Shown piece after piece: positions 1-64,000 of a DNA stretch of 64,000 nucleotides (positions within the stretch are counted from its first letter, which is position 1; each line of letters begins with the position of its first letter). A program made the translations under genes and the position numbers. The notes under the pieces were generated by a model that was given only the letters and a program-made list of their open reading frames with translations, was not told where the DNA came from and did not search any database. The stretch is taken from IMG/VR virus record IMGVR_UViG_3300029240_000001. The stretch is one strand, 5' to 3'. The stretch is from a virus.

Positions 1-2
1 AC

Positions 3-194
3 TACTATGGTCATCAATGCGTTGGAGCATGGATGGCATATGGTCTTGTTGTAGATAACATTAGAGTAGATATTGCTTGGCTTGTAAGTACTCATATGGC
101 ACCATTCCTTAATGAAAAGTATTATAGGAATTTGCCATCATATTTAAAAGCGTCTATAGATTTACTTCATGAGGCAGACATAGCGGCGCATTGA
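3..194 (+). CDS. 3' end of a CDS truncated by the window edge; HD / nucleotidyltransferase-associated-like C-terminus (tentative)
   Basis: Frame is open from the window start to TGA at 192-194 and translates ...YYGHQCVGAWMAYGL...LLHEADIAAH. Absent from the ORF track because there is no start codon in the window. Confidence 0.4.
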   Translation, partial: YYGHQCVGAWMAYGLVVDNIRVDIAWLVSTHMAPFLNEKYYRNLPSYLKASIDLLHEADIAAH

Positions 195-214
195 TAAAAT
201 ATTAAATTAACCTC

Positions 215-243
215 TTGACAATACAAAATTATTGACATATAAT
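215..243 (+). promoter_or_regulatory. SigmaA-type promoter (TTGACA-17 nt-TATAAT) upstream of primase
   Basis: TTGACA at 215-220, 17-nt spacer, TATAAT at 238-243. The spacer contains the recurrent motif CAATACAAAATTATTG (219-234). Confidence 0.75.
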
Positions 244-271
244 GTCCACATAGAAAGGAGAGTGAATACTT

Positions 272-1300
272 GTGGATGTACAATCTTTAAAAGAATATAT
301 ATTAGACAATGAAAAATTGCCAGAGATTCTTCAGGAGATTGGATGCCACAGTATTCACGATCATGGTGGATATATTACATGCGGAAACAAAACTGGAGAC
401 AACAAATCAGCAATTGTTATTTATTTAAATGAAAATTTAACTGTTGTAAATTACACTCGTACAATGACGAGCAGTAAAAGAACAACAGATATCTTTGATT
501 TGATTTGTTATAACGAAGACTATTCTTTTCCTGAAGCTCTTAAGTTCTGTTGCAATTTATTTGGGCTAGATTATTATCAAGAGCCAGAAGAAGTTCCAGA
601 ATCTCTTCAAATACTTAAAATGTTACAGCAAATGGCGACAGAAGAAGATGACTTTGATGACACTCCGCTAAAACCTATTCCAGAAAAAATTCTATCTTAT
701 TATCTCCCATACGGCAATAAACTATGGGAGGATGATGGGATTAGTCTAAGCACTCAAAAGCTATTTGAAGTTTCTTTTGATCCAATGACAAACTCAATTG
801 CGATTCCAATTAGAGATGAAATTGGGACATTGGTTGGGATTAAAGCAAGAAGAATGGAATATGACCCGGATAGTGGAATGTCTAAATATTTTTTTCTCGA
901 ACCATGTGCAAAGTCAAGAATCTTGTATGGTCTATTTCAAAATATAAAATTAATTCAACATACAGGGACAGTATGGGTCGGTGAAAGTGAAAAATTTGTG
1001 CAGCAATTGTACGATATGGGGTATTATGGTGTAAGTACTGGTGGAACAAAGATTTCAAAAAATCAAGTTGAGATGTTAACAAGATTAAATGCCAAGATTG
1101 TTTTTTGTTATGATGAAGATGTTGATGAAGAACAATTAAAAAACATTTCAAATATGTTCTTAAATGGGATCCCAGTATATGCAATTATTGATAAAGATCA
1201 TATTCTTGACAATAAAGAATCTCCTAGCGACAATCCCGAAAAATTTAAATATCTAATTAAAAATAATATATATAGTTTGCGTGAGGATAATGACGAATAA
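272..1300 (+). CDS. DNA primase (TOPRIM domain, N-terminal Cys/His zinc-binding region)
   Basis: GTG start after AGGAG. N-terminus has CHSIHDHGGYITCGNKTG; C-terminal half has a TOPRIM-like GESEKF...VFCYDEDVDEE acidic motif. Confidence 0.75.
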   Translation: MDVQSLKEYILDNEKLPEILQEIGCHSIHDHGGYITCGNKTGDNKSAIVIYLNENLTVVNYTRTMTSSKRTTDIFDLICYNEDYSFPEALKFCCNLFGLDYYQEPEEVPESLQILKMLQQMATEEDDFDDTPLKPIPEKILSYYLPYGNKLWEDDGISLSTQKLFEVSFDPMTNSIAIPIRDEIGTLVGIKARRMEYDPDSGMSKYFFLEPCAKSRILYGLFQNIKLIQHTGTVWVGESEKFVQQLYDMGYYGVSTGGTKISKNQVEMLTRLNAKIVFCYDEDVDEEQLKNISNMFLNGIPVYAIIDKDHILDNKESPSDNPEKFKYLIKNNIYSLREDNDE

Positions 1301-1724
1301 ACAGAGAAAATTTTTTAAACATGCAAAAGCCGCTTCTGAAATGAGCAGTTTTCCAAGAGTACATATTGGTGCAATTGTCACATGTGGCAATAAAGTTGTA
1401 GGTGTAGGTTTCAATAGCAGAAAGAGTTCACCGATTCAAAAGAAATATAATAAATATAGAAATTTTGATTGTTCTGCAACCAATACAGAGCCTCTTCATT
1501 TGACACATGCAGAAGTTGCTGCACTTGGGCAGTTGAAATATATGGATATTGATGTTAGCAAATGTGAAGTATGGACATATAGAGAGAATCTAAATCATGA
1601 GCTTTCCCCATCTCGTCCATGCGCTGCATGCATGAATTATCTCAAAGACCTTGGTATTAAAAAGATACATTATACAACTGATGGCGGATACGCCGATGAA
1701 GAAATTGTGATTAAGGAGAGTTAA
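1290..1724 (+). CDS. Deoxycytidylate (dCMP)/cytidine deaminase family zinc enzyme
   Basis: HAEVAAL ... PCAACMNYL (H-A-E and P-C-x-x-C zinc motifs). ATG at 1290 is in the frame of track ORF 1281-1724. Confidence 0.85.
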   Translation: MTNKQRKFFKHAKAASEMSSFPRVHIGAIVTCGNKVVGVGFNSRKSSPIQKKYNKYRNFDCSATNTEPLHLTHAEVAALGQLKYMDIDVSKCEVWTYRENLNHELSPSRPCAACMNYLKDLGIKKIHYTTDGGYADEEIVIKES

Positions 1725-1726
1725 AA

Positions 1727-1906
1727 GTGTATAAGAGAAATTGTGTTGAAGTTAGTGAGGATCTCTGTAAAAAATGTTTTATTAAGATCGCCAAGCCAAG
1801 CAAAAAAGAGATTAAGCATATTGTACTAACAGACTATAATGCGACATGTGACAATTGTGGGCGAAAAGGGCCAATTGTTGATTATATTAATGATGAAGAT
1901 TATTAA
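1727..1906 (+). CDS. Small Cys-rich (zinc-ribbon-like) protein, 59 aa
   Basis: GTG start 5 nt after AAGGAGAG. Translates VYKRNCVEVSEDLCKKCF...ATCDNCGRKGPIV (CxxC...CxxC). Below the ORF-track size cut-off; fills an otherwise empty gap. Confidence 0.5.
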   Translation: MYKRNCVEVSEDLCKKCFIKIAKPSKKEIKHIVLTDYNATCDNCGRKGPIVDYINDEDY

Positions 1907-1924
1907 TTTGGAGGAAATGAAATA

Positions 1925-2695
1925 ATGACAAACGATCAGAAAGAATTGGTTCAGCCGATTTTAAATACGATTACGAACTCAGATATTAAAGAATTTGCCA
2001 TGGTGCTACTTGGAGATATGCCAGATTACATATGGCACATTGGTGCTTCAAGTACCGGAAAATATCATCCCACTTATAGTCTTGGAGAAGGCGGGCTTAT
2101 GCGTCATCAAATTGCGGTTGTAAGATTCTTAAATTTCTTTTTTGAACTTGAGCAGTATAACAGTAAGCTTACTACGAGACAGATGGATTTAATGCGTGTA
2201 GCTGGATTGTTGCACGATGGTCGCAAAAGTGGTTCTCAGCAAGATTATGAAGCGTCTAAATATACAAGATTTAATCATCCACTACTGATGGCAAATGAAA
2301 TTAGAAAATATGATGGGAAATACTTAGATCATGAGGAAATTGAATTTATCGCTGATGTAGTCTCTAAGCACATGGGGCAGTGGTCAGAGGATAGGAAAAG
2401 CAATGTTGTTCTTCCAAAACCTAACGATAGATTCTCTAGGATGCTACATGTTGCCGATTACCTTGCAAGTCGCAAATGTCTTACAATGGATTTTACAGGA
2501 TATATTGAACCAACAAGTACAACTATTAACCCAGAAGAATATGTGTTACCATTCGGCAAATATAGTGGGCAGAAGCTCATAGACATCTATAAAGCACATC
2601 CTGATTATTGTGATTGGATGGAAAATAATATTCATAAGCGTGATGTTCTAGCTGTTCTAAAAATGGTAAAGGAGAAATGTAAAAATGAAGATTGA
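1925..2695 (+). CDS. HD-domain metal-dependent phosphohydrolase
   Basis: H...HD signature (GKYHP...MRHQIAV...AGLLHDGRKSG). C-terminal FGKYSGQKLIDI...YCDWM motif as seen in small phage/exonuclease-associated domains. Confidence 0.7.
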   Translation: MTNDQKELVQPILNTITNSDIKEFAMVLLGDMPDYIWHIGASSTGKYHPTYSLGEGGLMRHQIAVVRFLNFFFELEQYNSKLTTRQMDLMRVAGLLHDGRKSGSQQDYEASKYTRFNHPLLMANEIRKYDGKYLDHEEIEFIADVVSKHMGQWSEDRKSNVVLPKPNDRFSRMLHVADYLASRKCLTMDFTGYIEPTSTTINPEEYVLPFGKYSGQKLIDIYKAHPDYCDWMENNIHKRDVLAVLKMVKEKCKNED

Positions 2696-3095
2696 GATCC
2701 TTGCTGGTGGTAATATTGAAAAAGCATTTAAAGAACTGAATGTAGATTTTACTACAACATATTCTGGTGATCAATATAAAGTATGTGAAATTGATAAGAA
2801 GGACATGAAGCGCATGGAAGATTATGAAGGAGAATGGCCTGACGATTGGGGCTGGTGGAGCTTTACTAAAGGATCAAACATGGGAACTCCTTATAATTTT
2901 GTTAAGATTAATGGCCGTGATATTATTTGTTGGGAGGGCGATGGTCATTGTAACGATGAATACAATACTCTTCTAGACTATATGAGTAAAGCAATTGGGG
3001 CGTCACAGTCAAGAAATGTATGTGCTCTGGCGGTTGATCTTGCTCGTGCGAATGGCATGTCTATGTCAGAACTGTTTAAAATCTATCAAAGATAA
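2685..3095 (+). CDS. Hypothetical protein
   Basis: 136-aa ORF, ATGA overlap with the upstream gene, followed by a terminator. No recognisable motif. Confidence 0.5.
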   Translation: MKIEILAGGNIEKAFKELNVDFTTTYSGDQYKVCEIDKKDMKRMEDYEGEWPDDWGWWSFTKGSNMGTPYNFVKINGRDIICWEGDGHCNDEYNTLLDYMSKAIGASQSRNVCALAVDLARANGMSMSELFKIYQR

Positions 3096-3136
3096 TGTAT
3101 TGCATAGAAAAACACAATAGTATATCAAAAAAATAT

Positions 3137-3166
3137 GGCTCCTAGGCAACTGGGAGCCTTTTTGTT
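3137..3166 (+). terminator. Rho-independent terminator
   Basis: GGCTCC (3137-3142) / GGAGCC (3153-3158) stem followed by TTTTTGTT. Confidence 0.7.
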
Positions 3167-3168
3167 AC

Positions 3169-3197
3169 TTGACAATACAAAATTATTGTGATATAGT
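3169..3197 (+). promoter_or_regulatory. SigmaA-type promoter with extended -10 (TTGACA-17-TGaTATAGT)
   Basis: TTGACA at 3169-3174 and TATAGT at 3192-3197. The spacer holds an identical copy of CAATACAAAATTATTG (3173-3188). Confidence 0.75.
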
Positions 3198-3218
3198 GGT
3201 ATCACAAAGAAAGGGTGC

Positions 3219-4934
3219 ATGCATTTGAAATATAAATTAACAGGCAATAATGATACTACAAATATTTTAAAAACAGTATTAAATAATAGAGGAATTGAAA
3301 ATTATAATGAATACCTAGCGTTGTGTGACAATTGTTCCGACAATTGGGATAATTTAAATTCTATAGATGAAGCAGTAAATTGCTTTGATTATCATTTTTG
3401 GAATAAGCATAAAATGGCAATTTTGTCTGACACTGATGTTGATGGAATCACAAGTGCAACAATGATGTATCAATATATTAAAATCATGGACGTAGACTAT
3501 CCAGTATCAATTATTGTGCATAAGAAGAACAAGTCACATGGTCTAGCATCTTGGGACTTTGATATTCCAGACAATACAAAGTTGTTGATTATTCCAGATG
3601 CAGGGAGTAATGATGTGGATGAATGTAAAAAGTTAATAAACGATGGTATTGAAGTAATTGTTCTTGATCACCATCAAGTGTCCACAGATAAATTAAATCC
3701 TGCTATTGTAGTAAACAACCAAGCGTCTGATGAGTATCCAAATAAGGAAGCGTGTGGCGCTCATGTTACATATAATTTCCTACAAGCATTAGATGAGTGC
3801 TATTGGAATGATATTTGTGAAGATCATTTTACTGACTTAGTGGCATTAGCAGATATTTCAGATGTAATGTCAATGAGATCATTTAATACTCGTGCGATGG
3901 TCAACTATGGAATAGATCACATTAACAATAAAATGTTTCAAGAGATTCTCAAGGCGCAGGATTTTTCTACAAAAGGGATTGTGTCTCCATTTACAATTGC
4001 ATTCTACGTTACTCCTTTGATTAATGCGTTTCTACGTAGTGCTTCATTTGAGGAGCGAGAGTTGCTGGTTAATGCTTTTTGTGAATGTGAAGAAAAAACT
4101 TTTGAATATGTAAAACGTGGAGAAAATTTTCCTGTTGAAGAAAATATTTATCAACACTGCGTTAGGATTGCAAAATCATATAAATCGAAGCAAGATCGCG
4201 CTAAAGACAAAGCATGCAAGGCATTCATGGCTTCTAATGATTATTCTAATGATAAAGTTGCTATTGTAGATGCGACAGGTGAATTAAATTCAGCATATAC
4301 AGGGCTTGTTGCAATGAAGATGTCTGAGATACTGAATAGACCTGTACTTCTTGTTATAGAAACAGATAATGGATTTGCTGGAAGCGGTAGAGCTTTTGAT
4401 TATTGCCCAATTGAAGATTTCAGAGAACTTGTTGATAAGTGTCCAGAGTCTACTATGTCACAGGGTCATGCACAAGCATTTGGTCTTTGTTTGACTGACA
4501 TTAACAAGGCACGAGAATGGTTTAATGAAAATCTTAAAGACGTATCTTTTGAAAAAATATATGTAGTAGATTTCATTGTTGATGCAGAAGATGTATCAAT
4601 TTCGTGGTGCCAAGAACTTGATAAATATAAATCAACTTTTGCACATGGAGTAGATGAACCATTGTGGTTGATTAAAGATTTATATATATCTAATGATAAT
4701 GCCAAAATTGTCGGAAAGAACGATGATACAATTCAAATTTATGACGAGGATACGAATATCAAATATGTTATGTTCAAATGCGATGAATCAAATGAAGTGT
4801 TTGATTGGATGAATAATAATTTTGCAGGAGAAGAGACATATATTAATGTAATTGGCACATTGGGTATTAACGTATATAATGGACAAGTTTCTCCACAAGT
4901 ATTAATTAAAGAATGTGAGATTAGAAAGGATTAA
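3219..4934 (+). CDS. DHH-family phosphoesterase / RecJ-like single-strand exonuclease
   Basis: DHH-family motifs: SDTDVDGITS, IIPDAGSND, VLDHHQ. Confidence 0.75.
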   Translation: MHLKYKLTGNNDTTNILKTVLNNRGIENYNEYLALCDNCSDNWDNLNSIDEAVNCFDYHFWNKHKMAILSDTDVDGITSATMMYQYIKIMDVDYPVSIIVHKKNKSHGLASWDFDIPDNTKLLIIPDAGSNDVDECKKLINDGIEVIVLDHHQVSTDKLNPAIVVNNQASDEYPNKEACGAHVTYNFLQALDECYWNDICEDHFTDLVALADISDVMSMRSFNTRAMVNYGIDHINNKMFQEILKAQDFSTKGIVSPFTIAFYVTPLINAFLRSASFEERELLVNAFCECEEKTFEYVKRGENFPVEENIYQHCVRIAKSYKSKQDRAKDKACKAFMASNDYSNDKVAIVDATGELNSAYTGLVAMKMSEILNRPVLLVIETDNGFAGSGRAFDYCPIEDFRELVDKCPESTMSQGHAQAFGLCLTDINKAREWFNENLKDVSFEKIYVVDFIVDAEDVSISWCQELDKYKSTFAHGVDEPLWLIKDLYISNDNAKIVGKNDDTIQIYDEDTNIKYVMFKCDESNEVFDWMNNNFAGEETYINVIGTLGINVYNGQVSPQVLIKECEIRKD

Positions 4935-4939
4935 TCGCA

Positions 4940-5158
4940 ATGGGATGGAATAGTACAAAAGATAAACTCCCTCCAGACATGGTAGATGTTCTTGGCTATA
5001 CAGATGCAGATAAATTCAAAGTCGTATCCATTAAGAATGGAGTTTGGAACACTTATATGAATGTACTTTATTGGATGTGGCTTCCTGATAAACCAGATAT
5101 TAAGTCAGAAGAGCCAACAAAAAGACGTGGTAGAAAGAAGGCGACAGATAAAACATGA
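4940..5158 (+). CDS. Hypothetical protein (DUF551-like N-terminus, basic tail)
   Basis: 72-aa ORF; W..TKDKLPP motif; ATGA overlap with the next gene. Confidence 0.45.
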   Translation: MGWNSTKDKLPPDMVDVLGYTDADKFKVVSIKNGVWNTYMNVLYWMWLPDKPDIKSEEPTKRRGRKKATDKT

Positions 5159-5442
5159 CAAAAGTTGATCAATATAAATGTGATTATTGTGGAGAAGTTT
5201 TCAATGATTATGACAAGTGCCTTGCACATGAATATGAGCATCAGAATGATGATGTGTCTAGAGCAAAATATTTAATCAAATATAATCTAAGAAAAGATCT
5301 TTGTGACTATTGTGAGCATAGCTATTTTGTATATGGATGCGAGATTGATTGTCAGTTTAAGAAAAACTGTAATTACAAAAACAATTATGAATTATTTGCG
5401 CCAGTTAAACCATTCCATGACAAAAGTATTAAAGGTTATTAA
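5155..5442 (+). CDS. Small Cys/His-rich protein (C2H2-like finger at N-terminus)
   Basis: YKCDYCGEVFNDYDKCLAHEYEH plus further CxxC pairs. Confidence 0.5.
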   Translation: MTKVDQYKCDYCGEVFNDYDKCLAHEYEHQNDDVSRAKYLIKYNLRKDLCDYCEHSYFVYGCEIDCQFKKNCNYKNNYELFAPVKPFHDKSIKGY

Positions 5443-5456
5443 GAAAGGATAATTAA

Positions 5457-6194
5457 ATGAGTTATTGGGATTATGAAGAGCCTATGTGGGAACCGTCTGA
5501 AGCAGATGAATTATTTGATGAAATAAAATCAAAGCTTATTGATGCAGCTAAAGACTCTTTGAAGAGTGATATGGAATCGCTTAAAAGACGCAACGAGTAT
5601 CTTGATAAGCGCAATAAAGAGCTTGAGGACAAATCACTAGAAGTATCAAGAAAAGAGAGTGATCTGGAATATAAATCACGAAATCTTCGTAGAGAAGTAG
5701 AAAAAGAATTTTATAAGACTGCTATTGACGATATCTTTAAGGATGCGCTTGAAAAATCTCAGCTTTGGATTGCATATAATAAACCACATGAAAAGCCTAA
5801 GTGCGACAAATGCGACGAAAATAGGAAGTGGGTTTTGACTTGGCCTGATGGGACAACCACGAGCAAGAATTGCACATGTTCACAGCCAGATTATTGGTAT
5901 GAGCCAGAAGAGACATGGATTGAGGCATTGAGATATAGAGTTAATGACGCGAATTATCCATCGGAAAGATATTATCGTCTCGATAAAAGTTATCAATGCA
6001 CTGGTGACAGCAGATGGAATGATTATTCTTATAAAGATTTTGGGATCCAGTTTGTATATGATAAGTTTTGTGATGATGTTATTGAAAAGCGAGATCAACT
6101 CACATATGGTAAAAATATTGGGTTTACATCAAAAGAAGAATGTCAAAAGTATTGTGATTGGTTGAATAAACGGAGTTTGAGAAATAAGCAATAG
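5457..6194 (+). CDS. Hypothetical protein with central coiled coil and Cys-rich C-terminal half
   Basis: 245-aa ORF with an RBS (GAAAGGA). Charged heptad-like stretch followed by CDKCDE...CTC. Confidence 0.5.
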   Translation: MSYWDYEEPMWEPSEADELFDEIKSKLIDAAKDSLKSDMESLKRRNEYLDKRNKELEDKSLEVSRKESDLEYKSRNLRREVEKEFYKTAIDDIFKDALEKSQLWIAYNKPHEKPKCDKCDENRKWVLTWPDGTTTSKNCTCSQPDYWYEPEETWIEALRYRVNDANYPSERYYRLDKSYQCTGDSRWNDYSYKDFGIQFVYDKFCDDVIEKRDQLTYGKNIGFTSKEECQKYCDWLNKRSLRNKQ

Positions 6195-6211
6195 AAATAA
6201 AGATTTGAGGT

Positions 6212-6418
6212 GTGTATATGAATTGGAGAGAGCAGATTATTCAAAATATTAAAGATTGCGGACAGTCTCTTATGGATAACGCCGAGAACATTGTGGATGG
6301 TTACAAGTACGCAAGGGGATTTATTATCACTTGCTATGTAGATGGAAATGGAGAACCACCGTATGTCAGTGTCAACACTGATTTTTATCCTGAGAAGTTT
6401 ATTGAAAGGCGTATGTAA
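6212..6418 (+). CDS. Hypothetical protein
   Basis: 68-aa ORF after a GAGG RBS, co-directional and tightly packed. Confidence 0.4.
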   Translation: MYMNWREQIIQNIKDCGQSLMDNAENIVDGYKYARGFIITCYVDGNGEPPYVSVNTDFYPEKFIERRM

Positions 6419-6433
6419 AAGGAGGACAAAACA

Positions 6434-6775
6434 ATGAATAGTAATGTAATTATTGATAGCCATATTACCCCAACTGACGTAAAGATTTATGTTGAAAATG
6501 GCACCCCTTATCTTGATTATACAGGGATATGCTATGCGAGTAACGGTGACAAAATTAAAGTTCATTTTCCAAAAATTGATCTTACACTTACTAATATAAC
6601 ACAAGAAAAAGAATATGAAGAGTGGAAGTATCAGTGGGGCTCAAGAGAAATACTTACAAAATTTAATGTTTGCGCATCAAACGACAAATGGGCTACATTT
6701 GAAGTTGTTGAACGAGAAGTGTCAAAGAAACAGCTTGAGAAGGAGCTTGGTTATAAGTTGAATATTAAGGAGTAA
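6434..6775 (+). CDS. Hypothetical protein
   Basis: 113-aa ORF after AAGGAGGA. Confidence 0.45.
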   Translation: MNSNVIIDSHITPTDVKIYVENGTPYLDYTGICYASNGDKIKVHFPKIDLTLTNITQEKEYEEWKYQWGSREILTKFNVCASNDKWATFEVVEREVSKKQLEKELGYKLNIKE

Positions 6776-6778
6776 TTT

Positions 6779-7063
6779 ATGGCAATTTATCCTCTTACAA
6801 TACGTCCGAGATGCGACACAGAAAATGAATGGATTAAATATAATCCTATATTAAAATACAGAGAGTTTGTAGTTTCTGTTGATAAAAATGGGGCAAGATA
6901 TAAAATTGGAGATGGAATATCTAAGTATGATAAACTGCAATTTGTATCACTGGAAATGGCCATAACAAATGGAATTATATACTGCACTGGTGGCCAATAT
7001 AGCCATGTAAAGATTGAACTAATAGATCCAAGAAAAATTGAGGAGGCAAACAATGATCTCTAA
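6779..7063 (+). CDS. Small protein carrying the same N-terminal module as the tail-fibre proteins
   Basis: RPRCDTENEWIKYNPILKYREF...YKIGDGISKYDKLQF parallels RNKRDTEANW..NP.L..GE...K.GDG..Y.QLPF in ORFs 62505-63395 and 55806-57230. Confidence 0.5.
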   Translation: MAIYPLTIRPRCDTENEWIKYNPILKYREFVVSVDKNGARYKIGDGISKYDKLQFVSLEMAITNGIIYCTGGQYSHVKIELIDPRKIEEANNDL

Positions 7064-7379
7064 GGAAGCTTTTATTAATACTATGAAGCATCTTGAAAAT
7101 CTGGATACGAAAATGGCAAGAGTTGATAGTGCTCTAAAAGATCTTTGCGAAGACTTTTGTGGATTTTATATTACAGATATTTTTGATATTGTTATTAATT
7201 TGCTCGAAGAAGTGTTCCATGACCAAGAAGAATGGATTGGTTACTTTGTATTTGAAGAGGATTGGTTGCATGGATTTAAAATTGGAGATGTCATTGTTAA
7301 CGATGTACCGGTTATTATTGATGATTGGGGAGACGTTTATGATTTCTTGATTGTTAATATGGAGAAAGAAAATGAGTAG
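7038..7379 (+). CDS. Hypothetical acidic protein
   Basis: 113-aa ORF with an RBS (GAGGAGG). Confidence 0.45.
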   Translation: MRRQTMISKEAFINTMKHLENLDTKMARVDSALKDLCEDFCGFYITDIFDIVINLLEEVFHDQEEWIGYFVFEEDWLHGFKIGDVIVNDVPVIIDDWGDVYDFLIVNMEKENE

Positions 7380-7950
7380 AATTTTTTATATTTCAGATTT
7401 ACATCTAATGCATCAAAACGTTATTAGGTTTGATAATCGCCCATTTAAAACAGGTGATGAGATGGACAAAACATTAATTGACAACTGGAATTCCGTTGTA
7501 AGCAATGCAGATCATGTGTATCATCTTGGAGATTTTTGCTGGGGCAAGAAGGATGATTGGATTAAGTATCTAAAGCTGCTAAATGGCAATATTCATATCA
7601 TAAAGGGCAATCATGATTTAAAAGAGTTTAGTTCAGATATTAGAAAGTATATTGTAGAAGCTGTAGACTACAAAGAAATCACTGACAACGGACGACATGT
7701 AATCCTATGTCATTATCCGATCATGTGCTATAAAGCATCTTATAATCCAAATTGCTACATGCTTCATGGACATACCCACATAACAAGAGAGCAAGCTTTC
7801 GTTGAGAAGTGGACTAAGGAGCTAAGAGATAGTAAAAGCTCTAATAGCGATAGTTGTGGCAATATTTTTAATGTTGGATGCATGATGCCGCACATGGAAT
7901 ATAGACCCAAAACACTTGATGAAATTATTGAAAGGAACAATTATGGATAA
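7372..7950 (+). CDS. Calcineurin-like metallophosphoesterase
   Basis: ISDLHLMH, HLGDF, GNHD and HGHTH motifs. ATG at 7372 is preferred over the upstream TTG of the track ORF. Confidence 0.8.
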   Translation: MSRIFYISDLHLMHQNVIRFDNRPFKTGDEMDKTLIDNWNSVVSNADHVYHLGDFCWGKKDDWIKYLKLLNGNIHIIKGNHDLKEFSSDIRKYIVEAVDYKEITDNGRHVILCHYPIMCYKASYNPNCYMLHGHTHITREQAFVEKWTKELRDSKSSNSDSCGNIFNVGCMMPHMEYRPKTLDEIIERNNYG

Positions 7951-8728
7951 AACTCCTGAAGATATAGAATTAAAAATTATACAATTGTATAATGATGGAT
8001 TTGGAACCAATGAAATATCAACAATGTGGAATGTTCACAGAGCTACAGTTCAAAGAATTTTATTAAGGAATAATATAAAATTAAGGAAAAGAAGTCCAGT
8101 AAAATATAATGTACATTTTTTTGATAATTATACTATAGAGAGTTGCTATTGGGCTGGTTTTATTGCTGCGGACGGTACGATAAGAAGTGATAGAGATTCT
8201 GTAGAAATGCATTTGTCGAAAGAAGACTCTAGCCATCTTGATAAAATTGCAAAAGCAACAAATTTTACTGGCAATATACGTGTTGGAGAAAAAGATTGTT
8301 GTATTTCTTTTGCTGGAGAATGGTTTAAAAAATCATTAGAAAATAATTTTGATTTAACATCAAGAAAAAGCATGACTGTATTTGTGAGTGATAAAATACC
8401 AAAAAATATGATACCTCATTATCTTAGGGGGTATTTTGACGGTGACGGTTGTGTTTCACAAACTAATAATTATTTACATATAAGCTTTACTTCTGGTTCA
8501 AAACGTTTCTTAAATCAAGTTATTGAAATTATATATGATCTCGGAATTAAAGTTAGAAACAAAAGTGAAAAACCTAAAATTCAAAGATATTCAATTCATT
8601 ATTTTTGCAAAAATGCTTACTATGTTTTGAAATTTTTATATGAAAGTTCTACAGACTTAACAAGACTTAATAGAAAATATTTACTTTATACTGATAGAAT
8701 TAGTGAATTTGAACTAAAGACTTATTAA
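7943..8728 (+). mobile_element. Free-standing LAGLIDADG homing endonuclease with N-terminal HTH
   Basis: Two LAGLIDADG motifs (WAGFIAADGTI, LRGYFDGDGCV). N-terminal HTH (TNEISTMWNVHRATVQRIL). The flanking phosphoesterase gene appears complete. Confidence 0.8.
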
Positions 8729-8745
8729 TATAGGAGGCTAAAAAA

Positions 8746-8886
8746 ATGATTAATGAACTTATTGCTAGACTACAGAAGTGCCCTGAGTATTCGTGCTCTA
8801 GATGCACTTATTATGGAACTCCTGCTTGTGCAATCAAGGAAGCAATTGTTGAACTACGCCATTATGAGCAGGTTATTGCTAAGTAA
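8746..8886 (+). CDS. Small Cys-containing protein, 46 aa
   Basis: ATG 7 nt after AGGAGG. Translates MINELIARLQKCPEYSCSRCTYYGTPACAIKE... Below the track cut-off. Confidence 0.35.
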   Translation: MINELIARLQKCPEYSCSRCTYYGTPACAIKEAIVELRHYEQVIAK

Positions 8887-8899
8887 CGAGGTATAAATT

Positions 8900-9106
8900 A
8901 TGAAAATTCTAGTAGATGAGATGCCATCGCGCCCAATGGATTGCCCCCATTCAGAACTGAGTGGGAATATAGAATATCAATGGTGGCATTGTAATTATGG
9001 AGGTTGTGGGTGTAAAAACACCAATAGCTGTCCATTCTTTATGAGCTTTGAAGACTATAAAAATCGAACATATGAACGTACTCGTTTTACATCAATCATG
9101 GACTAG
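8900..9106 (+). CDS. Small Cys-rich protein
   Basis: 68 aa with RBS GAGG; CPH...WWHCNYGGCGCKNTNSCPFF. Confidence 0.4.
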   Translation: MKILVDEMPSRPMDCPHSELSGNIEYQWWHCNYGGCGCKNTNSCPFFMSFEDYKNRTYERTRFTSIMD

Positions 9107-9190
9107 AAGTATGAAAGCATATTATTGCTTCTGTATTGACCATTGTTGTATTCTGCTGTAGAAATAAAACAAAATTTTAGGAGGAATATT

Positions 9191-9421
9191 ATGATCCAAT
9201 GTTGCGAATATGCTTGTCCATATAGAAATTCGTCTTCTGGATATTGTAGTCTAACTGCTTGTTATGAGCAGCCAATTGTGCCAAAGTATGAAAACATGTT
9301 AATTTTCCCTCATACTATAGGTAATATTACATATTACAACAAAGAAGAATTGATTAAATGGGTTGAAGACCAGCAGAAATTTAATAAAGATACCAATTAT
9401 GGAGTAGGAAATTGGTGTTAA
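9191..9421 (+). CDS. Small Cys-rich protein
   Basis: ATG after TAGGAGGAATATT; MIQCCEYACPYRNSSSGYCSLTACY... The internal start is preferred over the track start at 9143. Confidence 0.4.
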   Translation: MIQCCEYACPYRNSSSGYCSLTACYEQPIVPKYENMLIFPHTIGNITYYNKEELIKWVEDQQKFNKDTNYGVGNWC

Positions 9422-9455
9422 GTAACAAATAAAAATATATTTTTAAGGTGAATGT

Positions 9456-9779
9456 ATGGGATTGTTTAAAAAAGCATTTAGAAAGAATATGGTGACTCTT
9501 CAAAAATTTAAACCTGTTTTTACTACTGTAGACGGTCATAGGCATACTGGTTTTGAATATAATTATGGAATTGTAGAAAGATTGCTGTGTGGTGTTCCAG
9601 AATATATGATGATTGATATTAAAAGTGATGGTTACTTGAAAGATAATTATGGGGTAATGTACCCGCTGGCAAATATTGTGTCGATTGATTGGCAACTGGT
9701 AGACGAAAAAAAAGTAGAGGATAAATTTGGAAAATATCAAATTTTCGTAACAACAAAAGATGTAGAACAAATATGCTAA
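9456..9779 (+). CDS. Hypothetical protein
   Basis: 107-aa ORF after AAGGTGAA. Confidence 0.45.
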   Translation: MGLFKKAFRKNMVTLQKFKPVFTTVDGHRHTGFEYNYGIVERLLCGVPEYMMIDIKSDGYLKDNYGVMYPLANIVSIDWQLVDEKKVEDKFGKYQIFVTTKDVEQIC

Positions 9780-9797
9780 ATATATGTGGGTGGGTAT

Positions 9798-10019
9798 ATG
9801 AAAAATATAACTTTCGAAGAAATGTTAAATATGGAAGTGCAAGACTTGTTACATGGTTATCCGTCAGGCGGTTATACATATTATTATAAAGATGGTGATG
9901 GCGGGTATCATGAAATTGTTGAATTGGATCTGTTGCGTGGTAGATTTGTGACGGATGACGGTGACTTCTCAGAGTTTGAATGGGAACTTAAAGAGAGTCA
10001 TATTTACATAGATGAATGA
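9798..10019 (+). CDS. Hypothetical protein
   Basis: In-frame ATG of track ORF 9786-10019. Confidence 0.4.
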   Translation: MKNITFEEMLNMEVQDLLHGYPSGGYTYYYKDGDGGYHEIVELDLLRGRFVTDDGDFSEFEWELKESHIYIDE

Positions 10020-10054
10020 TAAAAATTACATTTTAATATAAGGAGTTAAGGTAT

Positions 10055-10357
10055 ATGAATAAGAGTGCATGGTGGGCATGGGCAATCAGAAATAGCGTAT
10101 GTGTAATTTGCTGGACTACTCTTGCGATTGTTTTTAACAAGTGGTGGATATGTCTTTTCTCCATGCTATTTCTTTGTTCTCTCCAGACTAACACTGTAAA
10201 GGAATATTGTAGAATTTGCGACAAATGCGGCAAGCATAGTGAATATGCAGATAACTACGATGCAGCATTAGACAAGGCGAAGAAAGCAGGATGGGTTCAT
10301 TATGTAGATGGCAATAAAGATTATTGCCCAGAATGTAAGGACGAATTAGACGAATAA
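10055..10357 (+). CDS. Membrane protein with C-terminal zinc-ribbon
   Basis: AAGGAG RBS. Two hydrophobic segments, then CRICDKCGK...YCPECK. Confidence 0.5.
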   Translation: MNKSAWWAWAIRNSVCVICWTTLAIVFNKWWICLFSMLFLCSLQTNTVKEYCRICDKCGKHSEYADNYDAALDKAKKAGWVHYVDGNKDYCPECKDELDE

Positions 10358-10367
10358 GGAGTAACTT

Positions 10368-10556
10368 ATGGATCTTGAAAATTATTTTGTAAAAGCGGTT
10401 GAAGAATGTAATATGACCAAGCCTTTAGAAATTCTCAATTGGTATCGTAATCTTTATTATAAAGAAGAAGCGCATACCGAGCATAGAATCATGGCAGATG
10501 CAATCTATGATTTGTTTATGGAATATAAGGACGTATTGTGCGGCGATGAGGAGTAA
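10368..10556 (+). CDS. Hypothetical protein
   Basis: 62-aa ORF after AAGGAG. Confidence 0.4.
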   Translation: MDLENYFVKAVEECNMTKPLEILNWYRNLYYKEEAHTEHRIMADAIYDLFMEYKDVLCGDEE

Positions 10557-10560
10557 AGCT

Positions 10561-10728
10561 ATGACAGACAATAAAGAATTTGCAACATGTAGTTGCTGTG
10601 GGAAAACCGTTAAAAAAGGGGATATGTATTTCGAGGCAGGGTTTTTTGACAGATATGAAATTGTAAATGGCGAATATGTATATAAAGGATACGCGGTTTG
10701 TGAAGATTGCCATAATAACGGCAAGTAA
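10561..10728 (+). CDS. Small zinc-ribbon protein
   Basis: ATG 7 nt after GAGGAG; MTDNKEFATCSCCGK...AVCEDCH. The internal start of track ORF 10498-10728 is preferred. Confidence 0.45.
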   Translation: MTDNKEFATCSCCGKTVKKGDMYFEAGFFDRYEIVNGEYVYKGYAVCEDCHNNGK

Positions 10729-10755
10729 AAATAGAATTTATGGAGAAAAAATTGT

Positions 10756-11100
10756 ATGGATTATGAATTTCATGTAGGAGATTATGTTGAAACAAAGGAT
10801 GGCACCATTGGTTATATCAGCTCTGTACGTGCCACTGGTGATGTATTGTGGATGTGTACTAGCGATGGCCATGGTTATCATGCAGGTCAAGAATATGGGA
10901 TTATGCATAATGGTGGTTTTCCTTATCGCTATAACCGTATTGGCCAGTATACTTTTACATACCAAGATAAAAAGCTTAAAAAGTTGACAAGTTATGGTTG
11001 GAATATGGGCGTATCTGGCGACGATCTTATTTCAAAAATCAACGAGCTTGTAGATACTGTAAATGAATTGAGGGAGAAAAATGGCAAGCAAGAAAAATAA
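10756..11100 (+). CDS. Hypothetical protein
   Basis: 114-aa ORF with an RBS (GGAGAAAAAA). Confidence 0.45.
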   Translation: MDYEFHVGDYVETKDGTIGYISSVRATGDVLWMCTSDGHGYHAGQEYGIMHNGGFPYRYNRIGQYTFTYQDKKLKKLTSYGWNMGVSGDDLISKINELVDTVNELREKNGKQEK

Positions 11101-11216
11101 GTTTAATAGATATGCACTTATATACTGTCGAATACGCTCCAAGCATCCAAATTGGAGCCATGGACAGATTAAATATTGTACTATATATGCTTGGAGGAGA
11201 ATTGGGAGACGGCAAA

Positions 11217-13139
11217 ATGATAAATAAAATTGAAAGAATCAAAGAGCTAACATCTTTGCTTAATAAAGCAGCAGATGCTTATTATAACACCGGCACTACA
11301 ATTATGGAAGATCGTAAATATGATTCTCTCCTAGAAGAACTTCGCTCACTGGAGCAAGAGACTGGATTTGTTATGATGGCATCACCTACTCATAAAGTTG
11401 GGTATGAAGTAAAATCGGAGCTACGGAAGGTTACTCATAATCACCCCATGCTATCTTTGGCGAAGACTAAAAACTGGAATGAGTTTATCGAATATTTTGG
11501 AAGCAAAGATGTTATTGGTATGGAAAAGATGGATGGTCTTACTTGCTCACTTCGCTACATCAATGGCGAACTAGTATCGGCAGAAACTCGTGGCAATGGT
11601 GAGGTTGGAGAGGACATTCTTCATAATATTAAAACTGTAAAGACAGTTCCGCAGAAGATTCCATATAAGGATGAACTCATTATTGATGGCGAAATTATTT
11701 GCACATATCAGGATTTTGAGCCATTTTCTACAGAATACAAGAATCCCAGAAACTTTGCATCTGGCAGCATCAGATTACTCGATTCAAATGAGTGTGCAAA
11801 AAGACCACTAACTTTTGTGGTTTGGAATATAGTTAAAGGCTTTGATGATGAGAATAGTTTCTTACGTAAGCTAGTACTTGCTGACGGATTAGGTTTTACT
11901 GTTGTTCCGTGGACTAGTTCTTTTGATTGGGATGCGAAGGAATTTTTGGTCAATAAGGCTAAGAAGCTTGGATACCCAATTGATGGTTTGGTTGGACGCT
12001 TTGGTGATATTAAGTATGGGGAGAGCCTTGGAGCAACATCACATCATAGTAATGCAGCTTACGCATTTAAATTCGGTGATGAAACTTATGAAACGGTACT
12101 AAGAGATGTTGAGTGGAATACGACAAGAACCGGAATTATTGCTCCAGTAGCCGTTTTCGATGAGGTTGACCTAGACGGAGCCTTGACTACAAGAGCTACA
12201 CTTCACAACCTTTCCATTATTGAGCAACTTGAGCTTGGTATTGGAGATACTATTACGGTGTACCGTAGCAATATGGTGATTCCTAAAGTTTATGACAATC
12301 TAATTCGTAGCAATACACTAACAATTCCAAATACGTGTCCTTGTTGTGGAGAGCCTACTGAAATTAAATATACTGATAATAGTAAAGTTCTCATGTGTAC
12401 TAATCTAAATTGTGCAGCAAAGAAGTTGGCACAGTTTACGCATTTTGTAAGTCGTAAAGCAATGAGCATTGATGGTCTATCAGAGAAGACACTTGAGCTG
12501 CTAATTTCCCATGGATTTTTGCATAATTATAAGGACATTTATCGTTTGAAAGAACATAAGAATGAAATTACACAACTGCCGGGGATGGGGGTAAAATCTG
12601 TAGATAAACTGCTAGATTCTATTGAAAAATCAAGGACAGTAACGCTTGATAGATTTATTACTGCGCTTGGTATTCCTAATATTGGCTCTTCTGCGGCAAA
12701 AGCTATTAGTAAGCAATTTAATGGAGACCATTATGATTTTGTACAAGCATTAGCTAATGGATATGATTTTTCGCAAATTGATGATTTCGGAGAAATTACA
12801 AATAAGTCAATTCATGATTGGTGGAATAGCAAAGATCCAATGGTTGAATTGCTTCCTGTTGAGATGAACTTTGTCGTTGAAAATGATGTTAGTTCTAGTT
12901 CCAGTCTTAATGGTAAAAGTTTCTGCATTACAGGAAGTCTTACACATTATGCCAATAGGGATGTACTTGTTAAAGCCATTGAAGACAATGGCGGCAAATA
13001 TGTATCTGGAGTGAGCAAGAAGACTGACTATCTTATTAATAATGATACCACAAGCACAAGCGGCAAGAATAAGAAGGCTATTGAATTAAATATTCCAATT
13101 ATTAGCGAGGACGATTTTCTTAAAATGCTATCAGAATAA
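11217..13139 (+). CDS. ligA: NAD-dependent DNA ligase
   Basis: Adenylation motif EKMDGL, LigA-type N-terminus (ADAYYN), CxxC...C zinc finger (CPCCGEP...CTNLNC), HhH region, and C-terminal BRCT (GKSFCITGSL...KKTDYLI). Confidence 0.9.
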   Translation: MINKIERIKELTSLLNKAADAYYNTGTTIMEDRKYDSLLEELRSLEQETGFVMMASPTHKVGYEVKSELRKVTHNHPMLSLAKTKNWNEFIEYFGSKDVIGMEKMDGLTCSLRYINGELVSAETRGNGEVGEDILHNIKTVKTVPQKIPYKDELIIDGEIICTYQDFEPFSTEYKNPRNFASGSIRLLDSNECAKRPLTFVVWNIVKGFDDENSFLRKLVLADGLGFTVVPWTSSFDWDAKEFLVNKAKKLGYPIDGLVGRFGDIKYGESLGATSHHSNAAYAFKFGDETYETVLRDVEWNTTRTGIIAPVAVFDEVDLDGALTTRATLHNLSIIEQLELGIGDTITVYRSNMVIPKVYDNLIRSNTLTIPNTCPCCGEPTEIKYTDNSKVLMCTNLNCAAKKLAQFTHFVSRKAMSIDGLSEKTLELLISHGFLHNYKDIYRLKEHKNEITQLPGMGVKSVDKLLDSIEKSRTVTLDRFITALGIPNIGSSAAKAISKQFNGDHYDFVQALANGYDFSQIDDFGEITNKSIHDWWNSKDPMVELLPVEMNFVVENDVSSSSSLNGKSFCITGSLTHYANRDVLVKAIEDNGGKYVSGVSKKTDYLINNDTTSTSGKNKKAIELNIPIISEDDFLKMLSE

Positions 13140-13145
13140 AATTTA

Positions 13146-13171
13146 GGGGAGAACTTATCTCCCCATTTTTT
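13146..13171 (+). terminator. Rho-independent terminator
   Basis: GGGGAGA / TCTCCCC stem with a 5-nt loop, followed by ATTTTTT. Confidence 0.75.
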
Positions 13172-13185
13172 ATGCATTTAACTAC

Positions 13186-13213
13186 TTGACAAATCAAAAT
13201 TTTGTGATATTAT
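13186..13213 (+). promoter_or_regulatory. SigmaA-type promoter with extended -10
   Basis: TTGACA at 13186-13191, 16-nt spacer ending in TGA, TATTAT at 13208-13213. The spacer holds a degenerate motif copy (CAAATCAAAATTTTG). Confidence 0.65.
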
Positions 13214-13226
13214 ATGTATAGTTGAA

Positions 13227-13240
13227 CAATACAAAATTAT
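13227..13240 (+). promoter_or_regulatory. Recurrent motif copy CAATACAAAATTAT
   Basis: Exact 14-mer located 14 nt upstream of the ATG at 13254 and just before AAGGAG. Confidence 0.5.
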
Positions 13241-13253
13241 AGTTAAGGAGTTG

Positions 13254-13430
13254 ATGCATGATATGATTGAATATAATAATTGCTGTGTCGCATGTGGTGA
13301 AATTATTCCTGAAGGAAGACAGGTTTGCCCATTGTGCGAGAGGAAATATGAACTTAAAGATAATACGACTGATAATATTCAGAAAAAACAAAACACATTT
13401 GTAAATTACATTAAAAAATATTTTATTTAA
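13254..13430 (+). CDS. Small zinc-ribbon protein, 58 aa
   Basis: AAGGAG RBS; MHDMIEYNNCCVACGEIIPEGRQVCPLCERKY... Below the track cut-off. Confidence 0.5.
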   Translation: MHDMIEYNNCCVACGEIIPEGRQVCPLCERKYELKDNTTDNIQKKQNTFVNYIKKYFI

Positions 13431-13446
13431 GAAAGGATTTTACATT

Positions 13447-13689
13447 ATGGAGAAGAACAACATGAACAATCAGAACGCGACGCTAATGGTTACTAGTCTA
13501 GAGGATAATGGCGACTATATCCTCTCGTATATTCCGCTGTCTATTGACATGGATCTGCTTCAGCATATTCTAGCTGAGGGCAAGAGCACTAATAGCGAAG
13601 TCGTGCAGTACGTGCTAGATTGTGACGAAAAGACTTATTGGAAGGATATGTGGGAGAGTTTCAAGGAGGAGCCAGAGAATGACGCATAA
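13447..13689 (+). CDS. Hypothetical acidic protein
   Basis: 80-aa ORF after GAAAGGA. Confidence 0.45.
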   Translation: MEKNNMNNQNATLMVTSLEDNGDYILSYIPLSIDMDLLQHILAEGKSTNSEVVQYVLDCDEKTYWKDMWESFKEEPENDA

Positions 13690-13924
13690 GCTTTATTTTT
13701 ATAATAGTTATCACGAGGCACGAGAGCTTGCTACATTTGAGGATGGCCTAACTGACGAAGAAGTGCGTAAGGCTGCGTATAAAGAAATTACAAAGTTTTG
13801 CAATGAACGTTACTTCGCAATTTATTATACGAGAATGTGGAATGCCGCAGGAGATACTATTATTGACGTAGGAAGCCATACCGAATTCTTTCACATTTCT
13901 CCTGCAGTGAGTATTGCCGAGTAA
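13679..13924 (+). CDS. Hypothetical protein
   Basis: In-frame ATG (MTHKLYFYNSYHEAREL...) of track ORF 13622-13924, overlapping the upstream stop. Confidence 0.45.
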   Translation: MTHKLYFYNSYHEARELATFEDGLTDEEVRKAAYKEITKFCNERYFAIYYTRMWNAAGDTIIDVGSHTEFFHISPAVSIAE

Positions 13925-13928
13925 TATA

Positions 13929-13942
13929 CAATACAAAATTAT
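13929..13942 (+). promoter_or_regulatory. Recurrent motif copy CAATACAAAATTAT
   Basis: Exact 14-mer immediately upstream of TAGGAGG and the ATG at 13959. Confidence 0.5.
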
Positions 13943-13958
13943 ATAGGAGGTTGGTTGA

Positions 13959-14144
13959 ATGAGTAAAAAGTGTACGTGCGCTTATTGTAAGTGAAAGCTG
14001 AATAAAGAAGATGCGTTCGTAAAGCATGCTGGTAAACATAATACATATTATTGCTCGGAAGAGCACTATAAATATGCAGTAGATCGCAAGAAGAAAAGAG
14101 AGGAATTTAAGAAAAGACAGGCTATGAAAAGTGGTGAGGTTTAA
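13959..14144 (+). pseudogene. Small Cys/His-rich gene interrupted by an in-frame TGA at codon 12 (pseudogene or recoded/readthrough gene)
   Basis: Strong RBS (AGGAGG). Translates MSKKCTCAYCK-TGA(13992-13994)-KLNKEDAFVKHAGKHNTYYCSEEHYKY...GEV. The frame stays open to TAA at 14142-14144, which abuts the helicase start. Confidence 0.45.
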
Positions 14145-15287
14145 TTGGAGCTAACAGATGGACAGAAGAAAGGACTAGAGGTAGCTTGCCAGCGGTATAA
14201 AGAACATAAGCCATATACTGTTATTGCTGGATATGCTGGAACAGGAAAAACTACTTTAGTTCATTTTATTATTCAAGAACTAGGATTGCATGAAAACCAA
14301 GTTGTTTTTGTGGCATACACTGGTAAAGCCGCTCTTGTGCTTAAACAAAAGGGGAACAAGAATGCAATGACTGCACATAAGTTGCTTTATCATTCTGAAG
14401 AGTTACCAGATGGCACATATAGACACACTCCTAGAGTAAAATTAGAGAAGAAATATAGTCTTGTTGTTGTTGATGAAGCAAGTATGTTGCCACAAGAAAT
14501 GATTGATTTGCTATTGTCTCATCATGTACACACTATATTCCTTGGGGATCCAATGCAATTGCCACCAATTGATAGTGAACAAACTATTTTAGATCATCCA
14601 CACGTATTCCTTGATGAGATTGTGCGGCAAGCACTTGAAAATCCTATCATTAAACTGTCAATGGATATTCGAAATGGCAAGAGACTTGCATATAGCACTG
14701 ATGATAAAAGATGTAGGATTATTCATAGAGAAAAAGCATCAGACAAATTGTTGCTTGGTGCAGACCAGATTCTATGTGGCAAGAATAAAACTCGTCATGA
14801 ATTAAATGAATATATGCGCAGATTAATTCTTGGAAATAATTATGGCAACGAGCCAGTTAATGGTGACAAGGTTATTTGTCTCAAGAATCATTGGAATACT
14901 GTAAATAGCATTGGTAATGAGCTTGTTAATGGGACAATTGGAGAATTGTATAATATTTCTATAAAAGAGGTTCCTCCTTATGGTCAAGTCATTTATGCTA
15001 ATTTTATTTCAGATGATGGTGGAATCTATAGAAATTTAATGATTGATTATAATTTAATAGTCAATGGGCAACCAACAATTAATTCAGAAAATTGGAAAAA
15101 GTTTTCTGGATATCCAAAACCATTTGAATTTGCTTTTGGGTATGTAATTACTTGTCACAAAGCAGAAGGATCACAATATGATAAAGTTGTGGTGTTTGAT
15201 GAGGCGTTTGGGGACAACGATATGAAAAGACGATGGAGATATACGGCATACACAAGATCAGCAAAACAACTCGTTGTTATTATGTGA
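14145..15287 (+). CDS. SF1 RecD/Dda-like ATP-dependent DNA helicase
   Basis: Walker A (AGYAGTGKTT), Walker B (VVVDEASML), and C-terminal ITCHKAEGSQYDKVVV motif typical of RecD/PIF1-type helicases. TTG start. Confidence 0.8.
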   Translation: MELTDGQKKGLEVACQRYKEHKPYTVIAGYAGTGKTTLVHFIIQELGLHENQVVFVAYTGKAALVLKQKGNKNAMTAHKLLYHSEELPDGTYRHTPRVKLEKKYSLVVVDEASMLPQEMIDLLLSHHVHTIFLGDPMQLPPIDSEQTILDHPHVFLDEIVRQALENPIIKLSMDIRNGKRLAYSTDDKRCRIIHREKASDKLLLGADQILCGKNKTRHELNEYMRRLILGNNYGNEPVNGDKVICLKNHWNTVNSIGNELVNGTIGELYNISIKEVPPYGQVIYANFISDDGGIYRNLMIDYNLIVNGQPTINSENWKKFSGYPKPFEFAFGYVITCHKAEGSQYDKVVVFDEAFGDNDMKRRWRYTAYTRSAKQLVVIM

Positions 15288-15312
15288 TATTTGACGATTG
15301 AGGAGTAAATGA

Positions 15313-16083
15313 ATGGCAAATTTTATAGATATGACTGGATGGAAAATGTGGGAACATGGAGTGCCAGATAGTAGATTGACAGTAATTGAAAGGACAAATG
15401 ATTATATAAGTCCTCAAGGAAGGCATCGCATAATGTGGAAGTGTGAATGCAACTGTCAAGAACATGGAGTAGTAATTACTTCTACAGATCAAATAAAGTC
15501 TGGACGCACGAAATCATGTGGATGCCTGCAAAGAGAATCTTTAAAATATGTACACGAAAATAATAAAAAGCGATGTAAGTATGATGTTACTTCTTTTAAC
15601 TATGGTGTTGGATGGACTATAAATACTAATCGTGAATTTTATTTTGATTTAGAAGATTATGACAAAATAAAAGATTATTGCTGGAGAGAAGAAATAGATC
15701 ATACTAACTATCATTTTTTAGGGACAAATATTAATCATAAACATACCATCATGTCGTGGTTAATTGTAGGAAAGTTTTATGATCATATAGACAGAAATCC
15801 TTTTAACAATAAAAAAGATAATTTACGGAAATCTAACTCATCTGAAAATGCAAGAAATAGAACCGTCCCTAGTAATAATACATCTGGAATTATAGGTGTA
15901 CATTGGAGCAAATATTACAATGCTTGGGTTGCACAAATTGGCTTTGAAGGAAGAAGAATATGGCTTGGAAAATTTACAGAGAAAGAAGAAGCTATTCGGA
16001 CACGTCTAAAAGCAGAATTAAAATATTTTGGAAACGAATTTGCACCGCAACGTCATTTGTTTAAAAAATATGGTATTGAATAA
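15313..16083 (+). mobile_element. Free-standing HNH homing endonuclease with AP2 DNA-binding domain and N-terminal CxCxC...SCGC zinc module
   Basis: HNH: DHIDRNPFNNKKDNL. AP2: SGIIGVHWSKYYNAWVAQIGFEGRRIWLGKF. N-terminus: WKCECNC...GRTKSCGC. Inserted between the helicase and polymerase genes. Confidence 0.8.
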
Positions 16084-16084
16084 A

Positions 16085-16098
16085 CAATACAAAATTGT
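16085..16098 (+). promoter_or_regulatory. Recurrent motif copy (CAATACAAAATTGT)
   Basis: 13 of 14 positions match. Lies between the HNH stop and the dnaE RBS. Confidence 0.45.
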
Positions 16099-16118
16099 TA
16101 TGAAAGGAGGAGGATGTA

Positions 16119-19100
16119 ATGTTTATTAATTTACATGTCCACAGTGCGATTGGTTCTCTTCTGGATTCAATTCTTACAGTAGAACAAGCTGTAAAATATG
16201 CAGCAGATAATGGTCAAAGTCATATTGCTCTAACAGACCATGGGACAATGCATGGATTTGTTGAACAGGTTAAACTATGCAAGAAATATGGAGTAAAACC
16301 GATTGTTGGTTGTGAAATTTATGAAGTTGACAATTATCTTGAAAAGAATGATTCAAAAGAATATACTCAGCCAAGATATCATTTAGTTCTTCTCGCATCA
16401 AAGCAAGTAGGGCTTCAGAACCTATTTAAAATTGTTAGTGAAGCTGCAACAACAGGCATGTATAAAAAGCCACGTATATCTATTAATTGGATTAAAGAGC
16501 ACAATCTTGGCGAAGGGATTATTTGTTTAACTGCATGTCAAGTTGGCCGTCTTAGTAGATATCTTGAAAATGAAATGTATGATGAAGCAGAAGAATTTGT
16601 AAATCTTTTAAAAGACACATTTGATTATGTTGCATGTGAAATTCAATCACATAAAACTGAACAGCAATTAAAGTGCAATACATTAATTTATCAGTTTGCA
16701 AGACATATGAATATGCCATATGTTATTACTACTGATGCGCATATGTTAAGTGCAAATCAAATTGATACACATTCCATTTTTGTCTCTATTGGTGAAGGTC
16801 GAGAAACAGGAGAAACGTATGTTGGATGTCATTTGCAAAATGAGCAAGATGTTTTTCAGTATCTCGGAGATTGGATGCTTGAACGAGTAGTCCAACAAGG
16901 TATTGATGAGACAGTACATATTGCAAATATGATTGATGATGATATTGACTATGGTCTTGACCATGGGAATATTATGCCAACAATTAATGTTCCAGAAGAG
17001 TTTTCTTCTCATGAAGACTATCTTCATTATCTTGTCTTTGAAAAGTTTGATAATAAATTCGGATGGATGAACGAAGAAGATCAAAAGATAAGACGAGAAA
17101 GACTTGAAAAAGAATTACCTGTCATTAATGCGCTCGATTACACAGATTATTTTATTATGCTTCATATGATTGCAGAGGCGGCAGACGCAAGACAACTACC
17201 AAGAGGATATAGTCGCGGCTCTGGTGCAAATTGTTTATGTTTATTTATGCTTGGTGTTACTCAGATAGATTCAATACGTTGGGATTTGGATTTTTCACGT
17301 TTTGCAAATCTTGGAAGAAAAGGTAGCCTTGCAGACTTCGATTGGGATATTAGTAAACGTAGACGAAAAGAAATCATAGAGATCTCAGAGGAGCTTTTTG
17401 GAAAAGAAAATGTTGCGCCAATTGCTACTTTTAATACACTAGCTACAAAAGTGGCAATTCGTGATATTGGAAAAGTGCTTAATGAAAGACAAGATTCTCC
17501 ATACTTTGGACAAATTCCTTATAGCCTTCGTGATGAAGTCACTAAAATGATTCCTACTGTTAAGACACTAAGTGACCTAGGTGAAGAAGTAGAAAAGGAC
17601 GTATTACTTAAAGAACTTGTTGGCAAAGACGAGAAACTAAATGAAGTTTATAAAAAGTTCCCATTATGGTTTAAGTATGTAATGGAGCTAGAGGGACTTC
17701 CTAAGAGCAGAGGTCGTCACGCCGCAGGAACATTGATTACTCCACATCCTGTTATCAATTATTGTCCATTGTGCCTAGACAATGAGAAAAATCCTATGAT
17801 TCAATTAGAGATGCATGCAGCAATGGATGATCTCGGATTGGTTAAAATGGACTATCTAGGACTAGAAACACTAGATGTCATAGATGACGCATTAAAAATG
17901 GCGCATTTAACATGGGAAGATGTAGATATTAATCACCTCAACTTGGAAGAACAAAGAGTTTATGATGAAATCTATAAGAGTGGAAATACTGTAGGAGTAT
18001 TCCAATTTGAATCTGCTGAAGCAAAAAAGATGTGCATTGATGCACAAGCAGACAACATAGAAGACATTATTGCAATTAATGCAAGCAATCGTCCCGGAAC
18101 AAAAAACAGTTTTCCTGATTATTGCAAAAACAAATTATATCCAGATGAAACAGTAGTTATACATCCAGACTTAAAAACTCTATTTTCAAAGACACATTCT
18201 ATTCTTTTATATCAGGAAGACGCTCTGCATTTGCTTGCATATGCTGGATTCTCTGAGGAAGCACAAGACACTGGACGAAGAGCAATTGGAAAGAAGAAAA
18301 AAGATGTGATGGCGTCTTTGTATACTCAATTCCATGAAGGATTAATTAAAAAACAATGGACAGAACAACAGATTAAAGATATGTGGGCGTTACTTGCTAA
18401 ACAAGCAGAGTATAGCTTTAACCGTGGGCATGCGGTTGCTTATTCATTATTAGCATATCTTACATCTTGGCTAAAAACATTTTATCCAGTTGAATTTCTC
18501 ACAGCGGTTCTAACAGCGAAATCAGGCAATACGGCAAAATTAAGTGTAATCATTAATGAGTGTCATAGACTTAATATTAAAGTTCTTCCACCAAAAATTA
18601 ATGAATCAACACTTACATTTAAGGCTAAGCCTGAATCAAAAGAAATACTTTTTGGATTTGGAGCAGTAAAAGGCATTGGCGAATCAGTCATCACTAAAAT
18701 TATTGAGAATCAACCATATAGCAGCTTTAATGATTATATATCAAAAATTTCCGATAAGTCTGCTACAATTGCTTTGATAAAAGCGGGAGCCTTCCCAACT
18801 TCTAATAAAATGAAGTTAATGAAAAGATATGCGTCTTTATCATATGAGAGAAAAGAATATAAACCAGTTCAATCATATGGGACGAAAGCAAAACTTTTGA
18901 TTGAATGGGACATTAACGTAGATGATTATAAGGTTGGCAAAAAAGTAGATAAAGAGACTGTATTGCAATTGTATAATGAGAAGCGCAAAGAAAAGTTTGA
19001 TAAAGAGCAAGAGCAAAAATATAAAGCTTATATGGAAGACTTCAAACAAAAATATGCAAAAGATCCATTCCTATGGGAATATGAAAGTCTATCAATGTTT

Positions 19101-19442
19101 TTGACAGACAACCCACTACAAGAAGGAGTAGATTTAATTAATGCCAACTGGGATGATGCTCCAAATGGAGAAAAAACAGTTGTATTGTGTGTAATATCAG
19201 ATATTAAACGTAAGAAAGATAAAAACAATAATCAATTTGCATATTTAGACTTAATTACTTCTGACAGGATTATTGAAGCAACTATTTGGAGCAAACAGTT
19301 AAAAGAATATTTCGGCCTCATTGCAAAGGGCAAGTGCCTTGCGATCCTTGGAAGAAAAGAAGACGATCATTTGTTTGTTGAACGAGTAAAACCATATACA
19401 GTATGGCTAGAAAAAATTAAACGAACAAAATCAGTCTATTGA
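16119..19442 (+). CDS. dnaE: DNA polymerase III alpha subunit (DnaE-type, N-terminal PHP domain)
   Basis: 1107 aa. PHP motif (INLHVHSAIGSLLDS...LTDHGTMHG), polymerase core (GLVKMDYLGL, FQFES), and a C-terminal OB-like region. Confidence 0.9.
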   Translation: MFINLHVHSAIGSLLDSILTVEQAVKYAADNGQSHIALTDHGTMHGFVEQVKLCKKYGVKPIVGCEIYEVDNYLEKNDSKEYTQPRYHLVLLASKQVGLQNLFKIVSEAATTGMYKKPRISINWIKEHNLGEGIICLTACQVGRLSRYLENEMYDEAEEFVNLLKDTFDYVACEIQSHKTEQQLKCNTLIYQFARHMNMPYVITTDAHMLSANQIDTHSIFVSIGEGRETGETYVGCHLQNEQDVFQYLGDWMLERVVQQGIDETVHIANMIDDDIDYGLDHGNIMPTINVPEEFSSHEDYLHYLVFEKFDNKFGWMNEEDQKIRRERLEKELPVINALDYTDYFIMLHMIAEAADARQLPRGYSRGSGANCLCLFMLGVTQIDSIRWDLDFSRFANLGRKGSLADFDWDISKRRRKEIIEISEELFGKENVAPIATFNTLATKVAIRDIGKVLNERQDSPYFGQIPYSLRDEVTKMIPTVKTLSDLGEEVEKDVLLKELVGKDEKLNEVYKKFPLWFKYVMELEGLPKSRGRHAAGTLITPHPVINYCPLCLDNEKNPMIQLEMHAAMDDLGLVKMDYLGLETLDVIDDALKMAHLTWEDVDINHLNLEEQRVYDEIYKSGNTVGVFQFESAEAKKMCIDAQADNIEDIIAINASNRPGTKNSFPDYCKNKLYPDETVVIHPDLKTLFSKTHSILLYQEDALHLLAYAGFSEEAQDTGRRAIGKKKKDVMASLYTQFHEGLIKKQWTEQQIKDMWALLAKQAEYSFNRGHAVAYSLLAYLTSWLKTFYPVEFLTAVLTAKSGNTAKLSVIINECHRLNIKVLPPKINESTLTFKAKPESKEILFGFGAVKGIGESVITKIIENQPYSSFNDYISKISDKSATIALIKAGAFPTSNKMKLMKRYASLSYERKEYKPVQSYGTKAKLLIEWDINVDDYKVGKKVDKETVLQLYNEKRKEKFDKEQEQKYKAYMEDFKQKYAKDPFLWEYESLSMFLTDNPLQEGVDLINANWDDAPNGEKTVVLCVISDIKRKKDKNNNQFAYLDLITSDRIIEATIWSKQLKEYFGLIAKGKCLAILGRKEDDHLFVERVKPYTVWLEKIKRTKSVY

Positions 19443-19467
19443 CAATACTAAATTATTGTGGTATAAT
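19439..19467 (+). promoter_or_regulatory. SigmaA-type promoter (TTGACA-17-TATAAT) overlapping the dnaE stop codon
   Basis: TTGACA at 19439-19444 and TATAAT at 19462-19467. The spacer contains CAATACTAAATTATTG. Confidence 0.7.
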
Positions 19468-19499
19468 TGGCACGTAATTAAAAGAAAGGAAGTGCGCAT

Positions 19500-19847
19500 A
19501 TGGACGAGAACAACAATTACGAACAGACTAATAGCATGGAGGAGCAGAGCCCTCCAGCGGCAGAAATGACAGACGATGCTCTTAAAGAAGTAATTAAAAC
19601 GCAGCTAGAGAAAGTGCAGATGGCGGCTTTGCTCAGTGGCTCGAAAGCAATCTGTGGCGTTGTGCTTCAGTACATCGCGGAGTTCAAGCGTCAACCGGGC
19701 AAGAAGTCAGCGAATGATTACAAGCGACTAATTAAGAAGATTGAACATTTTTGCTCAATTAGTCTGGGCAAGGACATTAACGAGAATGGTGATATTGTTG
19801 ATGTCAAGAAGGAAGAAGAGAATACTTCCGAACCAGAGCAGGATTAA
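19500..19847 (+). CDS. Hypothetical acidic protein
   Basis: 115-aa ORF after GAAAGGAAG. Confidence 0.45.
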   Translation: MDENNNYEQTNSMEEQSPPAAEMTDDALKEVIKTQLEKVQMAALLSGSKAICGVVLQYIAEFKRQPGKKSANDYKRLIKKIEHFCSISLGKDINENGDIVDVKKEEENTSEPEQD

Positions 19848-19863
19848 TAATACAAAATTATTG
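19848..19863 (+). promoter_or_regulatory. Recurrent motif copy (TAATACAAAATTATTG)
   Basis: 15 of 16 positions match. It runs directly into the GGAGG RBS of the next gene. Confidence 0.45.
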
Positions 19864-19872
19864 GAGGCAACT

Positions 19873-20448
19873 ATGCAGAAGTTTACTGTTGCTCTAGATT
19901 GTGATGAGGTACTTAATAATCTCATTGAGAAAACGCTAGAGCTATATAACACGAGACATGGCACAGGACTAACGGCAGACATTTTCACGCAATATGATTT
20001 TTATAAATGCCTTCCATTTGAAATTGCAGAAGAGCTAACTTCTATCTTCATGGAGAAAGAGCTGTGGGACTCACTATCCCCAGCTCCTGACTCTCAGTGG
20101 GGAGTTAAGAAGCTAATTGATAATGGGTATGACGTCTATGTTGCAACAGCAACGCATTATTCAAATTTTGCGTGGAAAGTTGATTGGTTCGCCAAGAACT
20201 TCCCATTTATTGACCAGAAACATATTATCTGTATTCAAAACAAGTCGCTATTGCATGTAGATGTACTTGTTGATGATTGTGCAGAGAATCTAATGGCTAC
20301 AAATTATGCGGTTGATAGAGTGCTTCTTGACAAGCCATGGAATCGAAACGTGCATGACGATGTGTATGGAATTTACAGAACTAATAACTGGGAAGAAATT
20401 GTAGAGTATGTGAATGAACTATATAAAGAAAACCAATACGATATTTAA
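19873..20448 (+). CDS. 5'(3')-deoxyribonucleotidase (HAD/NT5C family)
   Basis: ATG after TTGGAGG. N-terminal DCDEV (DxDxV) nucleophile motif and C-terminal VDD motif. Confidence 0.7.
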   Translation: MQKFTVALDCDEVLNNLIEKTLELYNTRHGTGLTADIFTQYDFYKCLPFEIAEELTSIFMEKELWDSLSPAPDSQWGVKKLIDNGYDVYVATATHYSNFAWKVDWFAKNFPFIDQKHIICIQNKSLLHVDVLVDDCAENLMATNYAVDRVLLDKPWNRNVHDDVYGIYRTNNWEEIVEYVNELYKENQYDI

Positions 20449-20477
20449 GCTTTAATATTTTGAAAGGAGTTATGCCT

Positions 20478-20681
20478 ATGGTAGTGCTTTATAGTACTCA
20501 TTGTCCAAGATGCTGTATGATTGAAAAGAAGCTTCGCAACAAAGGCATTGAGTTTGAACTATTTGATGATGCTAACGCTATGCTAGAGAAGGGGTTTAAG
20601 GAAGTTCCAAAACTAGAAGTGGATGGCAAACTAATGGATTTTAAGGAAGCGAATGAGTGGGTTAATGGGGTGGTGAATTAA
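20478..20681 (+). CDS. Glutaredoxin/NrdH-like redoxin
   Basis: VVLYSTHCPRCCMIEKKL (thioredoxin-fold CxxC near the N-terminus). Sits directly upstream of nrdD. Confidence 0.7.
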   Translation: MVVLYSTHCPRCCMIEKKLRNKGIEFELFDDANAMLEKGFKEVPKLEVDGKLMDFKEANEWVNGVVN

Positions 20682-22603
20682 TGGATATTACGCTTAAACT
20701 AACAAAAGACTTTGAGCGCTGTCTTGAAGATCTAAAAAAGAAGTATGGGGAAGACTTTGAATATATTAATGGAGTGCATCCATCTCAACTTGATTTTAGC
20801 GAGTTTCTTGAAAAATTTGTTGCAAATGATACGATGGCAGATACAACGATTGACCCAAATGCCAACGCAAGTCACAAAGATATTCGTTCGTTCATGACAG
20901 AAAAGGGCAAGTCTGAGGACAAGCTATTTGCTCTTAATAAGATTTTCCTTGAGATTAAAAAGAAGTGGGGACTAAGAACTGCAAAGCAGTGGCTAGAGCA
21001 GGAATTTAGTAAGGGCCTTTATCTTAATGATAGTTCTACAGCTAGCTATTTCCCTTATTGTTGGGCAAATGATTTTACGAGACTGGCAACAGAAGGACTA
21101 TTCTTTCTTAATGGGTACAATGCGCAGCCACCAAAGCATCTTACTACGTATTTTGATGACGTAATTGAATTTGTTTCATTCCTCTCAAACCGCCAAAGCG
21201 GAGCTGTCGGCATGCCAAATGTCCTTATTTGGGCGTATTATTTTTGGAAGCATGATGTGGAAAATGGATATTATCTCAAAGACCCTGACACATATCTAAG
21301 ACAGAACTTCCAGAAGTTTATTTACCGTTTGAATCAGCCATTCTTAAGAATCGATCAGTGTGCTTTTACAAATGTAAGCATCTTTGATAGGCCCTATCTG
21401 GAGTCGCTATTCGGCGGCGTAGAATTTCCAGACGGTTCATTCGCAATGGATGAAATTGAGGAACTTATTAAATGCCAGCAGGTTTTTATGGAGGTTGTAT
21501 CTGAGACAAGAGAACATAATATGTTCACATTTCCGGTACTAACATACTCGCTACTTTACAAAGATAATAAATTTCAGGACGAACCATTTGCACGTTGGTG
21601 TTCTGCTCATAACATGAAGTGGAGCGACAGTAACTTTTTTGTGTCTGATAATGTAGGAGTGCTAAGTAACTGTTGCCGTCTATTAAGCAATACGAAGAAA
21701 CTTGACGCTTTCATCAATAGCATTGGTGGAACTGCACTTAGCGTTGGTAGTTGCAGAGTATCTACCATTAATCTTGTAAGAATTGCATATGAATCTAAAC
21801 TAAATAAAAAGAAGTATTTAGACATCTTAAAAGATAGAGTGTTACTTGATTGCAAGGCACTATATTCTATGAGACATATTCTACAACGTAATATCGAAAA
21901 AGGACTTCTGCCAAACTATCAAGACGGGGCCGTCGAATTTGACAAGCAATTCTGCACCATTGGCGGTATTGGAATGTATGAAGTGATGGATATGTTTGGT
22001 CTGATTAACACTGACGAGTTTGGGTATAAGTCTTACAGTGATGACGCTGTTGAGTTTGCAACACAGATACTGGACACAATCAACGAAGTAAAAGATAATT
22101 TTGATTGTGATTTTAGTTTTAATGTTGAAATGATTCCAGCAGAAAATTGTGCAGGTGTGATTTGCCAAGCAGATAATCTTCTATATGAAAAAGATAAATA
22201 CTTTATTTATTCTAACCAGTGGATTCCGCTGACTGAAAAATGCACAATTCAAGAAAAATGTCGACTTGGTAGTCTGTTTGATGCAAAGTGTGGTGGCGGA
22301 TGTATTGCCCACATCGACATCGAGAATCGTTTTGCTAATGAGGAAGAAGCATGGGACATGCTAAATTATGTAGCGGAGCATGGGGTAATCTACTTTGCAT
22401 TCACAACGAAGATTTCTGTTTGTGAAGACCATCATGCTTTTATTGGAACAAAAAACTGTCCAACATGTGGGAAGCCAGTCGCAGACCAATTTGCCAGAGT
22501 TGTTGGATTTTATACCCCAGTGTCATCATATCAAAAGATTAGAAAGAAAGAATTCAATCACAGACTTTGGTATGATGTTCTAAACAAGGATGGCATTATG
22601 TGA
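20681..22603 (+). CDS. nrdD: Anaerobic (class III) ribonucleoside-triphosphate reductase
   Basis: 640 aa. C-terminal CPTCGKP zinc site followed by the glycyl-radical region RVVGFYTP. Followed by the activase gene. Confidence 0.9.
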   Translation: MDITLKLTKDFERCLEDLKKKYGEDFEYINGVHPSQLDFSEFLEKFVANDTMADTTIDPNANASHKDIRSFMTEKGKSEDKLFALNKIFLEIKKKWGLRTAKQWLEQEFSKGLYLNDSSTASYFPYCWANDFTRLATEGLFFLNGYNAQPPKHLTTYFDDVIEFVSFLSNRQSGAVGMPNVLIWAYYFWKHDVENGYYLKDPDTYLRQNFQKFIYRLNQPFLRIDQCAFTNVSIFDRPYLESLFGGVEFPDGSFAMDEIEELIKCQQVFMEVVSETREHNMFTFPVLTYSLLYKDNKFQDEPFARWCSAHNMKWSDSNFFVSDNVGVLSNCCRLLSNTKKLDAFINSIGGTALSVGSCRVSTINLVRIAYESKLNKKKYLDILKDRVLLDCKALYSMRHILQRNIEKGLLPNYQDGAVEFDKQFCTIGGIGMYEVMDMFGLINTDEFGYKSYSDDAVEFATQILDTINEVKDNFDCDFSFNVEMIPAENCAGVICQADNLLYEKDKYFIYSNQWIPLTEKCTIQEKCRLGSLFDAKCGGGCIAHIDIENRFANEEEAWDMLNYVAEHGVIYFAFTTKISVCEDHHAFIGTKNCPTCGKPVADQFARVVGFYTPVSSYQKIRKKEFNHRLWYDVLNKDGIM

Positions 22604-22623
22604 TGAAACTTAAAGGAGTAGTG

Positions 22624-23085
22624 ATGGAGGACTTTGTTAATTATAAAAAGCCCTCCCTATTCCTAATAACATCAAAATGTGACTGGAAATGTTGCAATGA
22701 ATTAGGAATAGATATATCTATATGCCAGAACGAACCAATGGCAAAACAAGCGGCGAAAGATATTAGTAAAGAGTCAATATATAAGGCATATATTAACAAC
22801 AATATTACTAAAGCCATCGTGTTTGGAGGACTTGAACCAATGCTTCAATTTGATGAAGTACTTGACATAATTCAATATTTTAGAGCGCAAGAATGTCATG
22901 ACACTTTCGTTATTTATACAGGTTATTATCCGCAAGAGATCACGTGGAAATTAAATAATCTAAAGCGCTTTGACAATATAATTGTAAAGTTTGGCAGATA
23001 TACGCCAAATCGTCCAAGCAGATATGACGATGTTCTTGGTATTACGTTAGTTAGTGATAACCAATATGCAGAGAGGATATCTTGA
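22624..23085 (+). CDS. nrdG: Class III RNR activating protein-like
   Basis: Position immediately 3' of nrdD, Cys cluster (SKCDWKCCNE...ICQNE) and conserved FGGLEP-type motif. The Cys spacing is atypical, so this is moderate confidence. Confidence 0.65.
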   Translation: MEDFVNYKKPSLFLITSKCDWKCCNELGIDISICQNEPMAKQAAKDISKESIYKAYINNNITKAIVFGGLEPMLQFDEVLDIIQYFRAQECHDTFVIYTGYYPQEITWKLNNLKRFDNIIVKFGRYTPNRPSRYDDVLGITLVSDNQYAERIS

Positions 23086-23288
23086 TGAAAATTACACTTA
23101 ATCCAGATAAAGAGATAGTGGCGATTGCTCGTCAGCAACTAAAAGAGACTGGCGGTTATTGCCCTTGTGTTTTGGAACCATTCCGAAATGAAAGCGCAAA
23201 ATGTCAATGTGCAGAATTCCGTCGTCAGGTTGCTCAAGGGATTGAAGGAGAGTGCCATTGTGGACTCTTTATCGCAACAAAAGACTAA
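23085..23288 (+). CDS. Ferredoxin:thioredoxin reductase catalytic-subunit-like protein
   Basis: CPC...CQC...CHC arrangement (GGYCPCV...AKCQCAEF...GECHCGLF) matches the Cys pattern of the FTR catalytic chain. Confidence 0.55.
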   Translation: MKITLNPDKEIVAIARQQLKETGGYCPCVLEPFRNESAKCQCAEFRRQVAQGIEGECHCGLFIATKD

Positions 23289-23302
23289 CAACACAAAATT
23301 AT
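23289..23302 (+). promoter_or_regulatory. Recurrent motif copy (CAACACAAAATTAT)
   Basis: 13 of 14 positions match. Begins directly after the FTR-like stop codon. Confidence 0.45.
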
Positions 23303-23328
23303 AAATTTCAACAAAGGAGTAATGAATT

Positions 23329-23637
23329 ATGGAAGACTACGGTACGAGAGAGAAGACAATTGAAGAACTAGAGGAAGAGCTAAAGGCGGCTTCCGAAAAT
23401 TATAAGCGACTTAATGATCTGGTTAAACAGAAGAAGGACGCAGAAGAGAAGAAGCGCAATCAGAAGATTGAGGCCGAAAAGAAGGAGCGCATGAAACACA
23501 TTGATGAAAGCCTTAGTGCTGTTAATGACGAGATCAAGCAGTACCTAAACGATTATGGTGTTCTTCGACTAAACAAGCGCTATTATTACCTAAACTATGT
23601 ATTCAATGGCACCAGCCCGTTCTGGATTAATTTTTAA
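23329..23637 (+). CDS. Hypothetical coiled-coil protein
   Basis: 102 aa, highly charged E/K heptad-like sequence. Confidence 0.4.
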   Translation: MEDYGTREKTIEELEEELKAASENYKRLNDLVKQKKDAEEKKRNQKIEAEKKERMKHIDESLSAVNDEIKQYLNDYGVLRLNKRYYYLNYVFNGTSPFWINF

Positions 23638-23654
23638 TCTTGGAGGTGTTTGAC

Positions 23655-24089
23655 ATGAACATTAAGTTTGCTAAGACACGACCAGACGCCAAGATTCCAA
23701 CAAAAGGAAGCGAATTGTCTGCAGGGTACGATTTGTATGCATGTATTAAAAATGATATTCCTGTCCCGCCTTACTCAACCGTTAAGGTGGGAACTGGATT
23801 ATCAATACAGCCACCCAAAGGATATTTTGGAGCAATTTTTGCTCGAAGCGGGTTGGCAACCAATCACGGCTTAAGACCAGCGAATTGCGTTGGTGTATGT
23901 GACGAGGATTACACTGGAGAATATATTGTCGCTATTCACAATGATTCGGACAATATGTTTATTGTCCGTAATGGAGATAGGATAGCACAGCTTATATTCC
24001 TGCCATATCTGCAGATAGTTTTTGAAGAGATTGACCATTTAGATTTTACAAAAAGAGGAAGTAATGGGTTTGGAAGTAGTGGAAAATAA
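23655..24089 (+). CDS. dut: dUTP diphosphatase
   Basis: AGYDLYA, ARSGLA and GDRIAQL motifs, with terminal RGSNGFGSSG. ATG at 23655 lies 8 nt after GGAGG. Confidence 0.9.
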   Translation: MNIKFAKTRPDAKIPTKGSELSAGYDLYACIKNDIPVPPYSTVKVGTGLSIQPPKGYFGAIFARSGLATNHGLRPANCVGVCDEDYTGEYIVAIHNDSDNMFIVRNGDRIAQLIFLPYLQIVFEEIDHLDFTKRGSNGFGSSGK

Positions 24090-24969
24090 AATACCAATCT
24101 ATTGTGATTTTTGTGGCAAAGAAATTAAAATTGACAACTACAAGCGAAAAGCGAACAAACATAATTTTTGCAATAGGGAATGTCATAACAACTATCAAAA
24201 AAGCATGAAAACAAAATTAACCTGCCCAGTTTGTGGGGGATCTTTTTATCGAAAGCAAAGCGTGCTAGATAAGATGAAAGATGTTCACAATGCAACATGC
24301 TCAAAAAAATGTTGTTATGAATTAAGAAAAACATTATATTTCAAAGATGGCAATCCTCAATATGGGTTAACTGGGAAATTGAATAGCAGTTGGAAGTCGG
24401 ACGAAAGTAATAGTGGACAATATAAACTAATTAGAGTAGAAGATCACCCATTTAGAAGCAGCTCTAATTTTGTGCCAGAACACAGATTAATCGCAGAACA
24501 ATACCTACTCAATGATTCAAATTCCATTGAAATAAATGGCGAACGATACTTAAAACCAGAATGTGTGGTACACCACATAGATTTTAACAAAAAGAACAAT
24601 AATGTTGACAATTTATTTGTTTTTGAAAATGAAGCAATACATACATTGTTCCATAATTTGTATAGAAGTGGCCGAGTAAAAGATTTGCCTGATTTTCTTG
24701 AATACTATCGTGACACATATATTAACAAGTTATACAATCACCAATGGCTTTATAGAGCCTATATTGATTTTGATCTGTCTATTAATCAAATTAGCAAATG
24801 GTTCAATATACCATATAAATCTGTTCAATTAGAAGTATATCAAACTCATTTGGACGATATAAAACAACAGAATAGAGATAACGAGACATTTAAAAATTTT
24901 GTTATAAAGGAACTATCTATATTCAGCCAAGAATTAACTAAGAATACACAAGGAGAACAATATATATGA
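24064..24969 (+). mobile_element. Free-standing HNH homing endonuclease with N-terminal Cys-rich region
   Basis: VVHHIDFNKKNNNVDNLFVF...HTLFH, plus several N-terminal CxxC pairs. Inserted between dut and the deoxyribosyltransferase gene. Confidence 0.8.
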
Positions 24970-25475
24970 AAGCATATTTAGCTGGCCCAATATTCACATA
25001 TGGAGATTTGCTTCGAAATACTGAATGGGCAAAAAAGATCAGAGAAGCAATCCCCGGCATTGACTTATACTCCCCGGTTGAAAATTCTGACATAAATGGA
25101 GTTGATGGGAAGAAGAAATTTGCAGGGTCTCAAGAAATTGCCAATGCAGACAATGCAAGACTTAATAATAGCGATGTACTTATTGCTTGCATAGACGGTG
25201 ATATTTTGCCGTCTGGAACTTGCGCTGAGATCGGAAAATTCCATGAAAAGATTGAGCGCGGAGACCACAAATATATGATTGGCATTTGCACAGACAATAG
25301 ACAGTGCTATTTAACACATAGTGAAGCTAAAGACGCTGGTGGAGCAAGTAGGCTTGGTGAGCAGCAATACTCTTACCAGAATCTCTATGTTACTGGACTG
25401 CTCAATCAATGCGGCGGACTTGTATATACTATTGAAGAAGTAATTAATTATTTGCTTAAAATTCAGGAGGACTAA
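24966..25475 (+). CDS. Nucleoside 2-deoxyribosyltransferase family protein
   Basis: MKAYLAGPIFT N-terminus and SDVLIACIDG...GTCAEIG motif. Confidence 0.7.
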   Translation: MKAYLAGPIFTYGDLLRNTEWAKKIREAIPGIDLYSPVENSDINGVDGKKKFAGSQEIANADNARLNNSDVLIACIDGDILPSGTCAEIGKFHEKIERGDHKYMIGICTDNRQCYLTHSEAKDAGGASRLGEQQYSYQNLYVTGLLNQCGGLVYTIEEVINYLLKIQED

Positions 25476-25477
25476 AC

Positions 25478-26137
25478 ATGAAAACTTGGTACAACTCGCT
25501 TACTACCGCACAAAAGCTATGGATTATTTGCTCAACGTTAGCTATCGCGCTCCTAGGTGTAATTAGTGGAGACAATTGGATTAACATTCTAATTGGAACA
25601 ATTGGTATGGCGTATGTTGCTGTCTATAGTTCTGGTGCTAGAGGCGCATTTCTTATGGGCGTTGTGTACGTAGGTCTTTACACAATTATCTGTCTAGAGA
25701 ACCGTATTATGCTTGACGCGCTTCAAAATGTGATTCTGATTCCAATTTATATTGCCTCATACATCCACTGGGGCAATCGCAATGTAAAGCCACATAACGG
25801 GACACCAAAACAAAATATTGTTTTTATCCTTATTACAATTGCAGTTGGAGTTGGTCTATACTTCCTATCTAAAGCATTACATGGGAATTACAGTGCGCTT
25901 GACGCATTTAATACAGCATGCACACTAGGAGCAATGGTTCTTGGTTATTTTGGGTTTTCTATTAACTGGGCGCTATGGAGTGCTAACAATATTGCCTCTG
26001 CAGTTACATTCGGACTTGCTCTTGCAACACCAACAGGCAGTATCACCGTGTTCGCAATGAAAGTTATCTTTATGATTAATGGCATTATTGGTTGGTACAC
26101 ATTCTCTAAGATTGGCAAAGAAGCACTTAAGGAGTGA
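25478..26137 (+). CDS. PnuC-like (nicotinamide riboside / nucleoside) transporter
   Basis: 219 aa with about 7 hydrophobic helices. PnuC-like blocks: ALDAFNTACTLGAMVLG...INWALWSANNI and the terminal NGIIGWYTF. Confidence 0.6.
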   Translation: MKTWYNSLTTAQKLWIICSTLAIALLGVISGDNWINILIGTIGMAYVAVYSSGARGAFLMGVVYVGLYTIICLENRIMLDALQNVILIPIYIASYIHWGNRNVKPHNGTPKQNIVFILITIAVGVGLYFLSKALHGNYSALDAFNTACTLGAMVLGYFGFSINWALWSANNIASAVTFGLALATPTGSITVFAMKVIFMINGIIGWYTFSKIGKEALKE

Positions 26138-26142
26138 TAACT

Positions 26143-26691
26143 ATGCACACAGTATTCCTTATTGTTGGGAAAAGTTCTTCTGGGAAGGATTCGCTTGTAA
26201 ACAAGCTATGCAACGAGCACGGGTATCGACAGTTAAAATCATATGCCACTCGTCCTCGCAGAAAAGACGAAGGAGATACTCACACTTTCATTACGAAGAA
26301 CGAAGTTGCTCAGTATCAGAATCAAATGATTGCTTATACACAAATTGGAGACGCAATTTATTTTGCGACAAAAGACCAACTTATGAAATCAGATCTGTAT
26401 TGCATTGACTATCGTGGTATTGAGTATATGCATTCACTTTCGCTTGATCTTTCTGACGTTCGTTTCGTAACAATTTACATTCATGTGCCAGATGATATTC
26501 GTGAAGAGCGAGCTATCAATGGCAGAAAAGACGATGCACTTACGTTTTACAAACGCTGTTTCAATGAGAACGAGCAGTTTTCGGAGATGATTATGCGAGA
26601 CGATTTTGACTATGCAATTTCAAATATTGATTTTAACAAAGCGTATAAAATTTTTGAAACAATTATTGAGGAGGAACTAAAAGATGATTAA
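26143..26691 (+). CDS. Guanylate-kinase-like P-loop nucleoside monophosphate kinase
   Basis: P-loop (IVGKSSSGKDSL) and SYATRPRRKDEGDTHTFI, which resembles the TTRxxRxxExxGxxYxF motif. Confidence 0.65.
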   Translation: MHTVFLIVGKSSSGKDSLVNKLCNEHGYRQLKSYATRPRRKDEGDTHTFITKNEVAQYQNQMIAYTQIGDAIYFATKDQLMKSDLYCIDYRGIEYMHSLSLDLSDVRFVTIYIHVPDDIREERAINGRKDDALTFYKRCFNENEQFSEMIMRDDFDYAISNIDFNKAYKIFETIIEEELKDD

Positions 26692-26869
26692 GCGTGACAT
26701 TACAGAAACTATTTACGAATATGACAAGAACGGCAATCTTGTTCAGAAGACTGTCACAGAGACTCATGAAGTAGACGATGAGACAAGATATCCTCCAGTT
26801 AACGGAGCTTTTACTACATACGTAGGTGATACAACCGCGCACAATTGCACGTGTAGTAGCCATTCTTGA
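26684..26869 (+). CDS. Hypothetical protein
   Basis: 61-aa ORF, ATGA overlap with the kinase; last gene before the terminator. Confidence 0.35.
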   Translation: MIKRDITETIYEYDKNGNLVQKTVTETHEVDDETRYPPVNGAFTTYVGDTTAHNCTCSSHS

Positions 26870-26910
26870 CTCAAAAAATGCGTATAAATGCGCAAAATTG
26901 AATAGCAATA

Positions 26911-26950
26911 TGTCGGTAGTGTAATTTCACATTACCGGCATATTTATTTA
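26911..26950 (+). terminator. Rho-independent terminator ending the early/metabolism arm
   Basis: 12-bp stem (TGTCGGTAGTGT / ACATTACCGGCA, two G-U pairs) followed by TATTTATTTA. Confidence 0.6.
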
Positions 26951-27006
26951 TCAAAAATGCAATGATATAATGTAAAATAGAGCAAATATGATAGGAGAGT
27001 GATAAT

Positions 27007-27201
27007 ATGAAATACATAACAGTAAAACAACTATATGAAAAATTAAATGCAGAGCATCCGGGGCTAATTGGAATTAATAGTGTCTATGAGCTTGTCAAAC
27101 GTAAAGACTTCCCGTCAATTAGAAATGGGCGTAAATTCCTTATCATTGAGGACAAAGTTGATGAATGGTTTGAAAAGAAAAGTTTGGCTTATAAAAGATA
27201 G
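27007..27201 (+). CDS. Excisionase-family helix-turn-helix DNA-binding protein
   Basis: 64 aa. ITVKQLYEKL...SVYELVKRKDFPSIRNGRKFLIIEDKVDEWF is the typical Xis/MerR-like HTH layout. Adjacent to the integrase. Confidence 0.6.
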   Translation: MKYITVKQLYEKLNAEHPGLIGINSVYELVKRKDFPSIRNGRKFLIIEDKVDEWFEKKSLAYKR

Positions 27202-27204
27202 ATA

Positions 27205-27545
27205 AACTATATTGAATTGTGGTCAAAAGATGTGGTACAATAAAATTGTGGTAAATGATGTGGTCATTCAGCAAAAACATATCACTTAAATCTAGGAGAA
27301 TCAATGACTTGAGTTGTTTTTATTTATGGACACTTATGGTTCATATAGCCTGAGAAACAGCCATAAAAACATAATAGAACAGCTATTCACAAACACAAGT
27401 CTAAAGCATTGGAGCTAGAATATATGCTGGTTTAAGCTTGCTTTGGAAGAAAATTGTATTCACTCGATATCACCAATAATCTTGTACTGTTATGATAAAT
27501 AATCAAAAAATTGTGGTATTATTGTGGTACGATTGTGACTAAAAA
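27205..27545 (+). repeat. attP-like region: 4 + 3 direct (A)TTGTGGT(A/C) repeats flanking a ~245-bp non-coding core
   Basis: TGTGGT at 27218, 27231, 27247, 27259 and at 27512, 27523 (plus the variant TGTGAC at 27534), all in the same orientation. About 430 bp non-coding between xis-like and int. Confidence 0.5.
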
Positions 27546-27551
27546 TTGCCA

Positions 27552-27580
27552 TTGACCATATTGTTTTCATCAAATATAAT
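27552..27580 (+). promoter_or_regulatory. SigmaA-type promoter upstream of int (TTGACC-17-TATAAT)
   Basis: TTGACC at 27552-27557 and TATAAT at 27575-27580. Confidence 0.6.
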
Positions 27581-27593
27581 AATGATATGAACT

Positions 27594-27607
27594 ATAATTT
27601 TGTATTG
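27594..27607 (-). promoter_or_regulatory. Recurrent motif copy in inverted orientation in the int leader
   Basis: ATAATTTTGTATTG is the reverse complement of CAATACAAAATTAT. It lies between the int promoter -10 and the int RBS. Confidence 0.5.
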
Positions 27608-27630
27608 TTAGAAAATGGAGGAATATATTT

Positions 27631-28773
27631 ATGGCAAAGAAAAGAAGTAATGGGGAAGGATCGTGGACGCAAAGAGACAATGGCACTTGGAAATTGTCTG
27701 TAGCTTATAAAGGAATAGGAAGAAAATATTTTTACGGGGACAAGCAAACTTGTTTAAAGAAAAAACGTGAATTTGAAGTATTACTTAATAAAAATATCGT
27801 TGGGGATAAGGATATATTATTTGAAGATTTTATTCATTCTTGGCTTTTCACAGTCAAACAGCCAACATTGAAACCTTCATCATTTGATAGAATGGAACGT
27901 GTATTAAAAGAAAAACATGTGACAAGATTATATAATTTAGAAATGAAACAAATAGATGGACATTTAATTCAAACTTTTATTATTAATAAAATGAAAGACG
28001 ATGGGCTCGCATATGAAACAATTAAGAAAACATGTTCTGCATTAGGAGAGATATTCAATTATGCATTACTACGAGAAAAGATTGATAGAAACCCGATGGG
28101 GGAAGTTAGACTACCAAAAAAGTCGCTATTTGTACAAAAAGAAAGAAGATATTTGTCTCAACAAGAAAGAGAAAAATTAATACAAACATGCTATTCTAGG
28201 CATAAAAATGGAGTGCGTATTTATAAGAATGGCGCTTTGTATGTATTTTTACTATATACTGGATGCAGAGTTGGAGAAGCTTTAGCTTTAAGGTGGAGCG
28301 ACATTGATTTTGAAACGCGCACTGCGAAAATTTATAAAACTGTCGCTCGTATCAATGACAGAAGCAAGAGTAAAAATAAGACCATTGAAATTGTATCCAA
28401 TTCTACAAAAACAGGAGTCGCAAGAACTATTTATTTGTCAGACATGGCAATTGCTGCGTTAAGAGACCTGCAAGAGCAGATTGGATGGGAGCCAAACGGA
28501 TACATTGTCCATGCGAATCATACAAAACCAATTTGTAAAGTCGCTGCACAAAACACATTCAATCGCATTGTTAAAAGAGCAGGGATAGAGCATTGTGGAG
28601 TCCATGCGCTCAGGCATTCTTTTGTAAGCCTAATGTTACACAATAATGTCCCACTTGCAATGGTGTCTCAAATGGTGGGGCATCTAAATATAAACATGAC
28701 GCTGCAAGTATATTCTCATCTATTAGACGAAACAAAAATTGAGTCTATGTCAATTATAAAAGACATTAAATAG
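27631..28773 (+). CDS. int: Tyrosine recombinase / phage integrase
   Basis: TGCRVGEALALRW (Arg), HALRHSF (H-x-x-R) and VGHLNINMTLQVYSHL (His...Tyr), with an N-terminal SAM-like domain. Confidence 0.9.
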   Translation: MAKKRSNGEGSWTQRDNGTWKLSVAYKGIGRKYFYGDKQTCLKKKREFEVLLNKNIVGDKDILFEDFIHSWLFTVKQPTLKPSSFDRMERVLKEKHVTRLYNLEMKQIDGHLIQTFIINKMKDDGLAYETIKKTCSALGEIFNYALLREKIDRNPMGEVRLPKKSLFVQKERRYLSQQEREKLIQTCYSRHKNGVRIYKNGALYVFLLYTGCRVGEALALRWSDIDFETRTAKIYKTVARINDRSKSKNKTIEIVSNSTKTGVARTIYLSDMAIAALRDLQEQIGWEPNGYIVHANHTKPICKVAAQNTFNRIVKRAGIEHCGVHALRHSFVSLMLHNNVPLAMVSQMVGHLNINMTLQVYSHLLDETKIESMSIIKDIK

Positions 28774-28878
28774 CAGAATGTTCTTTATAATTGACATTAA
28801 CTACACTCCCCCACTACTGATTTCAAAAAGGTGCTATCACCTTGTTAATTTTAACCATAGTTTTTGCTATAAAGGTGA

Positions 28879-28907
28879 TTGCACTTTTTGGCGAAAAATG
28901 TTATGAT
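28879..28907 (+). promoter_or_regulatory. Candidate promoter for the RHH gene (TTGCAC-17-TATGAT, TG-extended)
   Basis: TTGCAC at 28879-28884, spacer ending TGT, TATGAT at 28902-28907. Confidence 0.5.
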
Positions 28908-28930
28908 ATTCATATAAAGGTGGTGTGAAT

Positions 28931-29092
28931 ATGACATGCAAACCGGGAACAAAATCCATTACATTTAGGCTTCCAGAAGAAGAAAAATTCCAAATAGAGC
29001 TTGCAGCTCACGCAGAGAATAGGTCAGTGAATAATTGGATACTAAATGTGATTAGAATCCATTTAAAAGCGCAGCAGGGCGCAAAAAAATAG
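28931..29092 (+). CDS. Ribbon-helix-helix (Arc/CopG-like) small DNA-binding protein, 53 aa
   Basis: RBS AAAGGTGGTG. KSITFRLPEEEKFQIELAAHAENRSVNNWILNVI is the typical RHH beta-strand plus two helices. Below the track cut-off. Confidence 0.55.
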   Translation: MTCKPGTKSITFRLPEEEKFQIELAAHAENRSVNNWILNVIRIHLKAQQGAKK

Positions 29093-29119
29093 GGACTAGA
29101 GATTTTACTCTCTAGTCCC
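29083..29119 (-). terminator. Intrinsic terminator ending the late (minus-strand) arm; overlaps the 3' end of the RHH gene
   Basis: 10-bp perfect stem (GGGACTAGAG / CTCTAGTCCC). On the minus strand it is followed by TATTTTTTT. Confidence 0.7.
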
Positions 29120-29129
29120 TAAACGTTTA

Positions 29130-29648
29130 TTATGCTTTCAACCAATCTTGGCTCTCATAATATTTCGTAATTGTATGATATAGTTCTGACCCCATAGAAT
29201 TACAATGAAGCTCATTAATGTACTTTGAATAAATTTCATCAATATGATTCTTTTCTTCTGGATACAATTTTATTCCACGAGCACATCTAGACGCACATTC
29301 AGACAACTCTGCCTTGATCCGATCCCGCTCATTTTCAAAGACTCTATTGTCAAGCGTACACAACTTAGAATCAACGTTATTCAGTCTCGTATCAACATCT
29401 TTTAGATGATTGATAATTTGTTCATCCGCTTTCTTGCTTTTCGTTTCTTGCTGATCAATCTTGTATTCTAAATTATTAAGCTGCTTCGTATGAGCTTTCA
29501 TCGTATTAGTTAGCTCCTCGGCATTTGTTGTGTTTCTGAGCCATGTTTCTATTTTTTTTCTTATTGGTTTAATCAGAACGCCCAAGAACGCAACGATTAC
29601 CATAATCCCGCTTATTAGGCTGGATATGTTTGTAATTAAATCTATCAT
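29130..29648 (-). CDS. Membrane-anchored coiled-coil protein of unknown function
   Basis: N-terminal hydrophobic helix (ISSLISGIMVIVAFLGVLI), then a long charged helical region. Last gene of the late arm. Confidence 0.5.
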   Translation of the reverse strand: MIDLITNISSLISGIMVIVAFLGVLIKPIRKKIETWLRNTTNAEELTNTMKAHTKQLNNLEYKIDQQETKSKKADEQIINHLKDVDTRLNNVDSKLCTLDNRVFENERDRIKAELSECASRCARGIKLYPEEKNHIDEIYSKYINELHCNSMGSELYHTITKYYESQDWLKA

Positions 29649-29675
29649 TGTTTATATCACTCCAAACAATATAAT

Positions 29676-31460
29676 TTATTCTCCTTTTAATATATCAATC
29701 TCGCGCTGAAGTTCTTGGCATTTTTTTACTAGTAACGGAATAATCTCATCATAGGCTAATGAATAGTTTTTATGTTCTTTTGTACTTTCATCTTCGTCAT
29801 AATGAACAATTCCCGTTTTCTGTTTTGATTCATTTGAACTTAATAGTACTTGCTCTACATCTTGTGCGATAAATCCATAATGTATTGTATCAGAATCGTC
29901 ATTATTTAACACATACTGGACTGGTTTTAGCTTGTCAATGATATCAATACCAATATCATCAATGTTTCGCCTTAAATTTCTATCAGAATCCACTTGTGGA
30001 GACGAAGCAAAACTTGCTGCCCATTCACAGCGAAATAACCCTTTGTTGTCAGCTTGTTTTTGTGCAAAACTACCAATTGCAATTGAGCTATTGTCACCAG
30101 AAATATTTAATGGTACATTCTTTGTCCCAACATTTGTGTAAAACATAGCGTATTGACCAACACTGTCAGAGATAACAATTTTGAAATCATATGCGGTGTC
30201 TACAGCGAAAGAAGCATTTTTATACGTATATGTGTAGCTAGTTCTATCACTCGCGTCATCTTTCACAACAACACTATTTGATTCGGAATACGTAGCATCT
30301 GAACGTTTTTTACTATATGCTTTAATTTTGATATTGTTATTGCCACCTAACGTATAAAACGACGCATTTAACTGGTGCGTAACATATTGCCCAGACCCAT
30401 TCATGCCACCATCTGCGTTGCTTCTAAACGAAGTTATTGAAGTAATAGTTGGGGGATTATAATCGATTATTGTAATTTCTCCTGTTGTGCTTGCTGTTCT
30501 CCCACGACTATCTGTAACAGTGACTGTATAAGTTTGTTTGCCAGCTACAGTTAGAGTATTACTCGTCATACTATATGAAGTTGCTGAACCAGTTTTAGTC
30601 TCGGATAAGTTCTGCCCATTAATCACACATTTCGTGATAGTAGAACCATATGACCCGACAGCATACACTGTCCACGTAACAGCAGAATTGTTTTTAACAT
30701 ACATTCCACATCCAGAAGGATTTGTCCTAGCAATAGATGAAGTAAAACTATTGATAGAAGGTTTCATACTATTCGGAACATATAATATAAAATTAATTGT
30801 TTTTTCTCCAATTAGTGTTCCGCCATTGTAAGTAAGACATTTTAACGTACCAGTTCCATACCACGAATTTGGAATTTGTCGTGCCAATTCACGTGATGGT
30901 GTCCAACTAACAGATGAGCTTGAAGTATTTATAGCAATAGTACCAGACTTATTACCAAATTTATACTCTAATGTATGTGTAAAAGAAGATACCGCTTTTG
31001 AAATGCTAATTGTTATTAGTGAACCTATAGTCGTGCCAGACACACTAATACTTGAAGCTCTTGGAATCTGTGGTAAGTTAACATAATAATCATACCTTGT
31101 GCTACTAATGGCATAAGTATAAATAGCTGCCTCTGCCCACGCGGAGAATGATTGCTTGCCATCAGAATTGTGCGTTAAAGTAAAGCTGCCAGAATCAAGA
31201 ACTTCACCAACATGCATTGCAAACCTGTCCGCACGGCTATAAACTGTAACACCTGCGATACTAACAGTTACAGGGCCTGTCATAACATAGCGAGATGAGC
31301 TCTCGGTTCCCCCAGCAGACATAACAGTCCAATATATTGTAGATGTATTGTTTGCGACACTTTGCGATGAAGACCATTCTACTCTAATTCTATCTGGATA
31401 TAAGCTTCCAGCAGCATTATATACACTTGTTTCAAACGCACCACTTGATGCAGTTGCCAT
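29676..31460 (-). CDS. Tail fibre / receptor-binding protein with C-terminal S74-type intramolecular chaperone
   Basis: C-terminus SDRNLRRNIDDI...KLKPVQYVLNN...HYGFIAQDVEQVL...YSLAYDEIIPLLVKKCQELQREIDILK is characteristic of the endosialidase-chaperone (Peptidase_S74) domain. S/T-rich beta-rich body. Confidence 0.7.
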   Translation of the reverse strand: MATASSGAFETSVYNAAGSLYPDRIRVEWSSSQSVANNTSTIYWTVMSAGGTESSSRYVMTGPVTVSIAGVTVYSRADRFAMHVGEVLDSGSFTLTHNSDGKQSFSAWAEAAIYTYAISSTRYDYYVNLPQIPRASSISVSGTTIGSLITISISKAVSSFTHTLEYKFGNKSGTIAINTSSSSVSWTPSRELARQIPNSWYGTGTLKCLTYNGGTLIGEKTINFILYVPNSMKPSINSFTSSIARTNPSGCGMYVKNNSAVTWTVYAVGSYGSTITKCVINGQNLSETKTGSATSYSMTSNTLTVAGKQTYTVTVTDSRGRTASTTGEITIIDYNPPTITSITSFRSNADGGMNGSGQYVTHQLNASFYTLGGNNNIKIKAYSKKRSDATYSESNSVVVKDDASDRTSYTYTYKNASFAVDTAYDFKIVISDSVGQYAMFYTNVGTKNVPLNISGDNSSIAIGSFAQKQADNKGLFRCEWAASFASSPQVDSDRNLRRNIDDIGIDIIDKLKPVQYVLNNDDSDTIHYGFIAQDVEQVLLSSNESKQKTGIVHYDEDESTKEHKNYSLAYDEIIPLLVKKCQELQREIDILKGE

Positions 31461-31477
31461 AAAATATCACCTCCATG

Positions 31478-34400
31478 TTATTGTATTGCAACAATAGACA
31501 AGCTTCCATTGCTTTCTATTTGAAGCTTAAAATTGCCTAAAGAAATAGATGATAGTTTCTCTTCTGTGCCAACTTTTAAACTACCCTCAATTTCTGCTTG
31601 TTTCATGTATGCAGTATCATTCGCAAAATAAGTAATTGGAATACCAAATTTAATTTCTGGATCTGCAAAATTTTCACCAATTGAACTTATCGGCTTATAT
31701 TGGGCAGACAAAAAATCTGGATTTTTATAATAGTCGTAATAAGTATCATTGTTTTCTTGGTGGATATATAAAATATAATCATAATTATTATATCTATTGC
31801 TTTGTGTTGGTTCAGACTCTACTGTTATAATTCTCGCCTTACGACAGAATTCAATTCTTTGTGCAGAAACTCTTGAGAAATATTCTCCAGAACCGTTGTT
31901 TTCGCCAACAACTAAACCATTATCGCCATCAAAACTAAAGAAAGAAAGCTTCTCGGCTGCGTCGCCTTTATTCATAGTTACTGTTCCGTCTTTATCAACC
32001 ATAAAAGCATAGGAACCATCTTCCTGCTCGCCAATACAAATTTGGCCACCAACTATACTACTACCTTCGACCAGTCCAGCACGAACACAGCCTGCTAGAA
32101 TGCCCCAATATTCTTCTCCATTAATAGTATAATTACCAAATACAGACTTAGTCGTCTGGAAATTGTCGTCTGAGTATAGGAATTTATTATTGGTAATCCA
32201 GCCCTCATGATTATCTAATACGCCATCTACAACTTTACGAAGGTGAATACCATAATTATCCCACGACACACTTTGTCCAGCAGAATTTGATTTAATTGAA
32301 GTCGTTGCGTCAATTAATCCGTTTCTAATTCTCTCATCAATAGCAGTGGCTACGTCATAACCCTTTTGCCAATAAGAAGAACCACTAGCAACTGCTTTAC
32401 CAGCGCTAACTGCTTGAGACAACAAGTCAGCATGAATATCGCCCTGATCCTTCGCTGATAGTAAGTCTCCAAAAGTACATGAGAAATTACTTAAATCAGA
32501 AAAATTAAGCTGAACTTCGAGCAACCTTGCTTTCTTTATAAAGTTATCTCTCAGTTTAACTTTGACAAAATTGCCAAGGCTAAACTGATTTAGAATAGGG
32601 GCGAACTCAGGCATAGCATAGATATTTCTCATAGAAGCAGAGAAAGACAACTTCGGTTGAGAAATCTTTTTGAGTTCTTTTTGTCCAGCGACTAATAATT
32701 CTTTCTGCGTATTAATCTTATCTAAGTCAGTATCAATTTCTGAAACATAGAAGCAATCATCCGAATATTCGTCCTCTCTTAGAAACAGGGACAATCTATC
32801 CAAATTCTCTGGAGTAAAGTTTTTATTAACGCTTATGTCCTCTGATATTAACGTGATTTCATCATTTACTTTTTGGATCTCCGCTTGAATATCTTCAACC
32901 TTTTTTTGTTTATTCTCTAGTTCTTTATTAATGGCATTAAGCTTATTAAGATTATTTATATAAGCTTTGTATTCATCACTATCTGCGTCCTTTTTGTCCC
33001 ATTCAGCAGCAATTTGTACATCTTGGATTGACAAGTATATATCTTTTTTTTCTTTGAGAGAATTAATACCTTCTGCCCCAACAACTAAGTTTCTTTCATT
33101 CCAAACATAAGTATACTTTTGTTCATCTTTGCCCGTCTGCTCGTTCTTCACAATAGACACTTTAATCTCGCATACATAATACTTAGAAGCAACTTCATTT
33201 CCATTGTTATCTTGGTTGACTATTTTATAAACTTCACCAAGGTTATCTATACTTGCTTCTGGCAAATAAAGTCCTGCTTGTTCAAAATTCTCTGGAGTAA
33301 CAATCTTTTCTGTAATTTTATATTCGTCAGGGACAGAATTTTCTTCAGTTAACTGACTGTCTATAAGTTCGTATAGCCTTTTTAATGTTTCAGTATAGCC
33401 TTCTACCCACACAACATAATCTCCGGCTTTTGGTTCATAGGAGTCAAGTTTGGGGTAGACATCTGTAATTAATATTTGGCCATCTCCAGCATCAGATTCA
33501 ACTACTTCAACTACCAGCAATGCGTTTTCTACCTCAATAGTTTTTACAATAAGTTTATCTCCATTTTCAAGTGGGGCATACACCGTCAATGTTTTTGTAG
33601 TTTTGTTGTACAGATATCCATTTTCGCCTTCTGAAATTGTTTCAGTTAACATCGAATCAGGGGATTTCTTTTCAACGATATGCTTTGAACCAATGTCGTT
33701 TTGTAGCACGAAATGATTATCTAAAAATTCAGCGGAAACTGTATCTCCAATTCCTAAACTAGTGGTAATAGTTAATATGCTAGAATTAAATGTGTAATCT
33801 TCAGTAATATTGTCATTAATTCTAACAGAAGTTAATGCTTTATTACTATTTGAAACAACAAATGATTTGTTAATAGTTTTAAACAAAACTATATCGTCCT
33901 GACTGAGCCTACTATCATTAACAACTAAACTATTTTCATTTTTGTCATAAGTATAATCCTTAACGTCAACAGTTAGCTCTTGTGTCTTCCCGTCATTTGA
34001 CTGGCGCAAAATACACACTGCCGCAATATTTTCATTTGCAGATAATTGTTTAACATCGAAATGAGTGTCAATAGACGCTACAACCACAGAGCTATTTATC
34101 AAAAGATTGTCCAGAGAAATAGTTAATTTTTTAGTACTATAATCGTACTCATATTGTTTAACACCAATTTCTTTGCCATCAACGAGCACAGATACTATTT
34201 TGTCTTTTGGCAGAGATAGAGAAAAAGATTTTGGAACAAATTCTATTACAATTTGTTCTCCACTAAACAATAAGTCTAAATTAGAAACTGTGACAACATT
34301 ATCCGAAAAAGTGTAGTTAACTTTCTGAGAATTAATTTTGACAGATAATATTTGTTTATCGTACTGTTGGCTTTCAAACTTATTATTAACTAAATTTATA

Positions 34401-36592
34401 ACAACTCTATCGCTTGGATTTAATTCATTTATTGTTAAAATATTTCCATCCAAATTATATCCCTGCTGCTTCTCGCCATTTACCATTACTGACACAATTT
34501 CCTTGTCGTAATCATCGGATAAATCAAACTGCGTATCAATTGATTCAACTTTAATAGTATCTCCTACGGACAGACCATTGATAGTTAGTTGTGCTCCGTC
34601 CAGTTCATACTTAGAAGAATCCGTGCCATTTATCTCCACGGAAACGACTTTGTCTCGAAGTTTTTCTAAAGTAAAACGATTTTGAATATATTCTACTTCA
34701 ATAATGCTTCCATATTTTATTGCGTCAGTGTCATTAATAGTAATAGTTGACCCAGTAGTGTTCACAGTATATTTAACATCATTTCCATCAACTTTAACAG
34801 CAGCTATAGCATATTCGTTTGGAATAGACACCTGAACGATTGTAAACAGTGTACCACTCGGTGTGTTGATTTCTATTTCGTCACCAACCGCCAACGCGAT
34901 ATTGACGATTAAATATTTTTTATTGCCACTTGTCACATAAGAATATTCAGATGACGTTAACTCGCGAGCGCCATTAATAATAATCTTGCTGTCTTTTGTA
35001 ATCACGCTCTCTATTACGAACTTATTCTCACATGTGATTACTTCAACTGTATTACCAGTTGTTAACAAAGACTTATTAATGATTTCTAAATTGTTGTTTG
35101 AATATTTATAGTTGGTATTATTTACTTCTTTGCCTTCAATTTTTACAATGCTATTCTCATTGAAGTTAAAATCTGATGGAAGAGTAAATATATATGATCC
35201 ATCGAAAGTGAAAGTTGCAACATCTTCTTGTGCAGTTATCGTTTCGACCTGCATATTTGGCTCATTAAAAGTTTCATTTTTGCTATCAACAACAATCTCT
35301 TCAGTTTCGCTGTTAATTTTATATTCCTTAATAACTTTATCTATATTATATGAAACGGTATCTCCATTTACATTGAATTGTTCTTGTGCGCTTTGTACGG
35401 GGAGCTGTTGTACACCGCCAGCAACAAAATCCTCTTTTGTCGTCTTTACATCAAAATATTCTTCTGCTGATCCGCTAATGTCCTTGTTATAGAATCCGCT
35501 CATGTACTTAGACTGCTTGTCCATGTAATATTTGTATTCTTTGTAAAGGTTATCCCCCATCCACTCTGGAGTACAATAATAATCCAAATTCATAATAGAA
35601 GATAGCCCAAAATTAACATTTCGAATATCTAAATCATCTGCGCCTTTCACAGCAAGAACTGTTTTAATGTCATCCGCAGAATAGTTCACCTTCATGTCAT
35701 TAGAAAGGTTTTCAAATGAAACAATGACGTCAGTATCATATTTATGCTTAAATTCATTAGAGACCTCAATAATGTCTCCCTGTGCGGGGATATTATTAAA
35801 AGACAGTTCTTTTGTGTCCTGATTATACTTATATTCAGTTACAACATGTCCATTAATTGTAATTTCTGTGTCTGCAGAAACACCACCTTGCAACTTAAAA
35901 CTATTCGTTTTTCCATCGCCAATAAACCGTTCTGCTTCATTTTCTGCATAGATATTGACTCTGTTATTAATTGTGTCAAATTCTGCGTAGCACTTGAACG
36001 TTTCGCACATGTCGTTCATAATAAAGTCATAAATAGATTGACGATCAATTTCAAAACTACGGCCTTGATTTTTTAGCTCATCGTCTACATGTCCAACTGT
36101 CCAACCATATGCCTTTTGAAGTACAAGATGAATTAAGCTATGCGCAATATTTTTTGGATTGTATAGCACAACTTCATCAATACTACTAACTGCGCCTTCA
36201 ACGTCACTTGCGTTGATAGTAAAGTTCTCAAGATATCTTTGAGACAAAGAATACTCTAGCGAATAAGCATTAATATGTTTATACTCTTGAATACCATTAC
36301 CATCAATCTCTGGGTCTTGCAATTGGAAATAACCAAAGCCTTCTAGATACACAAGCCTAAGTCCTTCAACATAATCATAGTACGGCGTTGGCTTTGTCTC
36401 TCCAGTAATAATATCGCAATAAATAGAAGGAACATCAAATGAAATTTCACTATATGAGTTAAATTTGAAAGTACCTTCTAGATTAGTCACATTTAATTTA
36501 CAAATCTTTTCTTTGTTTGTCTGGCACAAAACTACATTTGGGGCACGATAAGTGTCAGACAATAAGTCTTTTGGTAGTTGCATTTCTTTCAC
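31478..36592 (-). CDS. Tal-like large minor structural / tail-tip protein (1704 aa) with internal degenerate repeats
   Basis: Position immediately after Dit. The N-terminal region resembles prophage tail endopeptidase / minor structural N-terminal domains. Central ~45-50-aa repeats and a coiled coil. Confidence 0.65.
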   Translation of the reverse strand: MKEMQLPKDLLSDTYRAPNVVLCQTNKEKICKLNVTNLEGTFKFNSYSEISFDVPSIYCDIITGETKPTPYYDYVEGLRLVYLEGFGYFQLQDPEIDGNGIQEYKHINAYSLEYSLSQRYLENFTINASDVEGAVSSIDEVVLYNPKNIAHSLIHLVLQKAYGWTVGHVDDELKNQGRSFEIDRQSIYDFIMNDMCETFKCYAEFDTINNRVNIYAENEAERFIGDGKTNSFKLQGGVSADTEITINGHVVTEYKYNQDTKELSFNNIPAQGDIIEVSNEFKHKYDTDVIVSFENLSNDMKVNYSADDIKTVLAVKGADDLDIRNVNFGLSSIMNLDYYCTPEWMGDNLYKEYKYYMDKQSKYMSGFYNKDISGSAEEYFDVKTTKEDFVAGGVQQLPVQSAQEQFNVNGDTVSYNIDKVIKEYKINSETEEIVVDSKNETFNEPNMQVETITAQEDVATFTFDGSYIFTLPSDFNFNENSIVKIEGKEVNNTNYKYSNNNLEIINKSLLTTGNTVEVITCENKFVIESVITKDSKIIINGARELTSSEYSYVTSGNKKYLIVNIALAVGDEIEINTPSGTLFTIVQVSIPNEYAIAAVKVDGNDVKYTVNTTGSTITINDTDAIKYGSIIEVEYIQNRFTLEKLRDKVVSVEINGTDSSKYELDGAQLTINGLSVGDTIKVESIDTQFDLSDDYDKEIVSVMVNGEKQQGYNLDGNILTINELNPSDRVVINLVNNKFESQQYDKQILSVKINSQKVNYTFSDNVVTVSNLDLLFSGEQIVIEFVPKSFSLSLPKDKIVSVLVDGKEIGVKQYEYDYSTKKLTISLDNLLINSSVVVASIDTHFDVKQLSANENIAAVCILRQSNDGKTQELTVDVKDYTYDKNENSLVVNDSRLSQDDIVLFKTINKSFVVSNSNKALTSVRINDNITEDYTFNSSILTITTSLGIGDTVSAEFLDNHFVLQNDIGSKHIVEKKSPDSMLTETISEGENGYLYNKTTKTLTVYAPLENGDKLIVKTIEVENALLVVEVVESDAGDGQILITDVYPKLDSYEPKAGDYVVWVEGYTETLKRLYELIDSQLTEENSVPDEYKITEKIVTPENFEQAGLYLPEASIDNLGEVYKIVNQDNNGNEVASKYYVCEIKVSIVKNEQTGKDEQKYTYVWNERNLVVGAEGINSLKEKKDIYLSIQDVQIAAEWDKKDADSDEYKAYINNLNKLNAINKELENKQKKVEDIQAEIQKVNDEITLISEDISVNKNFTPENLDRLSLFLREDEYSDDCFYVSEIDTDLDKINTQKELLVAGQKELKKISQPKLSFSASMRNIYAMPEFAPILNQFSLGNFVKVKLRDNFIKKARLLEVQLNFSDLSNFSCTFGDLLSAKDQGDIHADLLSQAVSAGKAVASGSSYWQKGYDVATAIDERIRNGLIDATTSIKSNSAGQSVSWDNYGIHLRKVVDGVLDNHEGWITNNKFLYSDDNFQTTKSVFGNYTINGEEYWGILAGCVRAGLVEGSSIVGGQICIGEQEDGSYAFMVDKDGTVTMNKGDAAEKLSFFSFDGDNGLVVGENNGSGEYFSRVSAQRIEFCRKARIITVESEPTQSNRYNNYDYILYIHQENNDTYYDYYKNPDFLSAQYKPISSIGENFADPEIKFGIPITYFANDTAYMKQAEIEGSLKVGTEEKLSSISLGNFKLQIESNGSLSIVAIQ
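33540..35230 (-). repeat. About a dozen degenerate ~45-50-aa protein repeats inside the Tal-like gene
   Basis: Recurrent pattern ...F.(V/L)......I.SV.(I/V)NG......Y......LTI..L..GD.I.VE... seen repeatedly in the translation. Confidence 0.55.
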
Positions 36593-36601
36593 CTGCCTTT
36601 G

Positions 36602-37693
36602 TTATGAAATACTTACTTGTCGTATAGGTTTATTAATAATTAACTCTCCGTTTACGACCTCTGCATCAAATTCATTAAATGGGCATACGCTTCCATCGTC
36701 TTCAAGCGTAAGCACGCCATTCGAAACGTCCGTACCAATTTCTAACTTCACGTCCTTGAGTTCTCCTCTTACAATCATTTTGTGTCCCTCAACTTTGATA
36801 TTAGTCCAAATTGGAGGGTTCTTTGTTGTATCGCCTTTAATTTTTAATACCTTGCCTTCTACCCAAACGGTTAATCCATCTTTTAGGTCATAATCATTTA
36901 ATAGCCCATCTGCTACCTTCATTGGGTATCTGAACTCAATTTTTAATGTCCCAGATCCATTTGCTGAAAAGTAATTAGTTCCGGGCAGCAATGTTGGGAA
37001 TATAAAATTGAAATCATCGTCAAAGATTCTCTTGTCGTTCGTAGAATATACAACGAAGTTACTATCTATTGTAACCGTTTCGTCCTGTTGCAATTTTTCA
37101 AATTTCGTTTCGTTATTTAATGACTTATTTTTAATAAGCAAGCTCCCATTGTTTGAACTATTCTGAAATGTTACCTTCGGATAAATATAAGAATAAATGT
37201 CATCACTTTGGTTGTCTATTGCAAATTCAGTTTCTCCTGCAATTTTGATTTCTACAGGATATACTTTTGAATACGCCCACGGACTTACTGCAGTAAACGT
37301 AGCTACGACTCCAATAACTCTCGCGTCCATTTTCTGAAGCTGTACATTCGTGAATCTACCAAGATATGAACACACAACGTCTCCATCTTTGTCGCAGACA
37401 TCCATCCATGCGTTGCTTCTAGAACCAGTAAGCCAGCGCAATGTATTTCTAACTTTGTATGGGCCAATATCAGACCCATCTACTTCTACAAATGTTACAG
37501 ACGGAGTTGCGACAGAATTATATTTTGCGCCATAGTCTGTGCGCATTGTGCCATCATAGCTATCAGTAAAAACTGGCTCCATATCTAAGTATGAATCTAC
37601 TGTGCCGTTATCTGGATTGAATGTGCTTACAACAAGTTCTAAATCATAATTTGTTTGATTGCGGAAACGAATTTTAGGATGATATATCGCCAA
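36602..37693 (-). CDS. Distal tail protein (Dit)-like tail component
   Basis: 363 aa, located directly between the tape-measure and Tal-like genes (canonical TMP-Dit-Tal order). Confidence 0.55.
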   Translation of the reverse strand: MAIYHPKIRFRNQTNYDLELVVSTFNPDNGTVDSYLDMEPVFTDSYDGTMRTDYGAKYNSVATPSVTFVEVDGSDIGPYKVRNTLRWLTGSRSNAWMDVCDKDGDVVCSYLGRFTNVQLQKMDARVIGVVATFTAVSPWAYSKVYPVEIKIAGETEFAIDNQSDDIYSYIYPKVTFQNSSNNGSLLIKNKSLNNETKFEKLQQDETVTIDSNFVVYSTNDKRIFDDDFNFIFPTLLPGTNYFSANGSGTLKIEFRYPMKVADGLLNDYDLKDGLTVWVEGKVLKIKGDTTKNPPIWTNIKVEGHKMIVRGELKDVKLEIGTDVSNGVLTLEDDGSVCPFNEFDAEVVNGELIINKPIRQVSIS

Positions 37694-37732
37694 GATATCA
37701 CACCTCCTACTAACTACTTGAAATTATATAAA

Positions 37733-37760
37733 TAGGAGAGAGCTGTTGTGCTCTCTCCTA
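37733..37760 (-). terminator. Hairpin (possible attenuator) between the tape-measure and Dit genes
   Basis: AGGAGAGAGC / GCTCTCTCCT 10-bp stem with a 6-nt loop. On the minus strand it is followed by ATTTATATAATTT. Confidence 0.45.
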
Positions 37761-37773
37761 TAATTTTGTGTTA
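37760..37773 (-). promoter_or_regulatory. Recurrent motif copy (TAACACAAAATTAT on the minus strand) overlapping the TMP stop codon
   Basis: Plus-strand ATAATTTTGTGTTA. Co-oriented with late transcription and immediately 5' of the hairpin. Confidence 0.4.
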
Positions 37774-40700
37774 TCTAACACGATTATAAAGCTTTTTATT
37801 GATATTTTTCATATAATTGTCCATCTGATCTTGTACCGCTTTAGCGATGTTTGGAATCGAACTATTATCCGCTCTCTCTACGTGAACAAGGCTACCAATC
37901 TCCATATTCAACTCAATATTATTATTAATAATATGAGGAGCACTAACAGTAGGCTTTGATTGCTCTAGAACACTAGATGGATCTAGTTTGCCCCATTCCA
38001 TAAGTCTTTCTGTTAGGTCTGCAGGAATAATTCCTGTTCCTTTCTTAATATAAGAAAGCCTACCTGCACCGTCTGGAACAAGCTGCAACTCTTCACCAAG
38101 CTCGTCAAGGAATGCGAACTGGTCTTTATCAATTGATTTAGCTCCACTACTGTAACCCTCTATGTCGCTCAGACGCACCCAGCCAGTATAGCCACCATTT
38201 CTACCAATGAGAACTTCCGAATCTGTTGCCTGATAAACTGTAAATGTAGAGCCCGGAACCCAAGACTGCATGCGTGTTCCATTACCACCATTTCTGGAGA
38301 AATTAGTTGCTGATTTCTTAACAGTTACAGACGAACCCTTAGTCGGGGCTGCTGGAGTGGATGGTTCAGTAGCTGGGGACTGCTGTGGAGTCGAAGGAGT
38401 TGGCGGAGTGTACTTCGCACTCTCAGTCGAATTCTTCTTGTTATTTGTTGCCTTAATTATGCTATCTGCGGTCTTATCAGCTTCAACTTGTAAATCTACA
38501 AGCTCTTGTTTTAATGCGCGTAATTGCTCAGTAAATGCGCTCGCAGAAGTGTCTAATTGCTCCTGATAAGTGCCAATGGCATCTACGCCTTCTAGCCAAG
38601 GTTTAGTTACAGAATCAGAAAGAGTGATTCCATACTTATCTGCGATTTCAGATAGATTTTGTGCTAACGAATCTGTATTAGCAGCGATAACAGCATAGCT
38701 ATCTTGAATGACTTGGTTCTCATTCTTCAGCGATTCATCAAGTGCATCCATTTCGTCCTGCTTGTTGTCTTGATAATTCTCAAGAGACTTGTCTAGCGCC
38801 TCTTGCTGCTTTTCAACACTATGGTCATAATACAGGTCGTTTAACTCGTCTTGCGCTTGCTTCAGTTCGGCTTCTAATTTTTTCTTCTGTGCAATCGCGG
38901 AGGCTGAATTGTCGCCAGAAATGACTGCAAGCCTCTTCTGAATGTCTGCAATATTCTTCTGCTGCTCTGCGACCTGCTTGGAAAAATCATTTGCTTCTTT
39001 CTGAAGGCTAAGTTCATCTTTCTTTTTGTCTATAAGCTCTGAATAGGCGTCTATCTCTTTTTGCAGTCCGTCCTTGACGGCTTGAACACGAGTTTTATTC
39101 AAATCAATAATAGACTTCTTCGCGGCCTCTTGCGCCTCAATTGCATCCCATTGATTCTCTTTAAGCTCGGCAAGTTTCTCGTTATACTCGTCCGTACTAT
39201 ACAGTCCAGCGGCATAATCCTTCTCAAGACGTGCAATCGCTTCGCCGTATTGTTCAACCTTAAAGTTTGCGGCTTCTAACTGCTGTGCAAGTAGACCAAG
39301 AGCAGTAACGCCATCTTTCGTCCAATTGCCGAATTCGTCTACTACTTTCTCCTCATCAGAAACCAAGTTATACAAATGAGAAAGCTCAGAATCAACATTA
39401 TCAATCTTATCAATTAACTTATCAAGATTATCCCAGTAAAGGTCGTTAATACTATTCTGGAAGCCTTCGATGTCTTTCTTGCATGAAAGGATTGAATCAT
39501 CAACATCATAAATGGCGTTAACCATTTCATACCAATCGTCAGTTCCAACTCTAACGTCTCCAGAAGCAACAGCCTGATCTAGGACACTTTGTAGCGAAGC
39601 ACGTTTGTTATTTAGGTCTTCAATCTGCTTCTGAGAGTCTTTCATTAATTCCTTATAGAAATTCTCAGAAAGTCTTTCGCCTGCTTCGTCGAGAAGATCC
39701 ATCTCGGCCTGAATGAGGTTTGAGTGCTGTTCGACTAAACCAACAATATTCTCAAAGTCATCCGCAATATCCTTTAGCTGTTCAAGACGTTTAGCAGAGA
39801 TTTCAGCGATAGATTCTAGATAGCTATTCTCTGCATCTTCTGCTTTTGTAGACCATGTACGATATTCTTCAATGGCATCAGCAATTTCGCCTTCGCTTTC
39901 CCCGATAAAGTCTTTAATTGCGATAGCGCCGTTCTTTGCCATTTCTTGATACTCGGCGGGAACTTTAGACAGTAGCTCCGTTGCCTTCTGGTTGTAAAGC
40001 TCTGCTGCAGCAAAATATGTAGATGCTTTCTGTTTTTCTGCTCCGACTAAGTCATCATATAAGCTGTTCTTATCTCCAATTTGAGAAGTATCGTCAAGGA
40101 AATTCTCAATTCTATTGGTCATATGAGTAATTGCCTTCTCGATTTCTTCAAGCTTATATTCAATAAAGTCAATGGTTTGCTCTGCATCATCGGCTGCGTC
40201 AGATACATCACTTGCCGCATCAGATAGGTCACTAGCAGCATCACTTAAGTCCCAACCCATTTGAGACCAGTCTTTGTCACTGCCATCTCCCCACGCAGCA
40301 TTCGCTCCAGTGCCAGTTTTCTTTGTATAAGTACCATAATTCCAGTGAGCATTGCCTTTAGCAAACGACAAGCCGCCAGTGTATGTCCCACGAGACGTGT
40401 ACCCATTCTTTAATAACTCTTCTGTCTGCTTGTGGTTATAGATTATTGCACCCTTCGGCAAATCAAGCATTTCCGTGCCATGTTCTCCAACAGTATAATA
40501 AACGCCCTTGTTTGCGTCTACTACTAGTTCACGACCAAGCTCGCCTACAATGGCATTGTGCTCATTTGCTTTTAATCCGGGCTTCTTGCCTGAATGCGCA
40601 TTGCCTTTTGCCAAAGCATTTCCAAGCGCACTAGACGCGCCGTCAGGATTATAGCCACTTCCGCTTTTTGCATCTTCACGACCTTGTGTAAATTTGCTCT

Positions 40701-43700
40701 TTAGGTTGTTCCAAAAATTGCTCGCTTGTGTACTAATCCAAGAAGCAGCCGATTCCCAAAGACCATTAATGGCACTAGGAACAGTTTCTGTGAAGAATGT
40801 AGAAATGCCAGTTTTAATATTTTCTAAAGTAGTAGGTACTGTTTCTGTAAGAAATGTCCCGACTCCTTCCCAAAATTCATTCCATTTTGTCGGAAGCGTT
40901 GCTGTAAAGAATTCTAAAATCTTTTCTCCCGCTGTTACCAATGCTGGGCCAATCACTTCATCAACATAAGTGCCGACACTCTCCCAGAAAGAATGCCATT
41001 TTTCAGGAACTGTCTCGGTAAAGAATCCATACACGCTATCCCACGCCGCGCTTAAGGCTGGCGCGATTGTGCCATCAATATATTCACCAACGCTAGTCCA
41101 AAATTCACTCCATTTTGTAGGAATTGTTGTCGTGAAGAACTCAACAACTTTATCTTTCAAAGCAATAGCGTCTTCTTTTAAATTGTTTAATTCTTCGCCA
41201 ACGCCATCCCAAAATTCATCCCATTTTTCTGGAATAGTTTCTGTAAAGAATGTAACTACCGCATCTTTAAGATCGCTTGCCCATTGTTTTACTTTGTCGA
41301 AATCTTCACTAACATTATCCCAAAACTCTCCCCATTTCTCAGGGACAGTCTCTGTAAAGAATTCTTCAACTTTCGCAGATATATATCCAACTGCGTAAGG
41401 GATGTCGCCAAGGAATTCCCCAACACTTCCCCAAAACTCGTTCCATTTTTCCGGAATCGTTTCGGTAAAGAATGTATTAACGCCTTCTTCTACATTAGCA
41501 GCCCAATCTTTTACTCCGTCAAGACATTCGCCAACACCGTTCCAGAACTCATCCCATTTTTGAGGCAATGTGTCTGTGAAAAATGTATTTATGTCTTCCC
41601 ATAGTCCTTGCGCCCATTCTTCTGCACCAGATAATTTGTCTCCAATACCGCTCCACAAATTGTCCCATACAGTTGGCAATGTTTCTGTAAAGAAAGTAGA
41701 TATGCCACTCCAAATATTGTTGGCGAATTGCTGTACCTCAGCAACCACCTCGTCCACTAATGCGTTCCAACCTGCAATTACTTGATCCGGGCTTTGTGCT
41801 TCAAATCCCGTAACGTTGGAAGTAGAAGTTGTGCTTGCACTTTTTTCAGTACTCGTCGAAGTTGTACCAGAGCTTGTTTTTGTTGCATCAGTTGTTTTCG
41901 TATCTTGCTTCTTGTTTTTGTCTGGAGATTGAATGGCATCCAAAATGTTGTCAAGAACTTCTTTGACCTGAGTTATTCCATCAGTTATTGGGTCAACTTC
42001 TTGATTAGTTAACACCTCAAGTTGTTGTTCGTCATTTTTTAAATCAACATATTCTTGAATCTTCTGTTGCTGATCTTCGTCTAATTCAAGCGTTGCCGGA
42101 ATTTTCCAAACTCCATCCTTATCTTGCTCTAGCTTTGGAACTACTTCAGTGACTAGAGTGGCATTTTCTTCTTTCCACTGATCAATTTTAGATTGGACAT
42201 CAGTTAATACAACCTGAAAATCCATTACGGTTGGCTGTTCTAGGCCATATTTAATTTTTAAAGCTTCTGCTAACTGCTCTTTTGCTTTTTCGAGCTCATC
42301 CGTCTTTATTTGAATCTCTTCATCCGAAGCTCCAGCATCTTTTAACTCTTGTAATTCTCTTGTAAGTGTTGATACATTTTCTTTTGCAGTATCAACGGTA
42401 TTGTTTGCATCGATCCAAGCTTTTGTATTGTCAACAATTGCCTGCTGTGCATTATTCAACGAATCTGTAGCGCCATCAATTTCTTGCTGAATCGCATTAT
42501 ATTCTTCTGCATTTTCGCCAAGTGGATCTTTACCAGCCCTGAAAAACTCTTCTTGCTTCGCAAGTGCCTTGTCCAAAGAGTCGGTAGTATCTCTAAGTTT
42601 TTTGTCAAGTTCTGTCATAGTTAGGTCAGAAACGATATCTCCCCAACTTGCATCATATTTTGACAGCTCTGTCAACATTGCAATAGTTGCGGCCTTTGTT
42701 AATCCCATTGCATTTGCAAGGTCGTCAACGCTCTTTATACTACTATCAAGAGTAAATGTGCCGTCCGCATTTTCAATAAAAGCACTAGCTTCTTTCGCGT
42801 CGGCAATAAATGCTTCTATGTTCTTTAAGCCTATTGAAAAATTTCCATCATCATCAATAGTGAAATAGTCTGCAAACTTTGAGTTTTCAAAATAATCATC
42901 AATGGCGTCAAGACGTTCTTCAAAAGTTTTACAGTTTGCAATAACGCTCGGAGGAACTAATGCCTCACATGCCGCCTTAAATGCTTCCGTCCCAACTTTG
43001 CCACTCAACAATCCATCGCTAATGGTCTCAAGCATTTCGACCATTGAGTCGCCATACGCCACTTCCGAATCTCTGTTTTTAGCATCCTCGAATTCATCAT
43101 ACGCATTGGTAACATCTGATAATTTCAACTCTAAAATTGAATATTCTTTAACTGCATTCTTGAGTGCTTGTATCTGACTACGCAACGCGCTAATATTATC
43201 ATAAGTTGCTTTTGTAACATATCCATACGCTTTGTAATCCGCATACATTGCCTTAACAGCCTGTTGTAGTTGTTTTACAACTTTTGTATACTGCGACTGA
43301 CTTTGTGCTTTCGCCGCACTTACTGTTGCCTTTTGTTCTTTTTTCTTCTGTGCAATTAATGCTCTTAATAGACGTGTATTCTTAACGACCTTGCCATTCG
43401 TAGTATCAATTGCGTCACCGAAGCTCTCTTCGCCAACAGTTACATCTCCAAGATACTCTTGGAGTGCAGTATAATAATCGTCAGAAATCGCTTGCCCGTC
43501 AAATGTTATGTCATTAACTGTCTGTAACACTGACGCATACGAATCATAAGCAGAAGTAAGGCTTGCTATGTCGCTAACAGCCACAGAAGTGGCTTCACTA
43601 GTCTGTTGCATAGCACCGCTAATGTTCAAGAAATATCTTGCAACATCTTCTGCACTAATTCCAAGAGAGTCTAATTGTACTTTAAGCTGTGGATTTTCAG

Positions 43701-45465
43701 CAATTAAGCTCTCAACCTCTCCAGTGACTCCTTCAATAGCAGATTCGTAATCTCCGAATTTATCAACGTCAACATTGATCTCTCCAGATTCAATTTTCGC
43801 GTTAAATGCTTCTTGGAATGCTTGTCCTGCCTCAGAACCACGCTCGCCGAATAAGCGGTCAAGAGCAGACTCTTTTGCTCCAGCAGAACCAAACATGATT
43901 TCTGCTCGATCATTGTAATTTTGCATCGAGCTAAGAAGACCATTTACTGCCTTTTGTGCCTCTGTTAAATTGTCACCATCAAACCATTCCAAGTCGCTGA
44001 CGCCATATTCTTCTTCTTTGCCTTTCATAAACTCGTCCCAATTGGACTGTGCGTCGGCATAATCTTCTTGCGCAGACTCTAAATTCTTTTCTAGTTTTTG
44101 GAACTTTTTGCTATTGGTGTCCATACCAGAGTCTAAGGAATCCTGTACTTCTGCTTCCGCTTTGTCTAGTTTATCTTTGGCGTTTTTTACTTTACCTAAT
44201 TCGTCTTCAAAATTGTTTGTATCTTTAAGATTAAGCGTGCCAGTAGGTCGCGTCTTGAAATCTTGATCGGTATCCAATGCGCCCTTTACAGCTTCTGCTT
44301 GCTTGTTTTTAGCACGTTCTTCTCTTGCTTCTTCCAAGCGAATTTGACGTTCAAGTTCGGCATTTTGCTCTTTTAATTTGTCAAGCTCTTCTTGCTCCGT
44401 AAGAGTTAATGTGCCTTTAGATTCGAGTTCTTCTATACGGCTCTTCGTAGTCTCTAGTTCGGAATTTAAGGAATCGAGATTAGATCGGATGTTTTTTAAA
44501 TTCTCAGTTTCTTCTTCTAATTTTTTAATGAAATTTTTATGAGTGGGGCCCCATGCCACATAAGCAGCAATAAGAGCGCCTACAGCTACTGTAACTGCTG
44601 CAATTATAAGCCCAACAGGGCCTAATGCTACATAAATTTTTGCTATTGCACTTAGAACTGCTGTTTCTAGGCTCTTAACTGCCATTTTTAACACGCCAGT
44701 TGCTCCGGCAGCAGCATATTCTGTCGCAACTGCTTCGATTATCCTTGCAATAAATTTGGCAAATGCAGTGTCTGCAAGACCTAAAGTCTTAATTAAATTA
44801 TTAATTGAATCGCCAATATTAGAAATGGAGAATCCCCTAATGGCCGTGACAATTTTCCCAATACGTTCTGCCAACGACATGCCTTCCGTGGCTTTTAAAA
44901 ATGCTTTTAGTGGGGCAACTACGCCCAACAATATAAGGATAGTGCTTTTTAGTACGCCAACTTTATCTACAACGCTTACCAAACCAGTTCCAACATCTAC
45001 AAGGAATTTAGTAACATCAGCATTTATAAAATTCATCCACATGGTTTGAACAGCATTCGTAAACTGATCAATCTTTCCTTGAATACTATCCAAGTATTTT
45101 TCATTTTCGGCCATTGCACTGCCAGCAGAATCTGCAGATGTTTGCATCGCATCTTCTACTAAGTCAAAATTCTTAATAACGGCGGATAAAACATTTGCTT
45201 GTCTTTTCCCGCCTAGCAATTCTAGTGCGGCTGCTCGATTTACGTCCGTCATGTCGTCCCATACTTGAGACATTTCACGTAAAATTTCTGTAGTGTTCTT
45301 GAATGTATTCTCATCGAGCATATTGTCAACTTTACCGCCTGTTAAAGCTAACAATTTTTTCTGCAGTTCTGAGACGCTATTGGCCATGCCATCAACGTCC
45401 TCACCTGCATCTTCTAATTCTACCTTGGCTCCGCGAATACGAAGCGATAAGGTTTTCATTGCTGT
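37771..45465 (-). CDS. Tail tape-measure protein, exon 3 (2564 codons + stop)
   Basis: Begins TAMKTLSLRIRGAK... (continuation of the conserved TMP core), followed by TM helices, long coiled coils, FFTETxP..W..FW repeats and a C-terminal SH3-like segment. The track ORF starts at the internal Met (45459). Confidence 0.8.
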   Translation of the reverse strand, partial: TAMKTLSLRIRGAKVELEDAGEDVDGMANSVSELQKKLLALTGGKVDNMLDENTFKNTTEILREMSQVWDDMTDVNRAAALELLGGKRQANVLSAVIKNFDLVEDAMQTSADSAGSAMAENEKYLDSIQGKIDQFTNAVQTMWMNFINADVTKFLVDVGTGLVSVVDKVGVLKSTILILLGVVAPLKAFLKATEGMSLAERIGKIVTAIRGFSISNIGDSINNLIKTLGLADTAFAKFIARIIEAVATEYAAAGATGVLKMAVKSLETAVLSAIAKIYVALGPVGLIIAAVTVAVGALIAAYVAWGPTHKNFIKKLEEETENLKNIRSNLDSLNSELETTKSRIEELESKGTLTLTEQEELDKLKEQNAELERQIRLEEAREERAKNKQAEAVKGALDTDQDFKTRPTGTLNLKDTNNFEDELGKVKNAKDKLDKAEAEVQDSLDSGMDTNSKKFQKLEKNLESAQEDYADAQSNWDEFMKGKEEEYGVSDLEWFDGDNLTEAQKAVNGLLSSMQNYNDRAEIMFGSAGAKESALDRLFGERGSEAGQAFQEAFNAKIESGEINVDVDKFGDYESAIEGVTGEVESLIAENPQLKVQLDSLGISAEDVARYFLNISGAMQQTSEATSVAVSDIASLTSAYDSYASVLQTVNDITFDGQAISDDYYTALQEYLGDVTVGEESFGDAIDTTNGKVVKNTRLLRALIAQKKKEQKATVSAAKAQSQSQYTKVVKQLQQAVKAMYADYKAYGYVTKATYDNISALRSQIQALKNAVKEYSILELKLSDVTNAYDEFEDAKNRDSEVAYGDSMVEMLETISDGLLSGKVGTEAFKAACEALVPPSVIANCKTFEERLDAIDDYFENSKFADYFTIDDDGNFSIGLKNIEAFIADAKEASAFIENADGTFTLDSSIKSVDDLANAMGLTKAATIAMLTELSKYDASWGDIVSDLTMTELDKKLRDTTDSLDKALAKQEEFFRAGKDPLGENAEEYNAIQQEIDGATDSLNNAQQAIVDNTKAWIDANNTVDTAKENVSTLTRELQELKDAGASDEEIQIKTDELEKAKEQLAEALKIKYGLEQPTVMDFQVVLTDVQSKIDQWKEENATLVTEVVPKLEQDKDGVWKIPATLELDEDQQQKIQEYVDLKNDEQQLEVLTNQEVDPITDGITQVKEVLDNILDAIQSPDKNKKQDTKTTDATKTSSGTTSTSTEKSASTTSTSNVTGFEAQSPDQVIAGWNALVDEVVAEVQQFANNIWSGISTFFTETLPTVWDNLWSGIGDKLSGAEEWAQGLWEDINTFFTDTLPQKWDEFWNGVGECLDGVKDWAANVEEGVNTFFTETIPEKWNEFWGSVGEFLGDIPYAVGYISAKVEEFFTETVPEKWGEFWDNVSEDFDKVKQWASDLKDAVVTFFTETIPEKWDEFWDGVGEELNNLKEDAIALKDKVVEFFTTTIPTKWSEFWTSVGEYIDGTIAPALSAAWDSVYGFFTETVPEKWHSFWESVGTYVDEVIGPALVTAGEKILEFFTATLPTKWNEFWEGVGTFLTETVPTTLENIKTGISTFFTETVPSAINGLWESAASWISTQASNFWNNLKSKFTQGREDAKSGSGYNPDGASSALGNALAKGNAHSGKKPGLKANEHNAIVGELGRELVVDANKGVYYTVGEHGTEMLDLPKGAIIYNHKQTEELLKNGYTSRGTYTGGLSFAKGNAHWNYGTYTKKTGTGANAAWGDGSDKDWSQMGWDLSDAASDLSDAASDVSDAADDAEQTIDFIEYKLEEIEKAITHMTNRIENFLDDTSQIGDKNSLYDDLVGAEKQKASTYFAAAELYNQKATELLSKVPAEYQEMAKNGAIAIKDFIGESEGEIADAIEEYRTWSTKAEDAENSYLESIAEISAKRLEQLKDIADDFENIVGLVEQHSNLIQAEMDLLDEAGERLSENFYKELMKDSQKQIEDLNNKRASLQSVLDQAVASGDVRVGTDDWYEMVNAIYDVDDSILSCKKDIEGFQNSINDLYWDNLDKLIDKIDNVDSELSHLYNLVSDEEKVVDEFGNWTKDGVTALGLLAQQLEAANFKVEQYGEAIARLEKDYAAGLYSTDEYNEKLAELKENQWDAIEAQEAAKKSIIDLNKTRVQAVKDGLQKEIDAYSELIDKKKDELSLQKEANDFSKQVAEQQKNIADIQKRLAVISGDNSASAIAQKKKLEAELKQAQDELNDLYYDHSVEKQQEALDKSLENYQDNKQDEMDALDESLKNENQVIQDSYAVIAANTDSLAQNLSEIADKYGITLSDSVTKPWLEGVDAIGTYQEQLDTSASAFTEQLRALKQELVDLQVEADKTADSIIKATNNKKNSTESAKYTPPTPSTPQQSPATEPSTPAAPTKGSSVTVKKSATNFSRNGGNGTRMQSWVPGSTFTVYQATDSEVLIGRNGGYTGWVRLSDIEGYSSGAKSIDKDQFAFLDELGEELQLVPDGAGRLSYIKKGTGIIPADLTERLMEWGKLDPSSVLEQSKPTVSAPHIINNNIELNMEIGSLVHVERADNSSIPNIAKAVQDQMDNYMKNINKKLYNRVR
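40740..41720 (-). repeat. Nine tandem 37-38-aa FFTETxPxKWxEFWxxVG repeats in the tape-measure protein
   Basis: Read from the translation. The same periodicity produces the spurious plus-strand ORFs with reiterated ...TVSVKN... (40694-41785). Confidence 0.75.
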
Positions 45466-45778
45466 CGATCTATTACTTTCCCACGAAAACCAAATGGTAC
45501 TGACCGATTATGTAATCGGCGGCAAGGTCTTTCGGCCTTGCTCTACGATTTTATTTTTAGATTATTGTCGTAGTCTAGACTGGATCTTCACCCTCATTCC
45601 CGTCATTATACGGAGTAGGGGAACAGCGGAACCTGTTATGTTACCATAAAAGGTCTTACAGTCGTTACGGATACTTTGCACACTGCAAAGTCTTTCCTCG
45701 GTCTTGACCATCTCTGGCTTTTAACCGATATAGCTGTTTTCTTTCAATATATTACTATATTGTTAGGCTATTATGTTA
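45466..45778 (-). mobile_element. ORF-less group I-like intron (313 nt) in the tape-measure gene
   Basis: Follows an exonic U. P1 candidate UAGGU|...GCCUA. Starts UAACAUAAUAG (in-frame stop) and ends ...AUAGAUCG. Has an R-like AGACUACGA element and several hairpins. Shares blocks and co-varying helices with the upstream intron. Confidence 0.75.
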
Positions 45779-46100
45779 ACCTACAGATTCTGGATTTTGC
45801 ACAACGCTATTGGCGGCTGTAATTAACCCAATAGACTCATCAAGTGTATTGCCAGCCTCTGCCATAGCACTAGCAGAACGCAATAGCGCTTGTCCAATAC
45901 CTGATGAACTGATTGCAAAGTGGTTTCCCACCTCGTTGAATTTATCTACGATTCCCATAGCATTAGACGCTTCAATACCAAATCCGTGCATTGTAGAAAT
46001 GATACTGTCAGAAGCCTCACCAATATCGGCTAGGTCATCACCAACGTTATAATAAACGGAAGCGGCCTTTGCCAAGTCAGATGCTTGCTCAATGTTATAT
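45779..46100 (-). CDS. Tail tape-measure protein, exon 2 (322 nt)
   Basis: Encodes (L)YNIEQASDLAKAASVYYNVGDDLADIGE...ITAANSVVQNPESVG, the middle of the TMP core domain. The track shows only the part from an internal TTG (45776-46075). Confidence 0.8.
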
Positions 46101-47292
46101 CCTCACTTTGTTACTATTTCCACTAAAGGAAATGGGTAGGTCATTTCTGCCTACCTCTGCAATTTCATTATTAGATTATAGTTGCAGGTCAGATCATCTC
46201 TTCATCTTAATAAGATGTCCACCATACGCATAACCGTTACCGATTACGCTGTGATCGTTACAGGACTTAAAACATTTAATATAATATTCTCAACTTCATT
46301 TGGCCTAGATGTATATGGGATATATAAAATGCCAATATTCTTGCTATGGCAATATTCTTTTTTAATTTTGTCTCTGTATACTCTATTCTCATAAGCCTCT
46401 TCGCCACCAAAAAAATCAATTGGCTCAAAATGCTGTTTTCCTTGATATTCTATTACCATATGATAATCTGGCAAATAAAAATCAAATGGAAGTGGCAAAA
46501 TATTTCTGCAGTCATCCCATGTAAATTCTCGCTCAAATTTGATATTATATTTTTTTAGAATGGTTTCTACTAAAATTTCCCCCGAGCTAGATGACTGACA
46601 CCCACAGCTAATAGTGCATCCCCCAACTAAATCTGAAACAGACGCCAATACTTCATTTCCACAATCACATTCACATCTCCATAGTCGTTTATAATTACCC
46701 GGACTACCTTTCCGTTTTACATATTCTTTTGCCACCAACATGCCAAATCTTTGATTTGTTAAATTATAAGCTATAGAATCATAATATTGCTTAACTAAAC
46801 ATCCACAACTAGAAACTCTTCCTCTAATAAGATCTCCGGAAGAACATTTTATATTTCCTCCACACTCACATTCGCAATACCACATAATACAACCATTAGA
46901 TGCTCTTTTGTCCAATTTGTATTTAACAATAAGTTTGCCAAATTGTTTCCCAGCCAAATCTTTTTCTTTTCCTTTATTTAATGAACCACTCGCCGTTTTT
47001 GTGCTACCGTTTCTTAATGCATCTAATCGAACTACTACTACAACACCATTTTCATTTATACATTCGCAATATGTGTGTTTTCCTCCATTATATCCATACA
47101 ACATTTTTGTTACCACTAGTTCTCCATATTGTTCTCCAACAATATTTATTCGTCTTGGCATTTTATCACCTCCTATTCATATAATTTATATTAAATGTTT
47201 TACATTACCCACGGGATTGTCCATCTCTGGAGTTTCCCCGTTTTAAGATGGATGTTTACCTATATGTCGCCATACAGGGGGCCTATTAATTA
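46101..47292 (-). mobile_element. Group I-like intron (1192 nt) carrying a homing-endonuclease ORF, in the tape-measure gene
   Basis: Follows the exonic U of ...AGGCU. P1 candidate GGCU|...GGCC. Starts UAAUUAAUAG and ends ...AAAGUGAGG. The non-ORF parts (131 + 143 nt) align with the 313-nt intron. Confidence 0.75.
46244..47161 (-). CDS. Intron-encoded homing endonuclease: three CxCxC...(S)CGC zinc modules + C-terminal PD-(D/E)XK (Vsr/DUF559-like) nuclease
   Basis: Own SD (AGGAGGTG). Repeats GxxFGxLxV...WxCECxCG...SCGC. C-terminus LPFDFYLPDYHMVIEYQGKQHF...KDKIKKEYC resembles the D...E-x-K/Q restriction-endonuclease-like core. Confidence 0.7.
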   Translation of the reverse strand: MPRRINIVGEQYGELVVTKMLYGYNGGKHTYCECINENGVVVVVRLDALRNGSTKTASGSLNKGKEKDLAGKQFGKLIVKYKLDKRASNGCIMWYCECECGGNIKCSSGDLIRGRVSSCGCLVKQYYDSIAYNLTNQRFGMLVAKEYVKRKGSPGNYKRLWRCECDCGNEVLASVSDLVGGCTISCGCQSSSSGEILVETILKKYNIKFEREFTWDDCRNILPLPFDFYLPDYHMVIEYQGKQHFEPIDFFGGEEAYENRVYRDKIKKEYCHSKNIGILYIPYTSRPNEVENIILNVLSPVTITA

Positions 47293-50200
47293 AGCCTTGC
47301 GAAATCTGCTGTAGCATTAGTAAAATCTTTAACGGTAGAGCCGATCTGCCCAGCAGTTTTAGACGCATCTTGTAAGAATCTCTTATAAGTTTCATCAGTT
47401 TCATCGGTAACTTTCTTTAATTCTGTTAACGCTGCGTCAATTTCTCTTACATATGTAATACCTTGCTTAATTTGAGCAACAGTTTTATACACCATATTTG
47501 CGCCAGTAAAGTATGTAAGAATTTCACCAGACTTTTTCTTAACATTGCTAAAGAAAGAGCCAAGCGTACTACTTGCTTTGCCCATATTCTTAGCGGAAGC
47601 ATTAATAGCATTTCCCGCTTGATTAAACGATGCAGTTAGTTTTTCTACTTCGCCATTGCCATTCTTTATTGTAAAAGTAACCTTGGAATAGTTGTCAGCG
47701 AATTGAATAGATTTTTTATCTAGCCCATCAAAAGAATTAGCAAATGCTTCTAATTCACTTCTTCTGCTTGCTTCGTCGCCAATATCAAAGCCATCAGAGA
47801 CCGAACGAGTGATATTACCAACTTTGTTTTTCATCTCTTCGGACTTCTTAATGATATTTTCAATTGCTTTGCCATATTTATTAAATGACTCAACTGCACT
47901 ATCAAACTCTGCGGCCTTTTGCTTACCCAAATCTGAAGTGATGTCTATGTTTGCAAGCTCTTTTTGCAGTGTAATTATTCTTTGATATGCTTGCTCGTAT
48001 TGCTGTAATTGAGTAGTAAGCCCGGAGGCATTGGCATAGCCTTTGCTATTAACGCTATTAATTAACCCAGTATGCTTTGTTTCGACTTGTCCGACAACAT
48101 CTGCCCCATATGAGGTATTGCTTTGCTTTGCTGAGTCCTTCTTTACCTTTGCGTACTGTTCAAAATCGCTCATGAGCTGCTTTGTCGCAGCACTCAACCT
48201 TTGCATATCATCTTCTGACACTTTACCAAAGGCTTCTTCAGACTTTGTTAACTCTTGAATCTCCTTTGACAGAGCTTCATATCTACTCTTTAACTGTCCA
48301 AGATCACTATTTTTATCTACGAAGACTTCCGTATCAATTTTCCTAAAAGCAGAAGATAGCTTTTGATTTGCATCTATTAATGTCTTATAATTATCTAATT
48401 CTTTGTAACCGCCGCCAGAGTTTTCAGAACTGCCAGTTGAAGACGTTTTCTTCTTCGACTCTTTCTTTGCAACTGTTCCATTTCCAAGTGATTCAGCAGT
48501 TTTATCCGCGCTATCTTTTACATTTTGGTTCGCATTAGCAAAATCATTTTTAGCTTGAGTGGCGGATGCAAAAGCTTCACTAGCCTCTCTAGCCTTTTCT
48601 ATTTCTTTTTCTATAGCAACCGCAGAAGCTTCCGCACTTTCCTTAACTCTTGCATTAGCTTCAACAAATTGATTTTTTTGTTCCGTTGCAGCCGCAAATG
48701 ATTCCTGTACACCACTATCACTAGTTACTTCTGGTGCGATTGCTGCAGGTTCTCCTGTGCTTTGACCACTAGCAACCTCCTCAGTTGCTGCCTTCGAAAT
48801 CTTCGACACATCGCTCTGATTTTGTTTTTCTTTTTCTTTTGTAATTTGCTGTTGTATTGCCAATTGCTGTTTTGTTTCTTCATTTTGCTGCTTCTCTACT
48901 GTTAGCTCTTGCTCTGCAGCCTCTGTCCCTTTTTGCTTCGTTTCTGTCGCACTGCCTAATTCTGCTTTTGCTTCAGCAAGCTTGGTTTTTAATTCATCAA
49001 TTACAGAAGACAAATTTTCAATTTTTGCTCTATATTCATCTACGACATCATTTGAAGTCATATTATCGACTTCGCTCATCGGGACAGAATTATCTAGAGC
49101 ATTTTGGATGTCGTAATAACCATTCTTCCACGAATCTAAAGCACCTTCCATACGAAGGATTTCTTCTTCCAATTCTTGTACTTGTTTTTGTGCCGCGTCA
49201 AGCTCGGAAGCGTCAACAGGATTTGTCGGAATAGCATTTAGTTTTTCTTTAAGAGCGGCAATTTCTTGCATAAGCTCTTTTTCTTTTTCAAGCTGCGCGG
49301 TTTGATTGTCTGTTTGATTAGACTGAGTTGAAGGTTGCCCAGACTGAATCTGATTAAGCTTTTCTTGCGCGGTAGTCTCTTCGTTGATAGCCTCAGTAGT
49401 TTTTTGATGAGACTCTGCTGCTTGCGCCTCGATTTCCTTAATTCTAGCTACGCTTTGATTCCAAGCATTAGTAGAATCAATTTCTCCACTCTCGAACGAG
49501 CTAAAAATATCTTTAAACTTGTCCCAATCGGCGGTGTGCGATGGATTCAATGTTGCCAATAAACTTTTTAATTTTTCAATTGGTGCAACAGAATTTTCTC
49601 CATTCTTTTGTATTTCGGCCAAATAAGATGACAGCTCTGGTAGCTGTTCCATTGTATATGTCTTAACAGTCGAAGCCAACCCATTGTCTGTAAACGCCTT
49701 ATCTAATGCTTGATTAACTTTTTCGTTAAACGCAGCAATTAACTGTTCATACGAAATACCAGCTTGTGCCGCTTTTTCTTCTGCTCCTTTTATTAATCCA
49801 ACTTCCCCGTCATTATATTCCATGAGAGGAAATTCTTTTGTAGCTGCTTTTAAATTTTGAGAGTAAGATTCTCCAATTTTGATGGCCATTTCTTTAGAAA
49901 TGCCAGTAAAATCAATTGTTTTAACAACACCATCTGCAATGATACCATTGATTTTTGTACCTTGGTCATAAAACAACTTGGTAAATGAATTAATATCCGA
50001 CGGCGTAAATGCACTCATTCCATCTGGGTGATTGTGCAAAGACATTACGATATTTTCTTTTAGATTATTGACAAGTTGTGATACTATCGCATCTGTATCT
50101 ACCTGAAAATCCTTCCCGGAAAAAGAGCTTACTACTTTGTCCGCTCCAAAAAGCGTCATAGACTCTTTTGCGTCGCCGCTACCTTTTGAATAACCAACCT

Positions 50201-51662
50201 CTTGCCTAGACGCAAGATTTAATAATTCTTGCAGCTCTCCAGCTACACCGCCAACTTCCTTTGCACTTTTTTGCGCGGCCATAGGAATTTCAACATTAAG
50301 TAATTCACAGATTTTAGAAAGTGCCTCGTCTCCGGTAATATCTCCAAAGTCTAAATCCTCAAATATTTGGTCAATGGAAGCTCCAGCTTTTTTTGATGCC
50401 TGAGAAATTTCTTTAATCTCATCGACCAGTGCGATTAATTTATCAGCGTTTTGATTGTCTTCATCTACATCTGCGCTTGACGACAACGAAACATATTCCT
50501 TAACTCTTTTATTTAACTCGTCATATAAAGAAATCTTTTTTTCTTCCGAAGCAATCTCTTCATTTTCTACAAAAGTATTTGAATTACCAATATCTTTAAG
50601 ATTGTTTATTTCAGAATTGATATCTGCGATTTTTTGTTGATACTCGCTCTTGATTTTGTCAAGCATAGCGCTATGACGTTTATAAACATATTCTAGGTCG
50701 TCGGCATACATATTGTTTATATTAGTGCCGATCCATGTCATTCCCGGTGATAATATCCCATTATTACGCGCATTTATTCCATTATTTATTGTATTCTTTA
50801 ATTTTGTTGCAATCTCTAGATATTGCAATAAAGTATTTTTATATGATTCATCATCAGTCTTAATTGGGGAAATTTCATCTAATGTAGCCTTTAATTCTCT
50901 TGCTTGGCTCGCTAAAGATTTTAATTCATCATCTGCGGTTGCCTTTTTGAGCCCAGTTACTTTTAATTTACTTTTGTTCGGAAACAATAAATTTAAAGTG
51001 TTTTGATACTCTGTCTTTTTATCGTTAAGATCATCAATTTGCTGTTGTATCTCGGTGGAAATTTTGTTGCCAGTTTCTTTTATGTTATTAACAGCTTCAT
51101 CTCCAGCAGACTTAATACTATCTCCAACTTTAGACAGATCAATCTCGCCAAATGCGATATTTAATTTACCATTTAGCTCGCTGGCATATTGGATTAATGC
51201 ATCAAACTGTTCTTCAACACTTTTAGTGTTAAAAAGGTCTAAGTCAATTTGTTTATCAATGCCAACGTTCTTGAGAATGGTATTTAACTGCTCTGCGTAG
51301 CTCGATAATTCTTTTGTCGCACCTTTGTCCTTTAAATTAATACCGCTAAAACCTGTAAAAACATTTTTGGACAACTCTGAAATCTGAGACATCTGTTCAA
51401 CCATTTTGTCAAAAGACTTCATATATCCGCTATTGAGCTTATCTCCAAGACCTGCTTTGACGGAATCCAAATCTTTCCTAAGTGCCTTAACAGCATCGTC
51501 CATAGCGACAAACTGCTTAATAAAGTTATTAAGATTGCCACGCTTGCCAATGTTTGCTAAAACTCCATCTACCTGCTCTGCTTGAGTCTTACACGCGACA
51601 AGACTGCTCATAAGATCATCAATACTATATTTAATTTTCGAAGTATAACTCGCTTCTGCCAA
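47293..51662 (-). CDS. Tail tape-measure protein, exon 1 (1456 codons + 2 nt)
   Basis: TTG at 51662, 8 nt after AGGAGG (the track uses GTG at 51671). Long coiled coils, an internal LHNHPDGMSAFTPSD motif, and ends ...ELKKVTDETDETYKRFLQDASKTAGQIGSTVKDFTNATADFARL, the start of the TMP core domain. Confidence 0.75.
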
Positions 51663-51679
51663 AAGAATCACCTCCTACT

Positions 51680-52237
51680 TTATAAATATACTTTTAGCAA
51701 TTGAGCTATTATTTTTTGAAAATTATCTTCAAAATATCGACTGCCGTAATTGTTAATAAAATCTTTCAAAAATTCATCGGGAATTTCTCTGCCAACAGTT
51801 TCGCCATACATATATTCGCCATCTTTAAAATATGTCCATGGGTGTTCGCCTTGTAAGAAGTTCTCGAAGACATAATCGCCTTCAACTTGGCCACCACTTT
51901 CCCAAGAGCCACCGCCTTGGTGTTTACTTGAGTTACTATGGTATGCACCTTCCAACGGAGCAGAATTCATATCAATATTTGTTGTTAGAGTAAATGTTCT
52001 TCCTCTTTTCTTTAAATCAGAATTTACTTTATAAATATCATACAAATTATGTTGTCTCCCATACTTTGTATAAGCTCCATTTTTGTATTCATAATATTTG
52101 TCTACTGCTGTTTTTGCTGCGTCATTAAAATCTTTTTCTGCTTGCATTCTACATATGTTTCCTGCAATTTCACTAACAGTTTCGACATTATCTATTAGTT
52201 TTTGTATAGCATCGCCTAATGTTTTTTCTGCGGCCAT
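51680..52237 (-). CDS. Hypothetical protein immediately upstream of the tape-measure gene
   Basis: 185 aa with its own RBS (TAGGAG) and ATG. Confidence 0.5.
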   Translation of the reverse strand: MAAEKTLGDAIQKLIDNVETVSEIAGNICRMQAEKDFNDAAKTAVDKYYEYKNGAYTKYGRQHNLYDIYKVNSDLKKRGRTFTLTTNIDMNSAPLEGAYHSNSSKHQGGGSWESGGQVEGDYVFENFLQGEHPWTYFKDGEYMYGETVGREIPDEFLKDFINNYGSRYFEDNFQKIIAQLLKVYL

Positions 52238-52261
52238 ATGCCATCAACTCCTATAAAATAA

Positions 52262-52798
52262 TTATTTTAATTTATCAAGTGTACTTAAAAGCTCATCAAT
52301 ATCTGCACCTTCTGGAAGGATGCTATTGATATCGAAACCATCAACCTTCTTGGCAAGAGCATCTGCTAAAGTTGTCAGGCTTGAACTAATTCCATTAGCC
52401 ATCTGTGCAAATGAAGCCTCAATTGAATTCTGACGCATTAATTTCTTTTCTTCATAATGCAGCACTTCCTCGACATGGTTATAATCCTTTCTGCACAGTT
52501 GCTCAACTGTATCTAAAATATCATTGCTGCACAGTATGTCATACTCCTTTAGCAGCGTTTCAAAATCTTCGCTAATCTCTACGCCTGTGTAGGCATTGAA
52601 CGCAAACATAGAAAAATAAATATTTTTTTCAAAATCGTCCACATAGAAATAGCCATTATTGTTCGCAGAACATTTTTCTAAAGTACGTAATGCAATATCA
52701 TGTTTAGTCTGAATTGGAATATACCAAACCTTAATCATATCTGCTGCATTGTTGAACTGTCCTTCTTTAACTTTTTTAACAAATGTATTAACCTTCAT
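52262..52798 (-). CDS. Hypothetical protein (position compatible with a tail assembly chaperone)
   Basis: 178 aa, RBS GGAGGAACAA. Assignment is by synteny only. Confidence 0.4.
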   Translation of the reverse strand: MKVNTFVKKVKEGQFNNAADMIKVWYIPIQTKHDIALRTLEKCSANNNGYFYVDDFEKNIYFSMFAFNAYTGVEISEDFETLLKEYDILCSNDILDTVEQLCRKDYNHVEEVLHYEEKKLMRQNSIEASFAQMANGISSSLTTLADALAKKVDGFDINSILPEGADIDELLSTLDKLK

Positions 52799-52863
52799 AA
52801 TTGTTCCTCCATAATTTAAAAATTTTTATATATTAAATAATAATTTGTTATTAATTTTCATAT

Positions 52864-53364
52864 TTAATCTTCGCCCCAAACTTCTTCGTTGGCGAAATTA
52901 TAAATTTTATGCGCCGCAACTCCTATGCAAATTGCTTCACATTCATCTTCTGATAAATCAAGACCAAAATTTTCTTTTACATAATCAATACTCTGTTGCT
53001 TAAGCTCTTGGCGTTTTACTTTCGCCCCCTGAGAATATCCTAATGCTTTGCGCCATTGGCTTGGCAACAAAATATGCACATTGACATTATGAGCTTCCGC
53101 ATAACCAATTATCATACCAGCCAATCTTGCCAAAATTATCATAGTCGCTGGGTTCGATTGTTGTTGCACATTTTCTAGAACAAGTTTCTCTGGTTTAGAC
53201 TTTTTAATAACCTTCCAAAGTTCTTTCGCCATTTCAAAAGATCTTTTATCTGTTTCTAATTTGCTCTTGTTCATATCAACAACGCCAGATTCTATATATT
53301 GACCGTTTTCAAATATGGCATAACCAGAACGACGTGTGCTTTGATCAAAACTTATGACACGCAT
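52864..53364 (-). CDS. RuvC-like Holliday junction resolvase
   Basis: VISFDQSTRRSGYAIF (catalytic Asp), LVLENVQ (Glu) and C-terminal EDECEAICIG acidic residues. Confidence 0.8.
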   Translation of the reverse strand: MRVISFDQSTRRSGYAIFENGQYIESGVVDMNKSKLETDKRSFEMAKELWKVIKKSKPEKLVLENVQQQSNPATMIILARLAGMIIGYAEAHNVNVHILLPSQWRKALGYSQGAKVKRQELKQQSIDYVKENFGLDLSEDECEAICIGVAAHKIYNFANEEVWGED

Positions 53365-53409
53365 AACAATTCCTCCTTTCCGAGAGATTCATATTTGCAC
53401 TAATTTTAA

Positions 53410-53440
53410 ATATAAAAAGAAGAAACCATGTGGCTTCTCC
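53410..53440 (-). terminator. Intrinsic terminator after the lysis cassette
   Basis: Minus strand: GGAGAAGCC-ACAU-GGUUUCUUC stem (with G-U pairs) followed by UUUUUAUAUUU. Confidence 0.55.
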
Positions 53441-53469
53441 TTTAAACTACGATATACAATTTTTTGTTA

Positions 53470-54417
53470 TTACCTGTATAGAGCATCTACTCTGTTTTGT
53501 ACTATTTGATAGTCATATCCCGCTGCTTCAAGGCGTGCTTGACGTTCTAAACCATTTCCCCATTCGCCTCGATATACCTCCAATACAATTTCATCTAATG
53601 TTTTACCTGAAGCAACAACTGATTCAGTATTTGGAACAAGAATCTTTTGTCCTATATAAATAACATTAGGATCAGAAATTCCATTGTAGGAAGCAAGTTG
53701 TTGATATGTAATGCCATATTTTGTGGCAATGTCAGAAAGAGTGTCACCAGATTTTACAGTATAAACTGTTTCTGTTTGACTTTGCGAAAAAGTTAATCCA
53801 TTTTTACCAGCTTCTCTAATCAATGCAGGATAATCAAAATAAGAAATGTTCATATCAACGCATCCAGAAATACCATTGACAATTCCAGAACTAGAATACT
53901 GCCAAATTCCATAGTCCTTGTGATACTGACATTCAGAATTATATTGAGCAATCCATCTTGCCTTAGTGTCATACCAAGAATCAGTCAGATATGCCTCATT
54001 CCAATATAAATTGGCATAAATACCAACCCAATAACCAGCGTCTTCTAAAATGCCAACAAATTTTTTAGACATTTGAAGAATTAAATCTTGACTACATTTC
54101 CCAGTAGTATTAACGTCTTCTAAATCATAATAAACGGGATATTCAAGTTTACGACCTTTTATCAATCTAAGTACATGTGTTGCTTCCGAAGCAGCTTTTT
54201 CTACTGTATCTGCATAACTGTACAGATACACACCATAAGGTATACCAACTCTTTCGCATTCTAAAGCATTCCTTTTAAACCAAATATCATCTTGTTCTTC
54301 TAAGTTCATTCCATAGCCACAGCGAAGAATTGCAAAATCAATTTCATCCTTTTTTACTGCATCCCAATCAATTTGTCCTTGCCATTCGCTCACATCAACA
54401 CCTTTTAATTTTTTCAT
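53470..54417 (-). CDS. Endolysin: GH25 muramidase + LysM + CW_7 (Cpl-7-like) domain
   Basis: GVDVSEWQG...DFAILR GH25 N-terminus. LysM: [31 protein letters not shown]_7-like: [31 protein letters not shown]. Confidence 0.85.
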
Positions 54418-54439
54418 ATTATCCCTCCTTTTTATTCAT

Positions 54440-54472
54440 AAAAAATGAGGGAGTGTATTGCTGCACTCCCTC
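54440..54472 (-). terminator. Intrinsic terminator between the two endolysin genes
   Basis: GAGGGAGTG / CACTCCCTC 9-bp stem. On the minus strand it is followed by ATTTTTT. Confidence 0.65.
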
Positions 54473-54512
54473 GCCCATATAACTACTTCATATAGGCTAT
54501 TTGTTTATAAAA

Positions 54513-55439
54513 TTAATTCTCTTTATTGTCCGTACTATGATTAGAATCAAACATTCTCTGACAGACAACCAACATGCGCAGCATATCATATGATATATCT
54601 AGTTTGCCATTACCAGTGCCAGCAATTGCACCAATGTCGATTAAATGCTGCACAGTATCACGCGCCCAAGATGGAATATCTTCAATTGTCTCATAATGCT
54701 TATTGCATGCATCAAACATATGCTTCATGACATACAGCATACGTATCATATCAGCAGACAAATCAAGATTGCCTCCACCAGTGCCAGAAATTAAACCTTC
54801 ATCAATCATTTCGCTAATAGTTCCTCTTGCCCAGCTAGGAATATCATCAATAGTATTGTATCTCATTACGTCTTCCTCCTCTTCATCATTTCCATTATTT
54901 TTGTTCATGGCCTCATATACATCCTGACGGAACCCGTCCATAGTGTAACCCATGCCATATGTATTCCACAGAAGTTCTGGATCCGCATGGTTGCTGGCCA
55001 CACCTCTACGATGACCTTCTGCATGACCAATAATCACACCGTCTTCCAGTGGATTAAGCACATAAGTGTTGCAAAGCTGTGCGAATAATTCCACGGCTGT
55101 GTGATATGTCCCCGCAATCTGTTCAGCAGCTTCCGCATAACTCATTCCAGAGCTAGGTTCCGTCATTTCGATGCCGATATGGGTATTATTTGCAGCGCCA
55201 CCGCAGTGCCATGCTCTCATCAACCAAGGCAATGTCTGATATACAGAGCCATCTGCCTGTATAAATGCATGTACGCAAACTGATTGACCACCCGGCTGAT
55301 ACTGGTTAAAGTTACGAGCAAACACCGCAGCACTAGGCTGTGGACATCCAACGCTATGCAACATCAAACCACTTGGAGTAAATGTTGAACCAATCTTATA
55401 ACATTTATTTTGTGTCGCAAACGCTTCAATAATTTCCAT
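54513..55439 (-). CDS. Endolysin: N-acetylmuramoyl-L-alanine amidase (Amidase_2/PGRP type) with two C-terminal ~55-aa wall-binding-like repeats
   Basis: LMLHSVG...VHAFI...AWHCGGAANNTHIGIEM. Duplicated I(D/E)DIPSWAR.T....ID.G.I.GTG.G.LD.S.DM.RML segments (SLH-like). Confidence 0.85.
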   Translation of the reverse strand: MEIIEAFATQNKCYKIGSTFTPSGLMLHSVGCPQPSAAVFARNFNQYQPGGQSVCVHAFIQADGSVYQTLPWLMRAWHCGGAANNTHIGIEMTEPSSGMSYAEAAEQIAGTYHTAVELFAQLCNTYVLNPLEDGVIIGHAEGHRRGVASNHADPELLWNTYGMGYTMDGFRQDVYEAMNKNNGNDEEEEDVMRYNTIDDIPSWARGTISEMIDEGLISGTGGGNLDLSADMIRMLYVMKHMFDACNKHYETIEDIPSWARDTVQHLIDIGAIAGTGNGKLDISYDMLRMLVVCQRMFDSNHSTDNKEN

Positions 55440-55457
55440 TTAAATCACCTCAATATA

Positions 55458-55742
55458 TTACTTTCCGCCTTTAACTCTTTCAATAATTTCGGAGACAGCA
55501 GAGCTGCCAGACATCAATGCAAGAGCAGTAATCACAGTGCCAATCGTAGAGCTTTCTTGCACAAGACCAAGTGCCAAAATAATATCAACGCCAAAACCAA
55601 ATGCAATGGCGAATGCGAACACTGCAGAAACAGCCATAGTGATATACTTGCCATACTTTGTGCCTTCCCACATTTCCTTAAAGCGATCAATAATATACCA
55701 CATAATAATTGATAAAGAGATAATTAGAGTTAACATTTCCAT
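55458..55742 (-). CDS. Holin
   Basis: 94 aa with 2-3 hydrophobic helices and a charged C-terminus, directly upstream of the endolysins. Confidence 0.7.
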   Translation of the reverse strand: MEMLTLIISLSIIMWYIIDRFKEMWEGTKYGKYITMAVSAVFAFAIAFGFGVDIILALGLVQESSTIGTVITALALMSGSSAVSEIIERVKGGK

Positions 55743-55805
55743 AATTTATTCCTCCTATAAATTTAAAATTTTTAATTGCCAAATAGTATTCCAATGATAA
55801 AGATA

Positions 55806-57230
55806 TTAGCCACCGTCAGCTCCAGCTTCATACTCTTGATGAGTTACTCTTCTCCACATATAAACAGCCAAGTACGGCGGCATGTTATTATGCGCTCCGT
55901 CACCGCCAGCAGCGGATGTTTTTGAACCCGTTGCCCACCACGTTTTGTTGCTGGTGTAGGCGATGTTCGGCCAGCCACTATAACCGCTTGGTGCGCTGTC
56001 CGACCCGCCATCGTTGCCCAAGTATTCGTCGTGGTAGTGGCTAGGGATTTCAGACCTCGTTAACGTGTGCGTAGCCTCGCCACCCATTGTGCCAGCTTTA
56101 TAGGTATCACCTGCACCAAGCAGGAATCTATTGTAAATCGGTAGCCAATATGTCCCAGTGAATCGAGACTGCGGATTTGTAGTATCCGTGCTCATATAAA
56201 TAGATCCAATCGGATAAAACAAATCAACAAGAGTTGCCGTATCCACCCCGATATCGCTTTTTAGCTCAGCAAGTGTGCGAGAATACACCCACCCGGAACC
56301 ATCCAGCACTGCAACCTTGCTCGGTGTGCTGCCAAGATCGGTCGCGTCCGTCGTTTGCAGCCATGTTCCAGTCAGATACTGACCTGTCAAATTACCGGTC
56401 AGCGTGCCGCCACTTGTATTTAATTTGCTGTCCAAAGCAGCCTTAACCGCCTTATTCTGCACCGGATTAGTCGAGGTCGTACTTAACGCAGAATCAACAG
56501 TCGTTTTATTTGCGCCAGTAGCGATCCCGTTGAGTTTTGTCTTATCAGACGCACTCATCAATCCATTAGCACTCGTAGTCGCAACAGAAGTGGAAGCCTT
56601 CCCAGATAAAGCAGTATTGATAACCTTGTTTTGAACTGGATTGGTAGAAGTGGTGCTTAGAGAAGAATCAATAATCGTTTTGTTGGCTCCATCGGCAATG
56701 CCATCTAATTTTGATTTGTCGCTAGAAGACATTAAACCATTAGCACTTGTCGTAGCAACAGCAGTACTTGCTTTGCCACTAAGAGCTGTATTAACCGCCT
56801 TGTTCTGAATCGCATTAGTTGAAGTGCTAGACAAAGACGAATCCACCGACGGGATCGCCACTGACTTAGCTGCGCTACCATCATAGCTACCAGTAACAGC
56901 ACCAGTAAAAGTCAAAGCATGCGGATTCTTAAGCGCCGTAGTCGTGCTAGGCAAGGCTCCTACATCTGAAGCGGTCAGGCTGATATCTGAGCTTAGAGCT
57001 TTATTGTTAATCTTTCGTGTAGTTTTAACATAGTTTGCTAATGTAGCCGCATCTTGAAATGGAAGTTGAGAATATCTCTTTGTGCCATCTCCGACTTTGA
57101 ATCTTGTTTCACCGCTAGTTGTGTCAACAATAGCAATCTCTCCATTTAGCAAAACAGGGTTTTTACTCGTCCAATTGGCCTCTGTATCTCTTTTATTTTT
57201 TACGCGCGTATTAAAAATCTTATTTGCCAT
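55806..57230 (-). CDS. Tail fibre protein (conserved N-module, three ~50-aa repeats, collar-type C-terminal domain)
   Basis: ATG at 57230, 8 nt after AAAGGAGG (the track starts upstream). MANKIFNTRVKNKRDTEANW...GDGTKRYSQLPF. Three copies of SLS.TSTN..QNK..NTALSGKAST.VATTSANGLMS..DK.KL.GIA.GANKT. C-terminus PIGSIYMS...HTLT..EIPSHYHDEY...[13 protein letters not shown]. Confidence 0.7.
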   Translation of the reverse strand: MANKIFNTRVKNKRDTEANWTSKNPVLLNGEIAIVDTTSGETRFKVGDGTKRYSQLPFQDAATLANYVKTTRKINNKALSSDISLTASDVGALPSTTTALKNPHALTFTGAVTGSYDGSAAKSVAIPSVDSSLSSTSTNAIQNKAVNTALSGKASTAVATTSANGLMSSSDKSKLDGIADGANKTIIDSSLSTTSTNPVQNKVINTALSGKASTSVATTSANGLMSASDKTKLNGIATGANKTTVDSALSTTSTNPVQNKAVKAALDSKLNTSGGTLTGNLTGQYLTGTWLQTTDATDLGSTPSKVAVLDGSGWVYSRTLAELKSDIGVDTATLVDLFYPIGSIYMSTDTTNPQSRFTGTYWLPIYNRFLLGAGDTYKAGTMGGEATHTLTRSEIPSHYHDEYLGNDGGSDSAPSGYSGWPNIAYTSNKTWWATGSKTSAAGGDGAHNNMPPYLAVYMWRRVTHQEYEAGADGG

Positions 57231-57256
57231 CCGTTCAACCTCCTTTAATATATAAC

Positions 57257-57282
57257 AAAGGCGCTGGAATAAACCAACGCCT
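57257..57282 (-). terminator. Intergenic hairpin (possible attenuator/terminator)
   Basis: Minus strand: AAGGCGUUGG-UUUAUU-CCAGCGCCUU, 10 bp including one G-U pair. Weak U-rich tail. Confidence 0.4.
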
Positions 57283-57310
57283 TCTTTAGACTTTATTTTA
57301 TTCATTTCAC

Positions 57311-59299
57311 TTAGACACTCCCGCCATACACATAGTTGGTGGAGCTTCCACTCGACACATCATTAAACAGGCTTTCAACATCAGTTTGTTCAACCCATGC
57401 CCCAGATACTTTCTTGTAAACTTTTGTTGCGGATTTATATGACCCGTTGACCTTGAAATACAACATGTCGGATCTCCCAGTTGTTGATCGTGCTCGCGCA
57501 TATAAAGTCAACTCTGACGTCGCTGCCTCGCCGTCCTGCGGGTCTGCAGAATCCTTATTAACAGAAGGAGTGGCGATAGATAATGGATTATTAGAGCTTA
57601 TAAAAGTTGTACATCCTTCGTCAGAATACCAACCTTTGAATGTATATCCTTCTTTAACTATTGCCGTAAACATTGCATCCTTCCCCGCGAATGTGGGTGT
57701 AGTTGCATCAGCATATTCAATTCCACCTTTTGCAATAGCAGTACAAATGCACGCGCTATCTGAATAATAACAAAAATATTCTTTATCCTGTGTCGGAGTA
57801 AAAATATAATATGGCCAATATGTCAGCATACTCCTTTCGCCAAGACTAATGTCTCCGCTTTCCGCAAAACATGTTACTGGAGCATCTGAGAGTTGACACC
57901 ATATAGCACACGTAGTATTGGCTGGAACTTGCAATGATGCTTTAACTGCTGCTATCGTGTCAGTTCCAGTTTTTGTTGCTTGCCCAAACACTTTAGATGA
58001 TTCAATTTTATCAAATTCGCCAGTTTTAACATATTGCTTTTCATTATAAGTTAATTGATCGTAATATAACGCGGCAATTTTCAAAGTCCATGTACCTGAT
58101 CGTCCCGCAACCCCTTTTAATCCACGTGTTAATTTAATTGTATACATTACAGCGCCTGATTTGGGGTATAATTTATAATCCGTTGTTGGTGTACAGGTAT
58201 ACGGATTATCTTCACTAACTAGCTGTGTTAACCCTTCATCTGCATACCAACCATACAATTTATAATCATCGCTCTCAGGGTTAAATGTAAATGTAGCATT
58301 GTCACCATAAGTAATAACAGAGGCATTAACACTTGCCGTTCCATGTTCTGCTTGTCCAACGCTAATATTCAATTTGCTTAAATGAGCCTTTGCATATAGC
58401 GTCGTATTCGCAGTAATAGTAACTACATATGGGTTCGTTGTACTCACCAGATGTGTACAGCTCTCATCTGAATACCATCCATCAAAAATGCATCCAGTAT
58501 TAACTACCGCAGAGAAAGTACAACTGCTATTTGCGGGAATTGTTGAGTCGCTTGTACTAGCAGATGATATATTTGCACCGGCAACTGCCGCACATGTAAA
58601 TAATTTTGTATCATGTGTATCTTTGGCATATAATGTTAAATCCGATATTGGACTAACTGAATAAATTCGGTCTGTGCTTACAAGATTCGTGCAAGCGACG
58701 TCACTATACCATCCTTCAAATGTTTCTCCATCTGCTACTGTAGCCGTAAAAGTTACAATGTCGCCATCATAGGCTTCAACTTTATCAACAGTAGCAGTTA
58801 CATTGCTACTAACAGATTTTGCAACGCAAGCATACTGAATGAAATACAGTGATAAATCAATCTTCTGAAGTGTTACTGCATTTACTGTATTATTTGCATG
58901 TAAGTGGAAACGAATAACACTATTTTTAGATGATTGCAAGATAGCTTCATCCTTGAGACCTTTAACATCTGTGTAGACACCTTTCGAAGTCGGGACTTCT
59001 GAAGCTACTTGTGAATCGTCAAACAACAGACTAACATAGCAATTTTTATTATCTGTCAACACAGATGTGAAAAAATTTGCGTCTGCCTCTACTGGATGTG
59101 CTTTGTCATTTGGGTACAAAATGGATCTTGATTTTTCATTTAATATGGCGTATCCATTTTTTGAACCATTCATATAGAGTCTAGCCAATATATAATTACC
59201 GAAAGAAGTAATGCCGAGGCTGAGACCATCTGCTTCTAAGTATGTTTTAGCAGTATCTTTGTTAGTTACAAGCAGTGTTCTTTTTACTTTAGTTGGCAT
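57311..59299 (-). CDS. Structural/adhesin-like protein with four Listeria-Bacteroides (Flg_new)-type repeats
   Basis: Reiterated F.GWYSD..CT.LVS....Y.......TLYAK units. Confidence 0.65.
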   Translation of the reverse strand: MPTKVKRTLLVTNKDTAKTYLEADGLSLGITSFGNYILARLYMNGSKNGYAILNEKSRSILYPNDKAHPVEADANFFTSVLTDNKNCYVSLLFDDSQVASEVPTSKGVYTDVKGLKDEAILQSSKNSVIRFHLHANNTVNAVTLQKIDLSLYFIQYACVAKSVSSNVTATVDKVEAYDGDIVTFTATVADGETFEGWYSDVACTNLVSTDRIYSVSPISDLTLYAKDTHDTKLFTCAAVAGANISSASTSDSTIPANSSCTFSAVVNTGCIFDGWYSDESCTHLVSTTNPYVVTITANTTLYAKAHLSKLNISVGQAEHGTASVNASVITYGDNATFTFNPESDDYKLYGWYADEGLTQLVSEDNPYTCTPTTDYKLYPKSGAVMYTIKLTRGLKGVAGRSGTWTLKIAALYYDQLTYNEKQYVKTGEFDKIESSKVFGQATKTGTDTIAAVKASLQVPANTTCAIWCQLSDAPVTCFAESGDISLGERSMLTYWPYYIFTPTQDKEYFCYYSDSACICTAIAKGGIEYADATTPTFAGKDAMFTAIVKEGYTFKGWYSDEGCTTFISSNNPLSIATPSVNKDSADPQDGEAATSELTLYARARSTTGRSDMLYFKVNGSYKSATKVYKKVSGAWVEQTDVESLFNDVSSGSSTNYVYGGSV

Positions 59300-59303
59300 T
59301 TAA

Positions 59304-59570
59304 TTACTCACCACCATATGTGACAGTAGAAACACTCCCGTCTGAATTTGAAAAATAAATAGTAAGGCTATTAACCCCGTCTTCAAATGCAACGACTAAA
59401 TGATACACAGCCCCATCGTAATACCACATCGGTGCATCATTAAGAATAAATCCGATAATATCATCAATAGTTGTTCTCTTATCAAGAATTTGGATGCCGT
59501 TAACAACTTGTGCCGTAGAAAGATGGTGAAAAATAAGCTCATTATAAGTTAGATTAGCATTTTCACTCAT
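59304..59570 (-). CDS. Hypothetical protein
   Basis: 88-aa ORF tightly packed in the fibre cluster. Confidence 0.45.
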   Translation of the reverse strand: MSENANLTYNELIFHHLSTAQVVNGIQILDKRTTIDDIIGFILNDAPMWYYDGAVYHLVVAFEDGVNSLTIYFSNSDGSVSTVTYGGE

Positions 59571-59573
59571 TTG

Positions 59574-60314
59574 TTACCCCTCCGTTTGTAAATATAAGTC
59601 ACCATCTGCTCCAAGAGTGTTAACCGGATCAGCCATGCCAGTGTAATATGTTGCAGTTGTGACGGATAGAGTGCCGTCATCGGAAATGGACAGGCCGTTT
59701 CCGACTTTGATTGCGCCAACAGAAGTTGTAGTGGCAGTGGAAAGATATTTGGAGTCAAGTTTAACCACATTTTCAGGAAATACTAATTCAGAAGTATAAG
59801 TTGTTGCGTTAGACCTTTTTACGAGAGTAAAATATATGCCTTTATTTTTACATATAAGTGCATTTTCATCGGTCGTCTTACGAATGATAAGAATATATAT
59901 ATCATTAGACGCATCTCCAAATTGAATTGAGATATCATCTTCACTCTCGCTAATATTACTGCTGGTACAAATCACTTCATCACCGGAGCTAAGAACTATT
60001 TTTGCTCCAATAAGCGCACTACTTGAGATAACCTCATTAGATACCAACACATAGTCTGTAGAGCCTGCCATCTCTTCTACATGCTGAGATTCTTTATTCC
60101 CGATTACGCCATCCCATATAATATCTTCAAAAGCTTTTTTATTATAGAATGGTCTATTCTTAATATAATCACTTGCAGTTTCATCATTCTGATTCCAATC
60201 GCTCTGAACCGGTGTACCAGTTCCGCCATCAGGAATATTAAGTGTCACGTCACCAGTTTGTCCATTAACTGATGTTACAATAGGAGTTACAATTTGTAAT
60301 TTTTTTGTTGACAT
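59574..60314 (-). CDS. Tail-fibre-like protein
   Basis: N-terminal VTSVNGQTGDVTL motif common in fibre proteins. C-terminal G/T-rich beta region. Confidence 0.55.
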   Translation of the reverse strand: MSTKKLQIVTPIVTSVNGQTGDVTLNIPDGGTGTPVQSDWNQNDETASDYIKNRPFYNKKAFEDIIWDGVIGNKESQHVEEMAGSTDYVLVSNEVISSSALIGAKIVLSSGDEVICTSSNISESEDDISIQFGDASNDIYILIIRKTTDENALICKNKGIYFTLVKRSNATTYTSELVFPENVVKLDSKYLSTATTTSVGAIKVGNGLSISDDGTLSVTTATYYTGMADPVNTLGADGDLYLQTEG

Positions 60315-60350
60315 TTTTTACATCACCCTCCTTATTTTTTAATATTTGAA

Positions 60351-60377
60351 AGGTGCAGAGTGGTTAGCTCTGCACCT
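60351..60377 (-). terminator. Intergenic hairpin after ORF 60390-61034
   Basis: AGGTGCAGAG / CTCTGCACCT 10-bp stem with a 7-nt loop. Modest U-tract on the minus strand. Confidence 0.5.
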
Positions 60378-60389
60378 CATGTGTTTAAT

Positions 60390-61034
60390 TTATTTAATCT
60401 TAACTGCAGACAAGCGGATTGCCTCGGCCTTAGTTGCTGCAGTGTACTGATGATAAGTTTCATATTTAATGGTAGTTTGTTCTGTCAATTCTACTATTGT
60501 AGCAACAACAGCACCACCACCGCCAATCATATCACTTCTCACAATACAATAAACAACACTATCATCAGATTTAGTTAATCTAGAAATATACATACATCCA
60601 GTGCCATTTACTGCCCATTGATGATTGCCAACAATAGCATAAGTACCTGCTGGCAACGTTAAAGATGCAATCGTTGTCATCTCCATTTTTGCGACAGATT
60701 TACTGTTTGGCGTAGCAGAATACACTTTCCCAATATTGCCAATATTAGTTAATATGCCATTAACAGTACTTGCCCCAGTACCACCTTTAGATATTGGTAA
60801 GATTCCACTTGTGATATCTAACGCAGAATGCTTATGAGATGTGGTAGCATAATCAGAATGAGTATGACTTATCGGTGCGTACTCAGTATGCACATGACTT
60901 AAATTTGCTTTGCCTGTTTGTAAAGATGAAATGTCCGATTCAATATCTTCCAAATTATTAGTCAAACAGGAATTCATATCAGTATCTATCCAAATATTGT
61001 TACTCGAATACATAGGATCAAATGTTCCATCCAT
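60390..61034 (-). CDS. Fibre-tip-like protein, paralogue A (HxH-repeat region)
   Basis: N-terminal ~50 aa homologous to ORF 61053-61700. SHVHTEYAPISHTHSDYATTSHKHS (three spaced HxH motifs). Divergent C-terminus. Confidence 0.55.
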   Translation of the reverse strand: MDGTFDPMYSSNNIWIDTDMNSCLTNNLEDIESDISSLQTGKANLSHVHTEYAPISHTHSDYATTSHKHSALDITSGILPISKGGTGASTVNGILTNIGNIGKVYSATPNSKSVAKMEMTTIASLTLPAGTYAIVGNHQWAVNGTGCMYISRLTKSDDSVVYCIVRSDMIGGGGAVVATIVELTEQTTIKYETYHQYTAATKAEAIRLSAVKIK

Positions 61035-61052
61035 GTTGCATACCTCCTAACG

Positions 61053-61700
61053 TTACTTCCATCTACCTATGGCATAGACATAAATTCCATATCCAATATT
61101 AGAATCTCCATCCGTACCAAGAGCTTCCCATCTAAATTTTGTCGTAGTTGATAATCCACCTCTAGCAGCAATAGCATATCCTGAGCCAATATAACAATTA
61201 TAAATAGCTGTAGGATTTGTAATAAACAAACCAGTAGGCCAATCTGCACTGCCTGAAAATGCATTGAATCCATTCCACGTGCTATAATGAGTAATCGTTC
61301 CAGTGATCTGCCGCCAACACTCAGAAATTCCACTATTCCATTTTCTGTATGTCCACTTTCCAGAAGGGCCAGAAGCTACAACATAATCAGACGGTTCAAT
61401 TAACCCAGAAATTTGAGACTTATTGTGAGTATGAGAACTCACGGCGAAATTACTTGCATGTTTGCCATCTAACGTATCTGCATTACCACCATTCGCTGGA
61501 AGAGAAGTTGGAATAACTGGTATAGATGGCTTGTCAGTTAAATCGTTATAGCTGTGAGTATGATTTACATCTGCTTTATTGGATTGCAGAGAAGAAACAT
61601 CTCCCTCAATGCCCTCTAAATGAGTTGTAAGACATTCATTTAGATTTGTATCCATCCAAATCTGATTGGAGCTATATGTTGGATCAAATGTACCGTTCAT
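61053..61700 (-). CDS. Fibre-tip-like protein, paralogue B
   Basis: MNGTFDPTYSSNQIWMDTNLNECLTTHLEGIEGDVSSLQSNKADVNHTHS parallels paralogue A. Different C-terminal domain. Confidence 0.55.
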   Translation of the reverse strand: MNGTFDPTYSSNQIWMDTNLNECLTTHLEGIEGDVSSLQSNKADVNHTHSYNDLTDKPSIPVIPTSLPANGGNADTLDGKHASNFAVSSHTHNKSQISGLIEPSDYVVASGPSGKWTYRKWNSGISECWRQITGTITHYSTWNGFNAFSGSADWPTGLFITNPTAIYNCYIGSGYAIAARGGLSTTTKFRWEALGTDGDSNIGYGIYVYAIGRWK

Positions 61701-61755
61701 TGGGATTCCTCCTTTAGATATAAAAAGGTTTCATCATTGGTTAAGTATGTTTATG

Positions 61756-62001
61756 TTAGGTATTTAATTCTGCAACTTCTTGCGTAAATGCTGCATCGTA
61801 ATACCACTTGCCTTGGAAATCATCAAAACTAGTCACTGTTTCAGGGATTGGATGATAATATTTTAATGCATATGGTAAAGAATCATCCTCAATAGGAACA
61901 TAGTAAGGACTTAAAATATAATTTGTTGTGTCTCTTGTCCCATCGCACATTCCATTTTCTCTAAGGGTCGCGTATTTAAATCCATAACGACGAGTTACCA
62001 T
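61756..62001 (-). CDS. Hypothetical protein
   Basis: 81-aa ORF in the fibre cluster. Confidence 0.45.
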   Translation of the reverse strand: MVTRRYGFKYATLRENGMCDGTRDTTNYILSPYYVPIEDDSLPYALKYYHPIPETVTSFDDFQGKWYYDAAFTQEVAELNT

Positions 62002-62004
62002 CTT

Positions 62005-62508
62005 TTATTCCTCCTTATATGTGCTAAAATGTATGACACATGTAGCCCCTGTATCATTTACAATATTTAAATCAATTGATTTCGTAGATGCATTTTTTGT
62101 TACATCTGCCAGTTTCGTAGTTGAATTTACTGCATATACTGCATCATTGATTACAATCTTGTTTACAGATGTACTATCAGATATTGCCGTATTAAAACTA
62201 GAGATCATTGCACTAAATTTTGTATAATTATATTGATCATATTGTTCAAATGGAATAGAAAAACTCTCATTTGGCAAAATTGTACGAAAACCAATTTCAG
62301 TTCTATATGTTTTAGTATCAGTTCCTTCTTGAACGCCTTCATCAGATGCAAAAATTTTTCCAACTTTAACATCACTTTGAGTTGCTGTAAAGACAGTCTT
62401 TTCTCCAACCACTACTCCAGTAGCAATTTCATTCCCGTTTTCATCCTCAAGAAGTACAGTATTTAATGCCGATGGTGCCATTATTGGATTGCCATATAAA
62501 CCACTCAT
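62005..62508 (-). CDS. Hypothetical structural protein
   Basis: 167 aa, ATGA overlap with the upstream gene. Confidence 0.5.
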   Translation of the reverse strand: MSGLYGNPIMAPSALNTVLLEDENGNEIATGVVVGEKTVFTATQSDVKVGKIFASDEGVQEGTDTKTYRTEIGFRTILPNESFSIPFEQYDQYNYTKFSAMISSFNTAISDSTSVNKIVINDAVYAVNSTTKLADVTKNASTKSIDLNIVNDTGATCVIHFSTYKEE

Positions 62509-63395
62509 ACGACAACCACCTCCTGCACTTTAACCTGAATAGATATAGAGCCACTAGGTTTACCACCAGCCACATAAACTCGAACAGTTCCATTGCCGCT
62601 TTGAGTAGTAAATGCTAATCCGCTATCCTGCCAAGATGCAAGCTGTGCGGGAGTTGGCTGGAGGTCAACAACACTCGTTTCTGTAGCACAGCTAAGTGTC
62701 ACGTCTTGATAATATGGACTTGCGGTTCCATTCCATCCCGACGCCAACGTAATTGTAGTAACTTTCGGAAGCATGTTCTGCAGCATAGCAATTGTTGCAT
62801 AAGTGTCTGTAATAACATTACCAGATGCGTCTGCTGTAGCTTGAGGCACTGCACCATATACATCTGCACCAACTGGCTTAGGCATACCTTCTACAACCCA
62901 CGCAGCTCCATCATACACAATTTGGAATGGCTTATTAATAGAAATCCAAGTATTACTATATCCAGATTGCAAACTTGTTGTAATCGCACTTAATCTACGT
63001 CTAATCTTTTTAGCTCCAAGTCTATTAACATCTATTGTTGGCTCTTTGCTTGCACTAGTTTTATCTGGAATCATAATAAAACTTGCTCCTGAGCTCAAAG
63101 ACTCAATTCCCGGAACTGTCGCAGTATATGCCACACCATCAGAACTTGATGCAACAGCAGTATATACTCCTGCATCAATTGCTGCCTTATTATTGATTTC
63201 ATTCTTTAAAACTTCATCTAAAAATGGCAATTGAGTATAGTTTTTTGCACCATCGCCAATTTTTACTCTAGTCTCCCCACTTGCTGTAGTAACAAATATT
63301 ATTTCGCCATCTAAAATTAGTGGATCCTTTTTCTCCCAATTCGCTTCAGTATCTCGTTTGTTTCTCAAGCGTATATTAAATATTTTATTCGGCAT
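62505..63395 (-). CDS. Tail-fibre-associated protein with the conserved N-module
   Basis: MPNKIFNIRLRNKRDTEANWEKKDPLILDGE...VKIGDGAKNYTQLPF. RBS GGAGGG. Confidence 0.6.
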   Translation of the reverse strand: MPNKIFNIRLRNKRDTEANWEKKDPLILDGEIIFVTTASGETRVKIGDGAKNYTQLPFLDEVLKNEINNKAAIDAGVYTAVASSSDGVAYTATVPGIESLSSGASFIMIPDKTSASKEPTIDVNRLGAKKIRRRLSAITTSLQSGYSNTWISINKPFQIVYDGAAWVVEGMPKPVGADVYGAVPQATADASGNVITDTYATIAMLQNMLPKVTTITLASGWNGTASPYYQDVTLSCATETSVVDLQPTPAQLASWQDSGLAFTTQSGNGTVRVYVAGGKPSGSISIQVKVQEVVVV

Positions 63396-63434
63396 AATAT
63401 TCCCTCCATATGATTATTCACTATACAAAGAATA

Positions 63435-64000
63435 TCAGCTTACACGTTGCCACATGTATACAGATAAGTATGGAGGCATATTATTGTGGGCTTGACCACC
63501 ACCTGCTTCACTTGTTTTTGAACCTTTCGCCCAATATGTGTTTTTACTTGTATAAGCAATACTAGTAAATCCATAATATCCTTCTGGCACACTACCATCT
63601 CCGCCATCATTGCCAACATACTCATCATGATAATGAACAGGAATTTCTTTCTCCTTTAACACATGTTCTTCTTCGCCACCAATTTCTCCAGCTTTATGCA
63701 ACGCACTGTTGGCGAAAAGGAATGCACCATGTATTTCATCCCAGTTTCCGCCAAACAAAGTTGCCGGACTTGTTGCATTCGTGCTGATGTAAATAGAACC
63801 AATTGGATATGCTTCCAAAACAGACAATGGGTCTCCCTTATCTCCCTTTGGGCCTCTTAATGCCTCAAGCTGTGCTGATGTAAAATCAGCATAAGTAAAT
63901 GCGTCTCCCTTTGGGCCTTTTATATTAACACTTGCAGGATTGGTTTTGCCCTTGTCATTTGTCCAACTTAAAACGCCATCTGAAGAAACAGATGGAGTAA
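63435..64000 (-). CDS. Tail fibre protein, 5'-truncated by the window edge (collagen-like G-x-y stretch + collar-type C-terminal domain)
   Basis: The frame stays open from 64000: ...[66 protein letters not shown]... The C-terminal domain is paralogous to that of 55806-57230. The track shows only 63435-63827. Confidence 0.7.

What the first reader, a model, noticed from the sequence alone, without database searches (positions are those of the whole stretch)
45466..47292. Tape-measure gene split by two related group I-like introns
Three co-linear minus-strand reading frames (51662->47293, 46100->45779, 45465->37771) break inside what reads as a single conserved TMP core domain. Joining them gives ...KDFTNATADFARL|YNIEQASDLAKAASVYYNVGDDLADIGE...ITAANSVVQNPESVG|TAMKTLSLRIRGAKVELEDAG... 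and restores the frame exactly: exon 1 is 1456 codons + 2 nt, and exon 2 is 1 nt + 107 codons. Each intervening sequence follows an exonic U that can form a U-G wobble in a short P1 with a guide about 10 nt inside the element (GGCU/GGCC and UAGGU/GCCUA). Each opens with an in-frame UAA, ends in G, and has no frame continuous with the exons, so these are not inteins. The two elements share sequence blocks: UAAnnUAAUAG, CCAGAGAUGG, AUAAUCUAA and GAAA(g/u)UAGUAA. They also contain helices that co-vary: CUACG...CGUAG versus CUGCA...UGCAG, and GCAAGG-CCGAAAGA-CCUUGC versus GGUAGG-CAGAAAUGA-CCUACC. AGACUACGA resembles the group I R/P7 core element. I could not fold the full P3-P8 core by eye, so subgroup and exact helices remain unassigned.
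Basis: partly seen in the sequence, partly recalled or inferred. Interest (0 to 1): 0.85.

Follow-up and report, generated by a model that had tools for sequence, protein, structure and literature searches.

The report
Two group I introns split tape-measure gene
A gut-phage tail tape-measure gene is interrupted by two self-splicing group I introns, one carrying a homing endonuclease; this is real, but introns in tape-measure genes were already described in 2008, so it is a new example rather than a new kind of thing.

Summary
Three co-linear minus-strand frames join into one 4132-aa tape-measure protein (TMP). One TIGR01760/PF10145 alignment bridges both junctions.

Near-identical metagenomic relatives carry natural intron-minus alleles. 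These confirm intron 2 (45778→45466) exactly. They also correct the 3' splice site of intron 1 by one codon: the terminal G is 46104 and exon 2 starts at 46103. This restores the conserved Gly in "RLGYN".

I folded the full group I core for both elements: P1 with a U·G pair, P2, the P3/P7 pseudoknot, P4–P6, P7.1, P8 and P9–P9.2. On 13 family members, 91% of cells pair (about 40% in slid controls), and 51 of 69 pairs show compensatory changes.

Intron 1 carries a 305-aa Vsr-like (EDxHD-type) homing endonuclease in P6. Intron 2 has no ORF.

Rfam RF00028 does not recognise this lineage, not even its compact ORF-less members.

Related group I introns at several TMP sites were described in Bacillus cereus-group prophages (Tourasse & Kolstø 2008). 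This is therefore a new member of a known kind. No RNA evidence for splicing is available.

The parts
47293..51671 (-). TMP exon 1. It ends ...GCAAGGCU; the last U pairs with G in P1.
   Evidence: The 5' splice site is fixed by the U·G pair in P1 and by the intron-minus alleles L157/L159.
46104..47292 (-). Intron 1 (1189 nt): a group I ribozyme with a homing-endonuclease ORF inserted in P6. The terminal G is 46104 (corrected from 46101).
47208..47292 (-). Intron 1, 5' ribozyme half. IGS GGCC 47283-47280; P2 47278-47259; P3 5' strand UCCAUC 47252-47247; P4 47241-47236 / 47216-47211; P5 with GAGA loop 47231-47220; P6 5' strand 47210-47208.
   Evidence: Coordinates. Covariation. Weak RF00028 alignment of the same helices.
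46244..47161 (-). 305-aa homing endonuclease gene (Vsr-like / EDxHD-type catalytic domain, three N-terminal Cys-rich repeats). Shine-Dalgarno AGGAGG at 47174-47169. The last codons (SPVTITA*) overlap the P6 3' strand, J6/7, P7 and P7.1.
46104..46264 (-). Intron 1, 3' ribozyme half. P6 3' strand 46264-46262; J6/7 GUAAC; P7 GAUCA 46256-46252 / UGAUC 46196-46192; P7.1 46249-46228; P3 3' strand GGUGGA 46223-46218; P8 46217-46203; P9 46187-46157; P9.1 46155-46135; P9.2 46133-46116.
45779..46103 (-). TMP exon 2 (325 nt). It encodes (L)GYNIEQ...NPESVG, the middle of the TP901-type TMP core domain.
45466..45778 (-). Intron 2 (313 nt): an ORF-less group I ribozyme. IGS GCCUA 45768-45764; P2; P3 AACAGC 45738-45733 / GCUGUU 45627-45622; P4-P6a; P7 GACUG 45663-45659 / CAGUC 45582-45578; P7.1; P8; P9; P9.1; P9.2. 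The terminal G is 45466.
   Evidence: The boundaries match the I2-minus alleles L019/L137/L143/L145/L147 exactly.
37771..45465 (-). TMP exon 3. It starts ACAGCAAUG... (TAMKTLSLRIRG...).

Best explanation
Proposed mechanism.
- The tape-measure gene of this siphovirus-type gut phage (hosts probably Lachnospiraceae or other Clostridia) is transcribed as one pre-mRNA containing two group I introns of the same IA-like lineage.
- Each intron folds into a ribozyme. P1 pairs the last exon bases with an internal guide 10-14 nt inside the intron and presents a U·G wobble. The P4-P6 and P3-P8 domains, with a P3/P7 pseudoknot and an extra P7.1 stem, build the guanosine-binding site in P7.
- An external guanosine attacks after the exonic U. 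The freed exon then attacks after the terminal intron G (46104 for I1, 45466 for I2).
- The ligated exons encode one 4132-aa TMP.
- In-frame stop codons at the start of each intron halt ribosomes on unspliced RNA.
- Intron 1 carries, in the loop of P6, a gene for a Vsr-like (EDxHD-type) homing endonuclease with its own Shine-Dalgarno site. In mixed infections this enzyme would cut intron-less TMP alleles and copy the intron in by recombinational repair.
- Intron 2 has no endonuclease. It is probably inherited passively, or carried along by co-conversion or a trans-acting nuclease.

Shown: the colinearity, the exact insertion boundaries, the RNA structure with covariation, the nuclease fold and its conserved catalytic residues, and the presence/absence polymorphism.

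Inferred: actual splicing, endonuclease activity, and the route by which intron 2 moves.
For: Colinearity of the protein
- One open frame results after removal of both elements.
- TIGR01760 gives one stretch over profile positions 6-301 at 102.6 bits. PF10145 gives one stretch over 4-200 of 201. phrog_4211 scores 1e-81. All of these bridge both junctions.
- 95 phage records match at least 80% of the 408-aa query segment that spans both junctions in one place; Sundance aligns without a gap at either junction.

Natural alleles at 93-98% identity
- L019, L137, L143, L145 and L147 lack I2. They read ...GTAGGT|AC... exactly as predicted.
- L157 and L159 lack I1. They read ...GCAAGGTTAGGATATAAC.
- The 90 nt flanking the I2 site differ between the window and L019 at 18 positions. 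All 18 are synonymous (sequences).

RNA structure
- The minimum-free-energy fold of I2 has z = -4.5 and reproduces P2, P4-P6, P7, P7.1, P8, P9, P9.1 and P9.2.
- On alignment A1 (13 sequences), 91.3% of cells pair, against 38-47% when partners are slid.
- 51 of 69 pairs have changes on both sides, and 0 of 500 shuffles reach the observed values.
- Six of six P3 pairs and three of five P7 pairs are compensatory. The two invariant P7 pairs (G-C, A-U) are the expected guanosine-site pairs.
- RF00028 aligns the 5' half of I1 to P1-P6 with the same helices.
- J8/7-P7' (GAUGAAGAGAUGAUCUG) and J6/7-P7 (GUAACGAUCA) resemble the model consensus gAAGAUAUAGUCu and GUUCAaAGACUA.

Homing endonuclease
- It matches PHROGs annotated as homing or intron-encoded nucleases.
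- It has DNA similarity to 'group I intron-associated VSR homing endonuclease' genes of Staphylococcus phages.
- E195, D227, E238, H244 and D264 are invariant in 32 homologues.
- The AlphaFold2 model has pLDDT 87. Foldseek hits Vsr (1cw0, 1vsr) with probability 1.0 and TM 0.55.

Precedent
- Related IA1/IA2 introns at three sites in TMP genes of B. cereus-group prophages (PMC2504315).
Against: - There is no RNA or protein evidence for splicing.
- RF00028 reaches only 14.5 bits (threshold 50) on I1 and gives no hit on I2. It also misses the compact ORF-less relatives.
- I found no convincing P10 or P9.0 pairing.
- The subgroup (IA1, IA2 or IA3) is unassigned. Only one extra stem lies between P7 and P3'.
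- The endonuclease has no sequence-level match to I-Bth0305I or to any PDB chain, and no Pfam or NCBIfam family.
- The family alignment was collected with sequence patterns taken from the two introns. Conservation of those motifs in that set is therefore partly by construction. The helices that co-vary lie outside the patterns.
Confidence: 0.9

Rival explanations
1. The gene really is split. The intervening DNA is a free-standing homing-endonuclease cassette plus a non-coding spacer that is never spliced out. The TMP would be made as three polypeptides that assemble, as in some phage genes split by endonuclease insertions.
For: Each piece ends at a stop codon. Exon 3 has an ATG two codons in, and exon 2 has a TTG start. 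No RNA data exist. RF00028 does not validate the ribozymes.
Against: The breaks fall inside one conserved domain; exon 2 alone covers TIGR01760 positions 92-175. Neither the 99-aa middle ORF nor exon 3 has a recognisable ribosome-binding context (read). The intervening RNA has a full group I fold with 51 of 69 compensatory pairs. Element 2 has no ORF at all, so it is not a nuclease cassette. Intron-minus alleles encode the uninterrupted protein.
Confidence: 0.04
2. The elements are group I introns that have lost activity. The TMP would then be a pseudogene in a defective phage or a decaying prophage.
For: Splicing is untested. Intron 2 lacks an endonuclease. P10 is weak.
Against: All core helices are intact in both introns. 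The same two-intron allele recurs at 97-98% identity in several long viral contigs: L053 and L156, from contigs of 83-157 kb. The endonuclease protein is found identical on 131 contigs. The exons flanking I2 differ from an I2-minus allele only at synonymous sites, 18 of 18. The whole 4132-codon frame is open.
Confidence: 0.05
3. The interruptions are read through or removed by another route: inteins, translational bypassing, stop-codon recoding or group II introns.
For: Stop-codon recoding is reported in gut phages (bioRxiv 10.1101/2021.08.26.457843, listed).
Against: No frame of either element is continuous with the exons, and all three stop codons occur. At 313 and 1189 nt the elements are far longer than known bypass gaps. 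The other genes in the window are long ORFs under the standard code. No group II or other Rfam family was hit.
Confidence: 0.01

Closest known systems
Group I introns TMP-IVS1/IVS2/IVS3 in tape-measure genes of Bacillus cereus-group prophages (Tourasse & Kolstø 2008, PMC2504315)
   Same: They sit in the same host gene, with several insertion sites in one TMP. Related introns have adapted to different sites through different P1/IGS sequences. Some copies carry homing endonuclease genes and some do not. The introns are present or absent among related phages, and they belong to class IA.
   Different: This is a different phage group (gut Clostridia phages known only from metagenomes) and a different TMP (4132 aa). 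There is no detectable sequence similarity: blastn with the I1 3' domain and with the whole 2151-base intron region found no intron-RNA match in 50,697 GenBank phage records. However, the B. cereus-group prophage introns themselves were never fetched or compared. The endonuclease is Vsr-like. Direct homology of the insertion sites was not tested.
Multi-intron phage genes such as Staphylococcus phage Twort orf142 and the Twort-like terminase/lysin introns with 'VSR homing endonucleases'
   Same: Several small group IA-type introns lie in one late or structural gene. The endonuclease ORF shares 69-78% nucleotide identity over about 90-170 nt with intron-encoded proteins of Twort-like phages.
   Different: Only the endonuclease shows similarity, not the ribozyme. 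The host gene and the insertion sites differ.
I-Bth0305I, prototype of the EDxHD (Vsr-like) homing endonuclease family (Taylor et al. 2011, PMC3239194)
   Same: Both are encoded in a phage group I intron. Both have a C-terminal Vsr-like catalytic domain with conserved acidic and His residues. The Asp-to-His spacing of 17 residues is identical (D196/H213 versus D227/H244). Both have a modular N-terminal DNA-binding region.
   Different: There is no sequence-level match. The N-terminal region here is three Cys-rich beta-rich repeats (CxCxC...SCGC) rather than NUMOD2/HTH motifs. The ORF sits in P6 rather than P5.
Rfam RF00028 (Intron_gpI)
   Same: The helix order is the same, and the consensus is recognisable in P4/P5, J6/7-P7 and J8/7-P7'.
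   Different: Scores are far below the gathering threshold, and the family is missed even in ORF-less form. RF00028 is known to miss whole subtypes (PMC6125680).

Membership tests
Group I intron | The 5' exon ends in U, which forms a U·G wobble in P1 with an internal guide sequence. | tested here: met
   I1: GGCU (47296-47293) / GGCC (47283-47280). I2: UAGGU / GCCUA. The splice-site pair is U·G in 11 of 12 family members, while the other P1 pairs co-vary with the exon.
Group I intron | The intron ends in G (omega-G). | tested here: met
   G46104 (I1, corrected) and G45466 (I2). Both positions are fixed by intron-minus alleles and by the constant 5-nt spacing after GUAACA in the family.
Group I intron | Conserved core with P3-P8 and P4-P6 domains and the P3/P7 pseudoknot. 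| tested here: met
   91.3% of cells pair, against about 40% in slid controls. P3 has 6 of 6, P4 5 of 6, P5 3 of 4, P7 3 of 5 and P8 6 of 6 pairs with changes on both sides. The MFE fold of I2 has z = -4.5.
Group I intron | Match to the Rfam RF00028 covariance model at its gathering score (50 bits). | tested here: not met
   The 5' half of I1 scores 14.5 bits, E = 1.5. I2 gives no hit at E <= 10. ORF-less relatives give no hit. The same search scores an unrelated intron in L139 at 67.7 bits, so the tool works. The model is known to miss subtypes (PMC6125680).
Group I intron | Guanosine-dependent self-splicing with exon ligation. | not testable with these tools
   This needs in vitro transcription with GTP, or RT-PCR / RNA-seq.
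Group I intron, class IA | Extra stem(s) P7.1/P7.2 between the P7 5' strand and the P3 3' strand. | tested here: inconclusive
   One extra stem with a GNRA loop is present in both introns, and 8 of its 9 pairs are compensatory. No second stem was found. Subgroup CMs (GISSD) were not available, so IA1, IA2 or IA3 remains open.
Mobile intron (homing) | The element is present or absent at an identical site in otherwise near-identical alleles. | tested here: met
   I1-/I2+ in L157 and L159. I1+/I2- in L147. I1+/I2- with a third intron in L019, L137, L143 and L145. I1+/I2+ in the window, L053 and L156.
EDxHD / Vsr-like homing endonuclease | Vsr-like nuclease fold with conserved E, D, H, D catalytic residues. 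| tested here: met
   E195, D227, E238, H244 and D264 are invariant. Foldseek hits 1cw0/1vsr with probability 1.0, TM 0.55 and rmsd 3.5 Å.
EDxHD / Vsr-like homing endonuclease | Sequence homology to I-Bth0305I and an N-terminal NUMOD2/HTH region. | tested here: not met
   No PDB sequence hit with the single sequence or the profile. The model shows three beta-rich Cys-rich repeats instead.
TP901-type tape-measure protein (TIGR01760 / PF10145) | One continuous match to the domain model above the curated cutoff. | tested here: met
   The spliced product scores 102.6 bits (cutoff 28.8) over profile 6-301, and 70.7 bits (cutoff 33.2) over PF10145 4-200. The exon-1 tail alone gives no hit, and exons 2 and 3 alone score about 33 bits each.
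Intein | The insert is in frame with the host protein and has no stops. | tested here: not met
   Stops are present in all frames at both borders.

The most novel reading that the evidence does not exclude
These introns may belong to an abundant, uncatalogued lineage of IA-like group I introns in phages of gut Clostridia. The lineage has a characteristic conserved A/U-rich L9 loop (UAUAAUCUAA...GAAAU), and the standard Rfam model does not detect it. It seems to colonise at least three sites within about 430 nt of the TMP core domain. ORF-less copies may spread by co-conversion with a neighbouring endonuclease-bearing intron. Splicing efficiency could then also set the amount of full-length TMP.
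Probability: 0.3. Interest if true: 0.45.

Novelty: new member of a known kind. Interest (0 to 1): 0.3.

Why it matters
- Annotation: automatic pipelines call this gene as three fragments plus a "restriction enzyme" (the name given in nr). The real product is one 4132-aa tape-measure protein, so recognising the introns corrects the gene model.
- Detection: RF00028 misses a widespread intron lineage in gut phages completely. Intron surveys of viromes that rely on RF00028 will therefore undercount introns.
- Study material: the set of natural alleles (I1±, I2±, and a third site) within one phage population is good material for studying homing and co-conversion.
- Limit: it does not change what is known about group I introns. 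Several related introns in one TMP gene were described in 2008.

Tried and rejected
- Rfam at gathering threshold on the whole window gave nothing.
- Rfam at E <= 10 on the region, on I2 alone and on the ORF-less relative L024 gave only a weak hit to the 5' half of I1.
- blastn of the whole region against GenBank phages matched only endonuclease-gene segments.
- blastn of the I1 3' domain gave no match.
- megablast of 24 kb around the gene gave no match, so there is no close isolate.
- Pfam and NCBIfam on the endonuclease gave nothing.
- PDB sequence searches with the endonuclease and with its profile gave only chance hits.
- I looked by eye for P10 and P9.0 pairings and found nothing convincing.
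It is J7/9 plus P9.
- nhmmer with the family profile found no further copies in the window.
- I did not build a covariance model. The roughly 275-position model would probably exceed the calibration limit, and it would match its own sequences by construction.
Full report
**Observation**

The minus strand between 51671 and 37771 holds three long frames: 51671->47286, 46075->45776 and 45459->37771. A 305-aa ORF (47161->46244) lies in the first gap. Removing 47292-46101 and 45778-45466 gives one open frame.

**One protein, not three**

I took a 408-aa conceptual product centred on the two junctions.
- It matches PF10145 in one stretch (profile 4-200 of 201, 2e-19).
- It matches TIGR01760 in one stretch (profile 6-301 of 349).
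- It matches phrog_4211 (TMP) at 1e-81.

The pieces alone behave like fragments of one domain.
- The exon-1 tail gives no hit.
- Exon 2 covers TIGR01760 positions 92-175.
- The start of exon 3 covers positions 174-301.

tblastn finds 95 phage records that match at least 80% of this segment in one place. The Brevibacillus phage Sundance TMP (43% identity) aligns without a gap at either junction. The gene is followed by Dit and by minor-tail and tail proteins, which is a normal siphovirus tail module.

**Natural intron-minus alleles**

Pattern scans of IMG/VR brought in contigs that are 93-98% identical to the window over this gene.
- L019, L137, L143, L145 and L147 lack intron 2. They read ...GAATCYGTAGGT|ACWGCMATGAA..., exactly the predicted junction 45779|45465.
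- The 90 nt around that site differ between the window and L019 at 18 positions. All 18 are synonymous, so the exons are under purifying selection in both allele types.
- L157 and L159 lack intron 1. They read GCAAGGTTAGGATATAAC, which encodes A R L G Y N.

The sequence fits if the intron ends at G46104 and exon 2 starts at A46103 (GCAAGGCU|AGGAUAUAAC). Three further results support this correction.
- Sundance has KLGYNLEQAS.
- TIGR01760 rises from 89.5 to 102.6 bits when the Gly is included.
- All family members examined keep 5 nt between a conserved GUAACA and the terminal G.

The spliced TMP is therefore 4132 aa.

**RNA structure**

The minimum-free-energy fold of intron 2 (z = -4.5) already shows P2, P4-P5, P6/P6a, P7, P7.1, P8, P9, P9.1 and P9.2. 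By hand I added P1 and the P3 pseudoknot, and I found the same plan in intron 1 once the ORF is removed from the P6 loop.

I then aligned the two window introns with 11 distinct relatives, either ORF-less or with the ORF trimmed out (alignment A1), and counted pairs for the named structure.
- 91.3% of cells form standard pairs, against 38-47% with partners slid by 1-3 columns.
- 51 of 69 pairs carry a change on both sides.
- 0 of 500 shuffles reach any observed measure.
- P3 (the pseudoknot) has 6 of 6 compensatory pairs. Examples are UCCAUC/GGUGGA, GACAGC/GCUGUC, GUUGGC/GCCAAC and AACAGC/GCUGUU.
- P7 varies at three pairs: GAUCA/UGAUC, GACUG/CAGUC, GACCA/UGGUC and GAGUA/UACUC. Its first two pairs (G-C, A-U) are invariant, as expected for the guanosine-binding site.
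- The splice-site pair is U·G in 11 of 12 sequences, while the rest of P1 follows the exon sequence.

The ribozymes of I1 and I2 are 51% identical. They are members of one lineage, not a recent duplication. I2 is closest to L155, which sits at the same TMP site. I1 is closest to L122 (84%), also at its own site.

**Rfam**

RF00028 gives no hit at gathering threshold. At relaxed thresholds it aligns only the 5' half of I1 (P1-P6, 14.5 bits, E = 1.5). It gives nothing for I2. It also misses the compact ORF-less relatives. In the same run it scored a different intron in L139 at 67.7 bits. Nawrocki et al. reported that RF00028 found nothing where subtype models found 95 introns (PMC6125680). The negative result therefore reflects the model, but the formal membership test is not met. 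The J6/7-P7 and J8/7-P7' sequences resemble the model consensus.

**Homing endonuclease**

- The ORF has a strong Shine-Dalgarno site (AGGAGG, 47174-47169).
- It matches PHROGs annotated as homing or intron-encoded nucleases.
- Its DNA is similar to 'group I intron-associated VSR homing endonuclease' genes of Twort-like Staphylococcus phages.
- It has 1183 homologues and no Pfam domain. The identical protein occurs on 131 contigs and is named 'restriction enzyme [Caudoviricetes sp.]' in nr.
- E195, D227, E238, H244 and D264 are invariant in 32 homologues. The Asp-to-His spacing equals that of I-Bth0305I (PMC3239194).
- An AlphaFold2 model (pLDDT 87) has three N-terminal Cys-rich beta repeats. 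Its C-terminal domain matches Vsr (1cw0, 1vsr) with probability 1.0 and TM 0.55.
- There is no sequence-level hit to any PDB chain.
- The conserved C-terminus SPVTITA is encoded by the P6 3' strand, J6/7, P7 and P7.1. Protein and ribozyme therefore share these bases.

**Distribution**

The family profile hits 121 of the fetched IMG/VR loci. Five MAG contigs also carry the pattern; four are titled Lachnospiraceae, Clostridia or Faecalimonas and one 'uncultured bacterium'. There is no blastn match in 50,697 GenBank phage records. Many relatives carry two or three family introns in the same TMP region.

**Comparison with what is known**

Tourasse & Kolstø (2008, PMC2504315) described group I introns at three sites in TMP genes of B. 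cereus-group prophages. These include two related IA2 introns that had adapted their P1 to different sites, copies with and without endonuclease genes, and patchy distribution among phages. The present case has the same biology in a different phage group and a different intron lineage.

**Verdict**

It is a new member of a known kind. Splicing itself remains inferred.

Noticed in passing
L019:4852-5328 (also L137, L143, L145, L163); equivalent window position about 45922/45921: Close relatives of this phage carry a third intron of the same family (477 nt) inside exon 2, at NEVG|N(H/N)F. The window lacks it. The 143 nt between that site and the I2 site are only 82% identical to the window, against 96-98% in the flanks. 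This looks like a co-conversion or recombination tract.
   Followed up: partly
window 37771-51671 (-): The spliced tape-measure protein is 4132 aa, which is very long for a TMP. At the usual figure of about 1.5 Å per residue (my own knowledge) this predicts a tail of roughly 600 nm. No Pfam domain was found in exon 1 or exon 3 alone.
   Followed up: no
window 46181-46163 and 45567-45549 (-); family members: The 19-nt loop of P9 (A/C-U/A-AUAAUCUAA-N-AAU-N-AAAU) is nearly identical in both introns. It is also recognisable in family members found through a different motif (UAUAAUC...GAAAU), while the P9 stem co-varies. It may be a tertiary-contact element, for example a receptor for one of the GNRA loops of P2, P5 or P7.1. 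This was not tested.
   Followed up: partly
L024:4656-4892 and 4934-5210; L132:827-2018; L150:2095-2760: Other viral contigs carry two or three family introns packed within about 0.3-1.2 kb of what appears to be the same TMP region. In L024 two introns are only about 40 nt apart.
   Followed up: no
L139:2971-3278: A different group I intron on the same viral contig as a family member is recognised by RF00028 at 67.7 bits. The contig therefore carries introns of at least two lineages.
   Followed up: no
window 52864-55439 (-): A RuvC-like Holliday-junction resolvase gene and two endolysin/amidase genes lie immediately upstream of the putative chaperone ORFs and the TMP, inside the tail module. 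This is an unusual gene order.
   Followed up: no
window 46244-47161 (-): The N-terminal two thirds of the endonuclease is three repeats of a Cys-rich module (…CxCxCG…SCGC), each predicted as three strands plus a helix. The repeats are probably zinc-binding DNA-recognition units. They have no Pfam family and no PDB match.
   Followed up: partly

Follow-up and report, generated by a model that had tools for sequence, protein, structure and literature searches.

Intron-borne homing genes often target the tape-measure gene, and sites with different nuclease classes in related phages have been documented (PMC10448857). The 64,000-nt stretch of viral DNA analysed here (IMG/VR record IMGVR_UViG_3300029240_000001; hereafter the window) carries such a gene on its minus strand, and within it an ORF of 305 codons plus stop at 46244–47161. 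An earlier note had read this ORF as an intron-encoded endonuclease composed of three N-terminal zinc units and a C-terminal PD-(D/E)XK-type nuclease, and had pointed to the same zinc unit in a free-standing HNH-AP2 gene. The locus raises the questions of whether the ORF lies in a true intron, what kind of nuclease it encodes and whether its zinc unit is a shared module.

The interrupted tape-measure gene

The ORF was found exactly as described, and it is carried by an intron in the tail tape-measure gene of a gut phage. An index of the assembly collection lists the exact 305-aa protein in 149 blocks, and homologs of 34–56% identity are likewise placed between fragments of giant tape-measure-type genes; comparison of the locus with GenBank phages by megablast gave no match. 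The edges of the insertion are fixed by intron-less alleles. In allele L008, window position 47293 is joined to 46103, and alleles L008–L015 are contiguous across both insertion sites of the gene. Intron 1 therefore occupies 46104–47292 (minus strand, 1189 nt), with the ORF in its P6 loop, and its removal exactly restores the tape-measure reading frame. The ORF list and the alleles define the exons, all on the minus strand: exon 1 (47293–51671) ends in ...TADFAR-L with the Leu codon split into CT and A, exon 2 (45779–46103; GYNIEQASDLAKAA...NPESVG) matches Pfam PhageMin_Tail, and exon 3 (37771–45465; TAMKTLSLRIRG...) follows a second intron of 313 nt without an ORF (45466–45778, minus strand). 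The predicted ligated RNA junctions are GCAAGGCU joined to AGGAUAUAAC for intron 1 and GUAGGU joined to ACAGCAAUG for intron 2.

Near-identical phages are known with neither intron, either one, or both. Intron 1 is absent from L018–L020 and L024, the flanks of which are 97.7–99.5% identical; L016 and L027 have intron 1 without intron 2, and L018 has intron 2 alone. The helices of intron 2 are related to those of intron 1, with the 5′ half of which they were aligned, and its presence is independent of intron 1.

The ORF is preceded by 131 nt and followed by 140 nt of non-coding sequence, which fold into P1–P9.2 by covariation (all coordinates on the minus strand). The 5′ ribozyme half (47162–47296) comprises P1 (47296–47292 with 47284–47280, a U·G standing at the splice site), P2 (47278–47272 with 47265–47259), the 5′ strand of P3 (47252–47247), P4 (47240–47236 with 47216–47212), P5 (47231–47228 with 47223–47220) and the 5′ strand of P6 (47210–47208), and a Shine-Dalgarno sequence, AGGAGG (47174–47169), lies within it. 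The 3′ half (46104–46265) comprises the 3′ strand of P6 (46265–46263), the 5′ strand of P7 (46256–46252), P7.1 (46249–46241 with 46236–46228), which contains the stop codon, the 3′ strand of P3 (46223–46218), P8 (46217–46212 with 46208–46203), the 3′ strand of P7 (46196–46192), and then P9, P9.1, P9.2 and a terminal G at 46104. The last eight codons of the ORF overlap P6′, J6/7, P7 and P7.1.

Comparative covariation was used because Rfam gave little. At the gathering threshold no match was obtained over the whole window; on intron 1 RF00028 (Intron_gpI) scored 14.5 bits against a cut-off of 50 (E = 1.5, P1–P6 only), and on intron 2 Rfam gave no match at E ≤ 10. Folding of the ORF-deleted introns by minimum free energy recovered P1, P2, P4 and P5 and missed the pseudoknotted core. 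For the 68 proposed pairs, 96.3% pairing was observed, and 30 of the 68 show compensatory changes on both sides. In controls with the partners slid by 1–3 columns pairing fell to 35–48%, and the observed value was reached in 0 of 500 shuffles. Compensatory pairs are found in P3 (5/6), P4 (3/5), P7 (1/5) and P8 (2/6), while for P5 the count is 1/4 in the main set and 2/4 in an eight-sequence set. The splice-site U·G is invariant, the exon-terminal U being paired with G in 6/6 homologous introns, and the terminal G directly precedes the exon in every intron for which the alignment reaches the 3′ end (L036 ends early). The P7 strands resemble the R and S consensus elements of group I introns. Intron 1 is assigned to group I by this covariation and is predicted to splice; the earlier note was right in calling the ORF intron-encoded.

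Another reading would have no intron at all, but a free-standing nuclease gene that divides the tape-measure gene into pieces translated one by one, a "fractured gene". Such genes are where Vsr-like homing genes first came to light (PMC2677866), gene callers give separate ORFs at the locus, and Rfam calls no group I intron. Against this stand the exact restoration of the frame on removal of the insertion, the mechanical TTG at which the exon 2 fragment alone would have to start, and the fold of the ORF flanks, in which 30 pairs are compensatory and both the long-range P3 and the splice-site U·G occur. The fractured-gene reading is strongly disfavoured, and we consider it very improbable.

Repeats and nuclease domain of the 305-aa protein

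Internal BLASTP and inspection of the residues agree with the three N-terminal units of ~60 aa noted before, the first of them degenerate. Unit 2 (aa 65–128, 46778–46969, minus strand; GKQFGKLIV...WYCECECG...SCGC) and unit 3 (aa 129–190, 46592–46777, minus strand) are both found by a regular-expression scan and are 38% identical in BLASTP (E = 2e-12). C165, C167, C186 and C188 of unit 3 are invariant in an alignment of 51 homologs. Unit 1 (aa 1–64, 46970–47161, minus strand) matches unit 2 at E = 8e-5; it is considered degenerate because C32 and C34 are its only retained cysteines, the third Cys and the SCGC end being lost while GxxYGxLxV and CEC are kept. Relatives such as P0045 and P0082 have an intact first unit. 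A search for HTH or NUMOD motifs in the N-terminus gave no match, the three Cys-rich repeats standing there instead. The two intact units probably bind zinc, and the array would be the DNA-binding part of the protein.

The fold of the C-terminal domain (aa 191–305, 46247–46591, minus strand) was examined by structure prediction. The full-length model, when compared with the PDB by Foldseek, retrieved 1vsr, with Toxoplasma mitoribosome chains as the other credible match. Matches to ribosomal eS4, Tudor and polo-box structures were of low probability, came from the repeat region and were judged meaningless. As such repeat-region matches dominated the full-length search, the C-terminal domain was modelled alone (AlphaFold pLDDT 89.5, pTM 0.81). 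The first three Foldseek ranks were then 1cw0_A, 1vsr and 3r3p_A, each with probability 1.00, at TM scores of 0.54–0.72 and E-values for these solved nucleases of about 2e-3. The Vsr structure 1cw0 gave TM 0.72, normalised to the query, and the homing endonuclease I-Bth0305I (3r3p) gave TM 0.64 at 21% identity.

Sequence and profile searches of the C-terminus yielded weak matches. Neither 3r3p nor Vsr was retrieved from the PDB at E ≤ 10 by phmmer or hmmsearch with the protein, the full-length profile or the C-terminal profile, only chance-level matches being returned; the best was the DUF559 protein 3hrl at E = 1. Pfam DUF5889 scored 14.1 bits on the window protein, below its gathering threshold of 27.1. 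Among 51 homologs weak matches to DUF5889 (38/51), DUF2726 (30/51) and DUF559 (5/51) were found, the best at E = 2e-5, and these families, together with PvuRts1I_N, which is also weakly matched, all belong to one fold group. NCBIfam gave no match for either the 305-aa or the HNH-AP2 protein. In hhalign, I-Bth0305I was aligned at E = 8e-4 with a probability of just 24%, and the active-site His was misplaced.

E195, D227, E238, H244, D264 and K267 do not vary among 67 homologs whose mean column identity is only 27%, and the first five are invariant also in a set of 31 homologs. The C-terminal string singled out earlier, LPFDFYLPDYHMVIEYQGKQHF...YRDKIKKEY, is present and holds D227, E238, G241, H244, D264 and K267, all invariant in the family. 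In an alignment read by eye, E195, D227, E238, H244 and D264 line up with E170, D196, E206, H213 and D222 of I-Bth0305I. An invariant Glu at the position of Vsr Phe62 has been described for Vsr-like homing enzymes (PMC2677866), and E238 matches it.

Since the model matches Vsr and I-Bth0305I best and the invariant residues map onto the EDxHD signature, the nuclease is placed, by sequence and model, in the Vsr/DUF559/DUF2726 branch of the PD-(D/E)XK superfamily. The Vsr/DUF559-type fold proposed from the letters thus stands, through Foldseek and the weak Pfam matches, whereas the canonical PD-(D/E)XK active site does not. The motif runs D227...E238-Y-Q240 with no (D/E)xK Lys, the invariant K267 sits on the next helix, and the active site appears to be the Vsr/EDxHD variant with His. 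LAGLIDADG, GIY-YIG and HNH assignments were rejected for the 305-aa protein, the Vsr-like fold being matched instead. The "HNH endonuclease" labels of phrog_559 and phrog_374 reflect family naming and not the fold of the C-terminal domain.

The PD-(D/E)XK homing class, which the earlier note had called a minority, is in its Vsr-like form rare but known, and it is not uncharted. The EDxHD prototype I-Bth0305I, from the recA intron of Bacillus phage 0305phi8-36, was characterised biochemically and structurally in 2011 (PDB 3R3P; PMC3239194, PMC2677866). Like it, the window protein is encoded by a phage group I intron, joins a putative N-terminal DNA-binding region to a C-terminal Vsr-like nuclease of matching fold and has E...D...E.x...H...D in the same order with a D-to-H spacing of 17. 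It differs in having ~11 more residues between His and the last Asp, in its invariant K267 and in lying nearer to DUF2726/DUF5889/DUF559 by profile, and the sequence similarity is marginal. The main difference is in the DNA-binding part: three CxCxC...CxC units instead of the two NUMOD/HTH motifs, without zinc, of I-Bth0305I. E. coli Vsr (1CW0, 1VSR), the best structural match, has the Asp, His, Asp active-site layout in common. It is, in contrast, a cellular T:G mismatch repair nickase with an internal structural zinc and intercalating Trp residues, has neither a repeat array nor a mobile-element context, and carries Phe62 where the window family has the invariant Glu. I-Ssp6803I, a canonical PD-(D/E)XK homing endonuclease, belongs to the same broad superfamily and is also encoded by a group I intron, but it has the classical motif, forms a small tetramer that lacks a separate DNA-binding domain, targets a tRNA gene and is not among the Foldseek matches.

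Annotations of phage introns have for long included relatives of the nuclease domain, Tuc2009 orf38 being one. Tuc2009 orf38 (Lactococcus phage), Bacillus phage Bobb, Staphylococcus Sepunavirus and other phage ORFs share the nuclease subfamily (LPFDF...IEFDGAQHF...RDEIKNKY), which is matched by 660 phage records. ORFs of the Tuc2009 orf38 type are labelled "group I intron protein", "intron encoded nuclease" or "homing endonuclease", and they are located within phage structural genes or next to them; we know of no biochemical characterisation of them, and a literature search found none. Their DNA-binding parts differ from that of the window protein, being CGH...CPxC-type zinc ribbons with C-terminal HTH repeats in Tuc2009 and Bobb, and the Staphylococcus protein is without Cys repeats.

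The protein could also be a decaying or domesticated endonuclease that no longer cleaves and is kept for its ribozyme-core codons or as a maturase. Unit 1 is already degenerate, the window clade has Q240 (IEYQG) where most relatives have D (IEYDG), and deletion would be costly, as the 3′ end of the ORF overlaps the essential helices P6′, P7 and P7.1. I-Bth0305I has Asn at the position equivalent to Q240, yet it is active. The RNA, moreover, constrains only ~8 of the 305 codons, whereas conservation over the 67 diverse homologs extends to the remaining catalytic residues and to both intact zinc units. The ORF is intact in every full-length intron-bearing relative, and close copies, where they differ, do so mostly synonymously (4–6 synonymous against 1–4 non-synonymous codons). 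The intron is also polymorphic among near-identical phages, as an active element predicts. Decay or domestication is for these reasons unlikely, and an active enzyme is preferred.

The zinc unit as a shared module

The unit recurs in the free-standing, putative HNH-AP2 homing endonuclease gene at 15313–16083 (plus strand), where a single copy stands at the N-terminus with its Cys core at 15442–15525. The 256-aa product is 44% identical to unit 2 over 36 aa (BLASTP, E = 3e-7), in accordance with the earlier observation, and PHROG 374 matches both proteins through the zinc-unit region. A six-frame scan for CxCxC...CxC over the whole window found three intact copies, namely units 2 and 3 and that of the HNH-AP2 protein, and no others. 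The HNH-AP2 assignment rests on Pfam AP2 (E = 7e-4) and HNH_3 (E = 2e-3), both below their cut-offs, on PHROGs 374, 99 and 4578, labelled "HNH endonuclease" (E = 1e-32 to 9e-27), and on close homologs, many with precomputed PF13392 and/or PF00847. With its putative HNH_3 and AP2 domains the gene resembles HNH-AP2 homing endonucleases and the intronic HNH-3 genes of phage tape-measure genes, for instance in ICP1 (PMC10448857), from which the window's tape-measure intron differs in carrying a Vsr-like enzyme and not an HNH one. The gene is absent from L046, L047 and L050, in which the polymerase gene is 98–99% identical, and so it is a free-standing insertion polymorphic for presence and absence.

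A related phage (L044) has at this helicase/polymerase site an ORF that keeps the N-terminal unit, 56% identical, with an Endo VII-like catalytic domain in place of HNH_3-AP2; the C-terminus of this ORF gave nothing in Pfam, and its Endo VII-like character comes from PHROGs.

The unit is far more widespread than these cases. Its consensus is W-x-C-x-C-D-C-G-N-x13-S-C-G-C within ~60 aa, and at E ≤ 1e-3 the unit matches ~32,000 clusters of proteins (50% identity), with arrays of 2–11 units among the best matches. In 710 of 769 units, 18 residues separate CxCxC from CxC, and the units have confident models with three strands followed by a helix (β-β-β-α). Partner domains include HNH, HNH_5, HNH_3/AP2, T5orf172/MUG113, DUF2726/DUF5889 and HTH; the nuclease classes beside the unit are Vsr-like, HNH, Endo VII-like and GIY-YIG-clan. 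Pfam and NCBIfam hold no model for the unit, its profile found no relative among PDB sequences, and no relevant paper came up in a literature search on endonucleases with the CxCxC motif. The partner-domain survey and the swap at the helicase/polymerase site both support the shuffling of the module between catalytic domains suggested for this genome, and extend it far beyond one genome. The idea is that of NUMOD modules and of the zinc finger of I-TevI, where small modules that bind DNA are combined anew with varied homing nucleases; the zinc unit differs from these in fold and motif and in its tandem arrays of up to 11.

A bolder proposal would make the zinc unit an undescribed modular DNA-reading repeat, tandem arrays of which (1–11) set target specificity independently of the catalytic domain, each unit reading a short sub-site. 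The helicase/polymerase site, which keeps its unit while the catalytic domain is swapped, hints that site specificity resides in the unit. We put this forward tentatively and rate it as rather doubtful. If true, it would be a natural "polydactyl" system with a logic comparable to C2H2 zinc-finger arrays or TALE repeats.

Proposed homing at the tape-measure site

From sequence, alleles and models we infer cleavage, splicing, and zinc and DNA binding, and consider it likely that the 305-aa protein is a site-specific homing endonuclease mobilising its own group I intron. After co-infection the enzyme would be translated from its own Shine-Dalgarno sequence within the intron. The CxCxC-x18-CxC array would bind the conserved tape-measure sequence ...GCAAGGCT^(C/A)GGATATAAC... 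of intron-less phages, and the Vsr-like domain would cut near the insertion site by Mg2+/His chemistry as in Vsr and I-Bth0305I. D227 and E238 may bind the metal and H244 may act as the general base, D264, E195 and K267 having supporting roles. Recombinational repair off the intron-bearing genome would then copy the intron and flanking exon into the cut allele. As the intron would be spliced from the mRNA, the tape-measure protein of ~4,100 aa would still be made, at low cost to the phage.

The candidate targets are the intron-less junctions, TTTGCAAGGCT^CGGATATAACATTGAGC in the L008 type and GCAAGGTT^AGGATATAAC in the L018 type. The latter, the closest intron-less alleles, have C changed to T at position −2, and they may be resistant alleles, intron losses or naive targets.

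The enzyme might instead be active as a nickase or as a weapon of competition, cutting related phages more broadly (marker exclusion) with no single double-strand break at the insertion site. Vsr nicks DNA and is the closest structural match, and no palindromic target or pseudo-palindrome was seen by eye around the insertion site, unlike the target of I-Bth0305I. The mosaic between the window and L008, with exon 1 95.8% and exon 2 81.5% identical, is typical of nuclease-driven exchange (PMC10448857). On the other side, I-Bth0305I, the sole characterised homing relative, is dimeric and produces a double-strand break beside its insertion site (PMC3239194), and the exact presence or absence of the intron at a single site fits classical homing. 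We regard nicking or broad cutting as improbable and retain homing into the tape-measure site.

A mobile group I intron with its homing endonuclease in a phage tape-measure gene is ordinary biology, and what sets this enzyme apart from known Vsr-like homing enzymes is its predicted DNA-binding part. For annotation the value is corrective, in that a large family usually labelled "HNH endonuclease" or "restriction enzyme" is predicted to be Vsr-like (EDxHD-type). The locus itself offers a clean natural experiment, in which homing, co-conversion and resistance alleles are open to direct study. The zinc repeat is of more use as a lead, being among the most abundant nuclease-associated modules seen and having neither a domain model nor a structure. 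If it binds DNA modularly, this would explain the retargeting of phage homing nucleases of four catalytic types, and the unit might serve as a compact scaffold for engineered nucleases.

Two insertions in the tape-measure gene

The 305-aa ORF is found at 46244-47161 on the minus strand, as the earlier note described, with AGGAGG seven bases 5′ of its ATG. Its neighbours are a 99-aa ORF and two very long ORFs on the minus strand; joined, the three read as one tape-measure protein with PhageMin_Tail (Pfam) on the middle piece. From reading of the sequence, the splice sites of intron 1 were predicted after ...GCAAGGCU (47293, 5′) and after ...AAAGUG (46104, 3′), and a second insertion without an ORF at 45778-45466. 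The predicted spliced protein was employed as query against IMG/VR and retrieved related ~150-kb phage contigs, eight of which (L008-L015) have the gene uninterrupted at both places. BLASTN of the window against these alleles joins 47293 to 46103 and 45779 to 45465, exact to the base. All four combinations were observed among close relatives: neither intron (L008 type), intron 2 only (L018 type, flanks 97.7-99.5% identical), intron 1 only (L016, L027) and both (L028 and the window).

Tape-measure genes are known to carry intronic homing genes often (PMC10448857). The spliced protein (37771-51671, minus strand; 4379 + 325 + 7695 nt including the stop) is unusually long at up to about 4,130 aa, with the exon 1 start codon taken provisionally. 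A 477-nt insertion in exon 2, at 2680-3156 of the related contig L021 (window 45921-45924) and also carried by L022, L023, L025 and L030, resembles intron 2 in part (48 nt at 87.5%) and would give the gene a third intron site.

Rfam made no group I call, its sole match being RF00028 over P1-P6 (14.5 bits, E = 1.5), and covariation was therefore tested on a hand-built structure. The non-coding flanks of intron 1 (47292-46104, minus strand) were aligned with homologous introns from L005, L007, L036, L038 and L026, whose endonucleases are 34-56% identical; the alignment of the 5′ half holds eight sequences, adding L039 and the 5′ part of intron 2. The 21 pairs of the 5′ half are 97.4% paired, 12 having changed on both sides. 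For the ORF-deleted whole intron, the 68 pairs in P1, P2, P3, P4, P5, P6, P7, P7.1, P8, P9, P9.1 and P9.2 are 96.3% paired, and 30 of them have changed on both sides. When partners were shifted by 1-3 columns, pairing was 35-48%, and not one of 500 shuffles equalled the figures observed. Five of the six pairs of P3, the long-range helix by which the group I core is defined, are compensatory. All the aligned introns keep the U.G pair at the 5′ splice site, and a terminal G is present in every one whose 3′ end is covered (L036 is shortened). The order P7, P7.1, P3′, P8, P7′ resembles what we take to be that of subgroup IA. Since the uninterrupted relatives set both boundaries and covariation backs the group I fold, the description of the endonuclease as intron-encoded stands, while the same covariation essentially excludes the reading of the locus as a "fractured gene".

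The P6 loop accommodates the ORF, whose last eight codons (SPVTITA-stop; 46244-46270, minus strand) overlap P6′, J6/7, the 5′ strand of P7 and P7.1, the stop codon lying within the P7.1 stem. This overlap explains why the tail, although modelled as disordered, is almost invariant across homologs only ~40% identical, nearly so even at synonymous sites. Intron 2 (45466-45778, minus strand; 313 nt, no ORF) has no Rfam match whatever, and its presence does not depend on that of intron 1. It begins after a U able to pair with G in a P1-like helix, ends in G and has in common with intron 1 P2/P4/P5-like helices and two 3′ hairpins, with compensatory differences.

A nuclease of the Vsr/EDxHD type

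With the window protein, Pfam returned a sub-threshold match to DUF5889 only. Weak matches recurring among 51 homologs were DUF5889 (38), DUF2726 (30), PvuRts1I-like_N (11) and DUF559 (5); Vsr, DUF559, DUF2726 and the homing endonuclease I-Bth0305I are grouped together within PD-(D/E)XK in a published classification (PMC3424549). Residues 189-305 were modelled by AlphaFold with pLDDT 89.5 and pTM 0.81. The best PDB matches of the model, all at probability 1.00, are 1cw0 (Vsr bound to DNA, TM 0.72), 1vsr (Vsr) and 3r3p (I-Bth0305I catalytic domain; 21% identity, TM 0.64 on target), followed by Toxoplasma mitoribosome chains and PvuRts1I/AbaSI.

Eight C-terminal residues, E195, D227, F228, E238, G241, H244, D264 and K267, are invariant in 67 homologs (27% mean column identity). 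For comparison, the I-Bth0305I sequence was taken from phage 0305phi8-36. Its experimentally defined residues E170, D196, N208, H213 and D222 (PMC3239194) correspond, in our reading of the alignment, to E195, D227, Q240, H244 and D264, the Asp-to-His spacing being 17 in both. E206 of I-Bth0305I aligns with E238, which we take as the counterpart of Vsr Phe62, where an acidic residue is conserved; E238 is the "invariant glutamate" described at this place for Vsr-like homing enzymes (PMC2677866). As hhalign against I-Bth0305I gave E = 8e-4 at a probability of only 24%, and PDB sequence searches gave no usable match, membership rests on fold and motif, not on sequence statistics. The proposal of a PD-(D/E)XK-type, Vsr/DUF559-like nuclease thus holds for the fold, but the classical (D/E)xK lysine is missing: the enzyme is a Vsr/EDxHD variant.

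The exact protein is indexed under 149 blocks in the assembly collection, most of them on contigs of 50-200 kb, and its nr entry reads "MAG TPA: restriction enzyme [Caudoviricetes sp.]". It has at least 1,185 homologs; each of those looked up is flanked on both sides by pieces of giant tape-measure-type genes. The nuclease domain is present in 660 GenBank phage records. Its carriers include Tuc2009 orf38, whose annotation assigns it to a group I intron of the major head protein gene, and Bacillus and Staphylococcus phage genes labelled "group I intron protein", "intron encoded nuclease" or "homing endonuclease"; the DNA-binding parts of all these are unlike those of the window protein. Given its wide occurrence and the tape-measure homing genes already on record, the element taken as a whole is of a well-known type. 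In BFVD, the full-length model is matched (E = 1e-11 to 1e-16) by proteins of the giant viruses Klosneuvirus, Marseillevirus, Orpheovirus and Barrevirus, which bear treble-clef zinc finger, zinc-ribbon or DUF2726 annotations, so tandem zinc modules with a Vsr-like nuclease are not limited to phages.

The putative zinc repeat and its partners

The N-terminal 190 residues comprise three repeats of ~62 aa. BLASTP aligns units 2 and 3 at E = 2e-12 and units 1 and 2 at E = 8e-5; unit 1, already noted as degenerate, has lost its third Cys and the SCGC end and is intact in more distant homologs. A six-frame scan of the whole window revealed three intact CxCxC...CxC copies only, two in the 305-aa ORF and one in the HNH-AP2 ORF at 15313-16083 (plus strand), the latter aligning with unit 2 (E = 3e-7). 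The earlier observation on 46244-47161 is confirmed in every detail.

This repeat is the least charted part of the element. With phmmer, units 2-3 matched 31,960 of 1.84 billion cluster representatives at E ≤ 1e-3 and 9,554 at E ≤ 1e-10. Nearly all of the 147 best matches examined contain 2-11 units, and some are almost nothing but units. The core is W-x-C-x-C-D-C-G-N-x3-V-x4-L-x2-G-x-T-x-S-C-G-C, with a spacer of 18 residues in 710 of 769 units and a period of 57-69 aa. Pfam and NCBIfam hold no model of it and gave chance Cys-rich matches only; its profile had no match in the PDB. We infer that it binds zinc and DNA. Pfam partners in 106 array proteins are HNH, HNH_5, HNH_3, AP2, T5orf172, MUG113, DUF2726, DUF5889, MTES_1575 and HTH_3, of which T5orf172 and MUG113 belong to the GIY-YIG clan. 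The suggestion of a shuffled module, with a putative recognition role, was right and proves very general. The logic is that of NUMODs; the module is new.

The NCBIfam family NF035954 ("CA_C0660 family putative sactipeptide bacteriocin") weakly matches the unit in the array proteins P0250, P0247 and P0246, with E down to 4e-9 but under the cut-off, and this family of small peptides may consist of single copies of the unit. Bacillus phage 0305phi8-36, which encodes I-Bth0305I, has adjacent Cys-rich paralogs, gp9 and gp10 (L035 942-2225), annotated "may contain zinc fingers", one being named an HNH endonuclease; their repeat is of C...C..H type, in contrast to CxCxC here.

The HNH-AP2 gene sits between the helicase gene (14145-15287) and the DNA polymerase III alpha-like gene (16119-19442), and this gap (15288-16118) was compared at loci L040-L058. 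In L046, L047 and L050, whose polymerases are 98-99% identical, the two genes adjoin (~40 nt apart), which makes the HNH-AP2 gene a free-standing presence/absence insertion. L053 has a LAGLIDADG gene in the gap and L049 a GIY-YIG gene. In L044, the occupant is a protein of 309 aa. Over its first 75 residues it shares 56% identity with the N-terminus of the window's HNH-AP2 protein; a second zinc unit follows and then, in place of HNH_3-AP2, a domain of Endo VII-like type (phrog_1035, E = 1e-20). This most direct local sign hints that the zinc unit, rather than the catalytic domain, may go with the insertion site. The gap, empty or variously occupied in related phages, is a homing-endonuclease hot spot. 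A small Cys-rich ORF accompanies the LAGLIDADG gene. Where the occupant differs, identity of the downstream polymerase falls to 29-69%, suggesting that the polymerase gene may be exchanged with nuclease-set boundaries.

Probable homing and its setting

Classical homing of intron 1 by the Vsr-like endonuclease, with the zinc repeats directing it to the conserved ...TADFAR-L|GYNIEQ... coding sequence, is in our judgement the best account and a likely one. All intron-bearing alleles have one exon flank in common (TACTAATGCTACAGCAGATTTCGCAAGGCT), while most intron-less alleles have another, synonymous version, a pattern consistent with co-conversion. Homing is also supported by the 305-aa ORF, whose reading frame is kept intact and whose copies differ mainly at synonymous sites. 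Competing explanations are chiefly that the protein is decaying or maturase-like, or that it acts as a nickase or in exclusion. The intron-less alleles closest to the window (L018-L020, L024) differ silently from the intron-bearing exons at two positions, with C to T at −2 from the insertion site (CTA to TTA, Leu; window 47294) and G to A at +14 (window 46090); they could be cleavage-resistant, products of intron loss or merely naive targets.

The window has a G+C content of 36.5%. Clostridium phage Amboise has the polymerase nearest to its own (46.5% identity), and the sources of the related contigs are IMG/VR and human-associated assemblies; the window probably represents an uncultivated ~150-kb phage of gut Firmicutes. 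The earlier finding is real and was well read, and the setting of the endonuclease inside a phage tape-measure intron is typical. The enzyme belongs to a known kind, the EDxHD-type homing endonucleases, and is novel in its array of putative DNA-binding function, which is different and unannotated; the zinc repeat is the part worth following.
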